Positions 1 to 64,000 of a stretch of DNA of 64,000 nt are shown here, one piece after another; position 1 is the first letter of the stretch, and each line of letters opens with the position of its first letter. A program made the translations under genes and the position numbers. The notes below the pieces were generated by a model. It was given only the letters and a program-made list of their open reading frames with translations, had not been told where the DNA came from and made no database searches. Source of the DNA: Bacteroidetes bacterium GWF2_29_10 (GTDB lineage Bacteria; Bacteroidota; Bacteroidia; Bacteroidales; GWE2-29-8); contig MEOD01000055.1 in the NCBI GenBank assembly GCA_001768555.1, positions 27,473 to 91,472 of the forward strand. Direction: 5' to 3'.

Positions 1-2
1 TT

Positions 3-437
3 TTGCAAAATTCTACTCATATTATAGATTTAGCTTTTTATATTTGTGGTATTCCAAAAGATATCTCATCTTATTGTGGAGGATATTTAGATTGGCACCC
101 GTCAGCTTCAATTTTTGCAGGAGCAGGAGTTTCAGAATCAGGAGCATTATTTAATTATCAAGCAAATTGGCAAGCTCCAGGCAGATGGGGAATAGAAGTT
201 TTAACCAAAAATCATAGATTAATTTTCAGACCGATTGAGAAATTGCATATTCAGAAAATAGGCAGTGTTGCCATTGATTTAGTGGAAATAGATGATAAAT
301 ATGATATTGAGTTTAAACCAGGATTATACAAAGAAATTGAGGCTTATTTAAATAATGATACATCTCAATTTTGTATGCTAGATGATTTAGTTAAAATTTT
401 ACCATTTTATGCTAAGATAGCAAATTATGAGTTCTAA
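3..437 (+). CDS. Gfo/Idh/MocA-like sugar oxidoreductase, C-terminal fragment (5' end off window)
   Basis: The ORF runs off the 5' edge. The C-terminal alpha/beta region pattern (HIIDLAFYICG...) resembles Gfo/Idh/MocA oxidoreductases. It lies in a polysaccharide-locus context. The family call is from recollection only. Confidence 0.4.
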   Translation: MQNSTHIIDLAFYICGIPKDISSYCGGYLDWHPSASIFAGAGVSESGALFNYQANWQAPGRWGIEVLTKNHRLIFRPIEKLHIQKIGSVAIDLVEIDDKYDIEFKPGLYKEIEAYLNNDTSQFCMLDDLVKILPFYAKIANYEF

Positions 438-1098
438 GAAGCGTATAGTTGTATTATCAGATTCGTGTGCTTTACCTAGAGATGAATTAAAGTATGAAGA
501 AACTTATTTTTATTTATTAAAAGAAAATATGCCGTATTATGATGTTATTAACACGTCTGTAAGAGGGAATACAATTGTTAATAGTTATATAAATAGAAAT
601 GATTTCTATCTTTATTATAACCCAGATGTAGTTATAGTACATTTAGGTGTTGTTGATTTATACCCACGACCTTATCCTGTTAATATCTTTTGGAAATTAT
701 TTTTTTTGTTATTAAAAAAAATAGGAATTAATGTAGATGAAATTTTAAAATACTTTCGATTATATTATAAAATTGGCGATTTTTTTAATTTTACAGAAGT
801 TTCTTTTGACAAATATAAAAAACACTACAAGTTATTAATAGATTCTATACCTTTGAATGCAAAAATTGTTTGTATAGGATTTGTTAATCCGTCTAAAATA
901 TTGGCTCGTTCTAAAAAATACTCTAATATGGTAAAAGAATATAATGACTTTATTAGTTCTTTTGCAGATAATAAAAGAATCTTTTATTTAGACTTGTTTG
1001 CATTAGATCAATCTTATACTATATGGGATGGGTATCATTTTAATTCTAAAATATCAGAATATATTTTTTACAAAATAAATAAAATTATAAAAATATAA
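427..1098 (+). CDS. SGNH/GDSL-type hydrolase (sugar O-acetyl esterase/transferase-like)
   Basis: N-terminal block I-like motif (IVVLSDSCAL) and C-terminal DGYHFN (block V D-x-x-H). It overlaps the upstream ORF by 11 nt. Confidence 0.5.
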   Translation: MSSKKRIVVLSDSCALPRDELKYEETYFYLLKENMPYYDVINTSVRGNTIVNSYINRNDFYLYYNPDVVIVHLGVVDLYPRPYPVNIFWKLFFLLLKKIGINVDEILKYFRLYYKIGDFFNFTEVSFDKYKKHYKLLIDSIPLNAKIVCIGFVNPSKILARSKKYSNMVKEYNDFISSFADNKRIFYLDLFALDQSYTIWDGYHFNSKISEYIFYKINKIIKI

Positions 1099-1102
1099 TA
1101 AA

Positions 1103-2575
1103 TTGATGCCGAATAAATCAAATACAGATTTTATCTCAAGGGTTCTTTATCATGCTAAAAATTATCTGATTGCATCTATATCAAATATTCTACTTGGAGT
1201 AATAGCAATTCCTATTTACACGAGGTTACTTTCACCTGAAGAATATGGAGTCTATAGTGTGTTTATATCTTATGTTGGAATTCTATCAGTTATTCTTTCT
1301 TTGAATATACATGCTTCTATTGGAAGGTATTGGTTTGAAAACAGTGATGATTTTAAGAAATTTTCAGGGACATGTTTTAGTTTAATGAGTATAATTTTAA
1401 TTTTAAGTTCATTAAGTTTTATATTTTTTAAAGAATTTTTTGGTAATTTAATGCGAATACCTGTTTCTCTTATTATATGGCTAATTCCATTTGTCATAGT
1501 TGAAATAACATATTCTACATTTAGACAAATATTTGAACCACAAAAAGAAAGTGCGATTATTGCAAAAGTCAGTATATATAAGGCATATACCAGTTTTATT
1601 TTGAGTATTATTTTGATTTTAATTTACAAAAATGATAGATATATGGGAATAATATTGGGGTATGCATTATCTGGAATATCTTTATCTTTATTTTTAATAT
1701 TTAAATTAAAAAAATATTTTTCAATTTTCACTTTTGATAAAAAATATTTAAATTATATTTTTTTATATTCAATACCCTATATTCCTTACTCATTAAGTGG
1801 GTTTATTCTTGGTCAATTTGATAGGATTATGATTAATGGATATGTTGGAGAAAAAGCTGCAGGTATTTATAGCCTTTCTTATTCTATAGGGGCAATGCTT
1901 AGTGTCGTATCCGTCGCTTTGTTGAATGCTTGGACTCCTGACTTTTTTAAAATAATAGACAATAAGGATTTAAATAAATACAATAATGATATAAAAAAAA
2001 TGTTTACCATAATATTAATAGTTGCACTTTGTATTATGTTTTATGGTATTGAATTTGGTTATATTCTTGCAGATAAAAAGTATCATGAAGCTCTTTTTAT
2101 TATTCCTTACATTGTATTTGGGTATATATTTGATGCTATTTGGGGGATTACGGCAAGAAATTACGCATACAAGAAAAATACACATTGGCTTTCTATTATT
2201 GGCATTACAGCAGGTTTTGTTAAAATTGTTTTAAATATGGTATTTATACCTAAATATGGATATATTACAGGTGTTTATACCACTGCAATATCTTTTGCCT
2301 TTATGGCTGTATTTGGAGTTATTGTAAATAAATATTTCATTAAAATGTATACATATCCATTCATTAAATTTATAGAAGAGATATTATACCTAGTTTTTGT
2401 ATATTTTATTTCGTATATATTAATAAAATTATTTTCCCCTAATATTTTAATATCTATGGTAATTAAAACTATATTATTAATTATTTATTCCTTATTTGTA
2501 TTATATAGAATAAAATTGTTAGATAAAAATATTCATGAATTATATACATTAATTACTTCTGTTTTAAAAAAATAA
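1103..2575 (+). CDS. Wzx-like oligosaccharide flippase (MOP superfamily)
   Basis: 490 aa and hydrophobic throughout, with about 12-14 predicted TM segments. Its position lies between sugar-modifying genes. The stop abuts the next ATG (TAAATG). Confidence 0.7.
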   Translation: MMPNKSNTDFISRVLYHAKNYLIASISNILLGVIAIPIYTRLLSPEEYGVYSVFISYVGILSVILSLNIHASIGRYWFENSDDFKKFSGTCFSLMSIILILSSLSFIFFKEFFGNLMRIPVSLIIWLIPFVIVEITYSTFRQIFEPQKESAIIAKVSIYKAYTSFILSIILILIYKNDRYMGIILGYALSGISLSLFLIFKLKKYFSIFTFDKKYLNYIFLYSIPYIPYSLSGFILGQFDRIMINGYVGEKAAGIYSLSYSIGAMLSVVSVALLNAWTPDFFKIIDNKDLNKYNNDIKKMFTIILIVALCIMFYGIEFGYILADKKYHEALFIIPYIVFGYIFDAIWGITARNYAYKKNTHWLSIIGITAGFVKIVLNMVFIPKYGYITGVYTTAISFAFMAVFGVIVNKYFIKMYTYPFIKFIEEILYLVFVYFISYILIKLFSPNILISMVIKTILLIIYSLFVLYRIKLLDKNIHELYTLITSVLKK

Positions 2576-3820
2576 ATGAATTATAAACAATTAAACGAAT
2601 ATACTCTAAAATTAAGAAAAGAAAATATAATTTTTAAATCAGGAATTTTATTTTCATTGTTATTGATAGTTTTAAAATATTTAATAATATTAATAAGACC
2701 TTTCTTAAATAAAGTAAATCAAGAAAATATTGATGTATTAGTAATAGGTACATGTAAAAAGGATGTAGAGCAAACTGCAAATATTTGGGAAAGTATATCA
2801 GCTAAATATTCCTTATCAAGAGTAATATTGAACAAAAAAAAATTACTTTTTTCTGCATTTCAAAATCATAATTCAATACCAAAACAGACACCTTATAATA
2901 TTTTTTTATTTTCTGTATTTGCACAACAATTAATAGAAAAATATAAACCTAAAATTATTTGTTTATACACATCTAATGGTCCATTTCCTTCAATTATTAG
3001 ATATTATTCTAATTTTTATGGAGGAAAAACTATTTATATGCCACATTGTGTTATTCCTATAGAATTATATTATTCATCTTTGGATTATGATTATTATTTT
3101 GTTTTTGGGAAAAGTTCTTTGAAAAATCTAAAAATGAATGATTATTTATATTGTTCATTGAATACAAAGGTAGTTTTAACGGGTTCTCCTATGATAAAAA
3201 CGGATTTTATCCTACAACCAAATTATTTAAAGAAAAAAATATTGTATCTAAGTAATTGGCTTATAGGAATTGATAATGAAATGACGGAAAATTTTAAAAA
3301 CATTATTTTGTGGGCAAAAACAAACTCTAAATATGAATTATTAATAAAATTACACCCTATTGAGGATAAAAATTATATAATTAAAGCTGTAGGACAATAT
3401 AGCAATATAAAAATATTACCAATAAACATTACTATAAAAGAAGCTTTAGAATTGGTATCTTTAACAATAATAACAGCGGGGTCTTCTTCTGGGATTGAAG
3501 CAGCTTTAATGAATAGACCGTCTGTATTAATGAATGTTAGAAAAAAAAATGATTCTTCTATTGATTATAGGGATAGTGATAAACAATATATGACAGAGCA
3601 TTTTTTTGTAGAAAGGGCTTGTAATTTTAATGATTTAGAGGATAGAATTGAAACTATTTTTAAAAATTTTGATTTTTATATAAACAGATGTAAAGAATAT
3701 GTAGACTATCATCTAGAAAATTCACATAATTCTCAGGACTTTATTATTGATACAATTGCTCAAATTATTAATTCAAAGGAAAACTTTAAATATGAATTAA
3801 TATATGGTAAAGGATTTTAA
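2576..3820 (+). CDS. uncharacterized polysaccharide biosynthesis protein (capsule-type glycosyl/phosphotransferase-like)
   Basis: 414 aa with one N-terminal TM. The C-terminal Rossmann-like block (LHPIED...ITAGSSSGIEAALMNRP) is reminiscent of capsule polymerising/transferase families. No firm family call is made. Confidence 0.3.
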   Translation: MNYKQLNEYTLKLRKENIIFKSGILFSLLLIVLKYLIILIRPFLNKVNQENIDVLVIGTCKKDVEQTANIWESISAKYSLSRVILNKKKLLFSAFQNHNSIPKQTPYNIFLFSVFAQQLIEKYKPKIICLYTSNGPFPSIIRYYSNFYGGKTIYMPHCVIPIELYYSSLDYDYYFVFGKSSLKNLKMNDYLYCSLNTKVVLTGSPMIKTDFILQPNYLKKKILYLSNWLIGIDNEMTENFKNIILWAKTNSKYELLIKLHPIEDKNYIIKAVGQYSNIKILPINITIKEALELVSLTIITAGSSSGIEAALMNRPSVLMNVRKKNDSSIDYRDSDKQYMTEHFFVERACNFNDLEDRIETIFKNFDFYINRCKEYVDYHLENSHNSQDFIIDTIAQIINSKENFKYELIYGKGF

Positions 3821-3889
3821 AGCAAAAAAACATGATAAAACTAAATATTAAATTCATGCTAAATATATTTATTTGCGGGGATATGTTTT

Positions 3890-4366
3890 TTGTTAAAAGA
3901 ATCTTATTGGAATGTAATTTACAATAAGTATAAAAAAAAATATAATATAGCTAAAGTTTTTTGTTTTAATGGATATGGTATAGATTTTAATGGGTGTGGA
4001 GAAATTTCTATTGGAGAAGGTTCTTATATTGGAGAATACTCTAGTATTCAATCTGTTGAGAGTCGTCGCGTTATTATAGGTAAAAATTGTGCAATATCTC
4101 ATTTTGTTAGTATTTATACTTGCAATTATGATGCTTCGGAAATTATTTATAATAATACAAAAAATAATAAAAAATATGGGGATGTTATTATAGGTAATAA
4201 TTGTTGGATAGTTCGTAGCGTTTTAATTAAAGAAGGTGTTATTATAGGAAATAATTGTGTTATTGGTTCTAATGCTGTTGTAACAACTGATGTTTCTGAT
4301 AATAGCATTGCCGTAGGAGTTCCTGCAAAAGTTATAAAAAAAATGCCTCTAATTAGGGCTTGCTGA
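3890..4366 (+). CDS. hexapeptide-repeat (LbH) O-acetyltransferase
   Basis: Repeated [LIV]G-x4 hexapeptides (IGKNCAI, IGNNCWI, IGNNCVIGSNAVV) and a GVPAKVIKK tail. The last 5 codons and the stop lie inside the IS left inverted repeat. Confidence 0.7.
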   Translation: MLKESYWNVIYNKYKKKYNIAKVFCFNGYGIDFNGCGEISIGEGSYIGEYSSIQSVESRRVIIGKNCAISHFVSIYTCNYDASEIIYNNTKNNKKYGDVIIGNNCWIVRSVLIKEGVIIGNNCVIGSNAVVTTDVSDNSIAVGVPAKVIKKMPLIRAC

Positions 4367-4424
4367 AAAACAGCCAAATCCCTGATTGTTAATAATTTTT
4401 ATTTAATAAGTGCAAACAAATTTT

Positions 4425-4432
4425 TATTTTTG
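4425..4432 (+). promoter_or_regulatory. Bacteroidota-type -7 box (TATTTTTG) for the IS transposase
   Basis: Matches TAnnTTTG and lies 20 nt upstream of the ATG at 4452. Confidence 0.3.
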
Positions 4433-4451
4433 TGCAAAAAAGGTTGCACTT

Positions 4452-5957
4452 ATGATCAGATATACTTCAGTTAAACAGATTTCGATAGATGAGTTCAAAA
4501 CTCCATTTGAGATGCATTTAAACAAGAGCAATCGTTGGGTTCAATTATCAGAACAGATACCCTGGGATAAATTTGTAGGGATTTATCAGAAAGTAATGAG
4601 TTCTAAAAAAGGTGCTCCAGGTATTAATGGTCGAGTAGTGATAGGAGCGATCATAATCAAACACATTATGCGTTTATATGACAGAGGCACTATATCCTTA
4701 ATCCAAGAAAATCCGTATATGCAATATTTTATTGGTTTTACGTCTTATAGAGCAACTCCAATCTTTGATGCCAGTTTATTTGTTACGATACGCAAACGTA
4801 TAGGATTAGAGTTATTTGAAGAAATGAGCAATGTAATCATAAGCGAGGCAATTGAAATAGATCGTTTGAGTCATTTCGATATGTCAAAAGACATGGCAAT
4901 TACAAAAGACCAAGGAGATGATCTTGATGATAGCAACAAAGGTAGTCTCTTATGGTAGATGCAACAGTAGCGGATGCAGATATCAAATACCCAACAGACT
5001 TGGATTTGCTCAATGAAAGCAGAGAGTTGAGTGAGAAAATTATAGATTCTTTGTGAAAAAACACATCTCAATTAACACAAAAGAAGCCCCGAACTTACAG
5101 ACGTTTAGCAAGAAAGAAATATCTTAATACATCGAAGAAGAAACACAAGAGCAGAAAAGAAATACGTTCATCAATAAGATTACAGTTAAACTATTTGACA
5201 AGAAATCTAAACAGCATAGATAATCTCCTCTCATTAAATTCTGCAAGCGAATCCTTGCTCACTAAAAAGCAACGCGAACATTTAAAAGTAATAAAATCTA
5301 TTCTCCAACAACAAGAAGAAATGTTTAAAACGGGCAAACATAGCATTTTCAATAGAATAGTGAATATTCATCAGCCACATGTAAGGCCAATAGTAAGAGG
5401 CAAGGTTGGCTCAAATGTAGAATTTGGAGCAAAAATAGGGGTTAGTTTACAAAAATGTTATGCAAAAATAGATACTTTGAGCTGGGATGCTTATAATGAA
5501 AGTACTGATTTGAAAAAGCAAGTAGAAACGTACAAAAAAATCCATGGATATTATCCAGAACTAGTGTTAGCTGACAAAATTTATCTTACTAGAGAAAATA
5601 GGGCATTTATGAAAGATAAAAACATCCGATTTACAGGAAAACCTCTAGGGAGACCTCCTAAAGAAGAAAAATCCGTTCAAGTAAAAAGAAAAGAAAGACA
5701 AGAAGCAGCTCAACGAAATCAAATAGAAGGCAAATTTGGACAAGGTAAAAACAAGTATGGATTGAATAATATTAGAGCTAAACTACAAAAAAACATCGGA
5801 ATCTTGGATTGCTACTATATTCCTTGTGATGAATCTGGTTAAGTTCAGCAAGGATTTTTCTTTTTCTTTTTTTTATTGCTCGTATTTTTATCTCGTATTT
5901 TTTGTCAATGATAATTTACTACAAAAAAATAAATTTTATTATAAATATAACTGCTGA
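4452..5957 (+). pseudogene. IS5-family DDE transposase, disrupted (two frameshifts plus in-frame TGA)
   Basis: The N-terminal DUF772-like block (FKTPFEMHLNKSNRWVQLSEQIPWDKF) is in frame 0. It continues in another frame as VDATVADADIKYPTDLDLLNESRE, with an in-frame TGA at 5054-5056. The tail (TSESWIATIFLVMNLVKF...) returns to frame 0 after an A7 run at 5786-5792 and ends at the TGA at 5955-5957, inside the right IR. Confidence 0.7.
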
Positions 5958-6183
5958 CTTTTTCAGTGAACCCTACTTAAATTATTAACTAGCAGTTGTT
6001 TGTGTTAAATAATTTTTTATATTTGCAACATGAAAATAGAAATAACAACACAAATAGGATTTGCCGAATTGGTATTATAAAAAAGAAAGATCAATGAGGG
6101 ATGGGGGAGAGGAGCAAGCAGGAAGATTCTAATGAATAACTTTTCAGTTTACACACTTAGTGAGATACGGCTAAAAAACGATT

Positions 6184-6627
6184 TTATTGTCTTTCCATTT
6201 CTCGTTTTGTGTCTTTTTCTTTTAAAGTTTCTCGTTTATCATATAGCTTCTTTCCTTTTGCTATACTTATTTCTATTTTTGCTAATCCTTTTTCATTAAT
6301 AAATAAAAGTAAAGGTACTATTGTTAGACCTTTATCTTTTAATTTATTAATTATTTTTTTTAGTTCTTTTTTTTGTAGTAGTAGCTTTCGTTCTCTTTTA
6401 GGCTCGTGATTATTGTATGTTCCATAAGTGTATTCGGCAATATGAAGATTTCTCACCCAAAGTTCATTATCTTTAAAGTAGCAGTAAGAATCGCTCAAGT
6501 TAGCTTTTCCTAGTCGTATTGATTTTATTTCGGTTCCAGTGAGTACAATGCCTGCAGTATATTTATCTAATAAATAATAATCAAACCCTGCTCTCTTATT
6601 CTTAATATTTATAGTTACAACTGCCAT
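6184..6627 (-). CDS. smpB: SsrA-binding protein SmpB
   Basis: The 147-aa size and the motifs [27 protein letters not shown] and KRERKLLL are typical of SmpB. Confidence 0.9.
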
Positions 6628-6637
6628 TAATAGTACT

Positions 6638-8086
6638 TTATTTTAATTCTAATCTTTTATCTATTATCTCACTTAATTTATCAATAGGAACTCTTTCTTG
6701 TTGCATTGAATCACGTTCTCTAATAGTTACAGAGCTGTCAGCAGCAGTATCATAATCTATGGTAATGCAGTATGGAGTTCCAAGCGCATCTTGTCGTCTG
6801 TATCTTTTTCCAATAGCATCTTTTTCATCGTACAAGCAATTGTATTTAAATTTTAAAGTATCCATAATTGCACGAGATTTTTCAGGTAACCCATCTTTTT
6901 TCACTAAAGGGAATATAGCCGCTTTGTATGGCGCTAATATAGGAGGTATATTTAATACAGTTCTAGAGTCAACTTTATCTCCATTAGCAACTTTTTCTTC
7001 TTTATAAGCATTGCATAGGGTTAATAAGAACATACGGTCAACGCCTATTGATGTTTCAACAACGTAAGGAACATAATTTTGATTTATTTCAGGGTCAAAA
7101 TATTGTAATTTTTTGTTACACATTGCTTGATGTTGTTTTAGATCAAAATCTGTTCTAGAATGTATTCCTTCAACTTCTTTAAATCCGAAAGGGAATTCAT
7201 ATTCTATATCAACAGCCGCATTTGCATAATGAGCTAATTTGACATGGTCATGAAATCTGTATTTAGATGAATCAACACCTAATGATAAATGCCATTTCAT
7301 TCTTTCTGACTTCCAATGCTCATACCATTTCATTTCTTCTCCAGGTCGAACAAAAAATTGCATTTCCATTTGTTCAAATTCACGCATTCTCATTATAAAT
7401 TGTCTTGCAACAATCTCATTTCTAAAAGCTTTTCCTATTTGTGCTATTCCAAAAGGGATTTTCATTCGTCCAGTTTTTTGCACATTCATAAAGTTAACGA
7501 AAATACCTTGAGCTGTTTCTGGGCGTAAATATATTTCCGTTGCTTCATCTGCATCAGAGCCAAATTGAGTTGAAAACATAAGATTGAATTGTCTTACATT
7601 AGCCCAATTACGAGTTCCAGATACAGGGCAAACAATTTCATGTTCTACAATAAGATTTTTTAAACCTTCCAAATCACTAGCTTCCATGTATTGAGCAAAC
7701 ATAGTTCTAAGTTGGTCAGCTTTATCTGATTTCCCTTTTTTTAGATATTTTTCTATTTGGTCTTCAATTAACTCGTCAGCTCTATATCTTTTCTTTGAAT
7801 CTTTATTGTCAATCATTGGGTCATTAAAGCTATCAACATGGCCTGATGCTTTCCAAATTTTCGGATGCATAAATATTGCAGAATCTATACCCACAATATT
7901 TTCATTTAATTGCACCATTGATTTCCACCAATATTCTTTTATATTCTTTTTTAGTTCGGAGCCATTTTGTCCATAATCATAAACTGCACCGAGTCCATCA
8001 TATATTTCACTTGAAGGAAAGACAAAACCATATTCTTTGCAATGTGATATAACCTTTTTAAAAACGTCTTCGTTAATTGCTGCCAT
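6638..8086 (-). CDS. glyQS: glycine--tRNA ligase (dimeric class II)
   Basis: [37 protein letters not shown] and GKAFRNEI motifs. 482 aa. Confidence 0.9.
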
Positions 8087-8219
8087 TTTAATATCTATAA
8101 CTTAATTTTTAATAATTTTAGAAGCCTGCAAAGTTAATTTAATTTCATAATTTAGGAGCATAATTTATAAAATAATATAAGAAATAGGAAAAGGTATAGA
8201 ACTTAACTCAAGGCAGATA

Positions 8220-10139
8220 TTATCTGTTTTTACTAGCAAATTGGTAAAATGCAAATGTATAGTTTCGCATTATATTTCTCTTTGAAGGATGTTTTGTTAA
8301 TAAGTTATCTGTGCTATTTTTTTTGTAATCAAATAAATATTCTCGCTTAATTTCGTTGTTATAATACCATAAGTATTTATTATCAATACTTGCAATATAA
8401 TCATTTTGAACAAAACTTGCAAAGTCCCTATTATTTTTAAATATGTCTTTGCCAAAACAATTGTTAGTGTAACTTACTCCCATAAATCCTAATATGGTAT
8501 TTCCAATGTCAATTTGGCTTGCAATATTATTGTTGATAATGTTTTCAGGTATGTATTTATCTGAATGGAATATTAATGGAATATGATTGTAATTAAGGTT
8601 TATGTCATAATTATTTTCACCAATACACATTCCATGATCTGCGACAAAAACAAATAATGTGTTATTATACCATTTTTGTTGTTTAGCTTTGTTTATAAAG
8701 TATTTTAATGACCAATCAGAATAAGCAACAATGTTTTTGTTTATATCATTTTTTGCAGGAATAAATGCTATGTTTTTTGGGATAATAAGTGGTTTGTGAT
8801 TGCTAGATGTTAAAAATACACTAAAGAATGGCTGTTTTATTTTATTTAAAATATTTAAAGAGTAGTCAAACATGTAATGATCAGGCACCCCTAAATTACT
8901 AAGGATTTCTTTATTAGGGTAATCTGTTTGTGATATTATTTGGTCAAAACCGTTATTCATTAGAAAACCACCAATGTTGTCAAATTGGTCATCGTGTGTA
9001 GTAAAGTATGTATTATAATATCCTTTTTCTTTTAAAATTAACGGGAATGATTTTTTGTATTGAGTTATTATAGCTTTATTCATTGGATGAATTTTATATA
9101 ATGTAGGGTATCCAAATATAGAAGAGTAAACACCACTATATGTGTGAATTCCTGCCGAGTAAGTATTTGCAAAGTAAATAGTATGATTATTCTTTATTAA
9201 GTTGTCTAAAAAAGGAGTAATAAAATCGTTATTGCCATTGTAATTTAAAAGTCCAGCCGACATGCTTTCCATTATTATTAAAATTACGTTTGGGCGAATA
9301 CTATCCATTCGTCCTATCTCATTGTTATTTATGGTATCTCCTTCAATATTATATAGTTTTTTCATTGTTTGAACAGCTACGTTGTAATCAATAAGGTTTA
9401 GCTTATGGCTATTGCTTTCTTTTTCTATAATGCTTCGAATAAATGTAAAAATAGGGTTTAAACTAGTTTGATTAATTAATGGGTAAATAGAAAAAAAAGC
9501 TGTACCTGTTTTTATAGGAGATTTAATGCTTGTACGTCCTCTTATTCCCAAGAAAAACAAGCTTATTATTATTATTATTAAAAACAGGTAAAAAGGATGA
9601 TATATATACGATTTATAAAATAAACTTTCGTTTGAAATCCTATTGATAATTACGATAAACAAAGAATAAACCAGAGCAAATATACCAAGATAAAGATAGC
9701 TAGTTATATCTAAAAAAATCATTTGAAAAACAAAATTAGGCGAGTCAATCCATTGAAATGCCATAATATTAAACCTTGCAAAGAAATGATTAAAGTAAGG
9801 AATGTCAGCACTTGAAATGAGAAAGGCAATAAAATAGACAATATAAAGGTAAGCAATGGAGAACTTTCTAATGAAAGTTTTTTTATTGTAACTTAAATAT
9901 TTGCTTATGGTTTCGATTATGAGAGGAATTGCCATAATATAGCATGTAATTACTATGTCAAAACGTAATCCCATGAACAATCCTTTAAATATTACATCAT
10001 AAGGTGTTTGAGATAAGGTAACTAGATGATGAGACAATAATATAAGCCTAAATAGGCTAAACATAAGTAAACTAGTTAGTGCAACTTTTAATACAAAAGA
10101 GTAGTTCTTGAAAAACGCTCTTAAAATATTATTCATCAT
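8220..10139 (-). CDS. LTA-synthase family sulfatase-like membrane protein (phosphoglycerol/phosphoethanolamine transferase-like)
   Basis: Five N-terminal TM helices followed by an alkaline-phosphatase-superfamily domain (VILIIMESMSAG, VFVADHG). Its start overlaps the stop of the upstream gene by 4 nt. Confidence 0.7.
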   Translation of the reverse strand: MMNNILRAFFKNYSFVLKVALTSLLMFSLFRLILLSHHLVTLSQTPYDVIFKGLFMGLRFDIVITCYIMAIPLIIETISKYLSYNKKTFIRKFSIAYLYIVYFIAFLISSADIPYFNHFFARFNIMAFQWIDSPNFVFQMIFLDITSYLYLGIFALVYSLFIVIINRISNESLFYKSYIYHPFYLFLIIIIISLFFLGIRGRTSIKSPIKTGTAFFSIYPLINQTSLNPIFTFIRSIIEKESNSHKLNLIDYNVAVQTMKKLYNIEGDTINNNEIGRMDSIRPNVILIIMESMSAGLLNYNGNNDFITPFLDNLIKNNHTIYFANTYSAGIHTYSGVYSSIFGYPTLYKIHPMNKAIITQYKKSFPLILKEKGYYNTYFTTHDDQFDNIGGFLMNNGFDQIISQTDYPNKEILSNLGVPDHYMFDYSLNILNKIKQPFFSVFLTSSNHKPLIIPKNIAFIPAKNDINKNIVAYSDWSLKYFINKAKQQKWYNNTLFVFVADHGMCIGENNYDINLNYNHIPLIFHSDKYIPENIINNNIASQIDIGNTILGFMGVSYTNNCFGKDIFKNNRDFASFVQNDYIASIDNKYLWYYNNEIKREYLFDYKKNSTDNLLTKHPSKRNIMRNYTFAFYQFASKNR

Positions 10140-11989
10140 TTATTACTTAGCATTTTTATTGCTTCTTGATTACCTAGTTGCGCTGCTTTTTGGAAATAAT
10201 CATTAGCAGTTTTCATGTCTACTTGAGCAAGTATATTAAGTTCGTTAGCTTTCTTTACATCACCCATTGAATTATATCTGTTTGCAATATTTGTGTTTGT
10301 AAGGCTTTTAGATTGAAAAACAAGCCCTAATGTGTAGTATGATAAAGCATAGTTAGGATCAATTTTTAAGATTCTATTGTAATATTCAATTGCAGTATCG
10401 AATTGCCCTTTAACATAATAATAGTTACCCATATTTTGCAAACCTAAAGTATAATTAGGCTTTATTGTAACTAATTTATTGTAATATATATAGGCGCTAT
10501 CATATTGCTGTCTTTGATAATAAGCATTGCCAAGATTGTTAAGTGCTTTTTCATTATTAGGGTTTTTAAATATAGCACCTTTGAAATATTTTATTGCACT
10601 ATCTTGACGACTTTTAATAATTGCAGGATCTTTTATATTTTCTGTTTTGTAATAATGATTTGCAATACCATAATATGCTTTGTCAATATTTGCAATATTA
10701 GGGTGTTTATCTAATAAATCAGACCAAAGAGTTAAACTATTTTCCCATACTTTAGTTCTTTCAAAAGATAAATATGCTAAAATTAATAAAACAAGTATTC
10801 CAATTCCAAACCCAATATTCTTTAACGATGGGAACTTATTAATAAATAATTCAAAACTATCTGCAATAATAAAGAATAAACCAATTGATGAAATATAAAA
10901 ATAGCGTTCAGATGCAATATTAATACCAACAGGTAAAATCTGTATTACAATAGCAATAGTAAACAAGTAGAAAAGTGTTCCAAATACAAGTTTGTAGTTC
11001 TTTCGTCCATAAATGTAAACAATTGCACATAATGCAATAAATATTATTGGGGAAAGGAAATACTCTATAGGAATACTTCCTGTTTCTTTTAATGGATATG
11101 AATATATAATAGCGAGGTTGATAGGGAGAAACATCTTATAGAGGTAAATAAGCAGAGCATAAAAAGGGAAGGTTATTTTATCAATTGTATTGTATGCTGA
11201 AATATTATAAATTCCTTCTCCTGAAACTTGTGATTTAATTGCTACAATACCAAATATAAGAGCAATTGCAAAAAACACAATTTTGTTGTATATTTGTTTC
11301 AAAGAGAATTTCTTTTCGTAGTAATAGTCAATTAAAATAAGTACCATAGGTAGTGTTACTGCCATCCCCTTTGAAAGGCAAGATAAAATAAACATTGCAA
11401 CACTAAGTGCATAAATGGATAATTTTTTGTTTTCCCTGTATTTCAAATAAAGAATTAGAGAAATTATAAAGAAAAATCCGTAAAGAACATCTTTTGTTTC
11501 TGAAATCCAACTAACAGATTCTACATGTAAAGGGTGTATCCCAAATAATAAGGCTGTTATTAAAGCAGGAAGGTATTTGCCTGATAATTTGTAAATAAAC
11601 CAAAAGACAAGAATTGTATTTAATAAATGAAGAATTACATTTGTTAAGTGATATGGAAATGGGTTTAACTCAAACATGTTATATTGTACAGCATAAACAA
11701 GTATAGTTAAAGGGTGATAGTTTGCCATTATAAAATTGCTAAAAATATTTTTAATTCCTTGTGACGATATATCTGACAAGTAGCTTATATTTTCATGCAA
11801 ATACCCCTCATCATCCCATCCTACAAAAGCATTTTTAAAAGAAGGGAAAAAGCTTATTAATGTTACCAAAAATATAATTGCAAGGCTGATATATAGTTTT
11901 TGTTCGGAAATTTTTTCATGAAAGACCTTTTTATTCTCTTTTGCAGGAGTAACATTTTTCTTTACAGGTTTCTTTTTAACTTTATTCAT
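10136..11989 (-). CDS. polytopic PMT/ArnT-like (DUF1736-type) membrane protein with C-terminal TPR repeats
   Basis: About 400 aa of TM helices (GT-C-like), then TPR units (ALNNLGNAYYQRQQYDSAYIYYNKLVTIKPNY, GLQNMGNYYYVKGQFDTAIEYYNRILKIDPNY). Confidence 0.6.
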   Translation of the reverse strand: MNKVKKKPVKKNVTPAKENKKVFHEKISEQKLYISLAIIFLVTLISFFPSFKNAFVGWDDEGYLHENISYLSDISSQGIKNIFSNFIMANYHPLTILVYAVQYNMFELNPFPYHLTNVILHLLNTILVFWFIYKLSGKYLPALITALLFGIHPLHVESVSWISETKDVLYGFFFIISLILYLKYRENKKLSIYALSVAMFILSCLSKGMAVTLPMVLILIDYYYEKKFSLKQIYNKIVFFAIALIFGIVAIKSQVSGEGIYNISAYNTIDKITFPFYALLIYLYKMFLPINLAIIYSYPLKETGSIPIEYFLSPIIFIALCAIVYIYGRKNYKLVFGTLFYLFTIAIVIQILPVGINIASERYFYISSIGLFFIIADSFELFINKFPSLKNIGFGIGILVLLILAYLSFERTKVWENSLTLWSDLLDKHPNIANIDKAYYGIANHYYKTENIKDPAIIKSRQDSAIKYFKGAIFKNPNNEKALNNLGNAYYQRQQYDSAYIYYNKLVTIKPNYTLGLQNMGNYYYVKGQFDTAIEYYNRILKIDPNYALSYYTLGLVFQSKSLTNTNIANRYNSMGDVKKANELNILAQVDMKTANDYFQKAAQLGNQEAIKMLSNK

Positions 11990-12315
11990 TTTACAAACAT
12001 TTATTAAAGATATTGTATATATAGAGTTCCTAAAGTTACTAGAATCTCAATTATATTTTTTGAAAAAACAATAAGCAAATGTAAAAAATATTTTTATTTA
12101 TCTTTACAAGATGTCAAAATTGGGAAATAAAATATTAGAAAATAAACGACAACTACTTGAAAAAAAATTTCGACACAATTTTATGAGCACCTTCAGCATA
12201 CTTTATTAAACACTCTCAAATATTTTTAAGACATAAAACTGCAGGTTAAAAAATTGATAATCAATGCATATAATGGTTTGACGGGTAGTAATACTGAGGT
12301 TAAACGGAGTCTAAT

Positions 12316-12370
12316 GTGCTGTATATGTGCTTTATATGTACTGTATATGTGCTTTATATGTGCTCTATAT
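12316..12370. repeat. 5 x 11 bp tandem repeat (gtgctNtatat)
   Basis: The units read directly are gtgctgtatat, gtgctttatat, gtactgtatat, gtgctttatat and gtgctctatat. They sit in a 683-bp divergent intergenic region. Confidence 0.9.
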
Positions 12371-12672
12371 CGCAAGTTAGGTTGTATTTCACATGCATAT
12401 ATATAATATTAATTATTGGCATTTTGCTAAAGGAATAGATTAACGCAACTTAATGGGTAAATAAGTGCAGTGTAAGAGTGAAATAATATTATGTATTTTA
12501 ATAACAATAAGACAATTACATAATCTTACATAAAACAATAAACATTAAACTTTTTTTAACAAAGAAACATAGGAAAAGTAAATTTATAAAATACAAATTC
12601 ACAAATACGAATGTCTATATTTTAAGCATTTTTTAAGCATCTGTTTTTAATTTAAAAAATAAATGTATATTT

Positions 12673-13314
12673 GTGAAGAAAATCATAAATAATGAAATGA
12701 TGGAAAAAGTGAAACTTGAAGTTTTAGGAATAGGTCAAAGTCAGTACTTACATAGCTCTTTTGCAATGATTTTAGTTGAAGAAAATGGGAATAGACGTCT
12801 TCCTATTATAATAGGTAATAGTGAAGCCCAAGCTATAGCAATAGAATTGGAAAAGATGCGACCACAAAGGCCTTTAACGCATGATCTTTTTAAAACATTA
12901 ATAGATTCTTTTGAAATAGCGCTCAACGAAGTTATTATATACAAAGTGTACGAGGGGGTTTTTTATTCTAAATTAATATTAGAGCAGAATGCAAATATTA
13001 CAGAAATAGACTCAAGAACGTCAGATGCTGTATCTATTGCAATTAGAGTAGGTTGTCCTATATACACTTACGAACATATATTAAATACAATAGGGCTAAC
13101 AAAAGAAGAGTTAAATGAAGAAGAAACAGAAGATAATGAAAATGTTACTAAAGAAGAAAGAGAAATTCCTATTTTAAAGACATCCAATCGTTATAGTGCT
13201 TATAGTTTAGAAGAATTAAATGCATTGTTAGAAGAATCTATTGAACAAGAGGATTACGAAAAAGCGTCAAAAATAAGAGATGAAATAAAAATTAGAAAAG
13301 ATAATAATGAATAA
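12673..13314 (+). CDS. bifunctional nuclease (DUF151/BFN) family protein with C-terminal UVR motif
   Basis: RRLPIIIGNSEAQAIAIELEKMRPQRPLTHDL is typical of the BFN domain. The C-terminus EDYEKASKIRDEI is UVR-like. Confidence 0.65.
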   Translation: MKKIINNEMMEKVKLEVLGIGQSQYLHSSFAMILVEENGNRRLPIIIGNSEAQAIAIELEKMRPQRPLTHDLFKTLIDSFEIALNEVIIYKVYEGVFYSKLILEQNANITEIDSRTSDAVSIAIRVGCPIYTYEHILNTIGLTKEELNEEETEDNENVTKEEREIPILKTSNRYSAYSLEELNALLEESIEQEDYEKASKIRDEIKIRKDNNE

Positions 13315-13317
13315 ATT

Positions 13318-14112
13318 ATGAAACAATATTTAACGTTACTAGAACATGTTATTGCTAATGGAATAGAGAAAAAAGATAGAACAGGAGTAGGAACAATTAG
13401 TGTTTTTGGTTACCAAATGCGATTTGATTTAGGAGAAGGATTTCCATTACTTACAACAAAAAAGCTACATACAAAATCTATTTTTCATGAATTACTATGG
13501 TTTATAAAAGGTGATACTAACGTAAAATATCTTAATGAAAATGGAGTAACTATTTGGGATGAGTGGGCTGATGAAAAAGGAGAATTAGGTCCTATATATG
13601 GTAAGCAATGGAGAGCATGGAATACTGCTAATAATAAAACAATTGACCAATTATCAAATGTTATTCAAACAATAAAGGAAAATCCTGATTCAAGAAGGAT
13701 TATTTTAAGTGCATGGAATGTTCCACAAATAGAAGAAATGGCATTACCACCATGTCATATTCTTTTTCAATTTTATGTTTCCAATGGGAAATTGTCTTGT
13801 CAACTATATCAAAGGAGTGCTGATATTTTTTTAGGAGTTCCATTTAATATAGCATCCTATTCTTTACTAACGCTACTTATAGCACAAGTAACGAATCTGA
13901 AACCAGGAGAATTTATTCATACGTTAGGAGATGCTCATTTATATTTGAATCATATTGAGCAAGCAAAGCTCCAGTTATCAAGGGAACCACGAAACTTGCC
14001 AATTATTAGAATAAATCCAGAGATACAAAATATAGATAATTTTAAATATGAAGATTTAAAAATATTAAATTATGACCCACACCCTCATATCAAAGCAGAC
14101 ATTGCTGTATAA
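13318..14112 (+). CDS. thyA: thymidylate synthase
   Basis: [24 protein letters not shown] and [18 protein letters not shown] motifs. 264 aa. Confidence 0.95.
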
Positions 14113-14148
14113 TTGTTTATTTTTTTACCTAATAATTTTTTAATGTAG

Positions 14149-14670
14149 ATGCAAATTTCCATTATTGTTGCAATGGGTATAGACAACGTAATTGGTTATA
14201 AAAACCAATTATTATGTAATATGCCTGCAGACTTAAAGCATTTTAAAAATCTAACAACTAATCATCACATAATAATGGGGAGAAAAACATTTGAATCAAT
14301 AGGGAAAGCTCTTCCAAATAGGACTAATATTATATTATCCCATTCTTTAACTAATAATGATTATGAAAGAGATGATAATATTGTTGTTTTTGATAATATA
14401 AATAAAGCAATTAAATTTGCAAATAAAAATAATGAAAATGAATTATTTATTATTGGTGGAGGGGAAATTTACAAATCAGCGATTGACTTAGCTGACAAAT
14501 TGTATATAACTAAAATAGAAAATAATTTTGAGGGAGACACATACTTTCCTTTAATAGATTATTCTAAGTGGAAATTAGTTTGTGAATCTTTTTTTTCAAG
14601 AGATGAAAAAAATAATTTTAATTATTCATTTTCATTATATAATAAAATTACTAATTTTGGACGCTCTTAA
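14149..14670 (+). CDS. folA: dihydrofolate reductase
   Basis: IIVAMGIDNVIGYKNQL, IIMGRKTFESIG and FIIGGGEIY motifs. It lies directly downstream of thyA. Confidence 0.85.
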   Translation: MQISIIVAMGIDNVIGYKNQLLCNMPADLKHFKNLTTNHHIIMGRKTFESIGKALPNRTNIILSHSLTNNDYERDDNIVVFDNINKAIKFANKNNENELFIIGGGEIYKSAIDLADKLYITKIENNFEGDTYFPLIDYSKWKLVCESFFSRDEKNNFNYSFSLYNKITNFGRS

Positions 14671-14752
14671 TTTTATTTTAATGAAATTATTTTTAAAATT
14701 TCAAAATATAAAAAATAGTTTTATTATCAATATTATTGAAAATAAATTTATA

Positions 14753-15601
14753 ATGAAAAAAGCCAAAGTATTTAACTTTTCGTCTTATGTAGTGTTATTT
14801 TTATTAGCTTTCATTTTAAATTCTTGTAAAAAAGATTTAAAAAAAGACACTGATACAAAAACTGCAGAAGACCTAGTATGGGCTGTTACGGCATATACTG
14901 ATGTATTTAACCAATTGGACCTTATATTAAAAGACAGTTCTATTGTTTATGCAAACTCAATAGATAATGTTTTCAGATATGGTTGTATTAGTTTGTCTAT
15001 GAGTGAATTTAATTCTTTCCCCAAAATTATAACACTTGATTTTGGAGGCAATAATTGCTTAGGGAAAGATTCACGTACTAGAAGGGGAAAGATTATAGTT
15101 CAATTTTCTGGACCTTTGTATAAAGAAAATACTTTTGTCAAAGTTTCTTTTATTAATTATTACATAAGCGATACAAAAATTGATGGTAAATTTACAATTG
15201 AAGCACAAAAAGGAATAGAACTAGATAATAATTATTCACAAATTGTTTATTTAATCAAAGTTCAAGATGGTCATATTGAAGGCAATAAAGGAGAATCTTT
15301 TTTTAGTGCGAATTTTACTCGCGAATGGAATGAAGGCATGGAAACACAATGGCCTAACTTAAATGATGATTTATTTTCCATAACAGGAAGTGGAAAAGGA
15401 ATATCTGCAAATAAAGAAGATTATGAATTTACAATTACAATTCCTTTAAGTTTTCAACATAATTGTAATTGGATTAGTAAAGGAAATATTGACGCAAAGG
15501 TATATGCAAAAGAAAATAGGAAAATTGATTATGGTAGTGGGTGTGATAATGAAGCGAAATTAACTATAGGAAATGAATCTAGTGATTTAACCTTAAAATA
15601 A
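14753..15601 (+). CDS. lipoprotein of unknown function
   Basis: The internal start MKKAKVFNFSSYVVLFLLAFILNSCKK gives a signal peptide plus lipobox Cys. The longer ORF from 14582 would overlap folA. Confidence 0.5.
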   Translation: MKKAKVFNFSSYVVLFLLAFILNSCKKDLKKDTDTKTAEDLVWAVTAYTDVFNQLDLILKDSSIVYANSIDNVFRYGCISLSMSEFNSFPKIITLDFGGNNCLGKDSRTRRGKIIVQFSGPLYKENTFVKVSFINYYISDTKIDGKFTIEAQKGIELDNNYSQIVYLIKVQDGHIEGNKGESFFSANFTREWNEGMETQWPNLNDDLFSITGSGKGISANKEDYEFTITIPLSFQHNCNWISKGNIDAKVYAKENRKIDYGSGCDNEAKLTIGNESSDLTLK

Positions 15602-15632
15602 TGCATTTTAATTAAATTAAAAGAATATTAAC

Positions 15633-16271
15633 ATGAAAAAAATAGTTTTACTATTATTTACTGTAATTATTTATAATGTTATGTTTGCAAGCAATAATGA
15701 TACTATATTTTTAAAAAAAGCATTCAATAATAAAATAACATTATATAATGCACTAAACAATGTTAATCAAGCAAAGTCTATATCTAATGAAAACATATCA
15801 ACAGAAGTTCTTTCAGATATTTTATGGGCTGCAAATGGAATAAACTCTATTGGGAATAACACCTCTTATTCGTCTTTTCAATTTAATAATATTGACATAT
15901 ATGTAGCCACACCTAAAGGTTGTTATATTTATATTCCACAGAAACATTGCATTGTTCTTGTTACAAATAATGATATAAGAGAGTATATCTCAAACCAAGT
16001 TCAAATAAAAGAAAGTCCCATTAACTTAATTTATATTTCTAATACAAAAAAGATGACAGGAATGTTTGTTAATAGTAACGACCAAAAAACTTTATACACA
16101 TCTCTTGAGGTTGGAACTATGGTACAAAACGTAAATCTTTATTGTGCAGGCTCTAATTTGAATGTATTTGTTAGTGGGGTAATTAATCGTCTTTTAATTC
16201 TTAATAATTTAGAATTAAACCGTGATGAATATTTTGTAATTATTAATCAAGCTATTGGTGTTAATAAATAG
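15633..16271 (+). CDS. secreted nitroreductase/SagB-like family protein
   Basis: Signal peptide plus an LSDILWAANGIN motif, as in nitroreductase-fold proteins. This is a weak call. Confidence 0.4.
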   Translation: MKKIVLLLFTVIIYNVMFASNNDTIFLKKAFNNKITLYNALNNVNQAKSISNENISTEVLSDILWAANGINSIGNNTSYSSFQFNNIDIYVATPKGCYIYIPQKHCIVLVTNNDIREYISNQVQIKESPINLIYISNTKKMTGMFVNSNDQKTLYTSLEVGTMVQNVNLYCAGSNLNVFVSGVINRLLILNNLELNRDEYFVIINQAIGVNK

Positions 16272-16316
16272 CTAAACTATTAATTTTTTATTTAAATTTG
16301 TTAAAAAATAAAAATC

Positions 16317-17546
16317 ATGAAAAGAAAAATATTTTTTATATCGTTTATTATTGTTTTTACAATCATAAATTCCTTTGCTCAAGATGTTAAAAATAATTCT
16401 AAAGCAATTTTCCATGTTATTGTATACAACTTAAATGACAGCATTATTAATCAAGGAACTGGATTTTTTATTGATTCAATAGGAACAGCTATATCAGACA
16501 TAAATATTTTTGGAAATGCAATAAAAGTAGAAATACAAACAATCAACTCAAAAAAATATAAAGTAAAACAAATTACAGGATATGATGAAGAAACTGGTCT
16601 TGTTAAATTCTCAATCAACAATAAAAACGAAAAATTAGATTATTTAATTCCTGAATATAAAAAACCAAAAGAGGGCGAAAATGTTAGTATTATTGATATT
16701 ACTGAAAATATAAAAGTTAAAAATATAACAGGAGCAATAAAAAGTGTCAAATATTTTATAAAGTATGGCAATGCAATTCAAATATCTACAAACAAAGAAA
16801 AAATAAACACAGGAGTTCCTGTTTTTAACGAAGATGGGAAGGTTATTGCTATTGTTATAAATAATCTTTTAAACAAGGATAATGAAGATAATATTAATTT
16901 TGGAGTAGACATCAACCGTATAAAGGAATTAGATAATTCTCTAAAAAATCCTTTTAGCTTTGACAATGATAAAGAAATGAAACTTAACTTTTATGATTAT
17001 TATCTTAAAGCTATTGCTTTAATGCAACAACGTGAGTGGGAAAAAGCTCTTGTTAGTATAAATAAATCTATAGAACTAAACTACGAAAATCCTGCTGCAC
17101 ATACAAGAAGAGGTGAAATAAACATGACTATTAGAAACCATAAAGAATCTATAATAGACTATACAAACGTACTCAGATTTGACCAAAAAGATGACAATGC
17201 TTTTTATAATATTGCGTTAAACTATTTTAGAATGAACATGTTTAACGAAACTTTCGACTATTGTGCAAGAGCAATAGAGTATAATAGTAAAAACAAAGAA
17301 GCTTTTTGTCTAAAAGGAGAAACATTATTTGAATTAGGCAACTTGGCTGAAGCTGTTTCTGAGTTTACTAAAGCTATTAAAATAGACCCTGAATATGGAT
17401 ACGCCTATTATCAAAGGGGGGTATGCCGTGCATTTATTAGCAAAAAAGAAGATGCATGCGAAGACCTTAAAAATGCTCTAAAATACAATATCATTGAAGC
17501 TAATGATATGTACAAACAAATGTGTGGTGAAGATAAAGACTATTAA
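16317..17546 (+). CDS. secreted protein: degenerate trypsin-like (S1C-like) domain plus TPR repeats
   Basis: The signal peptide is followed by a GTGFFIDSIGTAISD and NTGVPVFNEDGKVIAIV pattern, which resembles a HtrA/trypsin fold without the H and GNSGG Ser motifs. The C-terminus has 4-5 TPRs. Confidence 0.45.
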   Translation: MKRKIFFISFIIVFTIINSFAQDVKNNSKAIFHVIVYNLNDSIINQGTGFFIDSIGTAISDINIFGNAIKVEIQTINSKKYKVKQITGYDEETGLVKFSINNKNEKLDYLIPEYKKPKEGENVSIIDITENIKVKNITGAIKSVKYFIKYGNAIQISTNKEKINTGVPVFNEDGKVIAIVINNLLNKDNEDNINFGVDINRIKELDNSLKNPFSFDNDKEMKLNFYDYYLKAIALMQQREWEKALVSINKSIELNYENPAAHTRRGEINMTIRNHKESIIDYTNVLRFDQKDDNAFYNIALNYFRMNMFNETFDYCARAIEYNSKNKEAFCLKGETLFELGNLAEAVSEFTKAIKIDPEYGYAYYQRGVCRAFISKKEDACEDLKNALKYNIIEANDMYKQMCGEDKDY

Positions 17547-17549
17547 TAA

Positions 17550-19106
17550 TTAACTTATAGTTTCTTTTAGACTAATTTTATTTGCACAGTTAACACCATC
17601 TATTGCACTAGAAGTTATTCCGCCTGCATAGCCTGCTCCTTCTCCACATGGATATAAGTTATTTATTTGCACATGCTGAAATGTGTCATTATCTCTATTT
17701 ATCCTTATAGGAGAGGAAGTGCGTGTTTCTGCTCCAATTATTATTCCCTCTTCAATAAAGCCATTAAACTTTGCATTAAATAACTTTAAACCCTCTCTTA
17801 ATGCATTAGTAATAAACTCTGGCAATAATTCATTAAAATCTAAAGATATTACTCCTGGTATATATGAATTGTCATATAATTTTGTACTTTTTTTCTTATA
17901 AACAAAATCCTTTATATTTTGAGCAGGAGCAATTAGATTATTATTTGCATGTTCTCTAAAAGTTTGTTCTATTTTATCTCTAAAAAGAAGCATGCCCATT
18001 TGTCCATATTTCTCTATATAGCTTTGAATATCATCCAAATTAACCGAAACAACTATTCCTGAATTAGCGTATTCCCCATTTCTTTTAGAATTAGACATGC
18101 CATTTACAACTAATTGATCAGTTTCTGTTAAAGAAGGAATTATACTACCTCCTGGACACATACAAAAAGAAAAAACAGCTCTATTGTCAACTTGCTCAAC
18201 CAAAGAATATGTTGCTGGTTCTAAATATTGTGGATTATAATTACCATGATACCTTACATCATTTATATATTCCTGTAAATGTTCAACTCTTACTCCGATT
18301 GCTAAAGGTTTTGCTTCAAATTGTATTTTATGTTTTTCTAATAAATAATACACATCATTTGCCGAATGACCTGTTGCAAGGATGAGTTTATCTATGGGTA
18401 TTCTGGTTTTATTTATACTAATTGCTATTATTCTCTCTGCTTCAATAAATAAATCATCCAATTTTGACTCAAAATGAATTTCTCCTCCTGCTTCAATAAT
18501 TTTCTCTCTTATTGATTTTATTATTGTTGGTAATTTATCAGAACCTATGTGAGCATGAGATTCATATAATATATTCTCATCTGCACCATTATCAACTAAG
18601 TTACTTAAAATATAGTTAATATCACCTCTTTTATTCGAACGAGTATAAAGCTTGCCATCAGAAAATGCGCCTGCTCCACCTTCTCCAAAACAATAATTAG
18701 ATTCAGGATCAACTTCTTTATTTTTGTAAATATTTGCAATATCTATTTTTCTATTACTAACATCCTTGCCTCTTTCAAAAATAATAGGCTTCAATCCTTT
18801 TTCTATCAAACGTATCGCTGCAAATAGCCCTGCAGGTCCTGCTCCAATAATATGAATGGGTTTAGAATCAGAAACGTCTTCAAATTTCAAACTCTTTCTT
18901 TCTTCTATTTTTTCCGAGTTATCATAAATCAATATAGTCAAATTTACTTTTGGTATTTTTTGACGTGCATCAACTGATTTTTTTATTATTTTAGCATTAT
19001 CTATTTTAGATACATCTATTTTTAATGCTTTTGCAGCATATTGTTTTAGAGAATCCTCATTTAATGGGTCTTCTATTTGTAATGCGACTTGTAGTTCTTT
19101 AATCAT
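17550..19106 (-). CDS. FAD-dependent oxidoreductase (COG2509-type NAD(FAD)-utilizing dehydrogenase)
   Basis: IIGAGPAGLFAA dinucleotide-binding motif, and C-terminal GEGAGYAGGITSSAIDG. Confidence 0.7.
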   Translation of the reverse strand: MIKELQVALQIEDPLNEDSLKQYAAKALKIDVSKIDNAKIIKKSVDARQKIPKVNLTILIYDNSEKIEERKSLKFEDVSDSKPIHIIGAGPAGLFAAIRLIEKGLKPIIFERGKDVSNRKIDIANIYKNKEVDPESNYCFGEGGAGAFSDGKLYTRSNKRGDINYILSNLVDNGADENILYESHAHIGSDKLPTIIKSIREKIIEAGGEIHFESKLDDLFIEAERIIAISINKTRIPIDKLILATGHSANDVYYLLEKHKIQFEAKPLAIGVRVEHLQEYINDVRYHGNYNPQYLEPATYSLVEQVDNRAVFSFCMCPGGSIIPSLTETDQLVVNGMSNSKRNGEYANSGIVVSVNLDDIQSYIEKYGQMGMLLFRDKIEQTFREHANNNLIAPAQNIKDFVYKKKSTKLYDNSYIPGVISLDFNELLPEFITNALREGLKLFNAKFNGFIEEGIIIGAETRTSSPIRINRDNDTFQHVQINNLYPCGEGAGYAGGITSSAIDGVNCANKISLKETIS

Positions 19107-19808
19107 TTATTCAAAATTGAATGATAAGTAAAATATTTTCGAAGAAAGTTTATCAACAGATTGTGTAAATATGGTGTTATCTCTTTTTAACATGTCATTT
19201 AAGCCATAAGACATTTTCAATTCTATCGAAAATTTAAAATAGTATAAATAAAAATCAAAACCAACTCCCGCATCCAGCGCAACGTTTTGCTTTTTTATTT
19301 TAACAAATTCTTCTTCCTGATCTTTTTTATCTGCTTGCGACATTAAGTCTATGCTAAAACGGCCTCCTGCTAACAAATAGGCTCTAAAATTATTTACTCT
19401 TGCTGATTTATATTTAAATGTAATTGGGAAATTTATATAAGTTGACTCAATAGATTTTACATACTTTGACAACACTGTATCCTGTTCTTTTATTGAATAT
19501 TCCATATTTCTTTGACCAAAAGCCAAATTAGGAACAAATCTCAAATCCCAATGCTCACGAAGTCTTAGATTAGCTATAATACCAAGATCGAAACCCTTTA
19601 CTGGAATAGCTTCAACTATATAAACCGAATCTAGCGTTTTCATATCTTTTATTGGTTTTACAACAAAATCCATATTGTTAAACCCTATAGTAAAGCCAAA
19701 GTGCAATTTTTGTATATCATACTTTGGTAGGTTTTCTAATTTAGGCTTTTGACAATATGCTATATTGCAAATTAGTAATAGAAATAATATGTAATTGATT
19801 TTTTTCAA
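19107..19808 (-). CDS. PorT/SprT-like outer-membrane beta-barrel protein
   Basis: Signal peptide, then the NLPKYDIQKLHFGFTIGFN opening and alternating beta-strand pattern, with a terminal F. It resembles the T9SS-associated PorT family. Confidence 0.5.
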   Translation of the reverse strand: MKKINYILFLLLICNIAYCQKPKLENLPKYDIQKLHFGFTIGFNNMDFVVKPIKDMKTLDSVYIVEAIPVKGFDLGIIANLRLREHWDLRFVPNLAFGQRNMEYSIKEQDTVLSKYVKSIESTYINFPITFKYKSARVNNFRAYLLAGGRFSIDLMSQADKKDQEEEFVKIKKQNVALDAGVGFDFYLYYFKFSIELKMSYGLNDMLKRDNTIFTQSVDKLSSKIFYLSFNFE

Positions 19809-19905
19809 TACTATTGAAGCATCTCCTTTTATTGTTTAATGCAAAAATAGCAAAAGTATTGTTTATAATTGCTTTTATTTTTTCAAATCAATAATTTTAA
19901 AAATA

Positions 19906-22044
19906 TCAATCTTTCTCTGCAACATCCTTTAATGTTAACTGTATTCTTTTTCGGGATATATCTATTTCTATAATTTTAACTTTTAGATGTTGATGCAGTT
20001 TTACAACTTCTGCCGGATTGGAAATAAATACGTCTGACATTTGGGATATATGGATTAAGCCATTTTCTTTAATCCCAATATCAACGAAAGCACCAAAAGC
20101 AGTAAGATTAGTTACAACTCCTGGCAATATCATACCTTCATGTAAATCTTCTATTGTTTTTATTTTTTTGTCAAACTCTAGTACTTTTGCTTCTTTTCGG
20201 ATATCTCTATTTGGTTTTTCTAATTCCTTTAAAATATCCGTTAAAGTATAAAGTCCTATTGATGAATCTATATATTTATTAACGTCTATTTTTGATAAGA
20301 CATCCTTATTACCTATGAGATTTGATATTTGAATATTTAAATCGGTTGCTATTTTTGACACTATATGATAACTTTCGGGATGCACTGCACTATTATCTAA
20401 TGGATTATTACTTTCGGGAATTCTTATAAAAGCAACGCATTGTTCAAAAGCTTTATTCCCTAAACGTGGAACCTTTAACAAATCAGATCTTTTTGTTATA
20501 GGACCTTTCTCTTCTATATATTTTACAATATTCTCCGCTGTTTGATTATTCAACCCTGAAACATATTGCAACAAACTCTTACTTGCATTGTTTAGATTTA
20601 CTCCAACACTATTTACACAGCTAATAACAACATTGTCTAACGAATCTTTTAATTTTGATTGGTTAACATCATGTTGATATTGCCCAACTCCTATTGAAGA
20701 GGGATCTATTTTTACTAATTCTGACAATGGGTCTATCAATCTGCGCCCAATAGAAATAGCTCCTCTTACTGTAACATCATATTCTGGAAATTCTTCCCTC
20801 GCTATTTTTGACGCTGAATAAATTGAAGCCCCTGCTTCGCTAACAACAAACACTTTTATATCTTTATCAAAACGAACTTTCTTTATAAAAGATTCGGTTT
20901 CTCTACTTGCAGTACCATTACCAATTGCAATTGCATCAATCTTACAACTATTAACCAAGCTTAAAATCTTTTTGCCTGCACTCATATAATCGTTTTTCGG
21001 AGCATTAGGGTATATCGTATCATTTACTATTAATTTCCCATTTTCATCAAGACAAACAATTTTACAACCTGTCCTAAATCCCGGATCTATTGCCAAAACT
21101 CGCTTCTTACCTAATGGTGGTGACAGCAATAATTGTCGCAAATTCTCCACAAATATTCTTATTGCCTCTTCATCTGCCTTATCCTTAAAAATACTATAAG
21201 CCTCATTCTCTATAGAAGGTTTTATTAATCTTTTAAAACTATCCTTAATTGCAGTTTTAACATGCTGTGCTGATATTGAATGATTTTCCACAAAATAGCT
21301 TTCAACTATATTTATTGCCTTATCTGTATCTATATCCAAGGAAACTTTTAGAAATCCTTCTGTTTCTCCTCTAATTACTGCTAGATAACGATGCGAAGGA
21401 CACCTATGTAACAATTCACTATAATCAAAAAAATCTTTATACTTAATTCCTTCTTCGTCCTTACCTTTCGCAACTTTAGATACTAAACGTGATTCCCTCT
21501 CATATAAAAGTCTTATAGAATTACGCACTTCTATTTCCTCATTCACTATTTCTGCAATAATATCCTCAGCTCCTTGCAAAGCATCTTCTATATTTACTAC
21601 ATCTTTTGTTATATATTTTTTTGCTTCAATATTTGGAGCATCTTTTGTTTGTTTCAATAAGAATAAAGCCAAAGGTTCCAAACCTTTTTCTCTTGCAATT
21701 ACTGCTTTTGTCTTTCTTTTTGTTTTAAAAGGCAGATATATATCTTCAAGCGTAATTATATTATCCGCATTATCTATCTTTCTTTGAAGATCATCAGTTA
21801 ATTTTTCTTGTTCTTGCAAACTTTTCAATATAGAAGTCTTCCTTAGCTCTAGCTCTATTATTTTTTGATATTCTTTTTTTATTGTTTCAATTTTCACCTC
21901 ATCAAGGTTTCCTGTCTTTTCTTTCCTATAACGAGCTATAAAAGGAATCGAACAATCATCCTCCAACAATTTTACTGTATTGTAAACATTATGATAATCC
22001 TCATTTATACTTCTTGCTAATTTTTCTATTCGTGTTGTGTTCAT
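19906..22044 (-). CDS. tex: Tex-like transcription accessory protein (S1 RNA-binding domain)
   Basis: CSIPFIARYRKE, a YqgF-like core (VLAIDPGFRTGCK), HhH motifs and a C-terminal S1 domain (GVVTNLTAFGAFVDIG). Confidence 0.9.
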   Translation of the reverse strand: MNTTRIEKLARSINEDYHNVYNTVKLLEDDCSIPFIARYRKEKTGNLDEVKIETIKKEYQKIIELELRKTSILKSLQEQEKLTDDLQRKIDNADNIITLEDIYLPFKTKRKTKAVIAREKGLEPLALFLLKQTKDAPNIEAKKYITKDVVNIEDALQGAEDIIAEIVNEEIEVRNSIRLLYERESRLVSKVAKGKDEEGIKYKDFFDYSELLHRCPSHRYLAVIRGETEGFLKVSLDIDTDKAINIVESYFVENHSISAQHVKTAIKDSFKRLIKPSIENEAYSIFKDKADEEAIRIFVENLRQLLLSPPLGKKRVLAIDPGFRTGCKIVCLDENGKLIVNDTIYPNAPKNDYMSAGKKILSLVNSCKIDAIAIGNGTASRETESFIKKVRFDKDIKVFVVSEAGASIYSASKIAREEFPEYDVTVRGAISIGRRLIDPLSELVKIDPSSIGVGQYQHDVNQSKLKDSLDNVVISCVNSVGVNLNNASKSLLQYVSGLNNQTAENIVKYIEEKGPITKRSDLLKVPRLGNKAFEQCVAFIRIPESNNPLDNSAVHPESYHIVSKIATDLNIQISNLIGNKDVLSKIDVNKYIDSSIGLYTLTDILKELEKPNRDIRKEAKVLEFDKKIKTIEDLHEGMILPGVVTNLTAFGAFVDIGIKENGLIHISQMSDVFISNPAEVVKLHQHLKVKIIEIDISRKRIQLTLKDVAEKD

Positions 22045-22066
22045 AAATTTCTATTTATTTAACCAA

Positions 22067-22633
22067 TTAAACTTGATTTAAATGCTCTAATAATATTTTC
22101 AATCCAATTCCTATTAATATTACGCCTCCCAATATTTCCATTCTTTTGCCATACTTCGCTCCCGTTTTTTTCCCAAACAAAATGCCAAGCATTGCAACAA
22201 TAAAAGTCACACTACCTATTATAAACCCTATTAATAATATAGGTGTATTAATTGATATTAACGCAAAACTAACACCAACAACCAAAGCATCTATACTCGT
22301 TGCAACTGAAATTGTCAATAAAAAATAAATATTCAAAGGATTTATTCGGCATGATTCATCTTTCTTAAAACTTTCAATTATCATCTTAACTCCAACTATT
22401 GATAATAACGTAAATGCAATCCAATGGTCATAATCTGAAATATAATCCTTAACCTCATACCCTAAAATCCAACCCAAAACTGGCATACCTCCCTGAAATA
22501 ATGCTAAAAAGAAAGCAATACGTAATGCTTTTAAAAAAGTAATATCTCGCATTGCCAACCCTGACGACACTGACACAGCAAATGAATCAAAACAAAGCCC
22601 TATCGCTATAATAAATATTGTAATAACTTCCAT
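22067..22633 (-). CDS. mntP: manganese efflux pump MntP
   Basis: 188 aa with 6 TM segments and duplicated DSFAVS / DALVVG motifs. Confidence 0.8.
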   Translation of the reverse strand: MEVITIFIIAIGLCFDSFAVSVSSGLAMRDITFLKALRIAFFLALFQGGMPVLGWILGYEVKDYISDYDHWIAFTLLSIVGVKMIIESFKKDESCRINPLNIYFLLTISVATSIDALVVGVSFALISINTPILLIGFIIGSVTFIVAMLGILFGKKTGAKYGKRMEILGGVILIGIGLKILLEHLNQV

Positions 22634-22709
22634 AATAAAAGCAAAAGTAATTTATTATAGATATTTATACAAAATTTTATAAAAAATAATTGTTTTCCAA
22701 TTTTTTTAC

Positions 22710-22717
22710 TATTTTTG
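22710..22717 (+). promoter_or_regulatory. Bacteroidota-type -7 box (TATTTTTG) upstream of tRNA-Met
   Basis: TAnnTTTG match 13 nt upstream of the mature tRNA 5' end, with a TTG at 22690-22692 at -33-like spacing. Confidence 0.35.
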
Positions 22718-22729
22718 CACTCTCAAAAT

Positions 22730-22803
22730 GGCGAGGTAGCTCAGATGGTTAGAGCGCAGGATTCATAACCCTGAGGTCACGGGTTCAACTCCCGTCCTCG
22801 CTA
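22730..22803 (+). tRNA. tRNA-Met (anticodon CAU; lysidine-modified Ile2 identity not excluded)
   Basis: Manual cloverleaf: acceptor GGCGAGG/CCTCGCT (G1-U72), D arm GCTC-AGATGGTTA-GAGC, anticodon loop TTCATAA, T arm ACGGG-TTCAACT-CCCGT, discriminator A. No CCA is encoded. There is an A31-C39 mismatch in the anticodon stem. Confidence 0.8.
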
Positions 22804-22823
22804 CTTTTTGTTAAGAAATCCAA

Positions 22824-24506
22824 TCATTCCAACAACAACGCTTTCTTCCTCTTTACACATTCATTATTAACATTAAAAACATTAATAATATACATCCCTC
22901 TCGGCAAATTATAACTCTTATTATCCATACCTTTCAAATCCGCCCTTATAACAACACTACCCTGCAAATTACTTATAATAAAACTACCTTTATCTTCTGA
23001 TTTATTAACCATATTGATGCAATTATCATAACAATTAATCTCCACATTACAATTATTATCCAAAACATTCTCACTAATTGACAATGGATATTCCGAACTG
23101 TAAATTTCATATTGCAAAGAAGCCGTAGAATAATAATTCTTATCAAACCTTTTAACAATAATAATATAAGACGAATAATTACTAACACTATCCAAAAACG
23201 TAGAATAATAACCATCCGTATTCTTCTCAATTTCTTGTAATGCAAACTCCCCTGACGAAAAATTTATTTTCAATAAAACCAATTCCATATCCGTATTCTT
23301 TGTTTCTGGCTTTAAAACTATATGCACTGACTTGCTCGCCTTAAAACTTATATAATCCGCACCCATACGCATCAATCTCCCATTACCATCCACATTGCTA
23401 TAATAACTTAAATCAATACCCTTAAAATTAATCACTCCATCCAAACCCAACCCTCCTTGATTCGCTTTCAAATAATTATAATACACCTTACCCCTTTCAT
23501 AAGTATAAGGCTCTGCTTGTGCTGAATTCGTCAACAAAACATTCGCAATATAAAAATTATTTTGCATCTCTTTAAAACTACTCCCATACAAAGCCAAAGC
23601 ATCATCAATACCCTTAATTTCAGTATAAGTAATCGTCCGTTTATAAATATTATTAATAATAGTATCCGACGTATGCTCCGTAATATATTTCGCAAAAAGC
23701 CACGTCCCATACCAATGCTCATAATACTTACCATTAGCATCCTGCAAAACTGACAAATTCAACGCTATGTCAAAATTAAAAAACAAATCCTTTAAATAAT
23801 ACAAATTATCATCAAGACCCGGAAAAACCAAATCCTCTGCCCATACTGCCGTCATCTCCTTAAACCACAAACTCATATTCGTTTTAGCATAACCCAACTG
23901 AATAGCATGCATAAACTCGTGCGCAGACGTAACCTTCATAACAATATCTTTATCCCCAGCAAACTTCGAATAATCATTACGCATACACATAAAGCTAGTC
24001 CAGGCATCAGTCTCTATCTCTTTACTCATATTATTATCACCAATATTATCCTCTGGCAACACAAAACCACAAACTGTAGTACCTATTGCATCCAAATTCC
24101 CAATATAAACATCATACAAACTATCCCCTCCAATAACTCCATCAGAAGGCGGTAAAGTAAACTTATTTCTAACAAAAGTATTATAAATACTATCAAAAAT
24201 CATTGCCATATCCTCTACATAATCAGGCAAACCATTAAAATCTGCATCAACATTCGAAACAGAATCTAATCCATACTTCGTCGTATAATGAAACACAAAA
24301 TACTTCGACGTAAAAAGCCTCTCTTCATCAAAAACCGGCCTATACGAATTAGCTTCAAAAGGTCTTTCAATTGACTTATACTTCGACAACAACAAATCCT
24401 TATCATGCATCAAATACTTTTCTGCAACCCCAACTATATTTGTATTTTGTCCATAACTATTAAAAATAGCAATCAAGGAAATAAACATTATGTATAATTT
24501 CTTCAT
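22824..24506 (-). CDS. secreted HExxH metalloprotease-like protein with T9SS C-terminal sorting domain
   Basis: Signal peptide, a SAHEFMHAIQ zinc motif, and a C-terminal beta-sandwich tail (LPRGMYIINVFNVNNECVKRK) typical of T9SS type A sorting domains. Confidence 0.55.
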   Translation of the reverse strand: MKKLYIMFISLIAIFNSYGQNTNIVGVAEKYLMHDKDLLLSKYKSIERPFEANSYRPVFDEERLFTSKYFVFHYTTKYGLDSVSNVDADFNGLPDYVEDMAMIFDSIYNTFVRNKFTLPPSDGVIGGDSLYDVYIGNLDAIGTTVCGFVLPEDNIGDNNMSKEIETDAWTSFMCMRNDYSKFAGDKDIVMKVTSAHEFMHAIQLGYAKTNMSLWFKEMTAVWAEDLVFPGLDDNLYYLKDLFFNFDIALNLSVLQDANGKYYEHWYGTWLFAKYITEHTSDTIINNIYKRTITYTEIKGIDDALALYGSSFKEMQNNFYIANVLLTNSAQAEPYTYERGKVYYNYLKANQGGLGLDGVINFKGIDLSYYSNVDGNGRLMRMGADYISFKASKSVHIVLKPETKNTDMELVLLKINFSSGEFALQEIEKNTDGYYSTFLDSVSNYSSYIIIVKRFDKNYYSTASLQYEIYSSEYPLSISENVLDNNCNVEINCYDNCINMVNKSEDKGSFIISNLQGSVVIRADLKGMDNKSYNLPRGMYIINVFNVNNECVKRKKALLLE

Positions 24507-25035
24507 AACTTAAACAAAATTTAATTAAAAAAGACCCCGAAGATATGCAATAAATATTTGACTACCAAATCCCAATGCAAAAAACAAATCCTAAACAATA
24601 TTATTATTAAACACAAAAATCCACACTCCACTCAAAAAAACACTAACACCTATAAATAAGACCTAAACAAAAATCTTAATTAACACTATCCAATAAAGTG
24701 TGTAAACTGAAAATTTATTTCTTAATTTTTTCGTTATTAAATCTCAATAATTTTTTAGATTTTGCTATTGAATCATCAAAATTTAGTAAATTTATTGATG
24801 AATATCTGAGAGATGGCACCCGCGCTATTTAGCTGTTCCTCAATTAAACCTTTTTCTTATTGAACCAAAAGTTCGTTTTACAATGTATCTTGTTTTAATA
24901 ATGAGTTTGTTAAACTTTAACTCTCAATTTCTGTTAATGTTTTGTTCTTTGAAGCTTTTAATATAATGTGATTCCTTAGTTTTAAATAACTATTGATTAA
25001 TAATTTAAGTAATTATTTTTAAAATTTTGCCTTGT

Positions 25036-25165
25036 AACGGTTTTGATCTTTACGGTCGAGTTCAAAGTCTCTCTGGACGTCGTCACTTTTCGTCCGACGG
25101 GGGGATTTTCGACCATCTAAAAAACACCCGAAAAGCACTTTTAAGCTCTTAGGAACGCGCATAGC
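25036..25165. other. GC-enriched island with nested inverted repeats (candidate small structured RNA or tiny basic ORF)
   Basis: Nested inverted repeats are ggtcga...tcgacc, ggacg...cgtcc and cgtcg...cgacg. GC content is locally much higher than the flanks. A 47-codon ORF is present on the minus strand (25019-25162). Confidence 0.25.
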
Positions 25166-25175
25166 ACTGCAATTA

Positions 25176-26117
25176 TTAATTGAAAAAAAGATAATATTTA
25201 GTTTTACTGTTTGAATTGAATTCTACTGTTGGTAAAGGTATTTTTATGAATCCTATGGCATTTTTTATGGTATTTACAATTTTGTTTCTTGTTTTTATTT
25301 TGCGGAGGTCAATGTCGGTTGATATGTAAAACTGTGTGTATTCATCGAAGTGGGGTAGTGCTTTTCCGTTGTATGTATCTGGGTTTCCATATCCTGTAAT
25401 CATCCCATCAGCTCCGTATCCGAAGCTAATGCATAACCATTCTGGAAATTTTGTGTGTTGAAAGGCTATTTGCTTGATGTTTACCGAAAGCCAGTATGTT
25501 TGACCGTTATAGTCCTTTATCATTCTTTCTAGTCCGTTTTTTCCGAGCTTATCTGGAGCATATTGAGCGTATTTTGTATTGTGGTATGATATCTTAGGCG
25601 TTATGAAAATGTTTCTAAAAGCTATTCCTTGTGAAATTAATAATGAAGCTCCTATTGTATTTGCGAGAATATCTCCATTTGAAAATCCCCATTCTTTAGA
25701 GAATCCATCAAATATCTCTATTGATGTAAGAAAGAATAACCCAGAAAGTCCGCCAACCCATATTGATTTTTTCTCGCTGTACCCAGCCCATCTGCAAGCA
25801 TTAATCCCTGTATATCCTACGTGGAACGCAGTTGTTGCATGCCCTATTTTGTCAATGTGATGCCATCCCGCATTATCATTGAAGAAATGAAAACTTGCCT
25901 TTGGATAATCTTTATACCAAAGATCATATAGTCCATACATTGTTATTGAATATGCAGCAATTGAAGGGTATATTAAAATGTTCTTTCTGCATTTTAGGGA
26001 GTCATTTTCGTAATTTCCCGCTTTGCTGTTGAGATAGGGTAGGGATAATAAAAATAAAGCAATGAAAAAAATTACATTACGTTTGATTGTACAAAAGTTG
26101 GATATCTTTATATTCAA
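25176..26117 (-). CDS. DUF2279-like outer-membrane/lipoprotein
   Basis: Signal sequence plus WHHIDKIGHATTAFHV and SNGDILANTIGA motifs, recalled from the DUF2279 family. Confidence 0.45.
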   Translation of the reverse strand: MNIKISNFCTIKRNVIFFIALFLLSLPYLNSKAGNYENDSLKCRKNILIYPSIAAYSITMYGLYDLWYKDYPKASFHFFNDNAGWHHIDKIGHATTAFHVGYTGINACRWAGYSEKKSIWVGGLSGLFFLTSIEIFDGFSKEWGFSNGDILANTIGASLLISQGIAFRNIFITPKISYHNTKYAQYAPDKLGKNGLERMIKDYNGQTYWLSVNIKQIAFQHTKFPEWLCISFGYGADGMITGYGNPDTYNGKALPHFDEYTQFYISTDIDLRKIKTRNKIVNTIKNAIGFIKIPLPTVEFNSNSKTKYYLFFN

Positions 26118-26136
26118 AGCTTTATTCCTAATAGTT

Positions 26137-26895
26137 TTAAACCTTATGAGAATACACCATGTTTGCCATTGCTTTTGGCATTACTATTATTTCATTTATG
26201 TTAACGTGTTCAGGTTGAGACGCAGCAAAGAATATACATTCAGCAACGTCTTCGCCTGATAGAGGTTTGTACCCATTATAAACGTCTTTAGCTTTTTCTT
26301 TATCACCTTTAAAACGTACGATTGAAAATTCCGTTTCCGCAGGACCTGGATTTATAGATGTAACTTTAATTCCGTGTTCAAGCATGTCAATACGCATTGC
26401 GGCTGTTAGAGCATCAAGTGCGTGCTTTGTTGCACAATAAACATTTCCGTTTTTATATACTCCTTTTGCAGCAATAGAGCTAATATTGATTATATGTCCT
26501 TTTGCTTGCTTGATAAGTAACGGAGCAACCGCACGAGTTGTGTACAATACACCTTTCACATTTGTATCAATCATAGTGTCCCAGTCATCTATATTTCCTT
26601 CATGAATTTCCCCTAATCCTAAAGCTAATCCTGCATTATTAACAAGAACATCTATTTTTTTCCATTCAGCATCAATATTGTTAATTGCTTTCGTTACCTG
26701 CTCATTATCGCGTACGTCGAAGCAAAGGGTAAGTACTTCAGTTTTGAATTCTTGCTTGAGAAAGTTCGCTAACTCTGAAAGTAGTTCTTGACGCCTTCCT
26801 GTTATTATTAATTTGTATCCATTTTGAGCAAATTTGATTGCTGTAAATTTCCCAATACCAGCTGTTGCCCCAGTAATTAATGCTATTTTACTCAT
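26137..26895 (-). CDS. SDR-family NADP-dependent oxidoreductase (YdfG-like)
   Basis: TGATAGIGK cofactor motif, NNAG, and the catalytic YCATKHA (YxxxK). Confidence 0.85.
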   Translation of the reverse strand: MSKIALITGATAGIGKFTAIKFAQNGYKLIITGRRQELLSELANFLKQEFKTEVLTLCFDVRDNEQVTKAINNIDAEWKKIDVLVNNAGLALGLGEIHEGNIDDWDTMIDTNVKGVLYTTRAVAPLLIKQAKGHIINISSIAAKGVYKNGNVYCATKHALDALTAAMRIDMLEHGIKVTSINPGPAETEFSIVRFKGDKEKAKDVYNGYKPLSGEDVAECIFFAASQPEHVNINEIIVMPKAMANMVYSHKV

Positions 26896-26915
26896 AGTTA
26901 TTTATATTAAAGTTA

Positions 26916-27221
26916 TTATCTTCTATTTGGATATATTAAGTTTTTATACCATCTTGAAATGAAAAACTCACCCTTATTATCATTAACACGTCCTGCTTTT
27001 CGCTTATTACGTTTCATGGCTTTTCGTGTTGCTTTCGTTTGATTTTTTTTATGTTGTTTGAGAGCCGCGTTTATTTGTTTTTGAGCTTCTTTATCTCTGG
27101 CTTTTTTTTTCTTTTCTATTTCTTTTTTTTGTTCCTCGACTTTCTTTGATTGTGCCGTAGTTTGCTGTGTTGAAAACAAAAAGAACAAAGCAAATATTAT
27201 AATAGCATAAAGAGATTTCAT
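26916..27221 (-). CDS. small secreted lysine-rich protein
   Basis: 101 aa with a signal peptide, followed by highly basic low-complexity sequence (KKVEEQKKEIEKKKKARDKEAQK). Confidence 0.4.
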   Translation of the reverse strand: MKSLYAIIIFALFFLFSTQQTTAQSKKVEEQKKEIEKKKKARDKEAQKQINAALKQHKKNQTKATRKAMKRNKRKAGRVNDNKGEFFISRWYKNLIYPNRR

Positions 27222-27410
27222 GTTTTTTAAATTCTATGTATAAAAAGCAAAGTTAATAATTTTAATACTAGAGGTATTTATTTTGGTAAGTTTTTTCCAA
27301 ATACAAAGCTTATATCTATCTTCAATTCCATAAAATGATTAAAAAAAAACTGAAAATTAGACTACATTTGTTTTTTTCGTACCTTTGAACTTTAAATGTA
27401 AAATGAGCAA

Positions 27411-29654
27411 ATGAGAAAATTTAATGTAAGTTCGGAGAAAAAGGAAATATTAAGGAAATATGGAGTTTTATTAAGGACATGCCGACCAAACACCAATCAG
27501 GAACAGAAACAATTGATAAGAAAAGCTTTTAATGTTGCATTAGAAGCTCATCGTGATATGCGCAGACAATCTGGTGAACCATACATTTATCATCCAATTG
27601 CTGTAGCTATGATTGTAACAACTGAAATCGGATTGGGAACAACATCTATTGTATGTAGCTTGTTGCACGACGTCGTTGAAGATACAGATTACACATTGCT
27701 AGACATAGAAAATATGTTTGGACCGAAAATATCGAAGATTATAGATGGTTTGACTAAGATTTCGGATATTCAAGCTACTTCTTTGCAGGCTGAGAATTTT
27801 AAGAAAATGTTGTTTACTTTATCCGATGACGTAAGAGTTATTCTTATAAAGCTTGCGGATAGATTGCATAACATGCGAACTCTGGATTCATTGCCCTTGG
27901 AAAAGCAAATGAGGATTGCCTCTGAAACAAAGTATTTTTATGCTCCTTTGGCGCATAGGCTTGGTTTGTTCTCAATAAAGAGCGAGCTAGAGGATTTAGT
28001 CTTGAAATACACGGAGCCTGATGTGTATAGGCAAATAACAGAAAAAATTGCAGATTCGGAAGAGGAAAGAGCAATCTTTATAGAAAAATTCATGGAACCT
28101 TTGAAGTTTGGCTTGGACAAAAAAGGCTTCTCTTATCAAATAATGAGCAGAATTAAGTCGATTAATTCCATATGGAACAAGATGAAGAAGAAAGATATTC
28201 CATTCGAAGAAGTATATGACTTATTTGCAATTAGAATAATTGTGGATTCCCCTTATGAAAATGAAAAGTCTGATTGCTGGAAGGTTTATTCCTTGACAAC
28301 TGATATTTATAAATCAAACCCTGACAGGTTGAGAGATTGGATTTCTAACCCGAAAGCAAATGGTTATGAGTCATTGCATACAACAGTAATGAGCAATCAA
28401 GGCAAATGGGTTGAGGTACAAATTCGTTCAACACGCATGAACGAAATTGCAGAGAAAGGTTATGCTGCTCATTGGAAATATAAAGAAACTTATCCTACCG
28501 ATCTTGGAGTCGATTCATGGCTTACTAAAATACGTGAAATGCTCCAAAATCCTGAATGCGATGCTTTGGACTTTCTTGATGATATTAAATTAAACTTATT
28601 CTCAGAAGAAATATTTGTATTTACTCCATCGGGAGAAATAAAAACTTTGCCTATACATTCTTCAATTATAGATTTTGCTTATGCAATACACACAAAATTA
28701 GGTGATACATGTATTGGAGGAAAAGTTAACCATAAAACCGTGCCATTTAATTATAAATTAAAGAGTGGAGACCAGGTGGAAGTATTGACTTCCACAAAGC
28801 AAAGACCAAAGGAAGAATGGCTGGACTTTGCCCTTACGGCAAGAGCAAAGTCGAAAATAAAAGACGCTTTGAAAGAAGAGAAAAAAATAATAACAGAGAA
28901 AGGTAAAGAACTACTTACTGCAAAGTTTGGAGCATTGAAGATAGAGATGAATAGTGAAAGCATAAACAGACTGCAAAACTTCTATAACATACCGAATAAC
29001 AATGAATTATTTTACAGAATAGGCAACGGAACAATTACCGATAACCATATAAAAACATACCTCAAGTCGAAAGAAAAAAATAAATGGTTAAATTATCTAA
29101 CTAAAGCATTTGTTAGAGACAAGAAAGATAAGTTCGAAGTGAAAAGCGATGATGAAGCATTGAAATTCTCAAGTAAACTTCTTGATAAGATTAAAAGCAA
29201 TCACGAATCCCTCGTTATTGGAGAAAAAGATGCAATAAAATATTCTATAGCTACATGCTGTAATCCTATTCCAGGAGATGACATATTTGGATTTATTGAT
29301 TTGGATGAAGGCATAAAAATACACAGAATCAATTGCCCAGAAGGAATTCAGCTTCTTTCAAAGTATGGAAAACGGATCATTAAAACAAAGTGGACAAAAA
29401 ATGCTGCTGTAGCAATGCTTACTGGTATTCATATAAATGGAATTGATGATATGGGTATTATTAGCAATATTACAAAGATAATCTCGAATGAATTAAACAT
29501 AAATATGCGTTCAATATCATTTGAATCAAGTGATGGAGTTTATCAAGGAACGGTGACTTTATATGTGCATGATACAAAGCACTTAAATGACTTAATATTA
29601 AAGCTAAAGAAAGTGCATGGAGTATTAAACGTTACACGAATAGAGAGGGGCTAG
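27411..29654 (+). CDS. bifunctional (p)ppGpp synthetase/hydrolase, RelA/SpoT family
   Basis: HD hydrolase motif (HDVVEDT), a synthetase domain (YESLHTTV, RTxxMxxxAExGxAAHWKYK), plus TGS and ACT-like C-terminal domains. Confidence 0.9.
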   Translation: MRKFNVSSEKKEILRKYGVLLRTCRPNTNQEQKQLIRKAFNVALEAHRDMRRQSGEPYIYHPIAVAMIVTTEIGLGTTSIVCSLLHDVVEDTDYTLLDIENMFGPKISKIIDGLTKISDIQATSLQAENFKKMLFTLSDDVRVILIKLADRLHNMRTLDSLPLEKQMRIASETKYFYAPLAHRLGLFSIKSELEDLVLKYTEPDVYRQITEKIADSEEERAIFIEKFMEPLKFGLDKKGFSYQIMSRIKSINSIWNKMKKKDIPFEEVYDLFAIRIIVDSPYENEKSDCWKVYSLTTDIYKSNPDRLRDWISNPKANGYESLHTTVMSNQGKWVEVQIRSTRMNEIAEKGYAAHWKYKETYPTDLGVDSWLTKIREMLQNPECDALDFLDDIKLNLFSEEIFVFTPSGEIKTLPIHSSIIDFAYAIHTKLGDTCIGGKVNHKTVPFNYKLKSGDQVEVLTSTKQRPKEEWLDFALTARAKSKIKDALKEEKKIITEKGKELLTAKFGALKIEMNSESINRLQNFYNIPNNNELFYRIGNGTITDNHIKTYLKSKEKNKWLNYLTKAFVRDKKDKFEVKSDDEALKFSSKLLDKIKSNHESLVIGEKDAIKYSIATCCNPIPGDDIFGFIDLDEGIKIHRINCPEGIQLLSKYGKRIIKTKWTKNAAVAMLTGIHINGIDDMGIISNITKIISNELNINMRSISFESSDGVYQGTVTLYVHDTKHLNDLILKLKKVHGVLNVTRIERG

Positions 29655-29676
29655 TATTAACAAAAAGTAATCGTTT

Positions 29677-31941
29677 TTAGAATAACTCTACGGAAATGTT
29701 TTGAACGAACATAGAGTATGTCGATTGCTTATTTAATTGAGCTTCAGCAATTGTTATTAAAACTGATATTAATTCGCCAGATTTAGTTTTAATGTTAACT
29801 TCTGTGCGAGTTCCAATAAAGCTTCGAAGATAGTCATTGATAATGTCCTTATCATCATCATACACATCACTTGGAAAAAGCATCCTCATGCTTTCTCCAA
29901 TGACTTCTTCTTTTTTTGTTTCCCAAATATCTTCAGCAGCTTTATTGAAAAACTCAATAATTCCTTTTGAATTAAAAGAAACTATAGCATCAAGAAATCC
30001 TTCAAGTATTCTTTCATTTTTAATCTTAATGTTCTCAATTTCCTTAAATTGCAACAGCATTTCTTCTTTTGTTTCTTGTAATTTTCTAGCTAGTTCTACT
30101 TGGGATTGTTTTAGTTTTTCATCTCTAATCTTAAGTTCTTCATTTTGCTTGAGAGATTCAATTTCAAGTAGTTTTTGCTCTGTAACATCATTTGCAATTA
30201 AGAATATTTTGGATATCTCACCGTATATATCTTTAATAGGGACAATTGTTGAGTGTAACCATACCTCTTTATCATTGCTTGTTAGAAATTTCATTTGTCC
30301 TTTATAATTGCTACCAACAATAATATCTTCCCAAACTTTGTTAAAAGTAGTTAATTCTTCAGGAGCTATGAACTTAAATATTCTTTTGTAACTCAATTCG
30401 GAAGGGTCGTATTTAAGAGTTTTTAAGAAAATGTCATTATAGTTTTCCAATTTCCCATTAATGTCAAACTCGCATTTTATAGCCGAAGATTCTAAAGCTT
30501 TTATTTGGCTATGGAAATCCAAATCTTTTATTTTCTGCTCAGTGGTGTCGATTCCGAGAAACAAAACTTTTTCTACGTTTCCATCCTTATCTAGAATGCA
30601 AGTCATGTTTGCTTTAGTCCATAAATCTTTAGAATCTTTACGAATAAGTTTAATATCTCCCTCGAAATTTTCTTTTCCATTTTTTAAATCATCCCAAACA
30701 TTAAGAAACAAAGTCTTATCTTTAGCATCAATAAAGTTAAATAGGCCTTTCCCATTAAGCTGATTTCCCTCAGAATATCCTAACTTTTCGATAAATTTAC
30801 GGTTTGCATAAACAAATTCACCATTTATATTAAAATCTGCTCTAATTAATGTTTGATTAACGCTGTCAGTGAATGTTTCTAAAAGTTTGCTTTGTTTCTC
30901 AGCTTCTTCTTGTATTGCTTGAAGTTCTTCCATGTTTTGACGCATCTCTTCTTCTTGTTGCGCCATTTTGAAAGCTTGATCTTGAGACTCCATTAAAAGT
31001 TTTGCAGTTCGAACATTAGTTTTTACACTAGAAATAGTTGTTGCAATACTTTCTGCTAATCTTTCGATTAATTCTATTTCGAAAGTTTCATAAGTTTTAA
31101 AGGAAGCAATTTCAATAGCACCATATACGATGTTGTTCACTTTAAGAGGAACAATTAATATAGAGCTAGGGTTGGATTCTCCTAACCCTGATGTAATATT
31201 GACATAATCTTGAGGAACTTCAGTCATGTATATAGTGTCCATTTCAAAAATAGCACCACCAACAAGTCCTTCTCCCCATTCAATTCTTTTTGTTAAATAT
31301 TTCTTTTTTTCATAAGCAAAGCATGCAATTAGTTCAATATATTTGTCATCAGTATGGTCATCATTAATCATGAAAAATCCACCTTGGTTTGCTTTCATAT
31401 ACTTTACTAAGTTATAAATGATGTCATAAGAAAGCAAGTCCACGTTGTCATTATTAAGTCTGAGAATTTCACCAAATTTAGCTAATCCTTCCGTAGTCCA
31501 ATTTCGTTGATTATCCTCTTTGCGTCTTTTTTCTTCTTCGTCCTTATTTCTTGCAATATTATCCCTTAAACTTAATAATGCGTCATTAAGCTTATTGTCT
31601 TGTTCCATTTTGAGATATTCATTGTTAACGTATCCTGTTTTTAGTTTGTCAATGAATTTTAGTATTTTATCTTCTTCTCTTATGAATTTCTTTTTGCATT
31701 CAATATGTTTGTTTCTATGGTAATCTAATACAAATCCAAAAAATATAAATATAAAAGGAAATATATATATAAAGGCTATAAATGGGTTTTGTTGATTTAA
31801 TAAAATTAAATTATTAGCACTAAATCCTAACTTATTAGTAAAAAGAGCCAATAATATAGAAAAATAAGTAATTAACAAACCTATAAATGTAAATACGAGT
31901 GTAAAAACATAATTCTTTATAGAAGCCTCTAATATTTTCAT
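29677..31941 (-). CDS. membrane-anchored GAF - coiled coil - 3x PAS signalling protein (no output domain)
   Basis: Two N-terminal TM helices, GAF motifs (YVNITSGLG, IVPLKV, GAIEIASF), the coil QQEEEMRQNMEELQAIQEE, then three PAS-like repeats. It is the last gene of the che-like operon. Confidence 0.7.
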   Translation of the reverse strand: MKILEASIKNYVFTLVFTFIGLLITYFSILLALFTNKLGFSANNLILLNQQNPFIAFIYIFPFIFIFFGFVLDYHRNKHIECKKKFIREEDKILKFIDKLKTGYVNNEYLKMEQDNKLNDALLSLRDNIARNKDEEEKRRKEDNQRNWTTEGLAKFGEILRLNNDNVDLLSYDIIYNLVKYMKANQGGFFMINDDHTDDKYIELIACFAYEKKKYLTKRIEWGEGLVGGAIFEMDTIYMTEVPQDYVNITSGLGESNPSSILIVPLKVNNIVYGAIEIASFKTYETFEIELIERLAESIATTISSVKTNVRTAKLLMESQDQAFKMAQQEEEMRQNMEELQAIQEEAEKQSKLLETFTDSVNQTLIRADFNINGEFVYANRKFIEKLGYSEGNQLNGKGLFNFIDAKDKTLFLNVWDDLKNGKENFEGDIKLIRKDSKDLWTKANMTCILDKDGNVEKVLFLGIDTTEQKIKDLDFHSQIKALESSAIKCEFDINGKLENYNDIFLKTLKYDPSELSYKRIFKFIAPEELTTFNKVWEDIIVGSNYKGQMKFLTSNDKEVWLHSTIVPIKDIYGEISKIFLIANDVTEQKLLEIESLKQNEELKIRDEKLKQSQVELARKLQETKEEMLLQFKEIENIKIKNERILEGFLDAIVSFNSKGIIEFFNKAAEDIWETKKEEVIGESMRMLFPSDVYDDDKDIINDYLRSFIGTRTEVNIKTKSGELISVLITIAEAQLNKQSTYSMFVQNISVELF

Positions 31942-31944
31942 AAT

Positions 31945-33036
31945 TTATAAATTATTATATTGATTTTTCAAAACGAAGCCTGCTAATTGCTCTAAAGGCA
32001 ATATTTTATCTGCAGCATTTAATTTTACAGCTTCCTTTGGCATTCCATAAACAACACAAGATTTCTCATCCTGAGCAACAGTCATCGCTCCAGATTGTTT
32101 CATCTCTAATAATCCTTTAGCTCCATCGTCGCCCATTCCAGTCATTATTATACCAATTGAATTTCTGCCTGCATATCTAGCAGTTGAACGAAATAATACA
32201 TCAACAGAAGGACGGTGTCTATTAACAAGCGGTCCATCTTTAACTTCTACATAATATCGAGCTCCACTTCTTTTTAATAACATATGTTTATTCCCAGGCG
32301 CAATTAACGCCCGTCCTCTAATTATTGTATCATTATCTTCAGCCTCTTTTACGGTAATTTTACATAATTGGTTTAGTCTATTTGCAAAAGAACGAGTAAA
32401 ATTTTCAGGCATGTGTTGAACAATGACTATTCCAGGCGAGTCTCCAGGCAGGTTTTCGAGGAATACTTTTAAAGCTTCTGTTCCTCCAGTTGAAGCTCCA
32501 ACAGCGACAACCAATTCTGTAGTTTTTAACATACTGCTATTATTGTTTGTGCTAGCAGCAATAACAACATCAGCTGAGTATTTAGGAGCAACACTAACAG
32601 GAGCATTTGTAACAAAATGCTTATGTTTTATACGAGCCATTGATGCAGCTTTTACAACATCGCAGAGTCTTATTTTAGATTCTTCAAAAAACTCTTTTGT
32701 ATATAACTGAGGTTTTGTTATTATTTCAATAGCTCCATACTCCAATGCTTTAATTGCAGTTTCTGTTCCTTCATTTGTTAAACTTGAAATTATAACTACA
32801 GGAATTGGGTGTTGACTCATGATTTTTTTTAAGAAGGTCAATCCATCCATTCGAGGCATTTCTACATCTAATGTGATAACATCAGGCACTTCGTTTTGGA
32901 TAATCTTTGCGGCAAAATACGGATCAGACGCAGTATCCATAACCTCAATGTTTGGATCAGAATTAAGAATTTGGGTTAGTGCTTGTCGCACCATTGCAGA
33001 GTCATCAACGACTAATACTTTAATTTTCTTTTTCAT
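31945..33036 (-). CDS. cheB: chemotaxis response regulator protein-glutamate methylesterase CheB
   Basis: REC domain ([18 protein letters not shown]) plus an esterase triad context ([24 protein letters not shown]). Its ATG overlaps the upstream stop (TAATG). Confidence 0.9.
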
Positions 33037-34118
33037 TAATTAAAATTTTCGTTAATATTATCATTTTCCAAACTTAAATTTTGTTGTTCTTTGATATTCT
33101 GAATAACTTTTTGAAGATCTTTAACACTATCGAATGCAAGAATTAGTTTTTTGTTTTTTTCGTTTAAATCTTCTGAATCCTTTGACAACTGACATTCTAT
33201 TTTGCCACCTTTTTCTATGAAATTAAGTATTTGTTTTAATGATTTTTGAACGATTAAAAATACTTCTTCTTTGTCATTTTCATTAGTCCATCCATAATCA
33301 TTCATAAGTTCAGACACAACGTTTTCTGTAGCTTGATTTATGGTTATAGATACTTCATCTTCAAAAAGCTCCGATATTTCTTGATTTAGTTGCATGCTTA
33401 CAGTTTCGTATTGCAATTGTCTAATTCTTAATACTTTTTTGTATATTTCAACAATATTAGAAGTTCCTTTTGACAATGCTTTTAATATTTCATCACCATC
33501 ATTTATATTTAAAACTATAGCGTTTTTATCAATGTTTCTAACAATAGCATCTTGTATTTCATTTTTAGTAAGCCTGCAAAAAGACTTTAATATGTTATCC
33601 CAAATACGTGTGTATTTTTCGACATCAGTAATGTATTTAATGTGAGTTTTATCTTCAAAAAATAAGTATAATGTAGTTCTACATTCGTTTGTTTCATCTG
33701 TTTGAATTTCAATTAAAGGTGAAATTATTTGTATTAAATATGGAATTTGTTCTTCGAATTTGATTATTCCCGTTTGGATTTCAACTAGATTGTTTTTTAT
33801 TAATAAAGGATTAGCTTGATATTTGTCGAAAATATAGCTGATTTTTTCAGCTCCAATTATTCCGAAGAAACTGTTTTTTTCGATAAGCTTATATACATTA
33901 AACTTAGAATATCCCCAATCATTGGGTTCTATGTTTTTTAATATTTCAATAATTTCTTGCTTTTTATTAGCAATTTTCTCTATGTAGTCACTATTATCAG
34001 CATTATTAATAACCTCGTTAAGGTGATTAATTAAAGTTTCAAAATGATGAGTTAAGTTATTCTTCTCAATACTTTTGTTTATGTATTCAAGAACATTTTT
34101 TAAAATTGCTGTTTGCAT
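33036..34118 (-). CDS. hypothetical protein embedded in che operon
   Basis: 360-aa ORF translationally coupled to cheB (TAATG overlap). No domain was recognised. Confidence 0.5.
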
Positions 34119-34167
34119 AATTGTTTAGTTTTAATTATTTTTAAATATAAAATAAATAATCAATACA

Positions 34168-34632
34168 TTAAAATTTTTCTATAAATCGCATTCCAACTTC
34201 ACCTGTAAAAGTGTTATATAATATTTTCCTGCCTAATTTTCCTCCAACGCTTCTACTAACAATTGGAATCTTTTCCGATTCAAGCATTTCTTTTGCTACA
34301 CTAATATTTCTTTCGCCTATTTGAAATGTATTTACTTTTGTTTCAATTATTTCTCCTCCTCCAAATAATTTAGCTTTAATATTGCTTATTTGGCTACCAT
34401 TAGATGTCATTTTTTCAATAAGCTTTATTATAGCAATGTTCCCATATTTTGGGGAAGCCAACTCTTGCCCATTCCATAATGGTAACATATAGTGATTAAT
34501 TCCTCCTACTTGCAAAACTGGATCATATAAACAGACAGACACGCATGAACCTAGTATTGTGCTTACGATGTGAGGTTTTCTACTCATAAATAAATTTGAT
34601 GGATATAAGTAATGTTTTTCATAATTTTCCAT
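34168..34632 (-). CDS. cheD: chemoreceptor glutamine deamidase CheD
   Basis: LGSCVSVCLYD (catalytic Cys context) and GINHYMLP (His). Confidence 0.8.
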   Translation of the reverse strand: MENYEKHYLYPSNLFMSRKPHIVSTILGSCVSVCLYDPVLQVGGINHYMLPLWNGQELASPKYGNIAIIKLIEKMTSNGSQISNIKAKLFGGGEIIETKVNTFQIGERNISVAKEMLESEKIPIVSRSVGGKLGRKILYNTFTGEVGMRFIEKF

Positions 34633-34641
34633 ACCATTTTT

Positions 34642-35550
34642 TTATAATATAATATTATCTTCACCAAACTTAAAATCGTCAAATTCATTATTGTCATTGT
34701 ATATACTTGTTTCTTTTTCTGCTTCAGGAATAGATATGAAAAAACTAGAACCATTGTTGAGATCACTTACTATATCTATTTTTCCATTAAGGATTTCTAA
34801 AAAAGCTTTAACTATAGACAACCCTAATCCATGACCAGGATTAATAGAGTTAATATTATTGTTAATTTTTTTAAACCTATCAAAAATAATAAGTTTATCA
34901 CTTTCAGAAATACCTATTCCATTATCAATAACACATATAGACAGAATTTTCTTTTTCACACTAACTTTTAGAGATATTTCGCCATTTTCGTTGTTGAATT
35001 TTATTGCATTACTAACTAAATTTGATAACATCAACTTTAGTTTATCTGCATCTGTGTTAAAATAAAAAGTTTTAGTATTTTCATGATTTACATCAAAATC
35101 AAATTTCATACTAATATTCTTTTTGATTGCTTCATGATTAAATGCATCAATTACAGATTGTATCAATTGTATAACATCTGTATGGTTTGTTTCCATATTT
35201 ATTTCGCCTGCTTCAATTTTCGCAGCACTAAATATGTTCTTTAATTGAAAATCTAAATTAAAAGCCTCAGAATGAATAAGAGAAACCATAGAACGAACTT
35301 TATCCCAGTTGTTCTCCTTAACAGATAGTATGTTACGAGACAATCCTAGAATTGAAGCAAAAGGATTTATTATTTCATTTGTTATGTTTGAAATAAAATG
35401 ACCTTTCATTGATTCTGATTCCTCTAACTTTTTATTAAGTTCTATAAGTTGCTTTGTTAAAGTTTTTTGTTCTTCTAAAGAAATTTTGTTTTCATTACAT
35501 CGTCTCTGTAATTCAGATATTAATTCTTCATCTGTTAATAATTTATCCAT
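34642..35550 (-). CDS. soluble histidine-kinase-like protein (coiled coil + degenerate HisKA + HATPase_c)
   Basis: N box (NLVSNAIKFN), G1 (DNGIGI) and G2 (GHGLGLSIVK) are intact. The H-box reads FISNITNEIINPF, with Asn where the phospho-His is expected. Confidence 0.75.
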   Translation of the reverse strand: MDKLLTDEELISELQRRCNENKISLEEQKTLTKQLIELNKKLEESESMKGHFISNITNEIINPFASILGLSRNILSVKENNWDKVRSMVSLIHSEAFNLDFQLKNIFSAAKIEAGEINMETNHTDVIQLIQSVIDAFNHEAIKKNISMKFDFDVNHENTKTFYFNTDADKLKLMLSNLVSNAIKFNNENGEISLKVSVKKKILSICVIDNGIGISESDKLIIFDRFKKINNNINSINPGHGLGLSIVKAFLEILNGKIDIVSDLNNGSSFFISIPEAEKETSIYNDNNEFDDFKFGEDNIIL

Positions 35551-35574
35551 ATCTTTATTTTTAATGTTTTATTC

Positions 35575-36456
35575 TTAATCTTCTTCTTTTGCAAAAATTG
35601 TTGGTTTAATATGTTTCAATGGAACTTTCATATTTGTTATAGACTCTGAATGACCTAAAAAAAAGTAACCGCCTGTTTTTAATTTTGAAGCCAACTTATT
35701 TATTACACTTTCTTGCGTGTCCCTATCAAAATATATCAAAACGTTACGACAAAAAATTATATCAAAAAGTTCGTTTACACTTGAATAATTTGAATCCATA
35801 AAATTCAAACGTTCAAATTTTACTTTATTTCTTAATTCTGTAACAACTCTAACCGTCTTTTTTATTCTGTCCTTACTTTTTAGAAAATATTTAGATTTTA
35901 ATTCAATAGGAATATCTGATATTCTATCTTCTCCATAAACGGCTATCATTGCCTTATTTAATATTCTTGAAGATATGTCTGTCCCATAAATAGAAAAATC
36001 AAAATTCGGATTTTTTTTTGCAAATTCGGTTAATACAATTGCCAAAGTATAGGGCTCTTCTCCACTAGAACAACCTGCACTCCATACTTTTAAAACCCTT
36101 TTCCCTGAATAATAATTAATAAATTCAGGCAATATAACTTGTGTTAAGTGCTCAAAATGTGTAGGTTCCCTAAAAAAATCTGTTTTATTTGTAGTAACAA
36201 TATCCATAAGATTTGTTAATTCATTAGCTTGGCCTTCTTTACTAAACACATAACTAATATATTCAGCATATGAAGCAAAATTAAGTTCACTTAATCGTTT
36301 TTGCAATCGACTTTGTAACATTAACTTTTTTACGTCTGGCATTTTAATTCCTAATGTAGTATATATAAATTTACTTAATTTATCAAAATCAGCATTTGTC
36401 ATTTGTGCCTTGTAAATGTTTGATATTTTTTGTAAATCGTTTGAATATTCTGTCAT
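35575..36456 (-). CDS. cheR: chemotaxis protein methyltransferase CheR (full length)
   Basis: N-terminal helical domain plus the SAM domain motifs TDFFREP, VWSAGCSSGEEPYTLAI and IFCRNVLIYFD. Confidence 0.9.
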   Translation of the reverse strand: MTEYSNDLQKISNIYKAQMTNADFDKLSKFIYTTLGIKMPDVKKLMLQSRLQKRLSELNFASYAEYISYVFSKEGQANELTNLMDIVTTNKTDFFREPTHFEHLTQVILPEFINYYSGKRVLKVWSAGCSSGEEPYTLAIVLTEFAKKNPNFDFSIYGTDISSRILNKAMIAVYGEDRISDIPIELKSKYFLKSKDRIKKTVRVVTELRNKVKFERLNFMDSNYSSVNELFDIIFCRNVLIYFDRDTQESVINKLASKLKTGGYFFLGHSESITNMKVPLKHIKPTIFAKEED

Positions 36457-36581
36457 AACTAAAAATTTAAGATAATTTGAGATTATAATACTAGAAAAAA
36501 TGTCTAATATTTTCTTTTTGTTTTATTTCATTAGATTTTAATTTCTTATAATTTAGTATTTCCTTTTTAATAGTGTTATTC

Positions 36582-37187
36582 TTATTTTGTTATCTTTTTA
36601 AAAATTTGAGCGTTTGTTTGCATTGGAGTAAAATAATCGGTCAGTTCTTCTGGCATTTTTTGAGTATGTTCCGTTGCAAATAATCCTCCTTCAGATAAAG
36701 CTGTGTGAAACATTTTTATAACATCTACTCTTTCCTTTGCAGAAAGATGTAACAATACATTTTTACATAATATAAGACTTAATTCTGTGCCTATAGGATT
36801 TAGTTTTGTTAAATCTTCTCGTTTGTATATTATTTTAGATCTAAGATCTTCACTAATTTGAAACTTTTCATTGCCTATATTTGTAAAGTGTTTTTTTAAT
36901 ATTTCTGTAGGTATTCTTTGCAATTCATTATATGGATAAATCCCATTTTTTATTATATCTTCAAATTGATTACTAATGTCTATATCTGTTGCATAAATTT
37001 TAACATTTTTAAATGAGAACTTGCCCATCTTTTCAGATAAAAGAATAGCTAAAGAATAAGGCTCTGGTCCAAAAGCACAACCTGCATCCCATATTTTTAT
37101 ATTACTTCGCCCAGATATAAAGGTGTTTAAATGTTCAATAATAAGTTCTAATGTCTGTAAATCTCTAAAAAAATATGTAAATGCCAT
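36582..37187 (-). CDS. CheR-like SAM methyltransferase lacking the N-terminal receptor-recognition domain
   Basis: It starts directly at the FFRD motif (MAFTYFFRD). It has IWDAGCAFGPEPYSLAI and ILCKNVLLHLS. 201 aa. Confidence 0.7.
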   Translation of the reverse strand: MAFTYFFRDLQTLELIIEHLNTFISGRSNIKIWDAGCAFGPEPYSLAILLSEKMGKFSFKNVKIYATDIDISNQFEDIIKNGIYPYNELQRIPTEILKKHFTNIGNEKFQISEDLRSKIIYKREDLTKLNPIGTELSLILCKNVLLHLSAKERVDVIKMFHTALSEGGLFATEHTQKMPEELTDYFTPMQTNAQIFKKITK

Positions 37188-37204
37188 TTTGTTTGTTTTT
37201 TTTA

Positions 37205-37732
37205 TTACTCTTTAATTTCTTCTGTATTTAGTTTGTCTGCAGTTTCATTAACATTTATTAATTCGTCGGTATTAAATACGTGATCTATATTTAATATCAT
37301 AACAAAATTTTCATTTACACGATACATACCTTGTATAAAATTGGCATTATATTTTGTTCCTATTGATGGAGCGGGTTCTATATCTTCGTCATTTAACTCT
37401 AATACTTCTTTTACTGCATCAACCAATGCTCCAACCATAATACTACCTCCATCTAAATTAATATTTAGAACAATAATACATGTGTCAACAGTAATTTCTG
37501 TTATCGGTAACCCAAATTTTATTCTTAAATCAACAACGGGCAATACGTTTCCGCGCAGATTAATTACACCTTTCATATAGTCTGGCGCTTGCGGAATTTT
37601 TGTTATTGTACGCATTTCTAGAATATTAAGTACTTTATACACATTAGCTGCGAAAATCTCTTCGCTTAACCTAAATGATAGGTATGATTTAATCTCATTG
37701 GTTTTATTTACACTCATTTTTATTTCCTCCAT
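37205..37732 (-). CDS. cheW: chemotaxis coupling protein CheW
   Basis: YLSFRLSEEIFA..., ITKIPQAPDYMKGVINLRGNVLPVVDLR. 175 aa. Confidence 0.85.
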   Translation of the reverse strand: MEEIKMSVNKTNEIKSYLSFRLSEEIFAANVYKVLNILEMRTITKIPQAPDYMKGVINLRGNVLPVVDLRIKFGLPITEITVDTCIIVLNINLDGGSIMVGALVDAVKEVLELNDEDIEPAPSIGTKYNANFIQGMYRVNENFVMILNIDHVFNTDELINVNETADKLNTEEIKE

Positions 37733-37762
37733 TTTTTAGTTAATTTATTATGAAAAAATATT

Positions 37763-39796
37763 TTAATTATCAATAACCTTATTAATTATTTTTATTGGGT
37801 CAACAACCAAAGCTACTGTTCCATCACCTAGTATTGTAGCTCCAGATACAATATCTTGCTTTTTGTACATCGCTCCTAAAGGCTTTAAAACTGCTTGGTA
37901 TTGTCCAACAATAGAATCAACTACCATTCCTACTTTTGTATCATTAAATTCTATAACAACAAGACTTTCTATTTCTGGAGTAATGTCTTGCATGTCGAAC
38001 ATATCTCTGAGATAGGTATAAGATATATGTTCGCTACCTGCATAAATAATATTTGTTTTATTTTTTGCAAATACCTCATGTTTGAATTCAAAACATTTGT
38101 CAACGGAAGCTAATGGAATAACAAAATGAGAATGTTCTATTTTTACTAGCAAACCATCAATTATAGATAAAGTTAAAGGGAGTTTTACTGTTACTACTGT
38201 TCCTTTATTTATTTCGGAGGTAATATCTACCTCCCCTCTTAAATCTGTTATTTTACGCTTTACTACATCCATACCAACACCTCGACCTGAAACTTTTGTT
38301 ACTTCTTGAGCTGTTGAAAAACCTGGCAAGAAAACAAAGTCTAAAATTTCTTTTTCTGACAAAATAGAGTCATCAGTTATTAGTTGTTTTTCCAATGCCA
38401 TTTTCTTGACTTTACTTATATCAATACCTTTGCCATCATCACTAATTTGAATATAAACACTAGTTCCAGAGTAAAATGCTTTTAACTTTATTTTCCCTAC
38501 AACTTTTTTTCCCTTTGAAATTCGAGTCTCCGAATCTTCAATGCCATGGTCAATACAATTTCTAATTATATGCATTATTGGATCATTAAGACTTTCTATG
38601 ATATTTTTATCAAGTTCTGTTTCGGTTCCCTCTGTTTCAAAAACTATTTCCTTTTTCAATTCATGAGATAATTCTCTAACTAGTCTTTGGAAACGAGTAA
38701 CCATATTTTCTATAGGGATTAATCTTATGCTAAAAACATTATCCCTTAATCGTCTTGATATTTTTTCAACCTCTTCTGCAATTGAACCAATTTCAGAATC
38801 AGCATTATGTTCTGCATAAAGACTAAGACGTGCTTGAATAGTAACCAATTCACTAACCCAATCAATTAAGTCGTCAAGTTTTTCAGAAGCAACTCTTATG
38901 CTTGAAATAGTTGCTTCTCTGTTAATAAAAACATTTTCATTTCGATTATTATCTAAAACAGAAATTTCTTTGTTTATAAAATCATTTTCTATGATTTTTA
39001 TATTTGATTTAATTAAACCTATATCTATTTTATATCCATCATTATACATCTGTGTTAGGAAACTACAGAAGTTATCATCATTCATTAAATTAAAAGAAGC
39101 TAGCTCTTCTATTTTTATTTCACATTCACTATCAACAAAAATAAAAATATCTTTTATCAAATCAAATGGTTCACTTGTGCTTAAAAATACATCCCAAGCA
39201 ATATAACAACCCTCTACATCAATTTCAGAAAATTCAGGTAATCCAGAATAATTAGGAAAAGCTTTTGAAAAACCTAACAAACTAATATCGTCAATAATAA
39301 ATAAAGGATTAGTCCCATTTTTAAATATATTAACATCAGGTTTAAAATAAATATGATATGTCCTGTAATTTGAATTTATGATTTTTTGTTGAACATTCTG
39401 AACAGTATTTTTCGTCAGAACCTTATTAGATATTTGTTTTACAATTTCTAATTTTTGCTCATGAGTATGTATGAAATTCGGATTAATAGTATTCTCTTCA
39501 TTTAGTAAAGACTTAAGATGGTCAACTGCATCAAGAGTTATATTTAAAAGCTCATCATCTATTTTTATTTTATCTGTTCGGACATTATCATAAATACTTT
39601 CTAAATGATGAGTAAAATTATCTATTAAATCAAAGCCAAACATCGCACTACCTCCTTTTAGGGAATGCATAACTCTGAAAATTTTTTCTATAACATTTTT
39701 ATTTTCAAAGTCTCTTTCTAACTCTAATAAAGATTTTTCGAGGTCAGCTATCAAATCAACAGCCTCCTCTACATATTTTTTCTTAAATTGTTCCAT
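37763..39796 (-). CDS. cheA: chemotaxis histidine kinase CheA
   Basis: Hpt (MHSLKGGSAMFG), a dimerisation region, HATPase (HIIRNCIDHG, DDGKGID, GRGVGMDVV) and a C-terminal CheW-like domain. Confidence 0.9.
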   Translation of the reverse strand: MEQFKKKYVEEAVDLIADLEKSLLELERDFENKNVIEKIFRVMHSLKGGSAMFGFDLIDNFTHHLESIYDNVRTDKIKIDDELLNITLDAVDHLKSLLNEENTINPNFIHTHEQKLEIVKQISNKVLTKNTVQNVQQKIINSNYRTYHIYFKPDVNIFKNGTNPLFIIDDISLLGFSKAFPNYSGLPEFSEIDVEGCYIAWDVFLSTSEPFDLIKDIFIFVDSECEIKIEELASFNLMNDDNFCSFLTQMYNDGYKIDIGLIKSNIKIIENDFINKEISVLDNNRNENVFINREATISSIRVASEKLDDLIDWVSELVTIQARLSLYAEHNADSEIGSIAEEVEKISRRLRDNVFSIRLIPIENMVTRFQRLVRELSHELKKEIVFETEGTETELDKNIIESLNDPIMHIIRNCIDHGIEDSETRISKGKKVVGKIKLKAFYSGTSVYIQISDDGKGIDISKVKKMALEKQLITDDSILSEKEILDFVFLPGFSTAQEVTKVSGRGVGMDVVKRKITDLRGEVDITSEINKGTVVTVKLPLTLSIIDGLLVKIEHSHFVIPLASVDKCFEFKHEVFAKNKTNIIYAGSEHISYTYLRDMFDMQDITPEIESLVVIEFNDTKVGMVVDSIVGQYQAVLKPLGAMYKKQDIVSGATILGDGTVALVVDPIKIINKVIDN

Positions 39797-40161
39797 TATC
39801 TAACAACTTTATTTATTGCGGCTAATAATTTTTCTGGGACAAAAGGTTTAACAATCCACCCTGTGGCACCTGCTTCTTTTGCTTCCATCTTTTTTTCTGT
39901 CTGGGACTCTGTCGTCAAAAAAAGAATAGGGACAAATTTGTATTGCTCTTTTTGTCGTACTTCTCTTATAAGACTAATGCCATCCATAATTGGCATATGT
40001 AAATCCGTTATGATAAGATCTATATCCTTACCATCTAATAATTTTAGAGCGTCTTGACCGTCAACCCCTTTTAAAACGGAATGACCTGCTCCTTCGAGAG
40101 TAAAACTAACAACTTCTCTTATACTCTCTGAATCATCAACAATTAAGATTGTCTTTCCCAT
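39796..40161 (-). CDS. cheY: chemotaxis response regulator CheY
   Basis: Single REC domain (ILIVDDS, IITDLHMPIMDG, WIVKPF). Its stop overlaps the cheA ATG (TAATG). Confidence 0.85.
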   Translation of the reverse strand: MGKTILIVDDSESIREVVSFTLEGAGHSVLKGVDGQDALKLLDGKDIDLIITDLHMPIMDGISLIREVRQKEQYKFVPILFLTTESQTEKKMEAKEAGATGWIVKPFVPEKLLAAINKVVR

Positions 40162-40165
40162 ATTA

Positions 40166-40477
40166 TTATATTTTTTTAAATAATGAATGTCCTAAAATTC
40201 CAGTATTGCTTAACAATACCCTTGTTGTTTCATTTGTAATAAATGAATATTTAAATTCTTTACCTTCTAATTTACAATACTTATCAAACGAAATGATTAT
40301 TTGAATATATGTTATGTCTATTTCGTCACAATCAGTACTTACTTCGATTGTTTTTGACGTGTTTGCTACGTCTAATAATTTTTCATGTAATTCTTTTGCA
40401 AAAAGGATATTAAGTTCTCCATCAATGTTAAGTGTACATTTATCTTTGTTTTTACTATAATTTTCTTTTATATTCAT
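40166..40477 (-). CDS. STAS-domain (anti-sigma antagonist-like) protein
   Basis: The 103-aa size, the pattern LNIDGELNILFAKELHEKL...IDITYIQIIISF and the che context support the call. No obvious phosphorylatable Ser motif is present. Confidence 0.4.
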   Translation of the reverse strand: MNIKENYSKNKDKCTLNIDGELNILFAKELHEKLLDVANTSKTIEVSTDCDEIDITYIQIIISFDKYCKLEGKEFKYSFITNETTRVLLSNTGILGHSLFKKI

Positions 40478-40506
40478 CTTTTTTATAATTTAATTTTATA
40501 ATTAAT

Positions 40507-42300
40507 TTAAAATAGTTCAAGATTATCATCATTGTTATCTTCATCTTTTCCATCTAAAAAGGATGTTTCTTTTATTACATCGAAAACGTCAATTTGGTTA
40601 TCGTCTGAAAAGCTATCATGTATATCTCTTTCGCTTTGCATTGTATAGTGAGTTTTAATATCTTTTATATTATCCAATTTATTTCCTTCTCCTTCTATTT
40701 TTAAATATCTCCTTAAATCAAAACATATGTTATTTAGAAAAAGAACCACACTTTCTATTTCTCTCTCAAAATAATCGTAATATTTAACATTTTTTATTGA
40801 TTCTTTTAATGAATCTGATGACAAATTACATTTGCTTGAAATTTTTCTTAATATTGAAAATACTTTTAAACTTTGTTCTGTAAGGTGATTTAATGTTTGT
40901 TCCGTTTTTTTTGCTATAACTTGAAAGTTGTTACTATAAATTATCTCTGAATATAATATTGTAACATTATTATTAAAATTAGAATTATGTTGAATGATGT
41001 TGCTGTATATTTTATCTATGATATCTATCTGACTGTTTATATCTTCCAACACAAAACCTATTTGTTTATTTATTAATATATAATTATCTTTGTTTGATTG
41101 AAAATTATATAAAAAGTTCACATTCTCAATTATTTCATTGTTACATTTTATAACTAAATTAATATTAGAAATTACTTGTGAAAATAAACTTTGCAATTGA
41201 TCATATTCATTATGATTATTATTTTGAGTTAAATCTGTTATGTTTTTTACCCAAGCATAGAGTTTCGTTTTTATTTCTAAATTTAAAGTATTATATTTTT
41301 CTGTAATATCAGCATCATTATCATAAACATTATCTGCAACAGTTGTTGTATTTAAACATATCTCATCAAATTGCTGTTTTATATTATCTATTGCTGTTTG
41401 AAACTCTTTATTTATAAGCGTTAATTGAGCTACTTGCAATTCAGCTATATCGGGTATCTTATACAGATATTTTTTATTAACTTCTTTTTTATTAAGTTCT
41501 TCTATTATTTCTTTATGAGTGTCATAGATATGATCTATTTTTTGGCGTATAATGTCATGGTATTGTAAGTTTGTTATAATTTTACTGATGTTTTTAGAAC
41601 TTTTAGAGTCTAATACATTAAGCTCATTAATATTAGATATTAATTCATTCTGATTTGCAAATGTAATTTCTAATAATCCTTCTATGTCATTATAAAGATG
41701 GTTTATATTGTAAATATTTATATCTCGTTTAAATTTTAGTTCTGAAACTTTATATTTTATTGCTTCTTTTAATTTATTAGTATTGGTATCTATATTTAAG
41801 TTTTCATTATTAACCAGAAATATAATATCATAAAGCTTATTTACAATTTCATCAATATTATCATGCTTATTGTCTTCATAATATGTTGCATTTAATTTTA
41901 AATTTGTAATTAGAAATTTTAAAGTCATTAGGTTTTGTTTAAAATTTCTTAAAGGAACAAACAACATGTTTACATTTGTCTCCATTTGCTCCATAATATT
42001 CATTATTGACTCTATTTCAGTTTGAAAACATTCAGTTTGTTGTTTTAATTGATATTGTAAATTTTTTAATTGATCATGGAATTTTTCTTCATTGATTAAT
42101 TGTTTGATTTCTTCTTTTTGTTTTGCTATATTTAAAATGTCCGAATTATATGCTTTTAAATTATTGTTAAGTATAACAAAATCATTGTTTGAGCATTCAT
42201 GCATTGCCAATATTTTTGCATCTATTTCGGATAATAGATTTACTATATCATTTATTGGTAAAATGCCTGTGTTTTCTATATGTTTAACTTCTTTTTCCAA
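40507..42300 (-). CDS. hypothetical helical/coiled-coil protein embedded in che operon
   Basis: 597 aa, N/I/K/E-rich and long-helix-like, with an acidic tail ending NLELF. No domain was recognised. Confidence 0.5.
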   Translation of the reverse strand: MEKEVKHIENTGILPINDIVNLLSEIDAKILAMHECSNNDFVILNNNLKAYNSDILNIAKQKEEIKQLINEEKFHDQLKNLQYQLKQQTECFQTEIESIMNIMEQMETNVNMLFVPLRNFKQNLMTLKFLITNLKLNATYYEDNKHDNIDEIVNKLYDIIFLVNNENLNIDTNTNKLKEAIKYKVSELKFKRDINIYNINHLYNDIEGLLEITFANQNELISNINELNVLDSKSSKNISKIITNLQYHDIIRQKIDHIYDTHKEIIEELNKKEVNKKYLYKIPDIAELQVAQLTLINKEFQTAIDNIKQQFDEICLNTTTVADNVYDNDADITEKYNTLNLEIKTKLYAWVKNITDLTQNNNHNEYDQLQSLFSQVISNINLVIKCNNEIIENVNFLYNFQSNKDNYILINKQIGFVLEDINSQIDIIDKIYSNIIQHNSNFNNNVTILYSEIIYSNNFQVIAKKTEQTLNHLTEQSLKVFSILRKISSKCNLSSDSLKESIKNVKYYDYFEREIESVVLFLNNICFDLRRYLKIEGEGNKLDNIKDIKTHYTMQSERDIHDSFSDDNQIDVFDVIKETSFLDGKDEDNNDDNLELF

Positions 42301-42456
42301 AACTAAATCAATTTAAAAAAGTGAAAAAATTTTCTACTAAATTATATATAAAATTTCAGAAATAAACAACTTTTGCATGCTTTTTTTAGAATCATGTTAA
42401 AAATACACTTTTTAACGTAACAAGTCTACGAATAAATACTTAACTTTCAAAAGGAT

Positions 42457-42482
42457 GTCCCAATATATGAGAATATTGGGAC
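42457..42482 (-). terminator. perfect 10-bp stem hairpin downstream of the MCP gene (terminator/attenuator candidate)
   Basis: gtcccaatat-atgaga-atattgggac. On the minus-strand transcript it lies about 44 nt after the MCP stop and is followed by atccttttg. Confidence 0.45.
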
Positions 42483-42525
42483 TGAGTTTGTTATAAAGCT
42501 TGCCTAAACTATTATGAGCAACTTC

Positions 42526-45084
42526 TTAAAATCTTTCATAATCCTTATCAATTAAATCCTTGCTCATGTTTAATGTAATACCATTTCCCGTGTTCCTATT
42601 AACCTTTTGCGAATCGTTTTGATATACTTTTCCTCCAGTTTGTTTTGAAAATTTATGTTCTTGTCTTAATTTATTATCAGATGTTTTTTTCTTTAAATCA
42701 TTTTCTAGTTTAAAAAAAGATATACTTTCTAATAATTTTTCAGCTTGACCTGATAATTCTTCTGAACCTGTTGCCATCTCTTCTGATGCTGCAGCATTTT
42801 GTTGGGTAACCTTATTTAGTTGCTGTATTGCATTATTTATTTGCTCAGCACCAGATGTTTGTTCTATACTTGCTGCTGTTATTTCTTGCACCAGTTTTGC
42901 TGTCTTTTGTATTTCTGGGGCTATAGCATTCATCAAACTCCCAGCTTCTTCTGTTGATTTAACACTAATTTTAGTTAATGCATCAATTTCTACTGCCGAT
43001 GCCTGACTGCGTTCTGCTAGTTTCCTAACCTCTGCTGCTACAACAGCAAACCCTTTTCCATGTTCTCCTGCTCGAGCAGCTTCAACAGCAGCATTAAGAG
43101 CTAAAATGTTTGTTTGACGCGCTATTTCTCCTATTATTGAAACTTTTTCTGCTATTTCTTTCATTTTATCTAAAGTTTCCTTTGCTGCTAGTGCTACTTT
43201 ATTAATACCTTCTGCTGCATTTAATGCAATCTTTTCTGTTTGTTGTGAATTATCTGTGTTTTGTTGAATATTTGATGCCATTTCTTCCATAGATGATGAA
43301 ACCTCTTCTGCTGAGCTTGCTTGTTCGCTTGCTCCTTGCGACATCTCTATAGATGTAGTGCTCATTTGTTGACTTGCATTTGCTATATTATCTGCGGCTC
43401 CTTTAAAATCTTCTAATATGCGAGTGATAGATATTAACATCTCTTTAAGAGAGTGCATTAATAAATCATCATCAGAACGTTTTTCTATAGAAACTGTCAA
43501 ATCTCCATTTGCAATTAAATTTGCCTTATTTGCAATATCTTTTAACGCATCCATTAACATTATTATTGAAGGCATTAATTGATCATTTTCACACCTTTTA
43601 CCTATTCTTTTCAAATCATCGTATTCATTCATGTCGCCTTTAGCTAACTTAATTATGATATTAATAGTATGATCAACACGATCTTTAACATAATTAATAG
43701 ATTCTGCCGTTTTTGCAAATATTCCTAAATAACGACCTTCTACTTTTTTTGTATAATCATTTTGTGCCATCATTTCTAATACTTCTGATGATTCTACTAA
43801 ACCTCCCAGACCATCAATACACATGTTTAAATTATTTTTTATTTCATTAAAATCTCCATTATAATTATCTGTAATTTTTGGAGGAATATCGCCTTTTGCA
43901 ATACGGTCAACATATTCTGCCGCAACATTTAATGGACCTATTACGGCATCAAGGGTGCTGTTAAGACCATTAACAATAGGTGCAAATTCAAAGCTAATGT
44001 CATCTGTACTTGCTCGTGTATTTAAATTGCCATTTATTGCAGATTGTGTTGCATCTTTTATTTTGTCAATTATTTTTGATAAATTATAATTTAAATTTTT
44101 AATAGAAAAAAATAGAACAATTAAAATAATTAATGTTGATAATAATAAAGAAACTATCACTGTATTTCTTATTATTGCAAGATGGGCATACATATCCTCA
44201 GTATAAAAACCAACTGTAATATAGCTGTCAATTTCTTTTATATATTTAAAGTATTGAGTTTTTTCTTTACCTTCCCATTCATACAAAACTTTACCTTCTA
44301 TATTTTTTTTCATTTCCTCAAACCATTTATATTTAGCTACACTTACTCCTACAGAAGTAGGATGTCCTGTTAAAATCCCATCTGAATTAACAATATATGG
44401 ATAACCTGAACCAAAATAATTTTTTGTTGCGTAATACTTACTTATTGCTTCAAAATCTAGGTCTTGATTTCCTACATAAAGAATCCCTTTTATTTCTCCA
44501 TCAATAATAATAGGATGGTAGTTTGTTAAATACCATTTGTCAACCACAAAAGCTCTGCCTTGGTAACGTTGGCCTCTTTCTATTGATTGCACAACAGGAC
44601 TATTAAAGTCGATGAAAGTACCAATAGCTCTTTGACCATTAGCTTCAATAACATTTGTTGCAACTCTTATGTATCCATTTTCAAATTTTTGAAAGATTGT
44701 AACAGTTCCAACACCTGTTGCTTTTATTGCGTCAACTATATCAGAATTGTTTTGAATAGTTTTTCCTTTTATTGTCCATTGTTTTAGTTTTATGTTATTA
44801 ATGTTAACATAATCTTTGTTAGACTCGGTTATATTTCCAAGGCTATTAAGATATTGTAGCGCAAAATTCATATCTGAATTTACTTTTGCTTTATTTGCAT
44901 TAAATTCAAGCAAAATCGAGCTTTCTAAATTCAATATGTTTTCTTGCATACTATCGTCAGTGTTTTTTAATGTTAATTTTCTAAGATCAGAAATTAAGTA
45001 CACACCGAATGCAATAAAGACTATTAGTAAAGTACTCGCGATACTAATGTTTAGTCGTGTTCCAATTTTCATTTTTTCAAACAT
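42526..45084 (-). CDS. methyl-accepting chemotaxis protein (double-Cache-type sensor, HAMP repeats, MCP signalling domain)
   Basis: TM1, periplasmic Cache-like region ([19 protein letters not shown]...GQRAIGT), TM2, HAMP-like segments, the tip motif [40 protein letters not shown], and the terminal pentapeptide DYERF. Confidence 0.9.
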
Positions 45085-45183
45085 AATTTTTAAATTTTAA
45101 GGTTTATTATTATTATTTATCTAATTATATGCAAATTAAATCTAGGTTTACATGTTATTTATCGTAATCAGTGATAATTTACA

Positions 45184-45191
45184 CAAATATA
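45184..45191 (-). promoter_or_regulatory. Bacteroidota-type -7 box (TATATTTG on minus strand) upstream of the che operon
   Basis: The reverse complement of caaatata matches TAnnTTTG, about 100 nt upstream of the MCP ATG at 45084. Confidence 0.3.
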
Positions 45192-45490
45192 TACTAAATT
45201 TTTCTAATAAAGTCAAGTTTTTCGGGTTATTTTTCTAATTATGATGAAAATACAACTTATATCGTAGCTTTGATAAGTGATATTACAGATAGTATACAAA
45301 ATATAGATACAGGTAAACACCTAATTGTTTATTTTGCTATATTTTCTTAAAAGAAAAGTAGTTAGATGATGCCGTTGCAATAAGTATGATTTAATAATTA
45401 AATTATTGAATTGTACTTTTGCAAAGGCCTTGATATTTTGAATTAATACCTAAACGCTATCATAATACCCACAATAATTAAATATCCTAA

Positions 45491-45557
45491 AACACCGTAG
45501 GTGTGAAATTATTATAGCAAAACAAATAACGCAAACACATTAAACACCGTAGGTGTG
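45491..45557. promoter_or_regulatory. two copies of hairpin/operator-like motif aacaccgtaggtgtg
   Basis: Identical 15-mers at 45491-45505 and 45543-45557 (52 bp start to start). Each has 5-bp inverted arms, ACACC/GGTGT, around GTA. Confidence 0.3.
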
Positions 45558-45702
45558 GCATTATCCATTTATACAAAAATCTAAATTACAAACTTGATAG
45601 CAATTTGGTATAATAAGTATTTATAGTTTTTTTTATGGTATAAAAGTAGGTTTTCAGGTTGTTTTTATGTGCTTTCACATAGGTTCGAAAAGATTTTTCA
45701 CT

Positions 45703-46017
45703 CGCTATCTATTTCTCCGAGGTCGCTATCTATTTCTCCAAGGTCACTATCTATTTCTCCAAGGTCACTATCTATTTCTCCAAGGTCACTATCTATTTCT
45801 CCAAGGTCGCTATCTATTTCTCCAAGGTCGCTATCTATTTCTCCGAGGTCGCTATCTATTTCTTCGAGGTCGCTATCTATTTCTCCGAGGTCGCTATCTA
45901 TTTCTCCGAGGTGAAACTCTATTTCTTCGAGGTCACACTCTATTTCTTCGAGGTCACACTCTATTTCTTCGAGGTGAAACTCTATTTCTTCGAGGTCACT
46001 ATCTATTTCTTCAGGGT
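45703..46017. repeat. 15 x 21 bp head-to-tail tandem array
   Basis: Units were counted directly. The consensus is cRctatctatttctcc(g/a)aggt for units 1-10, with variant units (gaaactc/cacactc...ttcttcgaggt) for 11-14. There are no spacers. Confidence 0.95.
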
Positions 46018-46101
46018 TTCGTTTCGTTTTTGTAACATTAAACACCCTTTTTTCGTCATAAATACCAGTCCCTTAGCCAAAAAACATCAATTACAAAAAC
46101 T

Positions 46102-46776
46102 TCATATCTTGGCGCCTTTTTCTCCTATCCGATTATCACTATTCACAACGTCTATAAACTCCGACAAAATCATTGCCGTTGCACCCCAAACAACATGCCC
46201 CGAAACATCATAATAAGGAATACGAAAGTCTATATTATCAAGATGCATTTCACTATATTTTACATTTGATTCATTTAAAAGAGGCTCTAATTCACCAAAA
46301 ATAATTTCCGCAACCTCTTCTTGATCTCCCTCAAACAACGGATTCCCTTTATAGTAACAAACAAACGGATAAACAACAAAATTACTCACTGGAATATATA
46401 ATTCCGATAACTGCCCTAAAAGCTCCACCTGTTCAATATTGACATTAATCTCCTCCTTTGCCTCTCTCAATGCCGTTTGTGCATTATCTCTATCTATAAC
46501 TTCTTTCTTTCCCCCGGGAAAACTTATCTGCCCACTATGCTTACTCCTATTATCAATCGCTCGCTTCGTTAAAACCACACTAACTCTCGATTCATATTCA
46601 CACAAAATAATCAACACACTACTTTCAATCGGCAAACTATTATGCTTCAGCTTTTGGATATAATGCTCAACAGTATCTGGCATCATCTTCTTATGTGACT
46701 CCTTATTGAGTAAAGGCAATGCTAATTTATCTTTAATATTATTCTTTAAATCTATAATATCCAATTTATTCAACAT
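46102..46776 (-). CDS. NUDIX hydrolase (CoA pyrophosphatase-like)
   Basis: Nudix box GQISFPGGKKEVIDRDNAQTALREAKEEINV. Confidence 0.7.
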   Translation of the reverse strand: MLNKLDIIDLKNNIKDKLALPLLNKESHKKMMPDTVEHYIQKLKHNSLPIESSVLIILCEYESRVSVVLTKRAIDNRSKHSGQISFPGGKKEVIDRDNAQTALREAKEEINVNIEQVELLGQLSELYIPVSNFVVYPFVCYYKGNPLFEGDQEEVAEIIFGELEPLLNESNVKYSEMHLDNIDFRIPYYDVSGHVVWGATAMILSEFIDVVNSDNRIGEKGAKI

Positions 46777-46785
46777 TTAATACAA

Positions 46786-49674
46786 TTAACCACAACAAAC
46801 ATTTTCCTTGAGTTTCTCTTCCAAATAAACCGAAGTTTTTGACGATTTATCTTTAACTAAATCCTCTGGGGTTCCCTCAAAGATTATTTCCCCGCCCTTA
46901 TCTCCTCCTTCTGGACCTATATCTATAATCCAATCTGCGCATTTAATAACATCTATATTATGCTCTATAACTATTATTGAATGACCATACTCTATTAAAG
47001 CATTAAATGAATACAACAGCTTGTTTATATCATGAAAATGCAACCCCATTGTTGGTTCATCAAAGATAAATAAAATATGTTGATCACTCGAACCCTTTGT
47101 CAGAAATGAAGCCAACTTTATACGTTGTGCCTCTCCTCCACTTAACGTGCTTGACGCTTGTCCCAACTTTATATAACCCAAACCTACATCCGACAAGTAT
47201 TTCAACTTATCCACAATTTTTGTCTCCAAATGTTCATGCTTTTTATTAAATGGAGCCCTGAAAAAGTCTATCGACTCATCAACCGTCATTTCCAAAACAT
47301 CATAAATATTCTTCCCCTTATAATCAACCTCTAAAACATCTTCTTTATAACGCTTTCCATTACACGAATCACATTTCAACTTAACATCTGCCATAAATTG
47401 CATCTCTATTGTAATAAAGCCTTCGCCCTCGCATTCCTCACATCTCCCTCCTTCAACGTTAAAAGAGAAATAACCTGGCTTATAACCCCTCACTTTTGAC
47501 AATTGCTGCTCCGCAAACAATGTGCGTATATCATCAAACGCCTTTATATAAGTAACCGGATTTGAACGCGAAGATTTCCCTATAGGGTTTTGATCTATAA
47601 ATTCTATGCTACTTATCTGTTTTAAATCAAATTCAATATTAACACACTTCCCCTTTTTCTCAATGTAACCACCAAACTGCTTTTTCAAATTGGAATACAA
47701 TGTATGACGTATCAACGACGTTTTCCCCGAACCACTAACTCCTGTAACCACTGTCAATACCCTTAAAGGAATCTTAACATCAAAACCTTTCAAGTTGTTT
47801 TCCCTAGCTCCCAATATATTTATATACTCTCGCCATTTCCTTCGCTTTTCAGGAACTTCTATGCACAGCTCGTTTCTCAAATACTTTGCCGTTAAAGAAT
47901 TACTTTCCTTCATTAAATCTTCAAACAAACCTGCAAAAACAACTTCACCTCCCAAGTTTCCTGCCATTGGTCCCATATCTATAATATAATCCGCAGCTCT
48001 CATTATCGCCTCATCATGCTCCACAACTATTACCGTATTCCCCAAATCTCTCAATTGCCTAAGCACTATTATCAATCGCTCGGTATCTTTTGAATGCAAA
48101 CCAATGCTTGGCTCATCTAAAATATACATCGAATCAACCAGTCCTCCTCCTATTGACGTCGCTAAATTTATCCTTTGCGATTCGCCTCCTGACAATGTTG
48201 ACGAAGACCTATTTAATGTCAAATAACCCAAACCTACATTATTCAAAACCTCTAACCTATTTTCCATTTCTATTAACAAACGCTTCGAAATACTCTTCTC
48301 AAAATCACCTAAAACAATGCCTCGCATAAAAACAAGTAAATCACTTATCGGCATATTAACCAAATCTGTGATGTTCTTCCCTCCAACATAAACATAATTT
48401 GCATCAGGACGAATGCGTGAACCATTACAATCCGGACAAATCGTCTTTCCCCTATACTTTGACAACATTACCCTATATTGTATCTTATATGACTGTTCCT
48501 CTATATACTTGAAAAATCCATTAATCCCAACCCATTCACCTTCGCCTTTCCATAAGTAATTTTTCTCCGACTCCGTTAAATAAACGTAAGACCTGTGCAC
48601 TGGAAAGTTTCGCTTCTCCGCAAACTTTATAAAAAACATCTTAAACTCCTGCATCTTCTCTCCCTTCCACGCTGCTACTGCATCATCATAAATCGACAAT
48701 TCCCTGTTAGGAACAACCAAATCTTCATCAATACCTATCGTAGTCCCAAATCCTTCACATTTTGGGCAAGCTCCATAAGGACTGTTAAAGCTAAAGAAAT
48801 TTGCACTCGGCTCCTCATAAACAACTCCATCGTCCTCAAACTTATCAGTAAACTTATTCAATGACTTCGTCCCATCAATATCCAGTAAAATATAACATTG
48901 CCCCAAACCCTCATACAACGCCGTCTCTACCGAGTTGTATATACGCTGATTATCCTGATCCGTTATTTGCTCCTTTATTATTAACCTGTCAACCAAAACA
49001 TGCAAATCCTTACTCTTTCCCAAAAGCTTCGGATTCTTTATCAGGTCAACAATCTGCACAATCTCCTCCTTAAAATAAACTCGCGAATAACCCTGTGATT
49101 GCAGCAATTTCAAATAATCTATCCATTTACTAACATTATCATTCGCAACCTTAAATAACAAAAAAATCTTACTTCCATTCGGTTGTCCAACTATAAAGTT
49201 AACGATATCCTTTGCGCTACTCTTCTTTACAACATTCCCTGTCGTTGGCGAAATCGTTTGCCCTATTGACGTAAATAACATTTTGACATACTCATAAACC
49301 TCCGTTGAGGTCCCAACCGTAGAACGAGGATTTCTTATATTAACTTTCTGCTCTATCGCAACAGCCGGCGACAATCCATAAATATACTCAACATCTGGCT
49401 TATCTATCTTCCCCAAAAACTGCCTAACATAACTCGACAAACTTTCAACATATCGCCTCTGTCCCTCCGCATACAACGTATCATAAGCCAATGACGACTT
49501 CCCCGAACCTGATAATCCTGTTATAACAACAAACTTATTACGAGGAATAAAAACATCTATATTCTTTAAATTATGTTGCTTTACACCCTTTAAAACTATA
49601 AAATCCTTATAATCTTCCTCTATTTTTGCTTTATCTTCTTCCACTTTTTTGTATTTTTTTGCAAATTTAAACAT
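46786..49674 (-). CDS. uvrA: excinuclease ABC subunit A
   Basis: Two ABC modules (GLSGSGKSSL, GVSGSGKTSL; LSGGESQR, LSGGEAQR), zinc-finger cysteines (CPKCEGFG, CEECEGEG) and YVESLSSYVRQF. Confidence 0.9.
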   Translation of the reverse strand: MFKFAKKYKKVEEDKAKIEEDYKDFIVLKGVKQHNLKNIDVFIPRNKFVVITGLSGSGKSSLAYDTLYAEGQRRYVESLSSYVRQFLGKIDKPDVEYIYGLSPAVAIEQKVNIRNPRSTVGTSTEVYEYVKMLFTSIGQTISPTTGNVVKKSSAKDIVNFIVGQPNGSKIFLLFKVANDNVSKWIDYLKLLQSQGYSRVYFKEEIVQIVDLIKNPKLLGKSKDLHVLVDRLIIKEQITDQDNQRIYNSVETALYEGLGQCYILLDIDGTKSLNKFTDKFEDDGVVYEEPSANFFSFNSPYGACPKCEGFGTTIGIDEDLVVPNRELSIYDDAVAAWKGEKMQEFKMFFIKFAEKRNFPVHRSYVYLTESEKNYLWKGEGEWVGINGFFKYIEEQSYKIQYRVMLSKYRGKTICPDCNGSRIRPDANYVYVGGKNITDLVNMPISDLLVFMRGIVLGDFEKSISKRLLIEMENRLEVLNNVGLGYLTLNRSSSTLSGGESQRINLATSIGGGLVDSMYILDEPSIGLHSKDTERLIIVLRQLRDLGNTVIVVEHDEAIMRAADYIIDMGPMAGNLGGEVVFAGLFEDLMKESNSLTAKYLRNELCIEVPEKRRKWREYINILGARENNLKGFDVKIPLRVLTVVTGVSGSGKTSLIRHTLYSNLKKQFGGYIEKKGKCVNIEFDLKQISSIEFIDQNPIGKSSRSNPVTYIKAFDDIRTLFAEQQLSKVRGYKPGYFSFNVEGGRCEECEGEGFITIEMQFMADVKLKCDSCNGKRYKEDVLEVDYKGKNIYDVLEMTVDESIDFFRAPFNKKHEHLETKIVDKLKYLSDVGLGYIKLGQASSTLSGGEAQRIKLASFLTKGSSDQHILFIFDEPTMGLHFHDINKLLYSFNALIEYGHSIIVIEHNIDVIKCADWIIDIGPEGGDKGGEIIFEGTPEDLVKDKSSKTSVYLEEKLKENVCCG

Positions 49675-49796
49675 TCAACTCCAAATACAAACAATATTCA
49701 AACTCTTTTACAAAAAAAACAAACCATAAACCCAAATTGTCCATTAGAGAAACGCCCTAAATATTTTTACATTTATAACATCATTAAATTGGTTGC

Positions 49797-50462
49797 TTAT
49801 AAAAATAATTTCAAAGAAAGATAAGCAAAATAAAGCGAAAAAAACAAGAACAATAAGGCCCAAAGTATTGAGGGAATATATGTGGAGCTTTTTAATAATG
49901 TAGCATCTCCTGCATTACCTGGGCTTTTATATGCAATTTTTATTAAGTTATAATTTGAGATAAATGTTTCTATTAACATGATGCAACTTATTGTTATTGT
50001 AAAAATAGCTATTATTAAATCATTTTCATTATATATAACAAGCACAGATAATGCGGAAAATAATATAATCCATATAATCCCATAGACATTTCGTACCCAG
50101 AATGTAATATTAATTATTGCTACAAATAAGATTAAATATAATATCACTAAATATAACTCTAATTTTAAAAGATAAAGAAATAAATATGACATAATAGCAA
50201 CAAAAGGGTAACCTGCTAAAGCTATAAAAAATGTACTGAATTTGCTTGCCCCATTGATTTTTATTAATCCAGATGTGTCTTTTAGTAATTCAATTCTATA
50301 TATCTCTGAATTAAATAAAAGAGCCATTATGGCATGACCTGTTTCATGAAATAATGTATTAATAATTCTTATAAACTTACCTATAACTGGTATTTTTATT
50401 AAAAAAATAGATAATACAAATAATAATAAAAAAATTAAATATAAATTATCTTTTAAATTCAC
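49797..50462 (-). CDS. polytopic M50-like metallopeptidase family membrane protein
   Basis: HETGHAIM (HExxH) within a TM helix, and about 6 TM segments. It lies 4 nt downstream of the Rrf2 gene. Confidence 0.5.
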   Translation of the reverse strand: MNLKDNLYLIFLLLFVLSIFLIKIPVIGKFIRIINTLFHETGHAIMALLFNSEIYRIELLKDTSGLIKINGASKFSTFFIALAGYPFVAIMSYLFLYLLKLELYLVILYLILFVAIINITFWVRNVYGIIWIILFSALSVLVIYNENDLIIAIFTITISCIMLIETFISNYNLIKIAYKSPGNAGDATLLKSSTYIPSILWALLFLFFSLYFAYLSLKLFL

Positions 50463-50466
50463 AATA

Positions 50467-50877
50467 TTAGCTTATAAAGTCTTTTAATGTTGTGTTATTT
50501 AAATATTCGTTGAATTTTTGACTCATTTTACCTATAACGTTTGACATAATGCAGCGATCAAAAGGGCATACTGTTTTTCCCATGGGGCATCCTTCACTTT
50601 CAATGGGTCCTTCTATGCAAACGTATATGTTTGCTAAAGTAATTTCTTCAGGCTTTTTCTTTATCAAATATCCTCCTGTAGGTCCTCTATTTGCTTTAAG
50701 AAAACCTTCTTTAACTAATCTTTGTAAAATTTTTGCTAAATGATTTTTTGAAGCACCAGTAAATTCTGCAATTTGATTAACATTTAACATTTTATCTGCT
50801 TGAGCAATTAGCACCATACTATGTAATGCTAACGATACAGCCTCTGATAGTTGGAAAATTTTTGACATAAAAAACAA
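50467..50877 (-). CDS. Rrf2-family transcriptional regulator
   Basis: The wHTH region is SEAVSLALHSMVLIAQ...NQIAEFTGASKNHLAKILQRLVKEGFLKANRGPTGGY. C-terminal Cys residues (CIEGPIESEGCPMGKTVCPFDRC) suggest cluster ligation. The true start may be the MSKIF Met. Confidence 0.8.
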   Translation of the reverse strand: MFFMSKIFQLSEAVSLALHSMVLIAQADKMLNVNQIAEFTGASKNHLAKILQRLVKEGFLKANRGPTGGYLIKKKPEEITLANIYVCIEGPIESEGCPMGKTVCPFDRCIMSNVIGKMSQKFNEYLNNTTLKDFIS

Positions 50878-51088
50878 CCTAATTCTTTAAATTTAGACAA
50901 TCAAAATTAATAAATATTTTAATACTAAATTGTTTTTTTATGATTTTATTTAAAATAGTAAAAAAAAGAACATGTTTTAAAATACTCATTTTTCATTTAT
51001 AAAAAATAGGCTTATGAACAAATTAAAAAAAATGTAATTTTGGATTTTTATTTGATAATCAATATACTTTTGAATAACAATCAATAGA

Positions 51089-52102
51089 ATGAGCAAACAT
51101 TACACAATTCCTATATTCATACCAGAACTTGCGTGTCCGAATCAGTGTATTTATTGTAATCAAAGAAATATATCAGGACAAAATAATTCTCCGTCAATTG
51201 AAGAAGTGGAATATACAATAGAAAATCATTTAAAAACAATTGATTTTAAAAATAATTACACAGAGATTGGTTTCTTTGGTGGTAATTTTACAGGTATTGA
51301 TGTAAATATGCAGATTGATTATCTAAAAAAAGCTTTTCAATATATTGAAAAAGGTTTTGTTAAATCAATAAGACTTTCAACTCGTCCAGATTATATTGAT
51401 CAAGATAAATTAAATGTATTAAAGTTATATGGTGTAAAAACAATAGAACTTGGAGTGCAATCAACAGACAAAGATGTTTTGATTAAATCAGATCGAGGAT
51501 ATTCCCCCAAGGACATACATGATGCCTCTGTAATAATAAAAAACAATGGATTTGATTTGGGACTTCAAATGATGATAGGCTTACCTGAAGATAATTACAA
51601 AAAAGCTATTAAAACAGCAGAGACAATAATTTCATTAAAAGCAGATTGTACTAGGATATATCCAACACTTGTTATAAAAGACACAAAACTTAAAGAATTT
51701 TATGAAAAAAACTTATATAAACCATTGTCTATAAATAAGGCTGTAATTATATGCAAAGAGATAACATTATTGTTTGAAAGAGCAAATATTCCTATTATAA
51801 AAATGGGACTTCATCCGTCTGAAGGTCTTATAAACAAAACAAATTTAATTGCAGGTCCATTCCACCTTTCTTTTAGAGAACTAGTTTACACTGCTATATG
51901 GAATGATATTTTTAAAAATAATATTGATTTTTCTAATTCCTTTAATAAAATTATACATATAGAAGTTGCATCAGAGCAATTTAATTATGCAATAGGTTAT
52001 AGTGCTTATAATAAAAATAAGCTAAGCAAACGTTTTAAAAAAGTATATTTTAAAGCAAATAAAGATTTATTAAAAAGAAAAATGCATGTTAGCTATAGTT
52101 GA
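51089..52102 (+). CDS. radical SAM protein (ELP3-like core, no GNAT domain)
   Basis: CPNQCIYCN (CxxxCxxC), then a TIM-barrel-like region (GFFGGNFTG, RLSTRPD, ELGVQS). Confidence 0.8.
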   Translation: MSKHYTIPIFIPELACPNQCIYCNQRNISGQNNSPSIEEVEYTIENHLKTIDFKNNYTEIGFFGGNFTGIDVNMQIDYLKKAFQYIEKGFVKSIRLSTRPDYIDQDKLNVLKLYGVKTIELGVQSTDKDVLIKSDRGYSPKDIHDASVIIKNNGFDLGLQMMIGLPEDNYKKAIKTAETIISLKADCTRIYPTLVIKDTKLKEFYEKNLYKPLSINKAVIICKEITLLFERANIPIIKMGLHPSEGLINKTNLIAGPFHLSFRELVYTAIWNDIFKNNIDFSNSFNKIIHIEVASEQFNYAIGYSAYNKNKLSKRFKKVYFKANKDLLKRKMHVSYS

Positions 52103-52775
52103 CCACAGATTAAAAACAGAAATAAAAGAAAGGCTTTCTTTTTATGCAAAACTTATAGAGTTTAAAACTTCAGGTATAACTTATAATGCTATATCTGGAC
52201 ACCCAGATATTTTTATGTGCCAAATGGACAATCTGCTAATCTATTCTCCTTCTTTACCAATATATTATATTGATTTACTTAAATTAAATAATATAAATAT
52301 TGAAGAAGGCGAAACATTAATAGGTGAAAAATATCCATTCAATATTGCTTATAATGCTGTTGTAACTAAACATTTTTTTATACATAATTATCAATACACT
52401 GATCCTGTAATAATAAAAAATATAAAGGAAAGAAAAGTTATAAATGTTAAGCAAGGATATACTCGTTGTAGTATATTGCCAGTTAATGATAATTCATTTA
52501 TTGTTAGCGATAAAGGTGTGTATGAGGTGTTAAAAAAAGAAGCAACAATTGACGTACTATTAATTAATAATGATAACATTATAATTGAAGATTTTAAAAA
52601 TGGTTTTATAGGTGGTACTGCTGGCATATGTTATAATAAATGCTTTTTTGCTGGTAATTTAAATTATCATAAGCAAGGTAATTTAATTAAGAATTTTATA
52701 AACTCTAAAAAAATAGAAATAATAGAGTTAGGAGATTATCCTTTATCTGATTGTGGAAGTATTATTTTTTTCTAA
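52086..52775 (+). CDS. hypothetical protein, coupled to the radical SAM gene
   Basis: It overlaps the radical SAM stop by 17 nt. There is weak pentein/amidinotransferase-fold flavour (GYTRCS, C-terminal LSDCGSIIFF). No firm call is made. Confidence 0.4.
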   Translation: MLAIVDHRLKTEIKERLSFYAKLIEFKTSGITYNAISGHPDIFMCQMDNLLIYSPSLPIYYIDLLKLNNINIEEGETLIGEKYPFNIAYNAVVTKHFFIHNYQYTDPVIIKNIKERKVINVKQGYTRCSILPVNDNSFIVSDKGVYEVLKKEATIDVLLINNDNIIIEDFKNGFIGGTAGICYNKCFFAGNLNYHKQGNLIKNFINSKKIEIIELGDYPLSDCGSIIFF

Positions 52776-52826
52776 TTTTTTTATCATCCTAAATTTTTCT
52801 CAATAAATCTAATCAAAGAATAATTA

Positions 52827-53144
52827 CTACAAAAATCCTAATTCTAACTTTGCATTTTCGCTCATCATATCTTTATTCCATTCAGGTTCAAAAACTATTT
52901 CTATTTCTACATTTTGTATTTCATTAATCATTCCTATACCATTTTTTATTTCGTCTGGTAAACTTTCAGCAATAGGGCAATTAGGGCTTGTTAATGTCAT
53001 TACAATTTTTACATTTTTTTCTTCATCAACATTAATCTCATAAATTAGGCCTAAATCATATATATTAACAGGAATTTCTGGATCCGTAATAGTTTTTAAT
53101 ATATCTACTATTTTGCTTTCTAATTCTAAATAATTATTTCCCAT
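52827..53144 (-). CDS. DUF59/SufT-type Fe-S cluster assembly factor
   Basis: DPEIPVNIYDLGLIY and MTLTSPNCP motifs. 105 aa. Confidence 0.7.
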   Translation of the reverse strand: MGNNYLELESKIVDILKTITDPEIPVNIYDLGLIYEINVDEEKNVKIVMTLTSPNCPIAESLPDEIKNGIGMINEIQNVEIEIVFEPEWNKDMMSENAKLELGFL

Positions 53145-53540
53145 AATTTTTTAATATTACATTATTTTTTAGTTCTGCTATATAATTGCTTAATTAAAAA
53201 AACAGACAAGGAAATTAAACATCTATTAGCGATAGCAAAAATACAAATAAACCTACAATAAAACAAATTATTATTTTTAATCTATTACTGTCACATTTCT
53301 TTAAAAATAATTAGCAATTTGATGTTATTGACCTATTAAACAATAATCGAAGATGTATTTAGTAAATTTATGATAAAACTTTAAGAATGGAGTAAAGTCC
53401 TAATTATTTAGCTTTACTTTAGAGTAATTTTTATAAAATGATTATAATATAAAAATGTTTTTTAATGCATAAAAACGAAATTCTATATGAGTAAAATTTG
53501 CTTCTATCAAAATAATATTAAATTTTGTGAAAAAAATTTA

Positions 53541-53548
53541 TATTTTTG
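53541..53548 (+). promoter_or_regulatory. Bacteroidota-type -7 box (TATTTTTG); second candidate TATATTTG at 53609-53616
   Basis: TAnnTTTG matches about 108 and about 40 nt upstream of the cheR ATG at 53656. Confidence 0.3.
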
Positions 53549-53655
53549 CATTTGATAAATTATGACAATTACGCATTATAACGTATTATAGTGCTTCTAT
53601 ATAAATAATATATTTGACAAATTAAAAAAAATCTTTATTTTATAGTTTACAAAGG

Positions 53656-54483
53656 ATGATACAAGATATTGATATAAAAGAATTACGAAACTTAATCGCC
53701 ACAATTAAAGAGATTTACAGATACGATTTTAGTAATTATGCAATTTCTTCATTTAAAAGAAGGATTTTAAGAATATTGGAATTGTATAAAATATCAGGCG
53801 TAGAAGAGTTAATAACCAAAATAAAAACTAACAGAATGTTTTTAGAGGAGGTTATAAAAGAAATTACAGTAAACACAACAGAAATGTTTAGAGATCCTTC
53901 AATGTGGAGGACTTTAAGAGAAACAATTCTGCCTCAATTTAAAAACAATAACACAATAAGAATATGGCATGCTGCATGTAGTTCTGGCGAAGAAGTTTAT
54001 TCTATGGGGATTTTATTAAAAGAGGCAGGATTAAGTGAAAAAACATCAATATTTGCTTCAGATATAAATGAAGATGTTTTGAAAACGGCAAAACAAGGAA
54101 TATATCCGACAAGGACATTAGAGCTAAATATGAGTAATTACGAAAGATTTGCAGGTATTGGTAAACTATCAGATTACTATAAATTAATTGATAATAATGA
54201 AAAATATGTTTTTGACAAGTCTATATTGAAAAACGTCATGTTTAGGACACATGATTTGGTTTTAGATGAATCATTCTCTAAATTTGATATTATTTTATGT
54301 AGAAATGTAATGATATATTTTAATTTTGAATTGCAGGATAAGGTTGTTCAATTATTTGAAAATAGTTTGTTTACTGGAGGCTATTTAGTTTTAGGATCCA
54401 AAGAAACAATAGCATGGTGCAAATCTGCAAAAAGTTTCTCTGTAGTAAATGTTGAGGATAAAATTTATAAGAAGATAGGATAG
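53656..54483 (+). CDS. cheR: CheR-type protein-glutamate O-methyltransferase
   Basis: N-terminal helical domain plus TEMFRDP, IWHAACSSGEEVYSMGI and ILCRNVMIYFN. Confidence 0.85.
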   Translation: MIQDIDIKELRNLIATIKEIYRYDFSNYAISSFKRRILRILELYKISGVEELITKIKTNRMFLEEVIKEITVNTTEMFRDPSMWRTLRETILPQFKNNNTIRIWHAACSSGEEVYSMGILLKEAGLSEKTSIFASDINEDVLKTAKQGIYPTRTLELNMSNYERFAGIGKLSDYYKLIDNNEKYVFDKSILKNVMFRTHDLVLDESFSKFDIILCRNVMIYFNFELQDKVVQLFENSLFTGGYLVLGSKETIAWCKSAKSFSVVNVEDKIYKKIG

Positions 54484-54488
54484 TATTA

Positions 54489-55070
54489 ATGCAAAATATA
54501 GATTTTACAAAATATAGAGTTGTCGTTATAGGGGGGTCGGCTGGCAGTTTTCCTGTTATAACAAAAATATTAGGAATGTTAAATAGTGATTTTCCATTGC
54601 CAATACTGCTTTGTTTGCATAGACTAAAACATATACGTAATGGTTTTGTCGAGGCATTAAATATTAAATCTAACATACATGTAATAGAACCTGAAGATAA
54701 GACTATGATTAAATCTGGATTTGCATATCTTGCCCCATCAAATTATCATTTAACAATAGAAATAGGTAACTATATTTCATTGACAACGGAGGAGTTGATA
54801 AATTTTTCTCGTCCTTCAATAGACTTGTCTTTTGATTCAGCATCTTATGTTTATAAAGACCGACTTATTGGTATTATTTTATCAGGAGCAAATAAAGATG
54901 GAGCAAAAGGCATGTGCAGGATAAAAAGCAGAGGAGGCTTAAGTATTATACAAGACCCTGTAGAAGCGTCTGTAAAAACAATGCCAGAGTCAGTTTTATC
55001 AATATGCAAACCTGATATGGTATTAAAAACAGATGGAATAATAGAATTATTAAATAAAATTAAAAAATAG
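54489..55070 (+). CDS. CheB-type methylesterase catalytic domain only (no receiver domain)
   Basis: VVVIGGSAGS (Ser), LCLHRLKH (His) and LSGANKDGAKG (Asp) sit at the expected spacing. It starts 6 nt after the cheR stop. Confidence 0.75.
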   Translation: MQNIDFTKYRVVVIGGSAGSFPVITKILGMLNSDFPLPILLCLHRLKHIRNGFVEALNIKSNIHVIEPEDKTMIKSGFAYLAPSNYHLTIEIGNYISLTTEELINFSRPSIDLSFDSASYVYKDRLIGIILSGANKDGAKGMCRIKSRGGLSIIQDPVEASVKTMPESVLSICKPDMVLKTDGIIELLNKIKK

Positions 55071-55075
55071 AAGTT

Positions 55076-55669
55076 ATGGGTATTTTAAGTATGTTGTCAA
55101 TAAAAAGGCAAAATATAAAAAGCTCCTTCCAACAAAATGGAGAAAACCAAACTATGAGTAAACAAAATATATCTGACAAAATAGATTATACTAATGAGAT
55201 AGAAAGAATAAAAAACAAAGTAAACAATATTGATAATTTAAAAGATTATGCTTCATTCTTATTATCTTCTATCTCAAAAACAATAGAGGCATCTCAATGT
55301 GCTTTTTTTATATCTACAGAGAAAAATGATATACAATATATTTCTTTTTTATGTGGATTTGCATATCATTTAGCAGAAACAGAAGTTAAGGAATATGAAT
55401 TTGGAGAAGGACTTTCTGGGCAAGTAGCAAAAGAGAGAAAGCGTGTTAATATAAAAAATGTACCTGATGGATACATAAATATAATATCTGGTTTAGGAAG
55501 TGCTAGTCCTAGAAACTTATTAATACTTCCAATAATAGAAAATGACGAAGTTATAGCTGTTGTAGAAATCGCATCATTTAAAGAAATTAAAGAAGAGGAA
55601 GAAATTTTCATAGATCTTTTATTTAGCACATTATCAAACAAGATAAAAGAATTAAAAGATAAAATTTAA
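55076..55669 (+). CDS. stand-alone GAF-domain protein
   Basis: It shares motifs with the two large GAF proteins: GEGLSGQ, YINIISGLG, LILPII and AVVEIASF. Confidence 0.65.
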   Translation: MGILSMLSIKRQNIKSSFQQNGENQTMSKQNISDKIDYTNEIERIKNKVNNIDNLKDYASFLLSSISKTIEASQCAFFISTEKNDIQYISFLCGFAYHLAETEVKEYEFGEGLSGQVAKERKRVNIKNVPDGYINIISGLGSASPRNLLILPIIENDEVIAVVEIASFKEIKEEEEIFIDLLFSTLSNKIKELKDKI

Positions 55670-55710
55670 TGTATTTTTAATAAGGAATAAAGTTCTTAAA
55701 ATTATATAAA

Positions 55711-58356
55711 ATGGGAAATGACAAAAATGACAATGTAAATAGAAAGATAGTTAAATCTGTAAAGGACGATACCATCAAAAGTGTTTTATATGGTCTTTTA
55801 ATTAGTTTTATAATAATAATAATAGAAATGTATAGTAGAATTGGTTCTATAGATTTTAGTTCTATTTTTTATGCATACCAACAAGATTCTTTATTTTTTT
55901 GGATATATATATTTCCATTTGTTCTAGGTACTGTTATGATGTTTTATTCATATAAAAAAAATAAAGAAAAATTCATATTAAATGAAAAAATAGCAGAACA
56001 ACAAGCAATAATAGCAAGAAACGTTGAATTTGCAGAAAGAATTGGCAAAGGAGAATTTGATGTAGATATTGAAATTATAGATGATGATAAATTAGGAAAA
56101 GCATTAATTACAATGCTAGACAATTTAATAGAAAACGAAAAACGAGAAGAAGAACGCAATAGTATAATTTCAATGACGTCAGATGTTGGAACTTTACTAA
56201 GAATGCATAATGATTTAAAAATTTTATCCGAAGAAGTTGTTGCATATATTACAAAAAAGATTAATGCAGTACAAGGAGCTTTTTATGTAGTAAATGATGA
56301 TGATTCTAATGATGTTTATATTGAGCTAATATCAAGCTATGCATATAACAAAAAAAAATATCTTAAAGGAAAATATAAATTTGCCCAAGGTTTAATAGGA
56401 CAAGCAGCAATAGAAAAAGACAAAATACTACGTACAGAAATACCTTATGATTATGTAACTATTACTTCTGGCTTGTTAGGTGATAGAAGACCTTCTTGTT
56501 TGCTAATAGTTCCTTTAATTACAAATGAAACGGTTTATGGAGTAATAGAGTTTGCTGGTTTTGAATTATTTTCACAAATGCATATAAAATTTGTTGAAGA
56601 ACTTAGTGATATTATAGCAAGAACTATTTTTAACGTAAAGGTAAACGAAAGAACTTTAAAATTGCTTAAAGAATCTCAAGAGATGAGTAAAGAACTTCGT
56701 GAGCAGCGAGAGCAATTACTGTTAAACGCAGAAGAAATGGAGGCTACTCAAGAGGAATTAAAATATTCAAATGATTTACTAGAAAAGCAAATACAAGAAG
56801 TTAAAAACAGCCAAAAGAGGTTGCAAGTTTTATTAGAAAATTCATCAGAAATAATTACCATATATAAAGAAAATAGAAATATTAAATATATAAGTCCATC
56901 TGTACTTACAATATTAGGGTTTATTCAAGAGAGCCTAATTGATAAAAGCCTTTTAGAGAATATACATGAAGAAGATGTGGAAAAAGTTGACAAAATGTTT
57001 GACAACTTAATAAATAGACCTCAAGAAAAACTTACTATCCAATATAGATTTAAAAGAAAGGGAGGCGATTATATATGGCTAGAGGCTACAGGTAAAAATT
57101 TAATAAAAGATCCTGTAATAAATGGGATAATATTTAATAGTCAAGATATTACTATTAGGATAATGGCGGAAAAAGAACAAAGAATGAGAGGTCAAATGCA
57201 AGCTCTTTCTGAGAATTCGCCCGATTTAATTACACGAATAGGTATTAGTGGTAAAATATTTTATATAAATCCAGTTATAGAAAAATTAACGGGTTTAAAT
57301 AAGGAAGAGTTTATCAATAAATCATATAAAGATGTTAGTTTGTCTAAAGACATGATTTTAATTTGGGGAAGCATATTAGCTGATACCATTAACTTAAACA
57401 CTAAAGTTGAGCGTGAAATTATTTTTAAAGTACTAGAAGAAGAAATAATTATGCAAATAAATTCTATTCCCGAATATGGACAAGATGGGAATATTGAATC
57501 AATACTTATTGTTGCTCATGATATTACTCAAAGAAAAATATTTGAATTAGAAATACAAAAGAAAAATAAAGATATAACTGAAAGTATAAATTACGCACAA
57601 AGAATACAAAGTTCATTATTACCAACACCTAAAATTTTGAAAGAACATATAGATTCTTTTATGTTTTTTAAACCAAAGGATGTCGTTTCTGGTGATTTTC
57701 CTTGGATATACAAACGTGAGAATATTTTATATGTAGCAGCAGTAGACTGTACAGGTCATGGTGTGCCAGGAGCTTTAATGTCATTTATTGGTCATTTTTC
57801 TTTAAACCAGATAATGAGTGAAAATGAAAACTGGGATTCTCTTAAGGAAAAAGATATTTCTATTTCACCTGCAAATATTTTAGATAAATTGCATACTATG
57901 GTACAAAAAACATTAAAGCAAGGGAACGGGGACAGTGAAGCAAGAGATGGTATGGATATTTCTTTGTGTAAAATAAATATATTAACAAAGGAAGTTCAGT
58001 ATGCAGGAGCACATAGGCCTTTATTTGTATTACAAAAAGGAGAACTTATAGAAATAAAAGGTGACAGATATCCAATAGGTGGGATGCATTATAAAAATAG
58101 GGCAGATTTTACAAATCATTCCATAAATCTTGAAAAAGGAGATAGTTTCTATTTTTACACAGATGGTTTACCTGACCAATTTGGGGGCTCTAATGGGGAC
58201 AAAAAATTTATGACAAAAAAAATAAAAGAGATTATATTATCAAATAAAAATACAAATATGAAAGAAATGAAAAATATATTTATAAGAGATTTTGAAGCAT
58301 GGAAAGGTGATTATAAACAAATGGATGATGTATTATTGATAGGAATAAAACTATAA
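55711..58356 (+). CDS. membrane sensor PP2C/SpoIIE phosphatase (TM - HAMP-like - GAF - coil - 2x PAS - PP2C), SiaA-like
   Basis: Two TM helices, GAF (YVTITSGLLG, IVPLIT, GVIEFAGF), the coil NAEEMEATQEELK, PAS repeats, and PP2C motifs (AQRIQSSLLP, SGDFPW, AAVDCTGHGVPGALMS, TDGLPDQFG). Confidence 0.8.
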   Translation: MGNDKNDNVNRKIVKSVKDDTIKSVLYGLLISFIIIIIEMYSRIGSIDFSSIFYAYQQDSLFFWIYIFPFVLGTVMMFYSYKKNKEKFILNEKIAEQQAIIARNVEFAERIGKGEFDVDIEIIDDDKLGKALITMLDNLIENEKREEERNSIISMTSDVGTLLRMHNDLKILSEEVVAYITKKINAVQGAFYVVNDDDSNDVYIELISSYAYNKKKYLKGKYKFAQGLIGQAAIEKDKILRTEIPYDYVTITSGLLGDRRPSCLLIVPLITNETVYGVIEFAGFELFSQMHIKFVEELSDIIARTIFNVKVNERTLKLLKESQEMSKELREQREQLLLNAEEMEATQEELKYSNDLLEKQIQEVKNSQKRLQVLLENSSEIITIYKENRNIKYISPSVLTILGFIQESLIDKSLLENIHEEDVEKVDKMFDNLINRPQEKLTIQYRFKRKGGDYIWLEATGKNLIKDPVINGIIFNSQDITIRIMAEKEQRMRGQMQALSENSPDLITRIGISGKIFYINPVIEKLTGLNKEEFINKSYKDVSLSKDMILIWGSILADTINLNTKVEREIIFKVLEEEIIMQINSIPEYGQDGNIESILIVAHDITQRKIFELEIQKKNKDITESINYAQRIQSSLLPTPKILKEHIDSFMFFKPKDVVSGDFPWIYKRENILYVAAVDCTGHGVPGALMSFIGHFSLNQIMSENENWDSLKEKDISISPANILDKLHTMVQKTLKQGNGDSEARDGMDISLCKINILTKEVQYAGAHRPLFVLQKGELIEIKGDRYPIGGMHYKNRADFTNHSINLEKGDSFYFYTDGLPDQFGGSNGDKKFMTKKIKEIILSNKNTNMKEMKNIFIRDFEAWKGDYKQMDDVLLIGIKL

Positions 58357-58406
58357 GATTAAAACAGGACAGTATAAGATGTATTAACTATATTAACATA
58401 ACGTGT

Positions 58407-58973
58407 ATGATAAATAATGAAAGCATAATTGAAAGTAAAGCTATTTACGAATTTTATAAAAACATGCAAAAAGAAAATGTAATGCTTTTATATCAAGGAG
58501 ATGTAAACCAAAGCTTGCTTAATGCAATATTATCAATAACAGAAGGGAAATTAGACACAAATGAAAATGGCTCAGCAAAGAAAAGGGTTTTAAATATAAT
58601 GGTTGAATGTGTTCAAAATATATACAAACATTATGAACATTTAGAGCAAAACATTAAAAATGATTACTCTTCTATACTTATGTTAGCTTTAAATGAAGAT
58701 AAATATATAATTTCTACAGGAAATGTTATTTTTAATGATAAAGTTGAACTTATAAAAAATAAACTCGACAATGTAAATAGCTTAGACAAAGAAGGATTAA
58801 AATCTTTGTATATGGAAATCATGAAAAATGGAAAAATTTCAGAAAAAGGTGGAGCAGGATTAGGATTAATTGACATAGCAAGAAAATCTGGAGAAAAAAT
58901 AGAATATCATTTTAGTAAAATTAGTGAAACTTATTCTTACTATATTTTGGTTATAAAAATAAAAAAAAAATAA
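58407..58973 (+). CDS. SiaB-like GHKL serine/threonine kinase (anti-sigma-factor-type ATPase), copy 1
   Basis: N box ECVQNIYKH and G2 box KGGAGLGLIDIARKSG. 188 aa. Confidence 0.6.
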   Translation: MINNESIIESKAIYEFYKNMQKENVMLLYQGDVNQSLLNAILSITEGKLDTNENGSAKKRVLNIMVECVQNIYKHYEHLEQNIKNDYSSILMLALNEDKYIISTGNVIFNDKVELIKNKLDNVNSLDKEGLKSLYMEIMKNGKISEKGGAGLGLIDIARKSGEKIEYHFSKISETYSYYILVIKIKKK

Positions 58974-59007
58974 TATATTTGTGTTTTAATTAATAACATT
59001 AGGAATT

Positions 59008-59586
59008 ATGAGTAATTTAGAAGATCTGAAAAATGCTGCTACTCCACTCAATTTTATATATAAACTTCATGAAGGAATGATGTCAAAAAATTTAAAACTT
59101 ATATATGAAGGAGATTTTTCGCAAGATATACTCAAAGCAGTATTAAGTATGACCGAAAAACAGCTAGAATCAATTGGGGAAGATGGAAAAATTAAAAAGA
59201 AAGTATTTAATATAATGGTAGAATGTTTACAAAATATATGTAAGCACACAGAAGATAACAAAATCAAAATCAACCATAAGTCTGCTATATTTATGGTTGG
59301 CTTTGAAAATGAAGAATACTTTATTTGTACAGGAAATCCAATAAAGCAGGAAAACGTAGAATTATTAAAGATGAAACTTGCTGAAATAAATAATTTAGAT
59401 AAAGAAGGATTAAAAGCTCTTTATATGGAGGTGGTTTCAAGAGGAGCTATTTCTGATAGGGGTGGGGCAGGATTAGGATTAATTGATATAGCAAGAAAAT
59501 CAGGAAAAAAATTAGAGTATTCATTTGAAGAAATGGAAAAAGATTATTTATTTTTTTCATTATTAATTAGAATACCTAGAAACTAA
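59008..59586 (+). CDS. SiaB-like GHKL serine/threonine kinase, copy 2 (tandem paralog)
   Basis: ECLQNICKH and RGGAGLGLIDIARKSG motifs. It is roughly half identical to copy 1 by eye. Confidence 0.6.
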   Translation: MSNLEDLKNAATPLNFIYKLHEGMMSKNLKLIYEGDFSQDILKAVLSMTEKQLESIGEDGKIKKKVFNIMVECLQNICKHTEDNKIKINHKSAIFMVGFENEEYFICTGNPIKQENVELLKMKLAEINNLDKEGLKALYMEVVSRGAISDRGGAGLGLIDIARKSGKKLEYSFEEMEKDYLFFSLLIRIPRN

Positions 59587-59612
59587 AAGAAATAACAATA
59601 AATATAAATAAT

Positions 59613-59993
59613 ATGGATGTTTTAAATTTAAAAGGAACTGACGATACACCAACGATAGTTCTAAATGCAGAAGAAAAAGTTTTTAATATATCTGGACGTT
59701 CATTGCCAGAAGACGCTGCTAGTTTTTATAATCCAGTTTTAACTTGGTTAGACGATTTTGCAACAACACAGAGTGGTGTAGCCATGAAATTTGAAGTAAA
59801 ACTTGAATATTTTAACACAGCATCATCAAAGTTATTATTGGATATTTTTAGTAAATTAGAAAGCATTAATAGTAATAACGGGAACTCTGTAAACCTCGAA
59901 TGGTATTATGAAGATGATGATGAAGACATGATGGAAGCTGGAGAGGAATATTCTGAATTAGTAGAATTAAATTTTACATTAAAACAGTATTAA
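59613..59993 (+). CDS. SiaC-like DUF1987 regulatory phosphoprotein
   Basis: DTPTIVLNAEEKVFNISGRSLPEDAASFYNPVLTWL and LEYFNTASSKLLLDIF motifs. Thr69 is at 59817-59819. Confidence 0.7.
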   Translation: MDVLNLKGTDDTPTIVLNAEEKVFNISGRSLPEDAASFYNPVLTWLDDFATTQSGVAMKFEVKLEYFNTASSKLLLDIFSKLESINSNNGNSVNLEWYYEDDDEDMMEAGEEYSELVELNFTLKQY

Positions 59994-60084
59994 TTTTTAT
60001 AATTATTTTATGCCTAATTTAGGTTATTTTAATCTATTTGGGTTATTATACGAAATGATTATCATAATAAATACAAATACATAA

Positions 60085-63000
60085 ATGAGCGAAGAGATTT
60101 TAAAAGCCCTAATGCAATTATTTGCTATTATAGCAAAACAAGATATTGATGATGAATCAGGGGGGCAATGTATCAATGAAAGAAATTTTGTTGAAGAATT
60201 TTTAAAATCTCAGCTGAATGAAGAATTAGTAATAGAATATTTAATTCTTTATGATGAGTTTTATAAGGGCAATGAATCTGAAACAAAAAAGAAAAAACTA
60301 ACATCAGTTAGTGATTCTGTAAAAACTCTGGGAATATGCAAAAAAATTAATAAGACATTAGCACAAAAACAAAAAATCATTGTGTTGCTTCGTCTTTTCG
60401 AGTTAGTAAATGCAGATCGTAAGTTCTCACCACAAAGAATGGCAATAATAGATACCGTTGCCGAAGTTTTTAATATCTCTTTAGACGAATTTAATTCCAT
60501 AAAAAGATTTATTATAGAAGATGCTGATGCTTTATTAGATGTTAATGACATTTTGCTTATTAATACAGATGACAATGAAGATAAATACACAATATGCAAA
60601 CATATAAAAACAGGACAACTTGATAAGAGTTTCTTTCTACTAAAAATTAAAAGTGTTGATTTGTATTTTTGTGGATATCCAGGACGTAGCGAGGTATATC
60701 TAAATGGTTTATTAATAAACCCTAAAAGGGTTTATTTATTTGCACCAGGAAGCACAATAAAATTACCAAGTAGTACTGTATATTACAGTGATGTTGTTTC
60801 TCGATTTCTATCAGACATCAACCTAATTAAAATTAATTTTAAAGCTGAATATATAGATTATAAATTTTCAGAAGGGAATTATGGGTTAAGAGATATAAGT
60901 ATTAATGAAGAAGAGGGTAAACTAATAGGAATAATGGGAGCGAGTGGGGCGGGAAAAACAACTCTTTTAAATGTGCTTTCTGGTTTAGAAATACCTAGTT
61001 TTGGTAAGGTAACAATAAATGGAATTAATTTACATGAAGATAAGAATGACTTAAAAGGAATCATTGGATATATTCCTCAGGATGATTTACTTATTGAAGA
61101 ATTAACCGTTTATCAAAATTTATACTATAATACTAAGTTATGTTTTAAGGAATTGTCAGATGAAGATATTGAAAAAAAGGTAGATCTAGTATTAAAAAAC
61201 TTAGGTCTTATAGAAATAAAACATTTAAAAGTTGGCAGTCCTTTAAATAAGAAAATAAGTGGAGGGCAAAGAAAAAGATTAAATATAGCATTAGAATTAA
61301 TAAGGGAGCCTTTGGTCCTTTTTGTTGATGAACCAACATCTGGATTATCTTCAAAAGATTCAGAAAATGTAATGGATTTATTAAGGGAATTATCTTTAAA
61401 AGGAAAACTTATATTTGTTGTTATTCATCAACCATCATCAGATATTTATAAACTATTTGATAAAATAGTATTTTTAGATGTAGGAGGATATTTAATATAT
61501 TATGGTAACCCAATAGAAGCAATTACTTATTTTAAGAGAGTAGATCAGCAAGTTAATTGGGAACAAGGAGAATGCCCTATTTGTGGTAATGTGAATCCTG
61601 AACTAGTTTTTAATATTGTTGAAGCAAAAGTTGTTGATGAATTTGGAAATTTAACTCCGAATAGAAAAGTTTCTCCAAAAAATTGGCAATCATTTTATCA
61701 AAAATATTTTAATTGGGAGACTACAAATAAATTAAAACAATCCACTAAAGAAAAACTGCCATCAGCTTTAAACATTCCATCATGGTTTAAACAGTTGAAA
61801 ATATTTACTATTAGAGATTTATTGTCAAAAGTTAGTAATACTCAATATCTCATTATTAACTTATTAGAGACTCCTCTTTTGGCTTTTATCCTTTCTTTTA
61901 TAATAAGATATATTCCAAATAATGAGACCAATGAATATATATTTAGAGAAAATGAAAATTTAGCCCCATTTATATTTATGTCAATAATAGTTTCATTATT
62001 TGTAGGTCTTACTGTTAGTGCTGAAGAAATATTTAGAGACAAGAAAATACTCAAACGTGAACGCTTTTTGAATTTAAGTAGAAGCAGTTATTTAATGTCT
62101 AAAATAGGAATACTCTTTACATTATCTGCAATACAAATGTTGTTTTTTGTGTTAATTAGTAATACAATTTTTGGAGTTAAAGATATGTATTGGGAATATT
62201 GGCTTATTCTTTTTTCAGTATCCTGTTTTGCAAATATGTTAGGATTAAATATTTCCTCATCATTTAATTCTGCTGTTACAATCTATATATTAATTCCTCT
62301 TATGATGATTCCTCAAATGATACTCGGAGGAGCTATGTTCTCTTTTGATAAATTGAATCAATATATAGGGGGAGGCTATAAAGTTCCCTTAATAGCTGAT
62401 GTAATGACATGTCGTTGGGCTTATGAAGCATTGGTTGTAAACCAATTTATAAATAATAAATACCAAAAGAATTTTTATGTTTATGAAAAAAATGAAAGTA
62501 TTACAGATTTTAAGCAAGCAATATTAATTCCTGAATTAAAAAAAATTGCAGAAAATACCATTCCTTTAATTACAAACAAAACGGATTCTACAAATAAAAT
62601 TTTAGAAAATAATCTTAGTATATTAAAAAATGAAATAAGTAAAGAAACAAAGGCTATTCAAAGTGTAACTTTTGAAAATATTAATAGTTTGAATATTAAA
62701 GATTATAATGAAGAAGTTGCTGTATATACATTAGAATATTTAGAAAAATTACAAGCTTTTTACACACTTGTTTTTAATGAAATATCTAATGAAAAAAATA
62801 AAATGATTGACAAGCTTCAGTCAACCCCTGAAAACACACATATATTTACTTATTTTAAAGACCATTATTATAATGAAAATTTAACAGATATAGTAAAGAG
62901 AGCTCTTGAAAAAAACAATTTTGTTAAAACAAATAAGGAAATAATACAACTTAAGGATCCTATTTTTTTGGACCCTAAACCAAAAAATTTGTGGGATTAT

Positions 63001-63291
63001 CGTTCTCATTTTTATGCTCCTGTAAAATATTTTATGGGTAAAAAATACCCAACTTATTATTTTAATATAGTTGCAATATGGTTAATGATAATTTTTCTTT
63101 ATATTAGTTTATATTTTGATGGTTTAGCAAAATTATTAAATTTTTTCAGCTCTGTAAAATTCAATTTTGATGAAAATGTTCAATCAATTTCAAATAATCT
63201 TAACTTTTCACAAAAAATTAGACGAAATATTACCAATTTGAAACGATTATTTAAATTGAAAAAACTTACACAAGAAAAAAAGAAAAAATAA
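60085..63291 (+). CDS. ABCG-like ABC transporter (N-terminal accessory domains + NBD + ABC-2 permease + long C-terminal extension)
   Basis: Walker A GASGAGKTTLLNVLSG, signature ISGGQRKRLNIA, Walker B LFVDEPTSGLS, H-loop VIHQPS, and 5-6 TM helices after residue about 600. The N-terminal 260 aa are TerB-like (ALMQLFAIIAKQD) plus a possible degenerate FHA-like region. Confidence 0.8.
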   Translation: MSEEILKALMQLFAIIAKQDIDDESGGQCINERNFVEEFLKSQLNEELVIEYLILYDEFYKGNESETKKKKLTSVSDSVKTLGICKKINKTLAQKQKIIVLLRLFELVNADRKFSPQRMAIIDTVAEVFNISLDEFNSIKRFIIEDADALLDVNDILLINTDDNEDKYTICKHIKTGQLDKSFFLLKIKSVDLYFCGYPGRSEVYLNGLLINPKRVYLFAPGSTIKLPSSTVYYSDVVSRFLSDINLIKINFKAEYIDYKFSEGNYGLRDISINEEEGKLIGIMGASGAGKTTLLNVLSGLEIPSFGKVTINGINLHEDKNDLKGIIGYIPQDDLLIEELTVYQNLYYNTKLCFKELSDEDIEKKVDLVLKNLGLIEIKHLKVGSPLNKKISGGQRKRLNIALELIREPLVLFVDEPTSGLSSKDSENVMDLLRELSLKGKLIFVVIHQPSSDIYKLFDKIVFLDVGGYLIYYGNPIEAITYFKRVDQQVNWEQGECPICGNVNPELVFNIVEAKVVDEFGNLTPNRKVSPKNWQSFYQKYFNWETTNKLKQSTKEKLPSALNIPSWFKQLKIFTIRDLLSKVSNTQYLIINLLETPLLAFILSFIIRYIPNNETNEYIFRENENLAPFIFMSIIVSLFVGLTVSAEEIFRDKKILKRERFLNLSRSSYLMSKIGILFTLSAIQMLFFVLISNTIFGVKDMYWEYWLILFSVSCFANMLGLNISSSFNSAVTIYILIPLMMIPQMILGGAMFSFDKLNQYIGGGYKVPLIADVMTCRWAYEALVVNQFINNKYQKNFYVYEKNESITDFKQAILIPELKKIAENTIPLITNKTDSTNKILENNLSILKNEISKETKAIQSVTFENINSLNIKDYNEEVAVYTLEYLEKLQAFYTLVFNEISNEKNKMIDKLQSTPENTHIFTYFKDHYYNENLTDIVKRALEKNNFVKTNKEIIQLKDPIFLDPKPKNLWDYRSHFYAPVKYFMGKKYPTYYFNIVAIWLMIIFLYISLYFDGLAKLLNFFSSVKFNFDENVQSISNNLNFSQKIRRNITNLKRLFKLKKLTQEKKKK

Positions 63292-63484
63292 ATACAATTT
63301 TTTTTTACCCAATTCATTACAAATAATATTGTAGGTAATACCGAATTTCAATGGTTTGCATTGTTAAGTTGGATGTTATTATTTGGGAATTGTAATTTTG
63401 AATAAAGATATGAGCTCAATATTAATTTATTATTTATAAGGTTTCACGAAATTTTAATTTTTAGAATCTGAAAAATAAAATTAA

Positions 63485-63492
63485 TATATTTG
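63485..63492 (+). promoter_or_regulatory. Bacteroidota-type -7 box (TATATTTG)
   Basis: TAnnTTTG match 34 nt upstream of the ATG at 63526. Confidence 0.3.
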
Positions 63493-63525
63493 TGCTTTAA
63501 ATAAATTTGATAATAAAATTAAATT

Positions 63526-64000
63526 ATGAAAAAGATAAATATGGTTGACTTGAAAAGTCAATATGAAAAAATAAAAAGCCAAATAGATGAAAGAGTATTA
63601 AATGTTATAGAATCTACAGCTTTTATAAATGGTCCAGAGGTGCAAAACTTTCAAAAAGAATTAGCTGATTATTTGGGAGTCAAGCATGTGATTGGTTGTG
63701 CTAATGGTACTGATGCTTTACAGGTTGCGATGATGGCATTAGGTTTAAAACCAGGTGATGAGGTGATTTCTGTTTCATTCACTTTTGTTGCTACGGTAGA
63801 AGTTATCGCTTTGTTAGGTTTGAAACCTGTTTTTGTTGATGTGGAAGAAGGCACATTCAATATGGATGTAGCTAAATTAGAAGAGCTAATTACTCCAAAA
63901 ACAAAAGCCATTATCCCTGTTCATTTGTTTGGACAGTGTGCTAATATGGAAGCTATAATGAATATTGCAAAAAAGCATAATCTTTATGTTATAGAAGATA
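63526..64000 (+). CDS. DegT/DnrJ/EryC1/StrS-family sugar aminotransferase (3' end off window)
   Basis: This ORF is not in the supplied track. Reading from the ATG at 63526 gives MKKINMVDLKSQYEKIKSQIDERVL...FQKELADYLGVKHVIGCANGTDALQVAMMALGLKPGDEVI...IIPVHLFGQCANM, which is typical of this PLP family. Confidence 0.8.
   Translation, partial: MKKINMVDLKSQYEKIKSQIDERVLNVIESTAFINGPEVQNFQKELADYLGVKHVIGCANGTDALQVAMMALGLKPGDEVISVSFTFVATVEVIALLGLKPVFVDVEEGTFNMDVAKLEELITPKTKAIIPVHLFGQCANMEAIMNIAKKHNLYVIED

Follow-up and report, generated by a model that had tools for sequence, protein, structure and literature searches.

Reversible methylation of glutamate residues is the memory device of bacterial chemotaxis, and to our knowledge it is known almost solely on chemoreceptors. 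Many genomes encode CheR/CheB pairs, or CheB-CheR fusions, without a chemoreceptor gene nearby. Which proteins such enzymes act on is the question raised by the operon at 53656-59993 of the window, the 64,000-nucleotide stretch of Bacteroidetes bacterium GWF2_29_10 analysed here. In this operon a CheR and a CheB gene accompany a sensor whose GAF-PAS linker carries heptad-spaced Glu pairs (Table). We propose that this linker is a conserved GAF-to-PAS/PP2C signalling segment whose likeliest further role is to accept methyl groups from the adjacent CheR and CheB, a reading that we hold at roughly even confidence from sequence and gene order.

Table. Features of the window that bear on the proposed methylation of the coil.
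Feature	Position (nt)	Strand	Basis
CheR methyltransferase, CheR_N + CheR	53656..54483	+	Pfam, genome scan, neighbourhood analysis
CheB methylesterase domain alone, without receiver	54489..55070	+	Pfam
GAF-only protein, 197 aa, without coil	55076..55669	+	Pfam, synteny
Sensor, 881 aa: hydrophobic N-terminus, GAF, coil, PAS, PAS, PP2C/SpoIIE	55711..58356	+	Pfam
Sensor coil, ~63 residues, aa 309-371	56635..56823	+	coil profile A2, AF2 model
Sensor full motif NAEEMEATQEELK, aa 339-351	56725..56763	+	sequence, conservation
Two SiaB-family kinases (DUF6272)	58407-58973, 59008-59586	+	Pfam, NCBIfam
SiaC-family phosphoprotein	59613..59993	+	Pfam SiaC 137 bits, NCBIfam
Paralogue, 754 aa: TM, GAF, coil, three PAS, no output domain	29677..31941	-	
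Paralogue coil, aa 306-367	30841..31026	-	
Paralogue motif QQEEEMRQNMEELQAIQEEAEK, aa 328-349	30895-30960	-	
CheB with receiver domain, che operon	31945..33036	-	Pfam
CheD, receptor deamidase family	34168..34632	-	Pfam
Che-operon CheR, full length	35575..36456	-	Pfam
Short CheR, catalytic domain alone	36582..37187	-	Pfam
MCP (Cache3-Cache2, HAMP, MCPsignal), sole one in window	42526..45084	-	Pfam

The CheR of the sensor operon shares 33% and 27% identity with the two CheRs of the che operon and retains the invariant basic RR of the N-terminal domain. The GGSAGS, LHR and NKDG motifs of the adjacent CheB match, when aligned by eye, GASTGG, QHM and GDDG of the receiver-containing CheB. The GAF-only gene keeps a conserved position between cheB and the sensor gene. 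The PP2C domain of the sensor is a SiaA-like phosphatase domain, scoring 155 bits against the NCBIfam SiaA model, under its equivalog cut-off of 700; Pfam finds no CHASE3, HisKA or HATPase domain in the protein, and PP2C is its output. The two SiaB-family genes score 150 and 168 bits against NCBIfam SiaB_fam_kinase (cut-off 85), and the SiaC-family protein is the presumed substrate of both the PP2C sensor and these kinases. The operon resembles SiaABCD of Pseudomonas aeruginosa in uniting a PP2C sensor, SiaB-family kinase(s) and SiaC, but it differs in lacking SiaD, in having two SiaB-like genes, in the addition of CheR, CheB and a GAF-only gene, and in a GAF-coil-PAS sensor that replaces the SiaA layout. 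No GGDEF protein, the SiaD-type output, is present in the operon. The gene after it encodes a TerB-ABC transporter fusion.

An earlier note on this DNA had pointed to the methylation consensus of methyl-accepting chemotaxis proteins (MCPs) in the GAF-PAS linker. Nucleotides 56731-56760 of the forward strand indeed read GCAGAAGAAATGGAGGCTACTCAAGAGGAA, translating to AEEMEATQEE, and the central pair of the sensor, EEMEAT, matches the strict form Glx-Glx-X-X-Ala-Ser/Thr. The full motif comprises two Glu pairs at a spacing of 7 residues, with M-x-A-T following the first. It lies in a coil that prolongs the final helix of GAF (aa 167-306 by Pfam) and leads into the first of the two PAS domains, which in Pfam starts at aa 370. 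AF2 models a single uninterrupted helix of 82 residues after the GAF domain (model residues 121-202, mean pLDDT 90.6), unlike the antiparallel four-helix bundle of MCPs. Neither the sensor nor its paralogue has an MCPsignal match in Pfam. Among solved structures, the coil sequence matched designed coiled coils only, and Foldseek returned ordinary GAF domains and nothing else.

In the coil profile the Glu pairs occupy positions 26-27, 33-34 and 40-41, the window sensor having Glu-Glu at the second and third pairs only. A stripe of L/M runs along positions 21/28/35/42/49/56 and, taken as the core, places the pairs at f-g or b-c, so that they are not buried; they are exposed or flanking on a continuous helix, which presumably forms a parallel dimer. 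The earlier note had offered burial of the pairs as grounds for dismissing its idea. The pairs are accessible, but this check does not discriminate, because either of the two possible registers leaves them so. The earlier note had also described the coils as soluble linkers, which is right in that the coil is cytoplasmic but not as to the proteins, which are membrane-anchored, in the sensor presumably by a transmembrane segment at the hydrophobic N-terminus.

The gene of the paralogue closes the che operon, with 3 nt between it and the preceding cheB, and this position directly after cheB is conserved in che operons. The paralogue has 120 full-length orthologues. In an ungapped alignment with the sensor its EELQAI, a near miss of the strict consensus, falls exactly opposite EEMEAT. 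The equivalence drawn in the earlier note therefore stands, although its coordinates for the paralogue motif, 30901-30966, were off by 6 nt. Pfam also bears out its count of three CheR-type genes and a single MCP (one MCPsignal protein), and adds two CheBs and one CheD. The Glu pairs of this MCP, at aa 593 and aa 768, are heptad-spaced as EEV/EEM/EEM/EEL, and one of the stretches closely resembles EEMEATQEEL of the coil.

The number of matches in the window says nothing in favour of the motif. The window's ORFs, 19,231 aa in all, contain the strict pattern [EQ][EQ]xxA[ST] a single time, and per-protein shuffles of those ORFs, from which the chance expectation was taken, give 1.03 +/- 1.09; the single match is thus not significant, and the window alone was rejected as a source of significance. 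Where an EE pair is present, chance would put two small residues at +3/+4 in about 4-6% of cases. The motif is non-random because it is conserved across orthologues, not because of its count in the window. When 18 diverse coils are aligned, no columns but L10, E33, E34, A37 and E40 are invariant, and N31 and T38 reach at least 90%; over 535 coil instances, E33 is kept in 96%, E34 in 94%, A37 in 77%, T38 in 77% and Q39 in 93%. The EE..AT..EE stretch is the best conserved of the ~60-residue post-GAF helix, with a strongly kept core of QEEE[LM]RQN[AM]EE[LM]xATQEE[LM].

Alignment of orthologues, which the earlier note had suggested as a check, bears it out. EELQAT is present in 115 of 120 orthologues of the paralogue, where QEEQMRQNMEELQATQEEAARQ is conserved at 94-100% per position, and the EE pair with A/T survives as the strict consensus in 36 of 57 PP2C-type orthologues. 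Some CheR/CheB-linked members of the latter set have a broken central pair (AEIMEAT, ASQMEHT, AEDLLKT, AVEMEKT). Profile position 27 is Q in 94% and E in 5% of the 754-aa family (120 orthologues) and E in 92% of the general family, and in the PP2C type it divides as E 31/Q 28/V 31. Such E/Q exchange within a pair, at its second residue, is also seen at MCP sites. The central pair shows no such exchange in the 535 coil instances or the 120 orthologues of the paralogue.

Conservation extends to gene order. The arrangement CheR, receiver-less CheB, GAF, GAF-coil-PAS-PP2C sensor, SiaB-like and SiaC is kept in about 20 loci, at 45-63% identity. A genome scan with a CheR alignment recovered a wider clade from many phyla, at 39-56% identity, with loci in Bacteroidota, cyanobacteria, Bacillota, Pseudomonadota and others. 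In 66 of 80 loci the clade gene has beside it (<=2.5 kb) a sensor with a Glu-pair coil, mostly GAF-containing. Of 72 ORFs with such a coil, 71 are no farther than 2.5 kb from cheR, whereas the ~633 kb of sequence situated more than 5 kb from it contains none. An MCP is nearby at only one locus; most have no MCP gene in the vicinity.

The window-family coil profile proved too specific to pick up kinase-type coils (12-26 bits) and was rejected for this purpose; they were detected by regular expressions and by a model built in jackhmmer. The 49 that lie beside CheR/CheB average 4.8 EE[LMIV] pairs per coil and only 0.04 strict or 0.14 broad matches to the MCP consensus. The exact consensus, on which the earlier note had based the link to CheR, is therefore not what ties these coils to the enzymes; what all CheR/CheB-linked coils have in common is a heptad-spaced EE with L/M after it, and A-S/T is no part of this. 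The same feature appears in CheB-CheR fusions. Metagenomic ORFs containing EELQ[ST]TNEELQ carry CheB and CheR in the same chain in 53 of 77 cases, and CheR in 11 more. The fusions have tandem NEELQST heptads just before PAS, with 7.3 EE[LMIV] pairs per coil, and in 50 of 53 the CheR domain scores higher against the CheR of the sensor operon than against that of the che operon. These proteins have no match to the window GAF domain, so the coil is the sole element found in all three CheR/CheB-linked architectures. Synteny and fusions together make these coils likely partners of CheR/CheB-type enzymes. For the PP2C sensor the specific link is to the CheR of its own operon and not, as had been supposed, to all three CheRs of the window.

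The coil and its operon can be compared with several known systems. Like the methylation helices of MCPs, it bears heptad Glu pairs on a long helix, each followed by a hydrophobic core residue, and CheR, CheB and CheD are encoded alongside. It differs in being one helix instead of an antiparallel four-helix bundle and in surroundings that are not rich in small residues, and A-S/T is missing from the other CheR/CheB-linked coils. CheB-CheR fusions of the KEGG K13924 type share the tandem Glu heptads before PAS and a CheR nearer to the operon CheR, but they hold the enzymes in cis and repeat the heptad 4-7 times, and the window-family coil profile matches them weakly (~20-30 bits, high bias). 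A similar arrangement is the BmsA cluster, in which a CHASE3/GAF hybrid histidine kinase, CheR, CheB and a further hybrid kinase are encoded in that order in Pseudomonas alkylphenolica (BmsA) and in P. brassicacearum (3082-3079), and whose mechanism is described as yet to be elucidated (PMC8175716, citing Lee et al. 2016). It has a CheR of the same clade and a receiver-less CheB directly beside a GAF sensor, and in the related kinases examined a Glu-pair coil of ~100 residues separates GAF from the domain that follows. It differs in that this coil has no A-S/T and that a CHASE3 or 4HB sensor domain is coupled to a histidine-kinase output bearing three receivers, whereas the window protein is TM-GAF-coil-PAS-PP2C and feeds SiaB/SiaC.

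The most serious alternative is that the coil is simply a structural signalling helix of S-helix kind and that CheR and CheB modify the sensor elsewhere, the GAF-only protein or the MCP; we consider this rather unlikely, though well short of negligible. The S-helix is a parallel coiled coil of ~40 residues whose central heptad bears the signature ERT (Anantharaman, Balaji and Aravind 2006, PMC1592074), and like it the window coil joins a sensor to PAS/PP2C/kinase outputs, with a polar interface and an acidic surface at the b/c positions. The window protein reads N-ERT at the coil start. Its coil is longer, however, at ~63 residues, and its ERT (aa 313-315) lies at the N-terminal end and is merely 30/32/60% conserved over the 535 instances; membership of the S-helix family was rejected because the central heptad has no conserved ERT. 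The abundance of the coil is a further argument. The coil profile matches 3,897 cluster representatives, in which one protein can hold as many as 9 copies, repeated before PAS; the best 150 of these contain no CheR, CheB or MCP domain, and none of five sampled distant coil proteins has CheR/CheB within 10 kb. Thousands of proteins have the coil but no neighbouring CheR/CheB, from which it follows that a general structural role is certain and that methylation is not its only purpose. Loss of the central EE in some CheR/CheB-linked orthologues points the same way. A purely structural helix nevertheless leaves unexplained the tandem EE heptads of fusions with no match to the window GAF and the coil as the one element common to three architectures, and at most CheR-clade loci there is no MCP gene nearby.

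Gene linkage also fits a coil that is not itself modified but on which CheR/CheB or another partner docks or is tethered, comparable to the C-terminal pentapeptide of some chemoreceptors. The extreme conservation over a 20-residue surface would suit a binding epitope, and some sensor-GAF-coil proteins terminate where the coil ends and lack an output domain, as though the coil filled that role. Docking would be redundant in the fusions, however, because the enzymes are covalently tethered there, and heptad Glu pairs followed by L/M resemble the window MCP's own pairs; we regard this role as improbable. That a Glu-rich coil has matched a short, loose consensus by chance, with no connection to methylation, is barely credible. 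The shuffled expectation and the frequency of small residues after EE would allow it, but conservation and gene linkage rule out chance for the conserved, CheR/CheB-linked motif.

The coil bears two to three Glu pairs at a spacing of exactly 7 residues, with Leu or Met after each pair, and if it does accept methyl groups these pairs would be the substrate. CheR would esterify one of the two Glu residues in a pair, and CheB would take the methyl off again; for the paralogue, the CheR, CheB and CheD of the che operon would be the enzymes. Charge lost and regained on the flank of a dimeric helix may alter its packing or rotation, and the altered coil would reset the drive of the sensor on its SiaA-like phosphatase, which is predicted to act on SiaC in opposition to the two SiaB-like kinases. 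The partner-switch pathway would thereby gain adaptation of the kind that methylation gives chemoreceptors.

The Glu-pair coil is in our view a good candidate for a site of methylation "memory" in proteins other than chemoreceptors, with concrete, sequence-defined target residues in a post-GAF or pre-PAS coil and named enzymes. Methylation-based adaptation would then reach BmsA-type kinases and SiaA/B/C-type partner switches controlling biofilm-related behaviour. More tentatively, and at somewhat less than even confidence, post-GAF/pre-PAS heptad Glu-pair coils may form a widespread, unrecognised methyl-accepting class, the long-missing substrates of CheR/CheB outside chemotaxis operons and of CheB-CheR fusions, among them those of Chryseobacterium, Flavobacterium and Chitinophaga, lineages that we take to be non-chemotactic. 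A non-exhaustive literature search found no paper proposing methylation of these coils, nor, in the literature searched, a proposal of kinase methylation for the BmsA cluster; the BmsA-CheR-CheB cluster is the only relevant prior art found. Precedent outside MCPs exists in PhoP, on whose consecutive acidic residues CheR acts (PMC8546571).

The sequence AEEMEATQEE, encoded at 56731-56760, lies in the GAF-PAS linker of the 881-aa PP2C sensor, whose hydrophobic N-terminus suggests a membrane-anchored protein with the linker in its cytoplasmic part. An earlier note had recognised here the methylation consensus EExxA-S/T of methyl-accepting chemotaxis proteins (MCPs), and EELQAI at the equivalent place in the 754-aa paralog from the che operon. 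Both motifs are present, the paralog's lying 6 nt from the position first reported. The 754-aa paralog is 100% identical to a protein of the MAG Bacteroidetes bacterium GWE2_29_8, to which the window is thereby matched. The single match in the window means nothing by itself: the strict pattern [EQ][EQ]xxA[ST] occurs once among the window's 19,231 residues, against 1.03 in shuffles. The motif is nevertheless not a chance feature, because it is conserved. Among 66 proteins with a homologous GAF and linker, all from Bacteroidota metagenomes, the linker aligns without gaps and ...EE[LM]RQN[AM]EEMxATQEEL... is kept in all. An alignment of 18 diverse linkers leaves only L10, E33, E34, A37 and E40 invariant (numbered by coil column), with N31 and T38 at least 90% conserved. 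A profile of the coil, run against 1.84 billion proteins, matched 3,897 cluster representatives, and the 535 coil instances in the best 150 of these share the core QEEE[LM]RQN[ML]EE[LM]xATQEE[ML]xR (E33 96%, E34 94%, A37 77%, T38 77%, Q39 93%). In orthologs, whose alignment the earlier note had suggested as a check, the motif is largely retained: the strict consensus is kept in 36 of 57 PP2C-sensor orthologs (E33 89%, E34 80%, A37 70%, T38 92%, E40 82%, E41 87%), and EELQAT in 115 of 120 full-length paralog orthologs (44-49% identity), in which conservation along QEEQMRQNMEELQATQEEAARQ is 94-100% per residue. The window's EELQAI is an outlier.

An AlphaFold2 model of the GAF domain and linker (mean pLDDT 90.6, normal GAF fold) extends the last GAF helix unbroken for 82 residues. 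Foldseek searches with this model returned ordinary GAF domains only, and no solved chains other than designed coiled coils match the coil sequence. Leu/Met at positions 21, 28, 35, 42, 49 and 56 form one core stripe, while the second is polar (Q24/N31/T38 or E25/[AM]32/Q39). Whichever register holds, f-g or b-c are the places taken by the Glu pairs (26-27, 33-34 and 40-41), which would thus be accessible, so burial is no objection. In its position and polar interface the coil is like the signalling helix (S-helix), but it lacks the central ERT. The modelled helix also stands outside any four-helix bundle, unlike that of an MCP, which counts against methylation. Counting in its favour, the window's own MCP carries heptad-spaced pairs followed by V/M/L; one 10-residue stretch is similar to EEMEATQEEL of the coil. 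At the second position of the first pair, families differ between Gln and Glu: Q stands there in 94% of the che-operon family, where CheD is present, versus E in 92% of the general family. Glu/Gln switching is typical of chemoreceptor sites.

The sensor operon encodes, in order, CheR, CheB, a GAF-only protein, the sensor, two SiaB-family kinases, SiaC and a TerB-ABC fusion. The N-terminal domain of its CheR retains the invariant basic pair and its short CheB, aligned by eye, the Ser/His/Asp motifs, both of which favour methylation. The position of the GAF-only gene between cheB and the sensor gene is conserved, and its product might associate with the GAF domain of the sensor. After siaC, the related loci L002 and L014-L021 hold ORFs of 1020-1060 aa and L003 split ABC genes, with domains assigned in L002 and L003; the TerB-ABC fusion may be what the partner switch regulates. 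In five related operons (L013, L016, L018, L020 and L026) a short GAF-coil protein (456-802 aa) is encoded immediately upstream of cheR, so that two coil proteins flank CheR/CheB; that of L018, the example run against Pfam, has no output domain. This upstream gene is missing here, as window positions 53145-53655 contain no ORF of at least 90 aa.

Features of the sensor and che operons (window coordinates)
Feature	Position (nt)	Strand	Details
Operon CheR	53656-54483	+	
Operon CheB	54489-55070	+	no receiver domain
GAF-only protein	55076-55669	+	197 aa; paralog of sensor's GAF; no membrane anchor, no coil
PP2C sensor	55711-58356	+	881 aa; Pfam: GAF 167-306, two PAS (from 370), SpoIIE/PP2C 674-880
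Sensor motif	56725-56763	+	NAEEMEATQEELK; aa 339-351
TerB-ABC fusion	60085-63291	+	1068 aa; TerB + ABC ATPase + ABC-2 permease; after siaC
Paralog	29677-31941	-	754 aa; TM-GAF-coil-PAS x3; last gene of che operon
Paralog motif	30895-30960	-	QQEEEMRQNMEELQAIQEEAEK
Unmatched protein	33036-34118	-	360 aa; che operon
HATPase_c protein	34642-35550	-	che operon
Short CheR	36582-37187	-	201 aa; catalytic domain only, no CheR_N
Unmatched protein	40507-42300	-	597 aa; che operon

Three independent lines link the coil to CheR/CheB: operon conservation, the CheR clade and fusion proteins. The CheR-CheB-GAF-sensor-SiaB-SiaC operon recurs on three metagenome contigs and in about 17 genome loci. A scan of one genome per species, using an alignment of the operon CheR and its relatives, gave 80 loci (CheR identity 39-56%) from Bacteroidota (including Chryseobacterium, Flavobacterium and Chitinophaga), Nostoc, Paenibacillus and Bacillus relatives, Alcanivorax, Gemmatimonadota and others. 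At 66 of the 80, cheR has a neighbour on its own strand, no more than 2.5 kb away, whose ORF encodes a coil with Glu pairs at heptad spacing; in 7 of the 14 negative loci the upstream sequence is shorter than 2.3 kb. Such ORFs lie within 2.5 kb of cheR in 71 of 72 cases and at 2.5-5 kb in the other, with none beyond 5 kb in the roughly 633 kb covered, and an MCP gene is nearby at only one locus. The usual partner is a [CHASE3, 4HB_MCP or HAMP array]-GAF-coil (about 100 aa)-HisKA-HATPase-REC x3 kinase, and plasmid loci of Allorhizobium and Deinococcus show a similar layout. The arrangement of GAF-coil kinase and CheR/CheB matches the Pseudomonas bmsA(3082)-cheR-cheB-hybrid kinase cluster, which affects biofilm formation and motility by mechanisms described in PMC8175716 (citing Lee et al. 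2016) as "yet to be elucidated".

Metagenome ORFs containing EELQ[ST]TNEELQ (77 in total) provide the third line. In 53, one chain carries both CheB and CheR, which precede the coil by about 200 residues; a CheR domain is found in 11 more, many ORFs being truncated at contig ends. Two are GAF kinases, and the remaining 11, most of them short or contig-truncated, have no CheR, CheB or GAF match. Since the window's GAF domain finds no match in the CheB-CheR fusions, the coil alone is common to the three CheR/CheB-linked architectures. The operon CheR outscores the che-operon CheR against 50 of the 53 fusion CheR domains; no such preference for the operon protein is seen among fusion CheB domains. 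In Chitinophaga pinensis, a CheB-REC-PP2C fusion (L083:10768-12594) directly follows cheR and a GAF kinase, another physical link between operon-type CheB and PP2C phosphatases.

The earlier proposal that the coils are CheR substrates is therefore partly supported: gene linkage singles them out as the leading partner candidate for the CheR/CheB encoded beside them, most simply as the substrate of these enzymes. This support covers the operon's own CheR rather than all three CheR-type enzymes in the window. Nor does it come from the exact MCP consensus on which the proposal was based, the A-S/T part of which is family-specific. The 49 CheR/CheB-adjacent kinase-type coils average 4.8 EE[LMIV] pairs per coil, whereas consensus matches reach only 0.14 (broad) and 0.04 (strict); fusion-type coils have 7.3 pairs and 4.8 broad matches. 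The central pair is also missing from several PP2C orthologs linked to CheR/CheB (AEIMEAT, ASQMEHT, AEDLLKT, AVEMEKT). Common to the linked coils is EE followed by Leu/Met at heptad spacing, and it is this, with gene linkage, that carries the argument.

Whether the coil is methylated we judge, from these sequence comparisons, to be about evenly balanced. Methylation outside receptors has a possible precedent in PhoP, whose consecutive acidic residues are reportedly methylated by CheR (PMC8546571); no statement of coil methylation was found in the searchable literature. Against methylation, the distribution of the coil extends far beyond the surroundings of CheR/CheB genes. The best 150 of the 3,897 profile matches have the architecture GAF-(coil-PAS)n, contain as many as nine coils and lack CheR, CheB and MCP domains. 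None of five sampled distant members, short sensor-GAF-coil proteins of which some end right after the coil, has CheR/CheB within 10 kb, though the same MAG holds a CheR-CheB-PP2C operon in one case. That the helix has a structural signalling role alone, and CheR/CheB act on something else, would suit this distribution and the S-helix likeness; we think it less likely than methylation. That the coil serves as a docking site seems improbable. Methylation by the operon CheR remains our preferred reading.

The che operon encodes an MCP, an unmatched protein, STAS, CheY, CheA, CheW, the short CheR, CheR, a HATPase protein, CheD, a second unmatched protein, REC-CheB and the paralog, whose position directly after cheB is conserved (STAS-CheY-CheA-CheW-CheR-HATPase-CheD-CheB, then paralog). 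The paralog also contains, at about aa 590-650 and ahead of PAS domain three, a degenerate further copy of the coil without the central EE..AT, where orthologs read EKLMEESQKQTEQLKIQEEKLRQSGAELSRKLE. The short CheR is 27-28% identical to the window's other two CheRs. The HATPase_c protein, whose gene also separates cheR from cheD in the related che operons of L003 and L213-L215, reads FISNITNEIINPF in its H-box region, so that the phospho-acceptor His is apparently replaced by Asn, and it may be a pseudo-kinase. Neither Pfam nor NCBIfam recognises the 597-aa and 360-aa proteins; their places are taken in L213 (611 aa) and L003 (357 aa) by ORFs of comparable length that likewise lack a Pfam match. 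L003 and L022 have the two operons back to back, first the che operon (MCP...CheR...CheD...REC-CheB) and then the CheR-CheB-GAF-PP2C-SiaB-SiaC operon; in the window about 22 kb separate them and the 754-aa gene occupies the post-cheB position.
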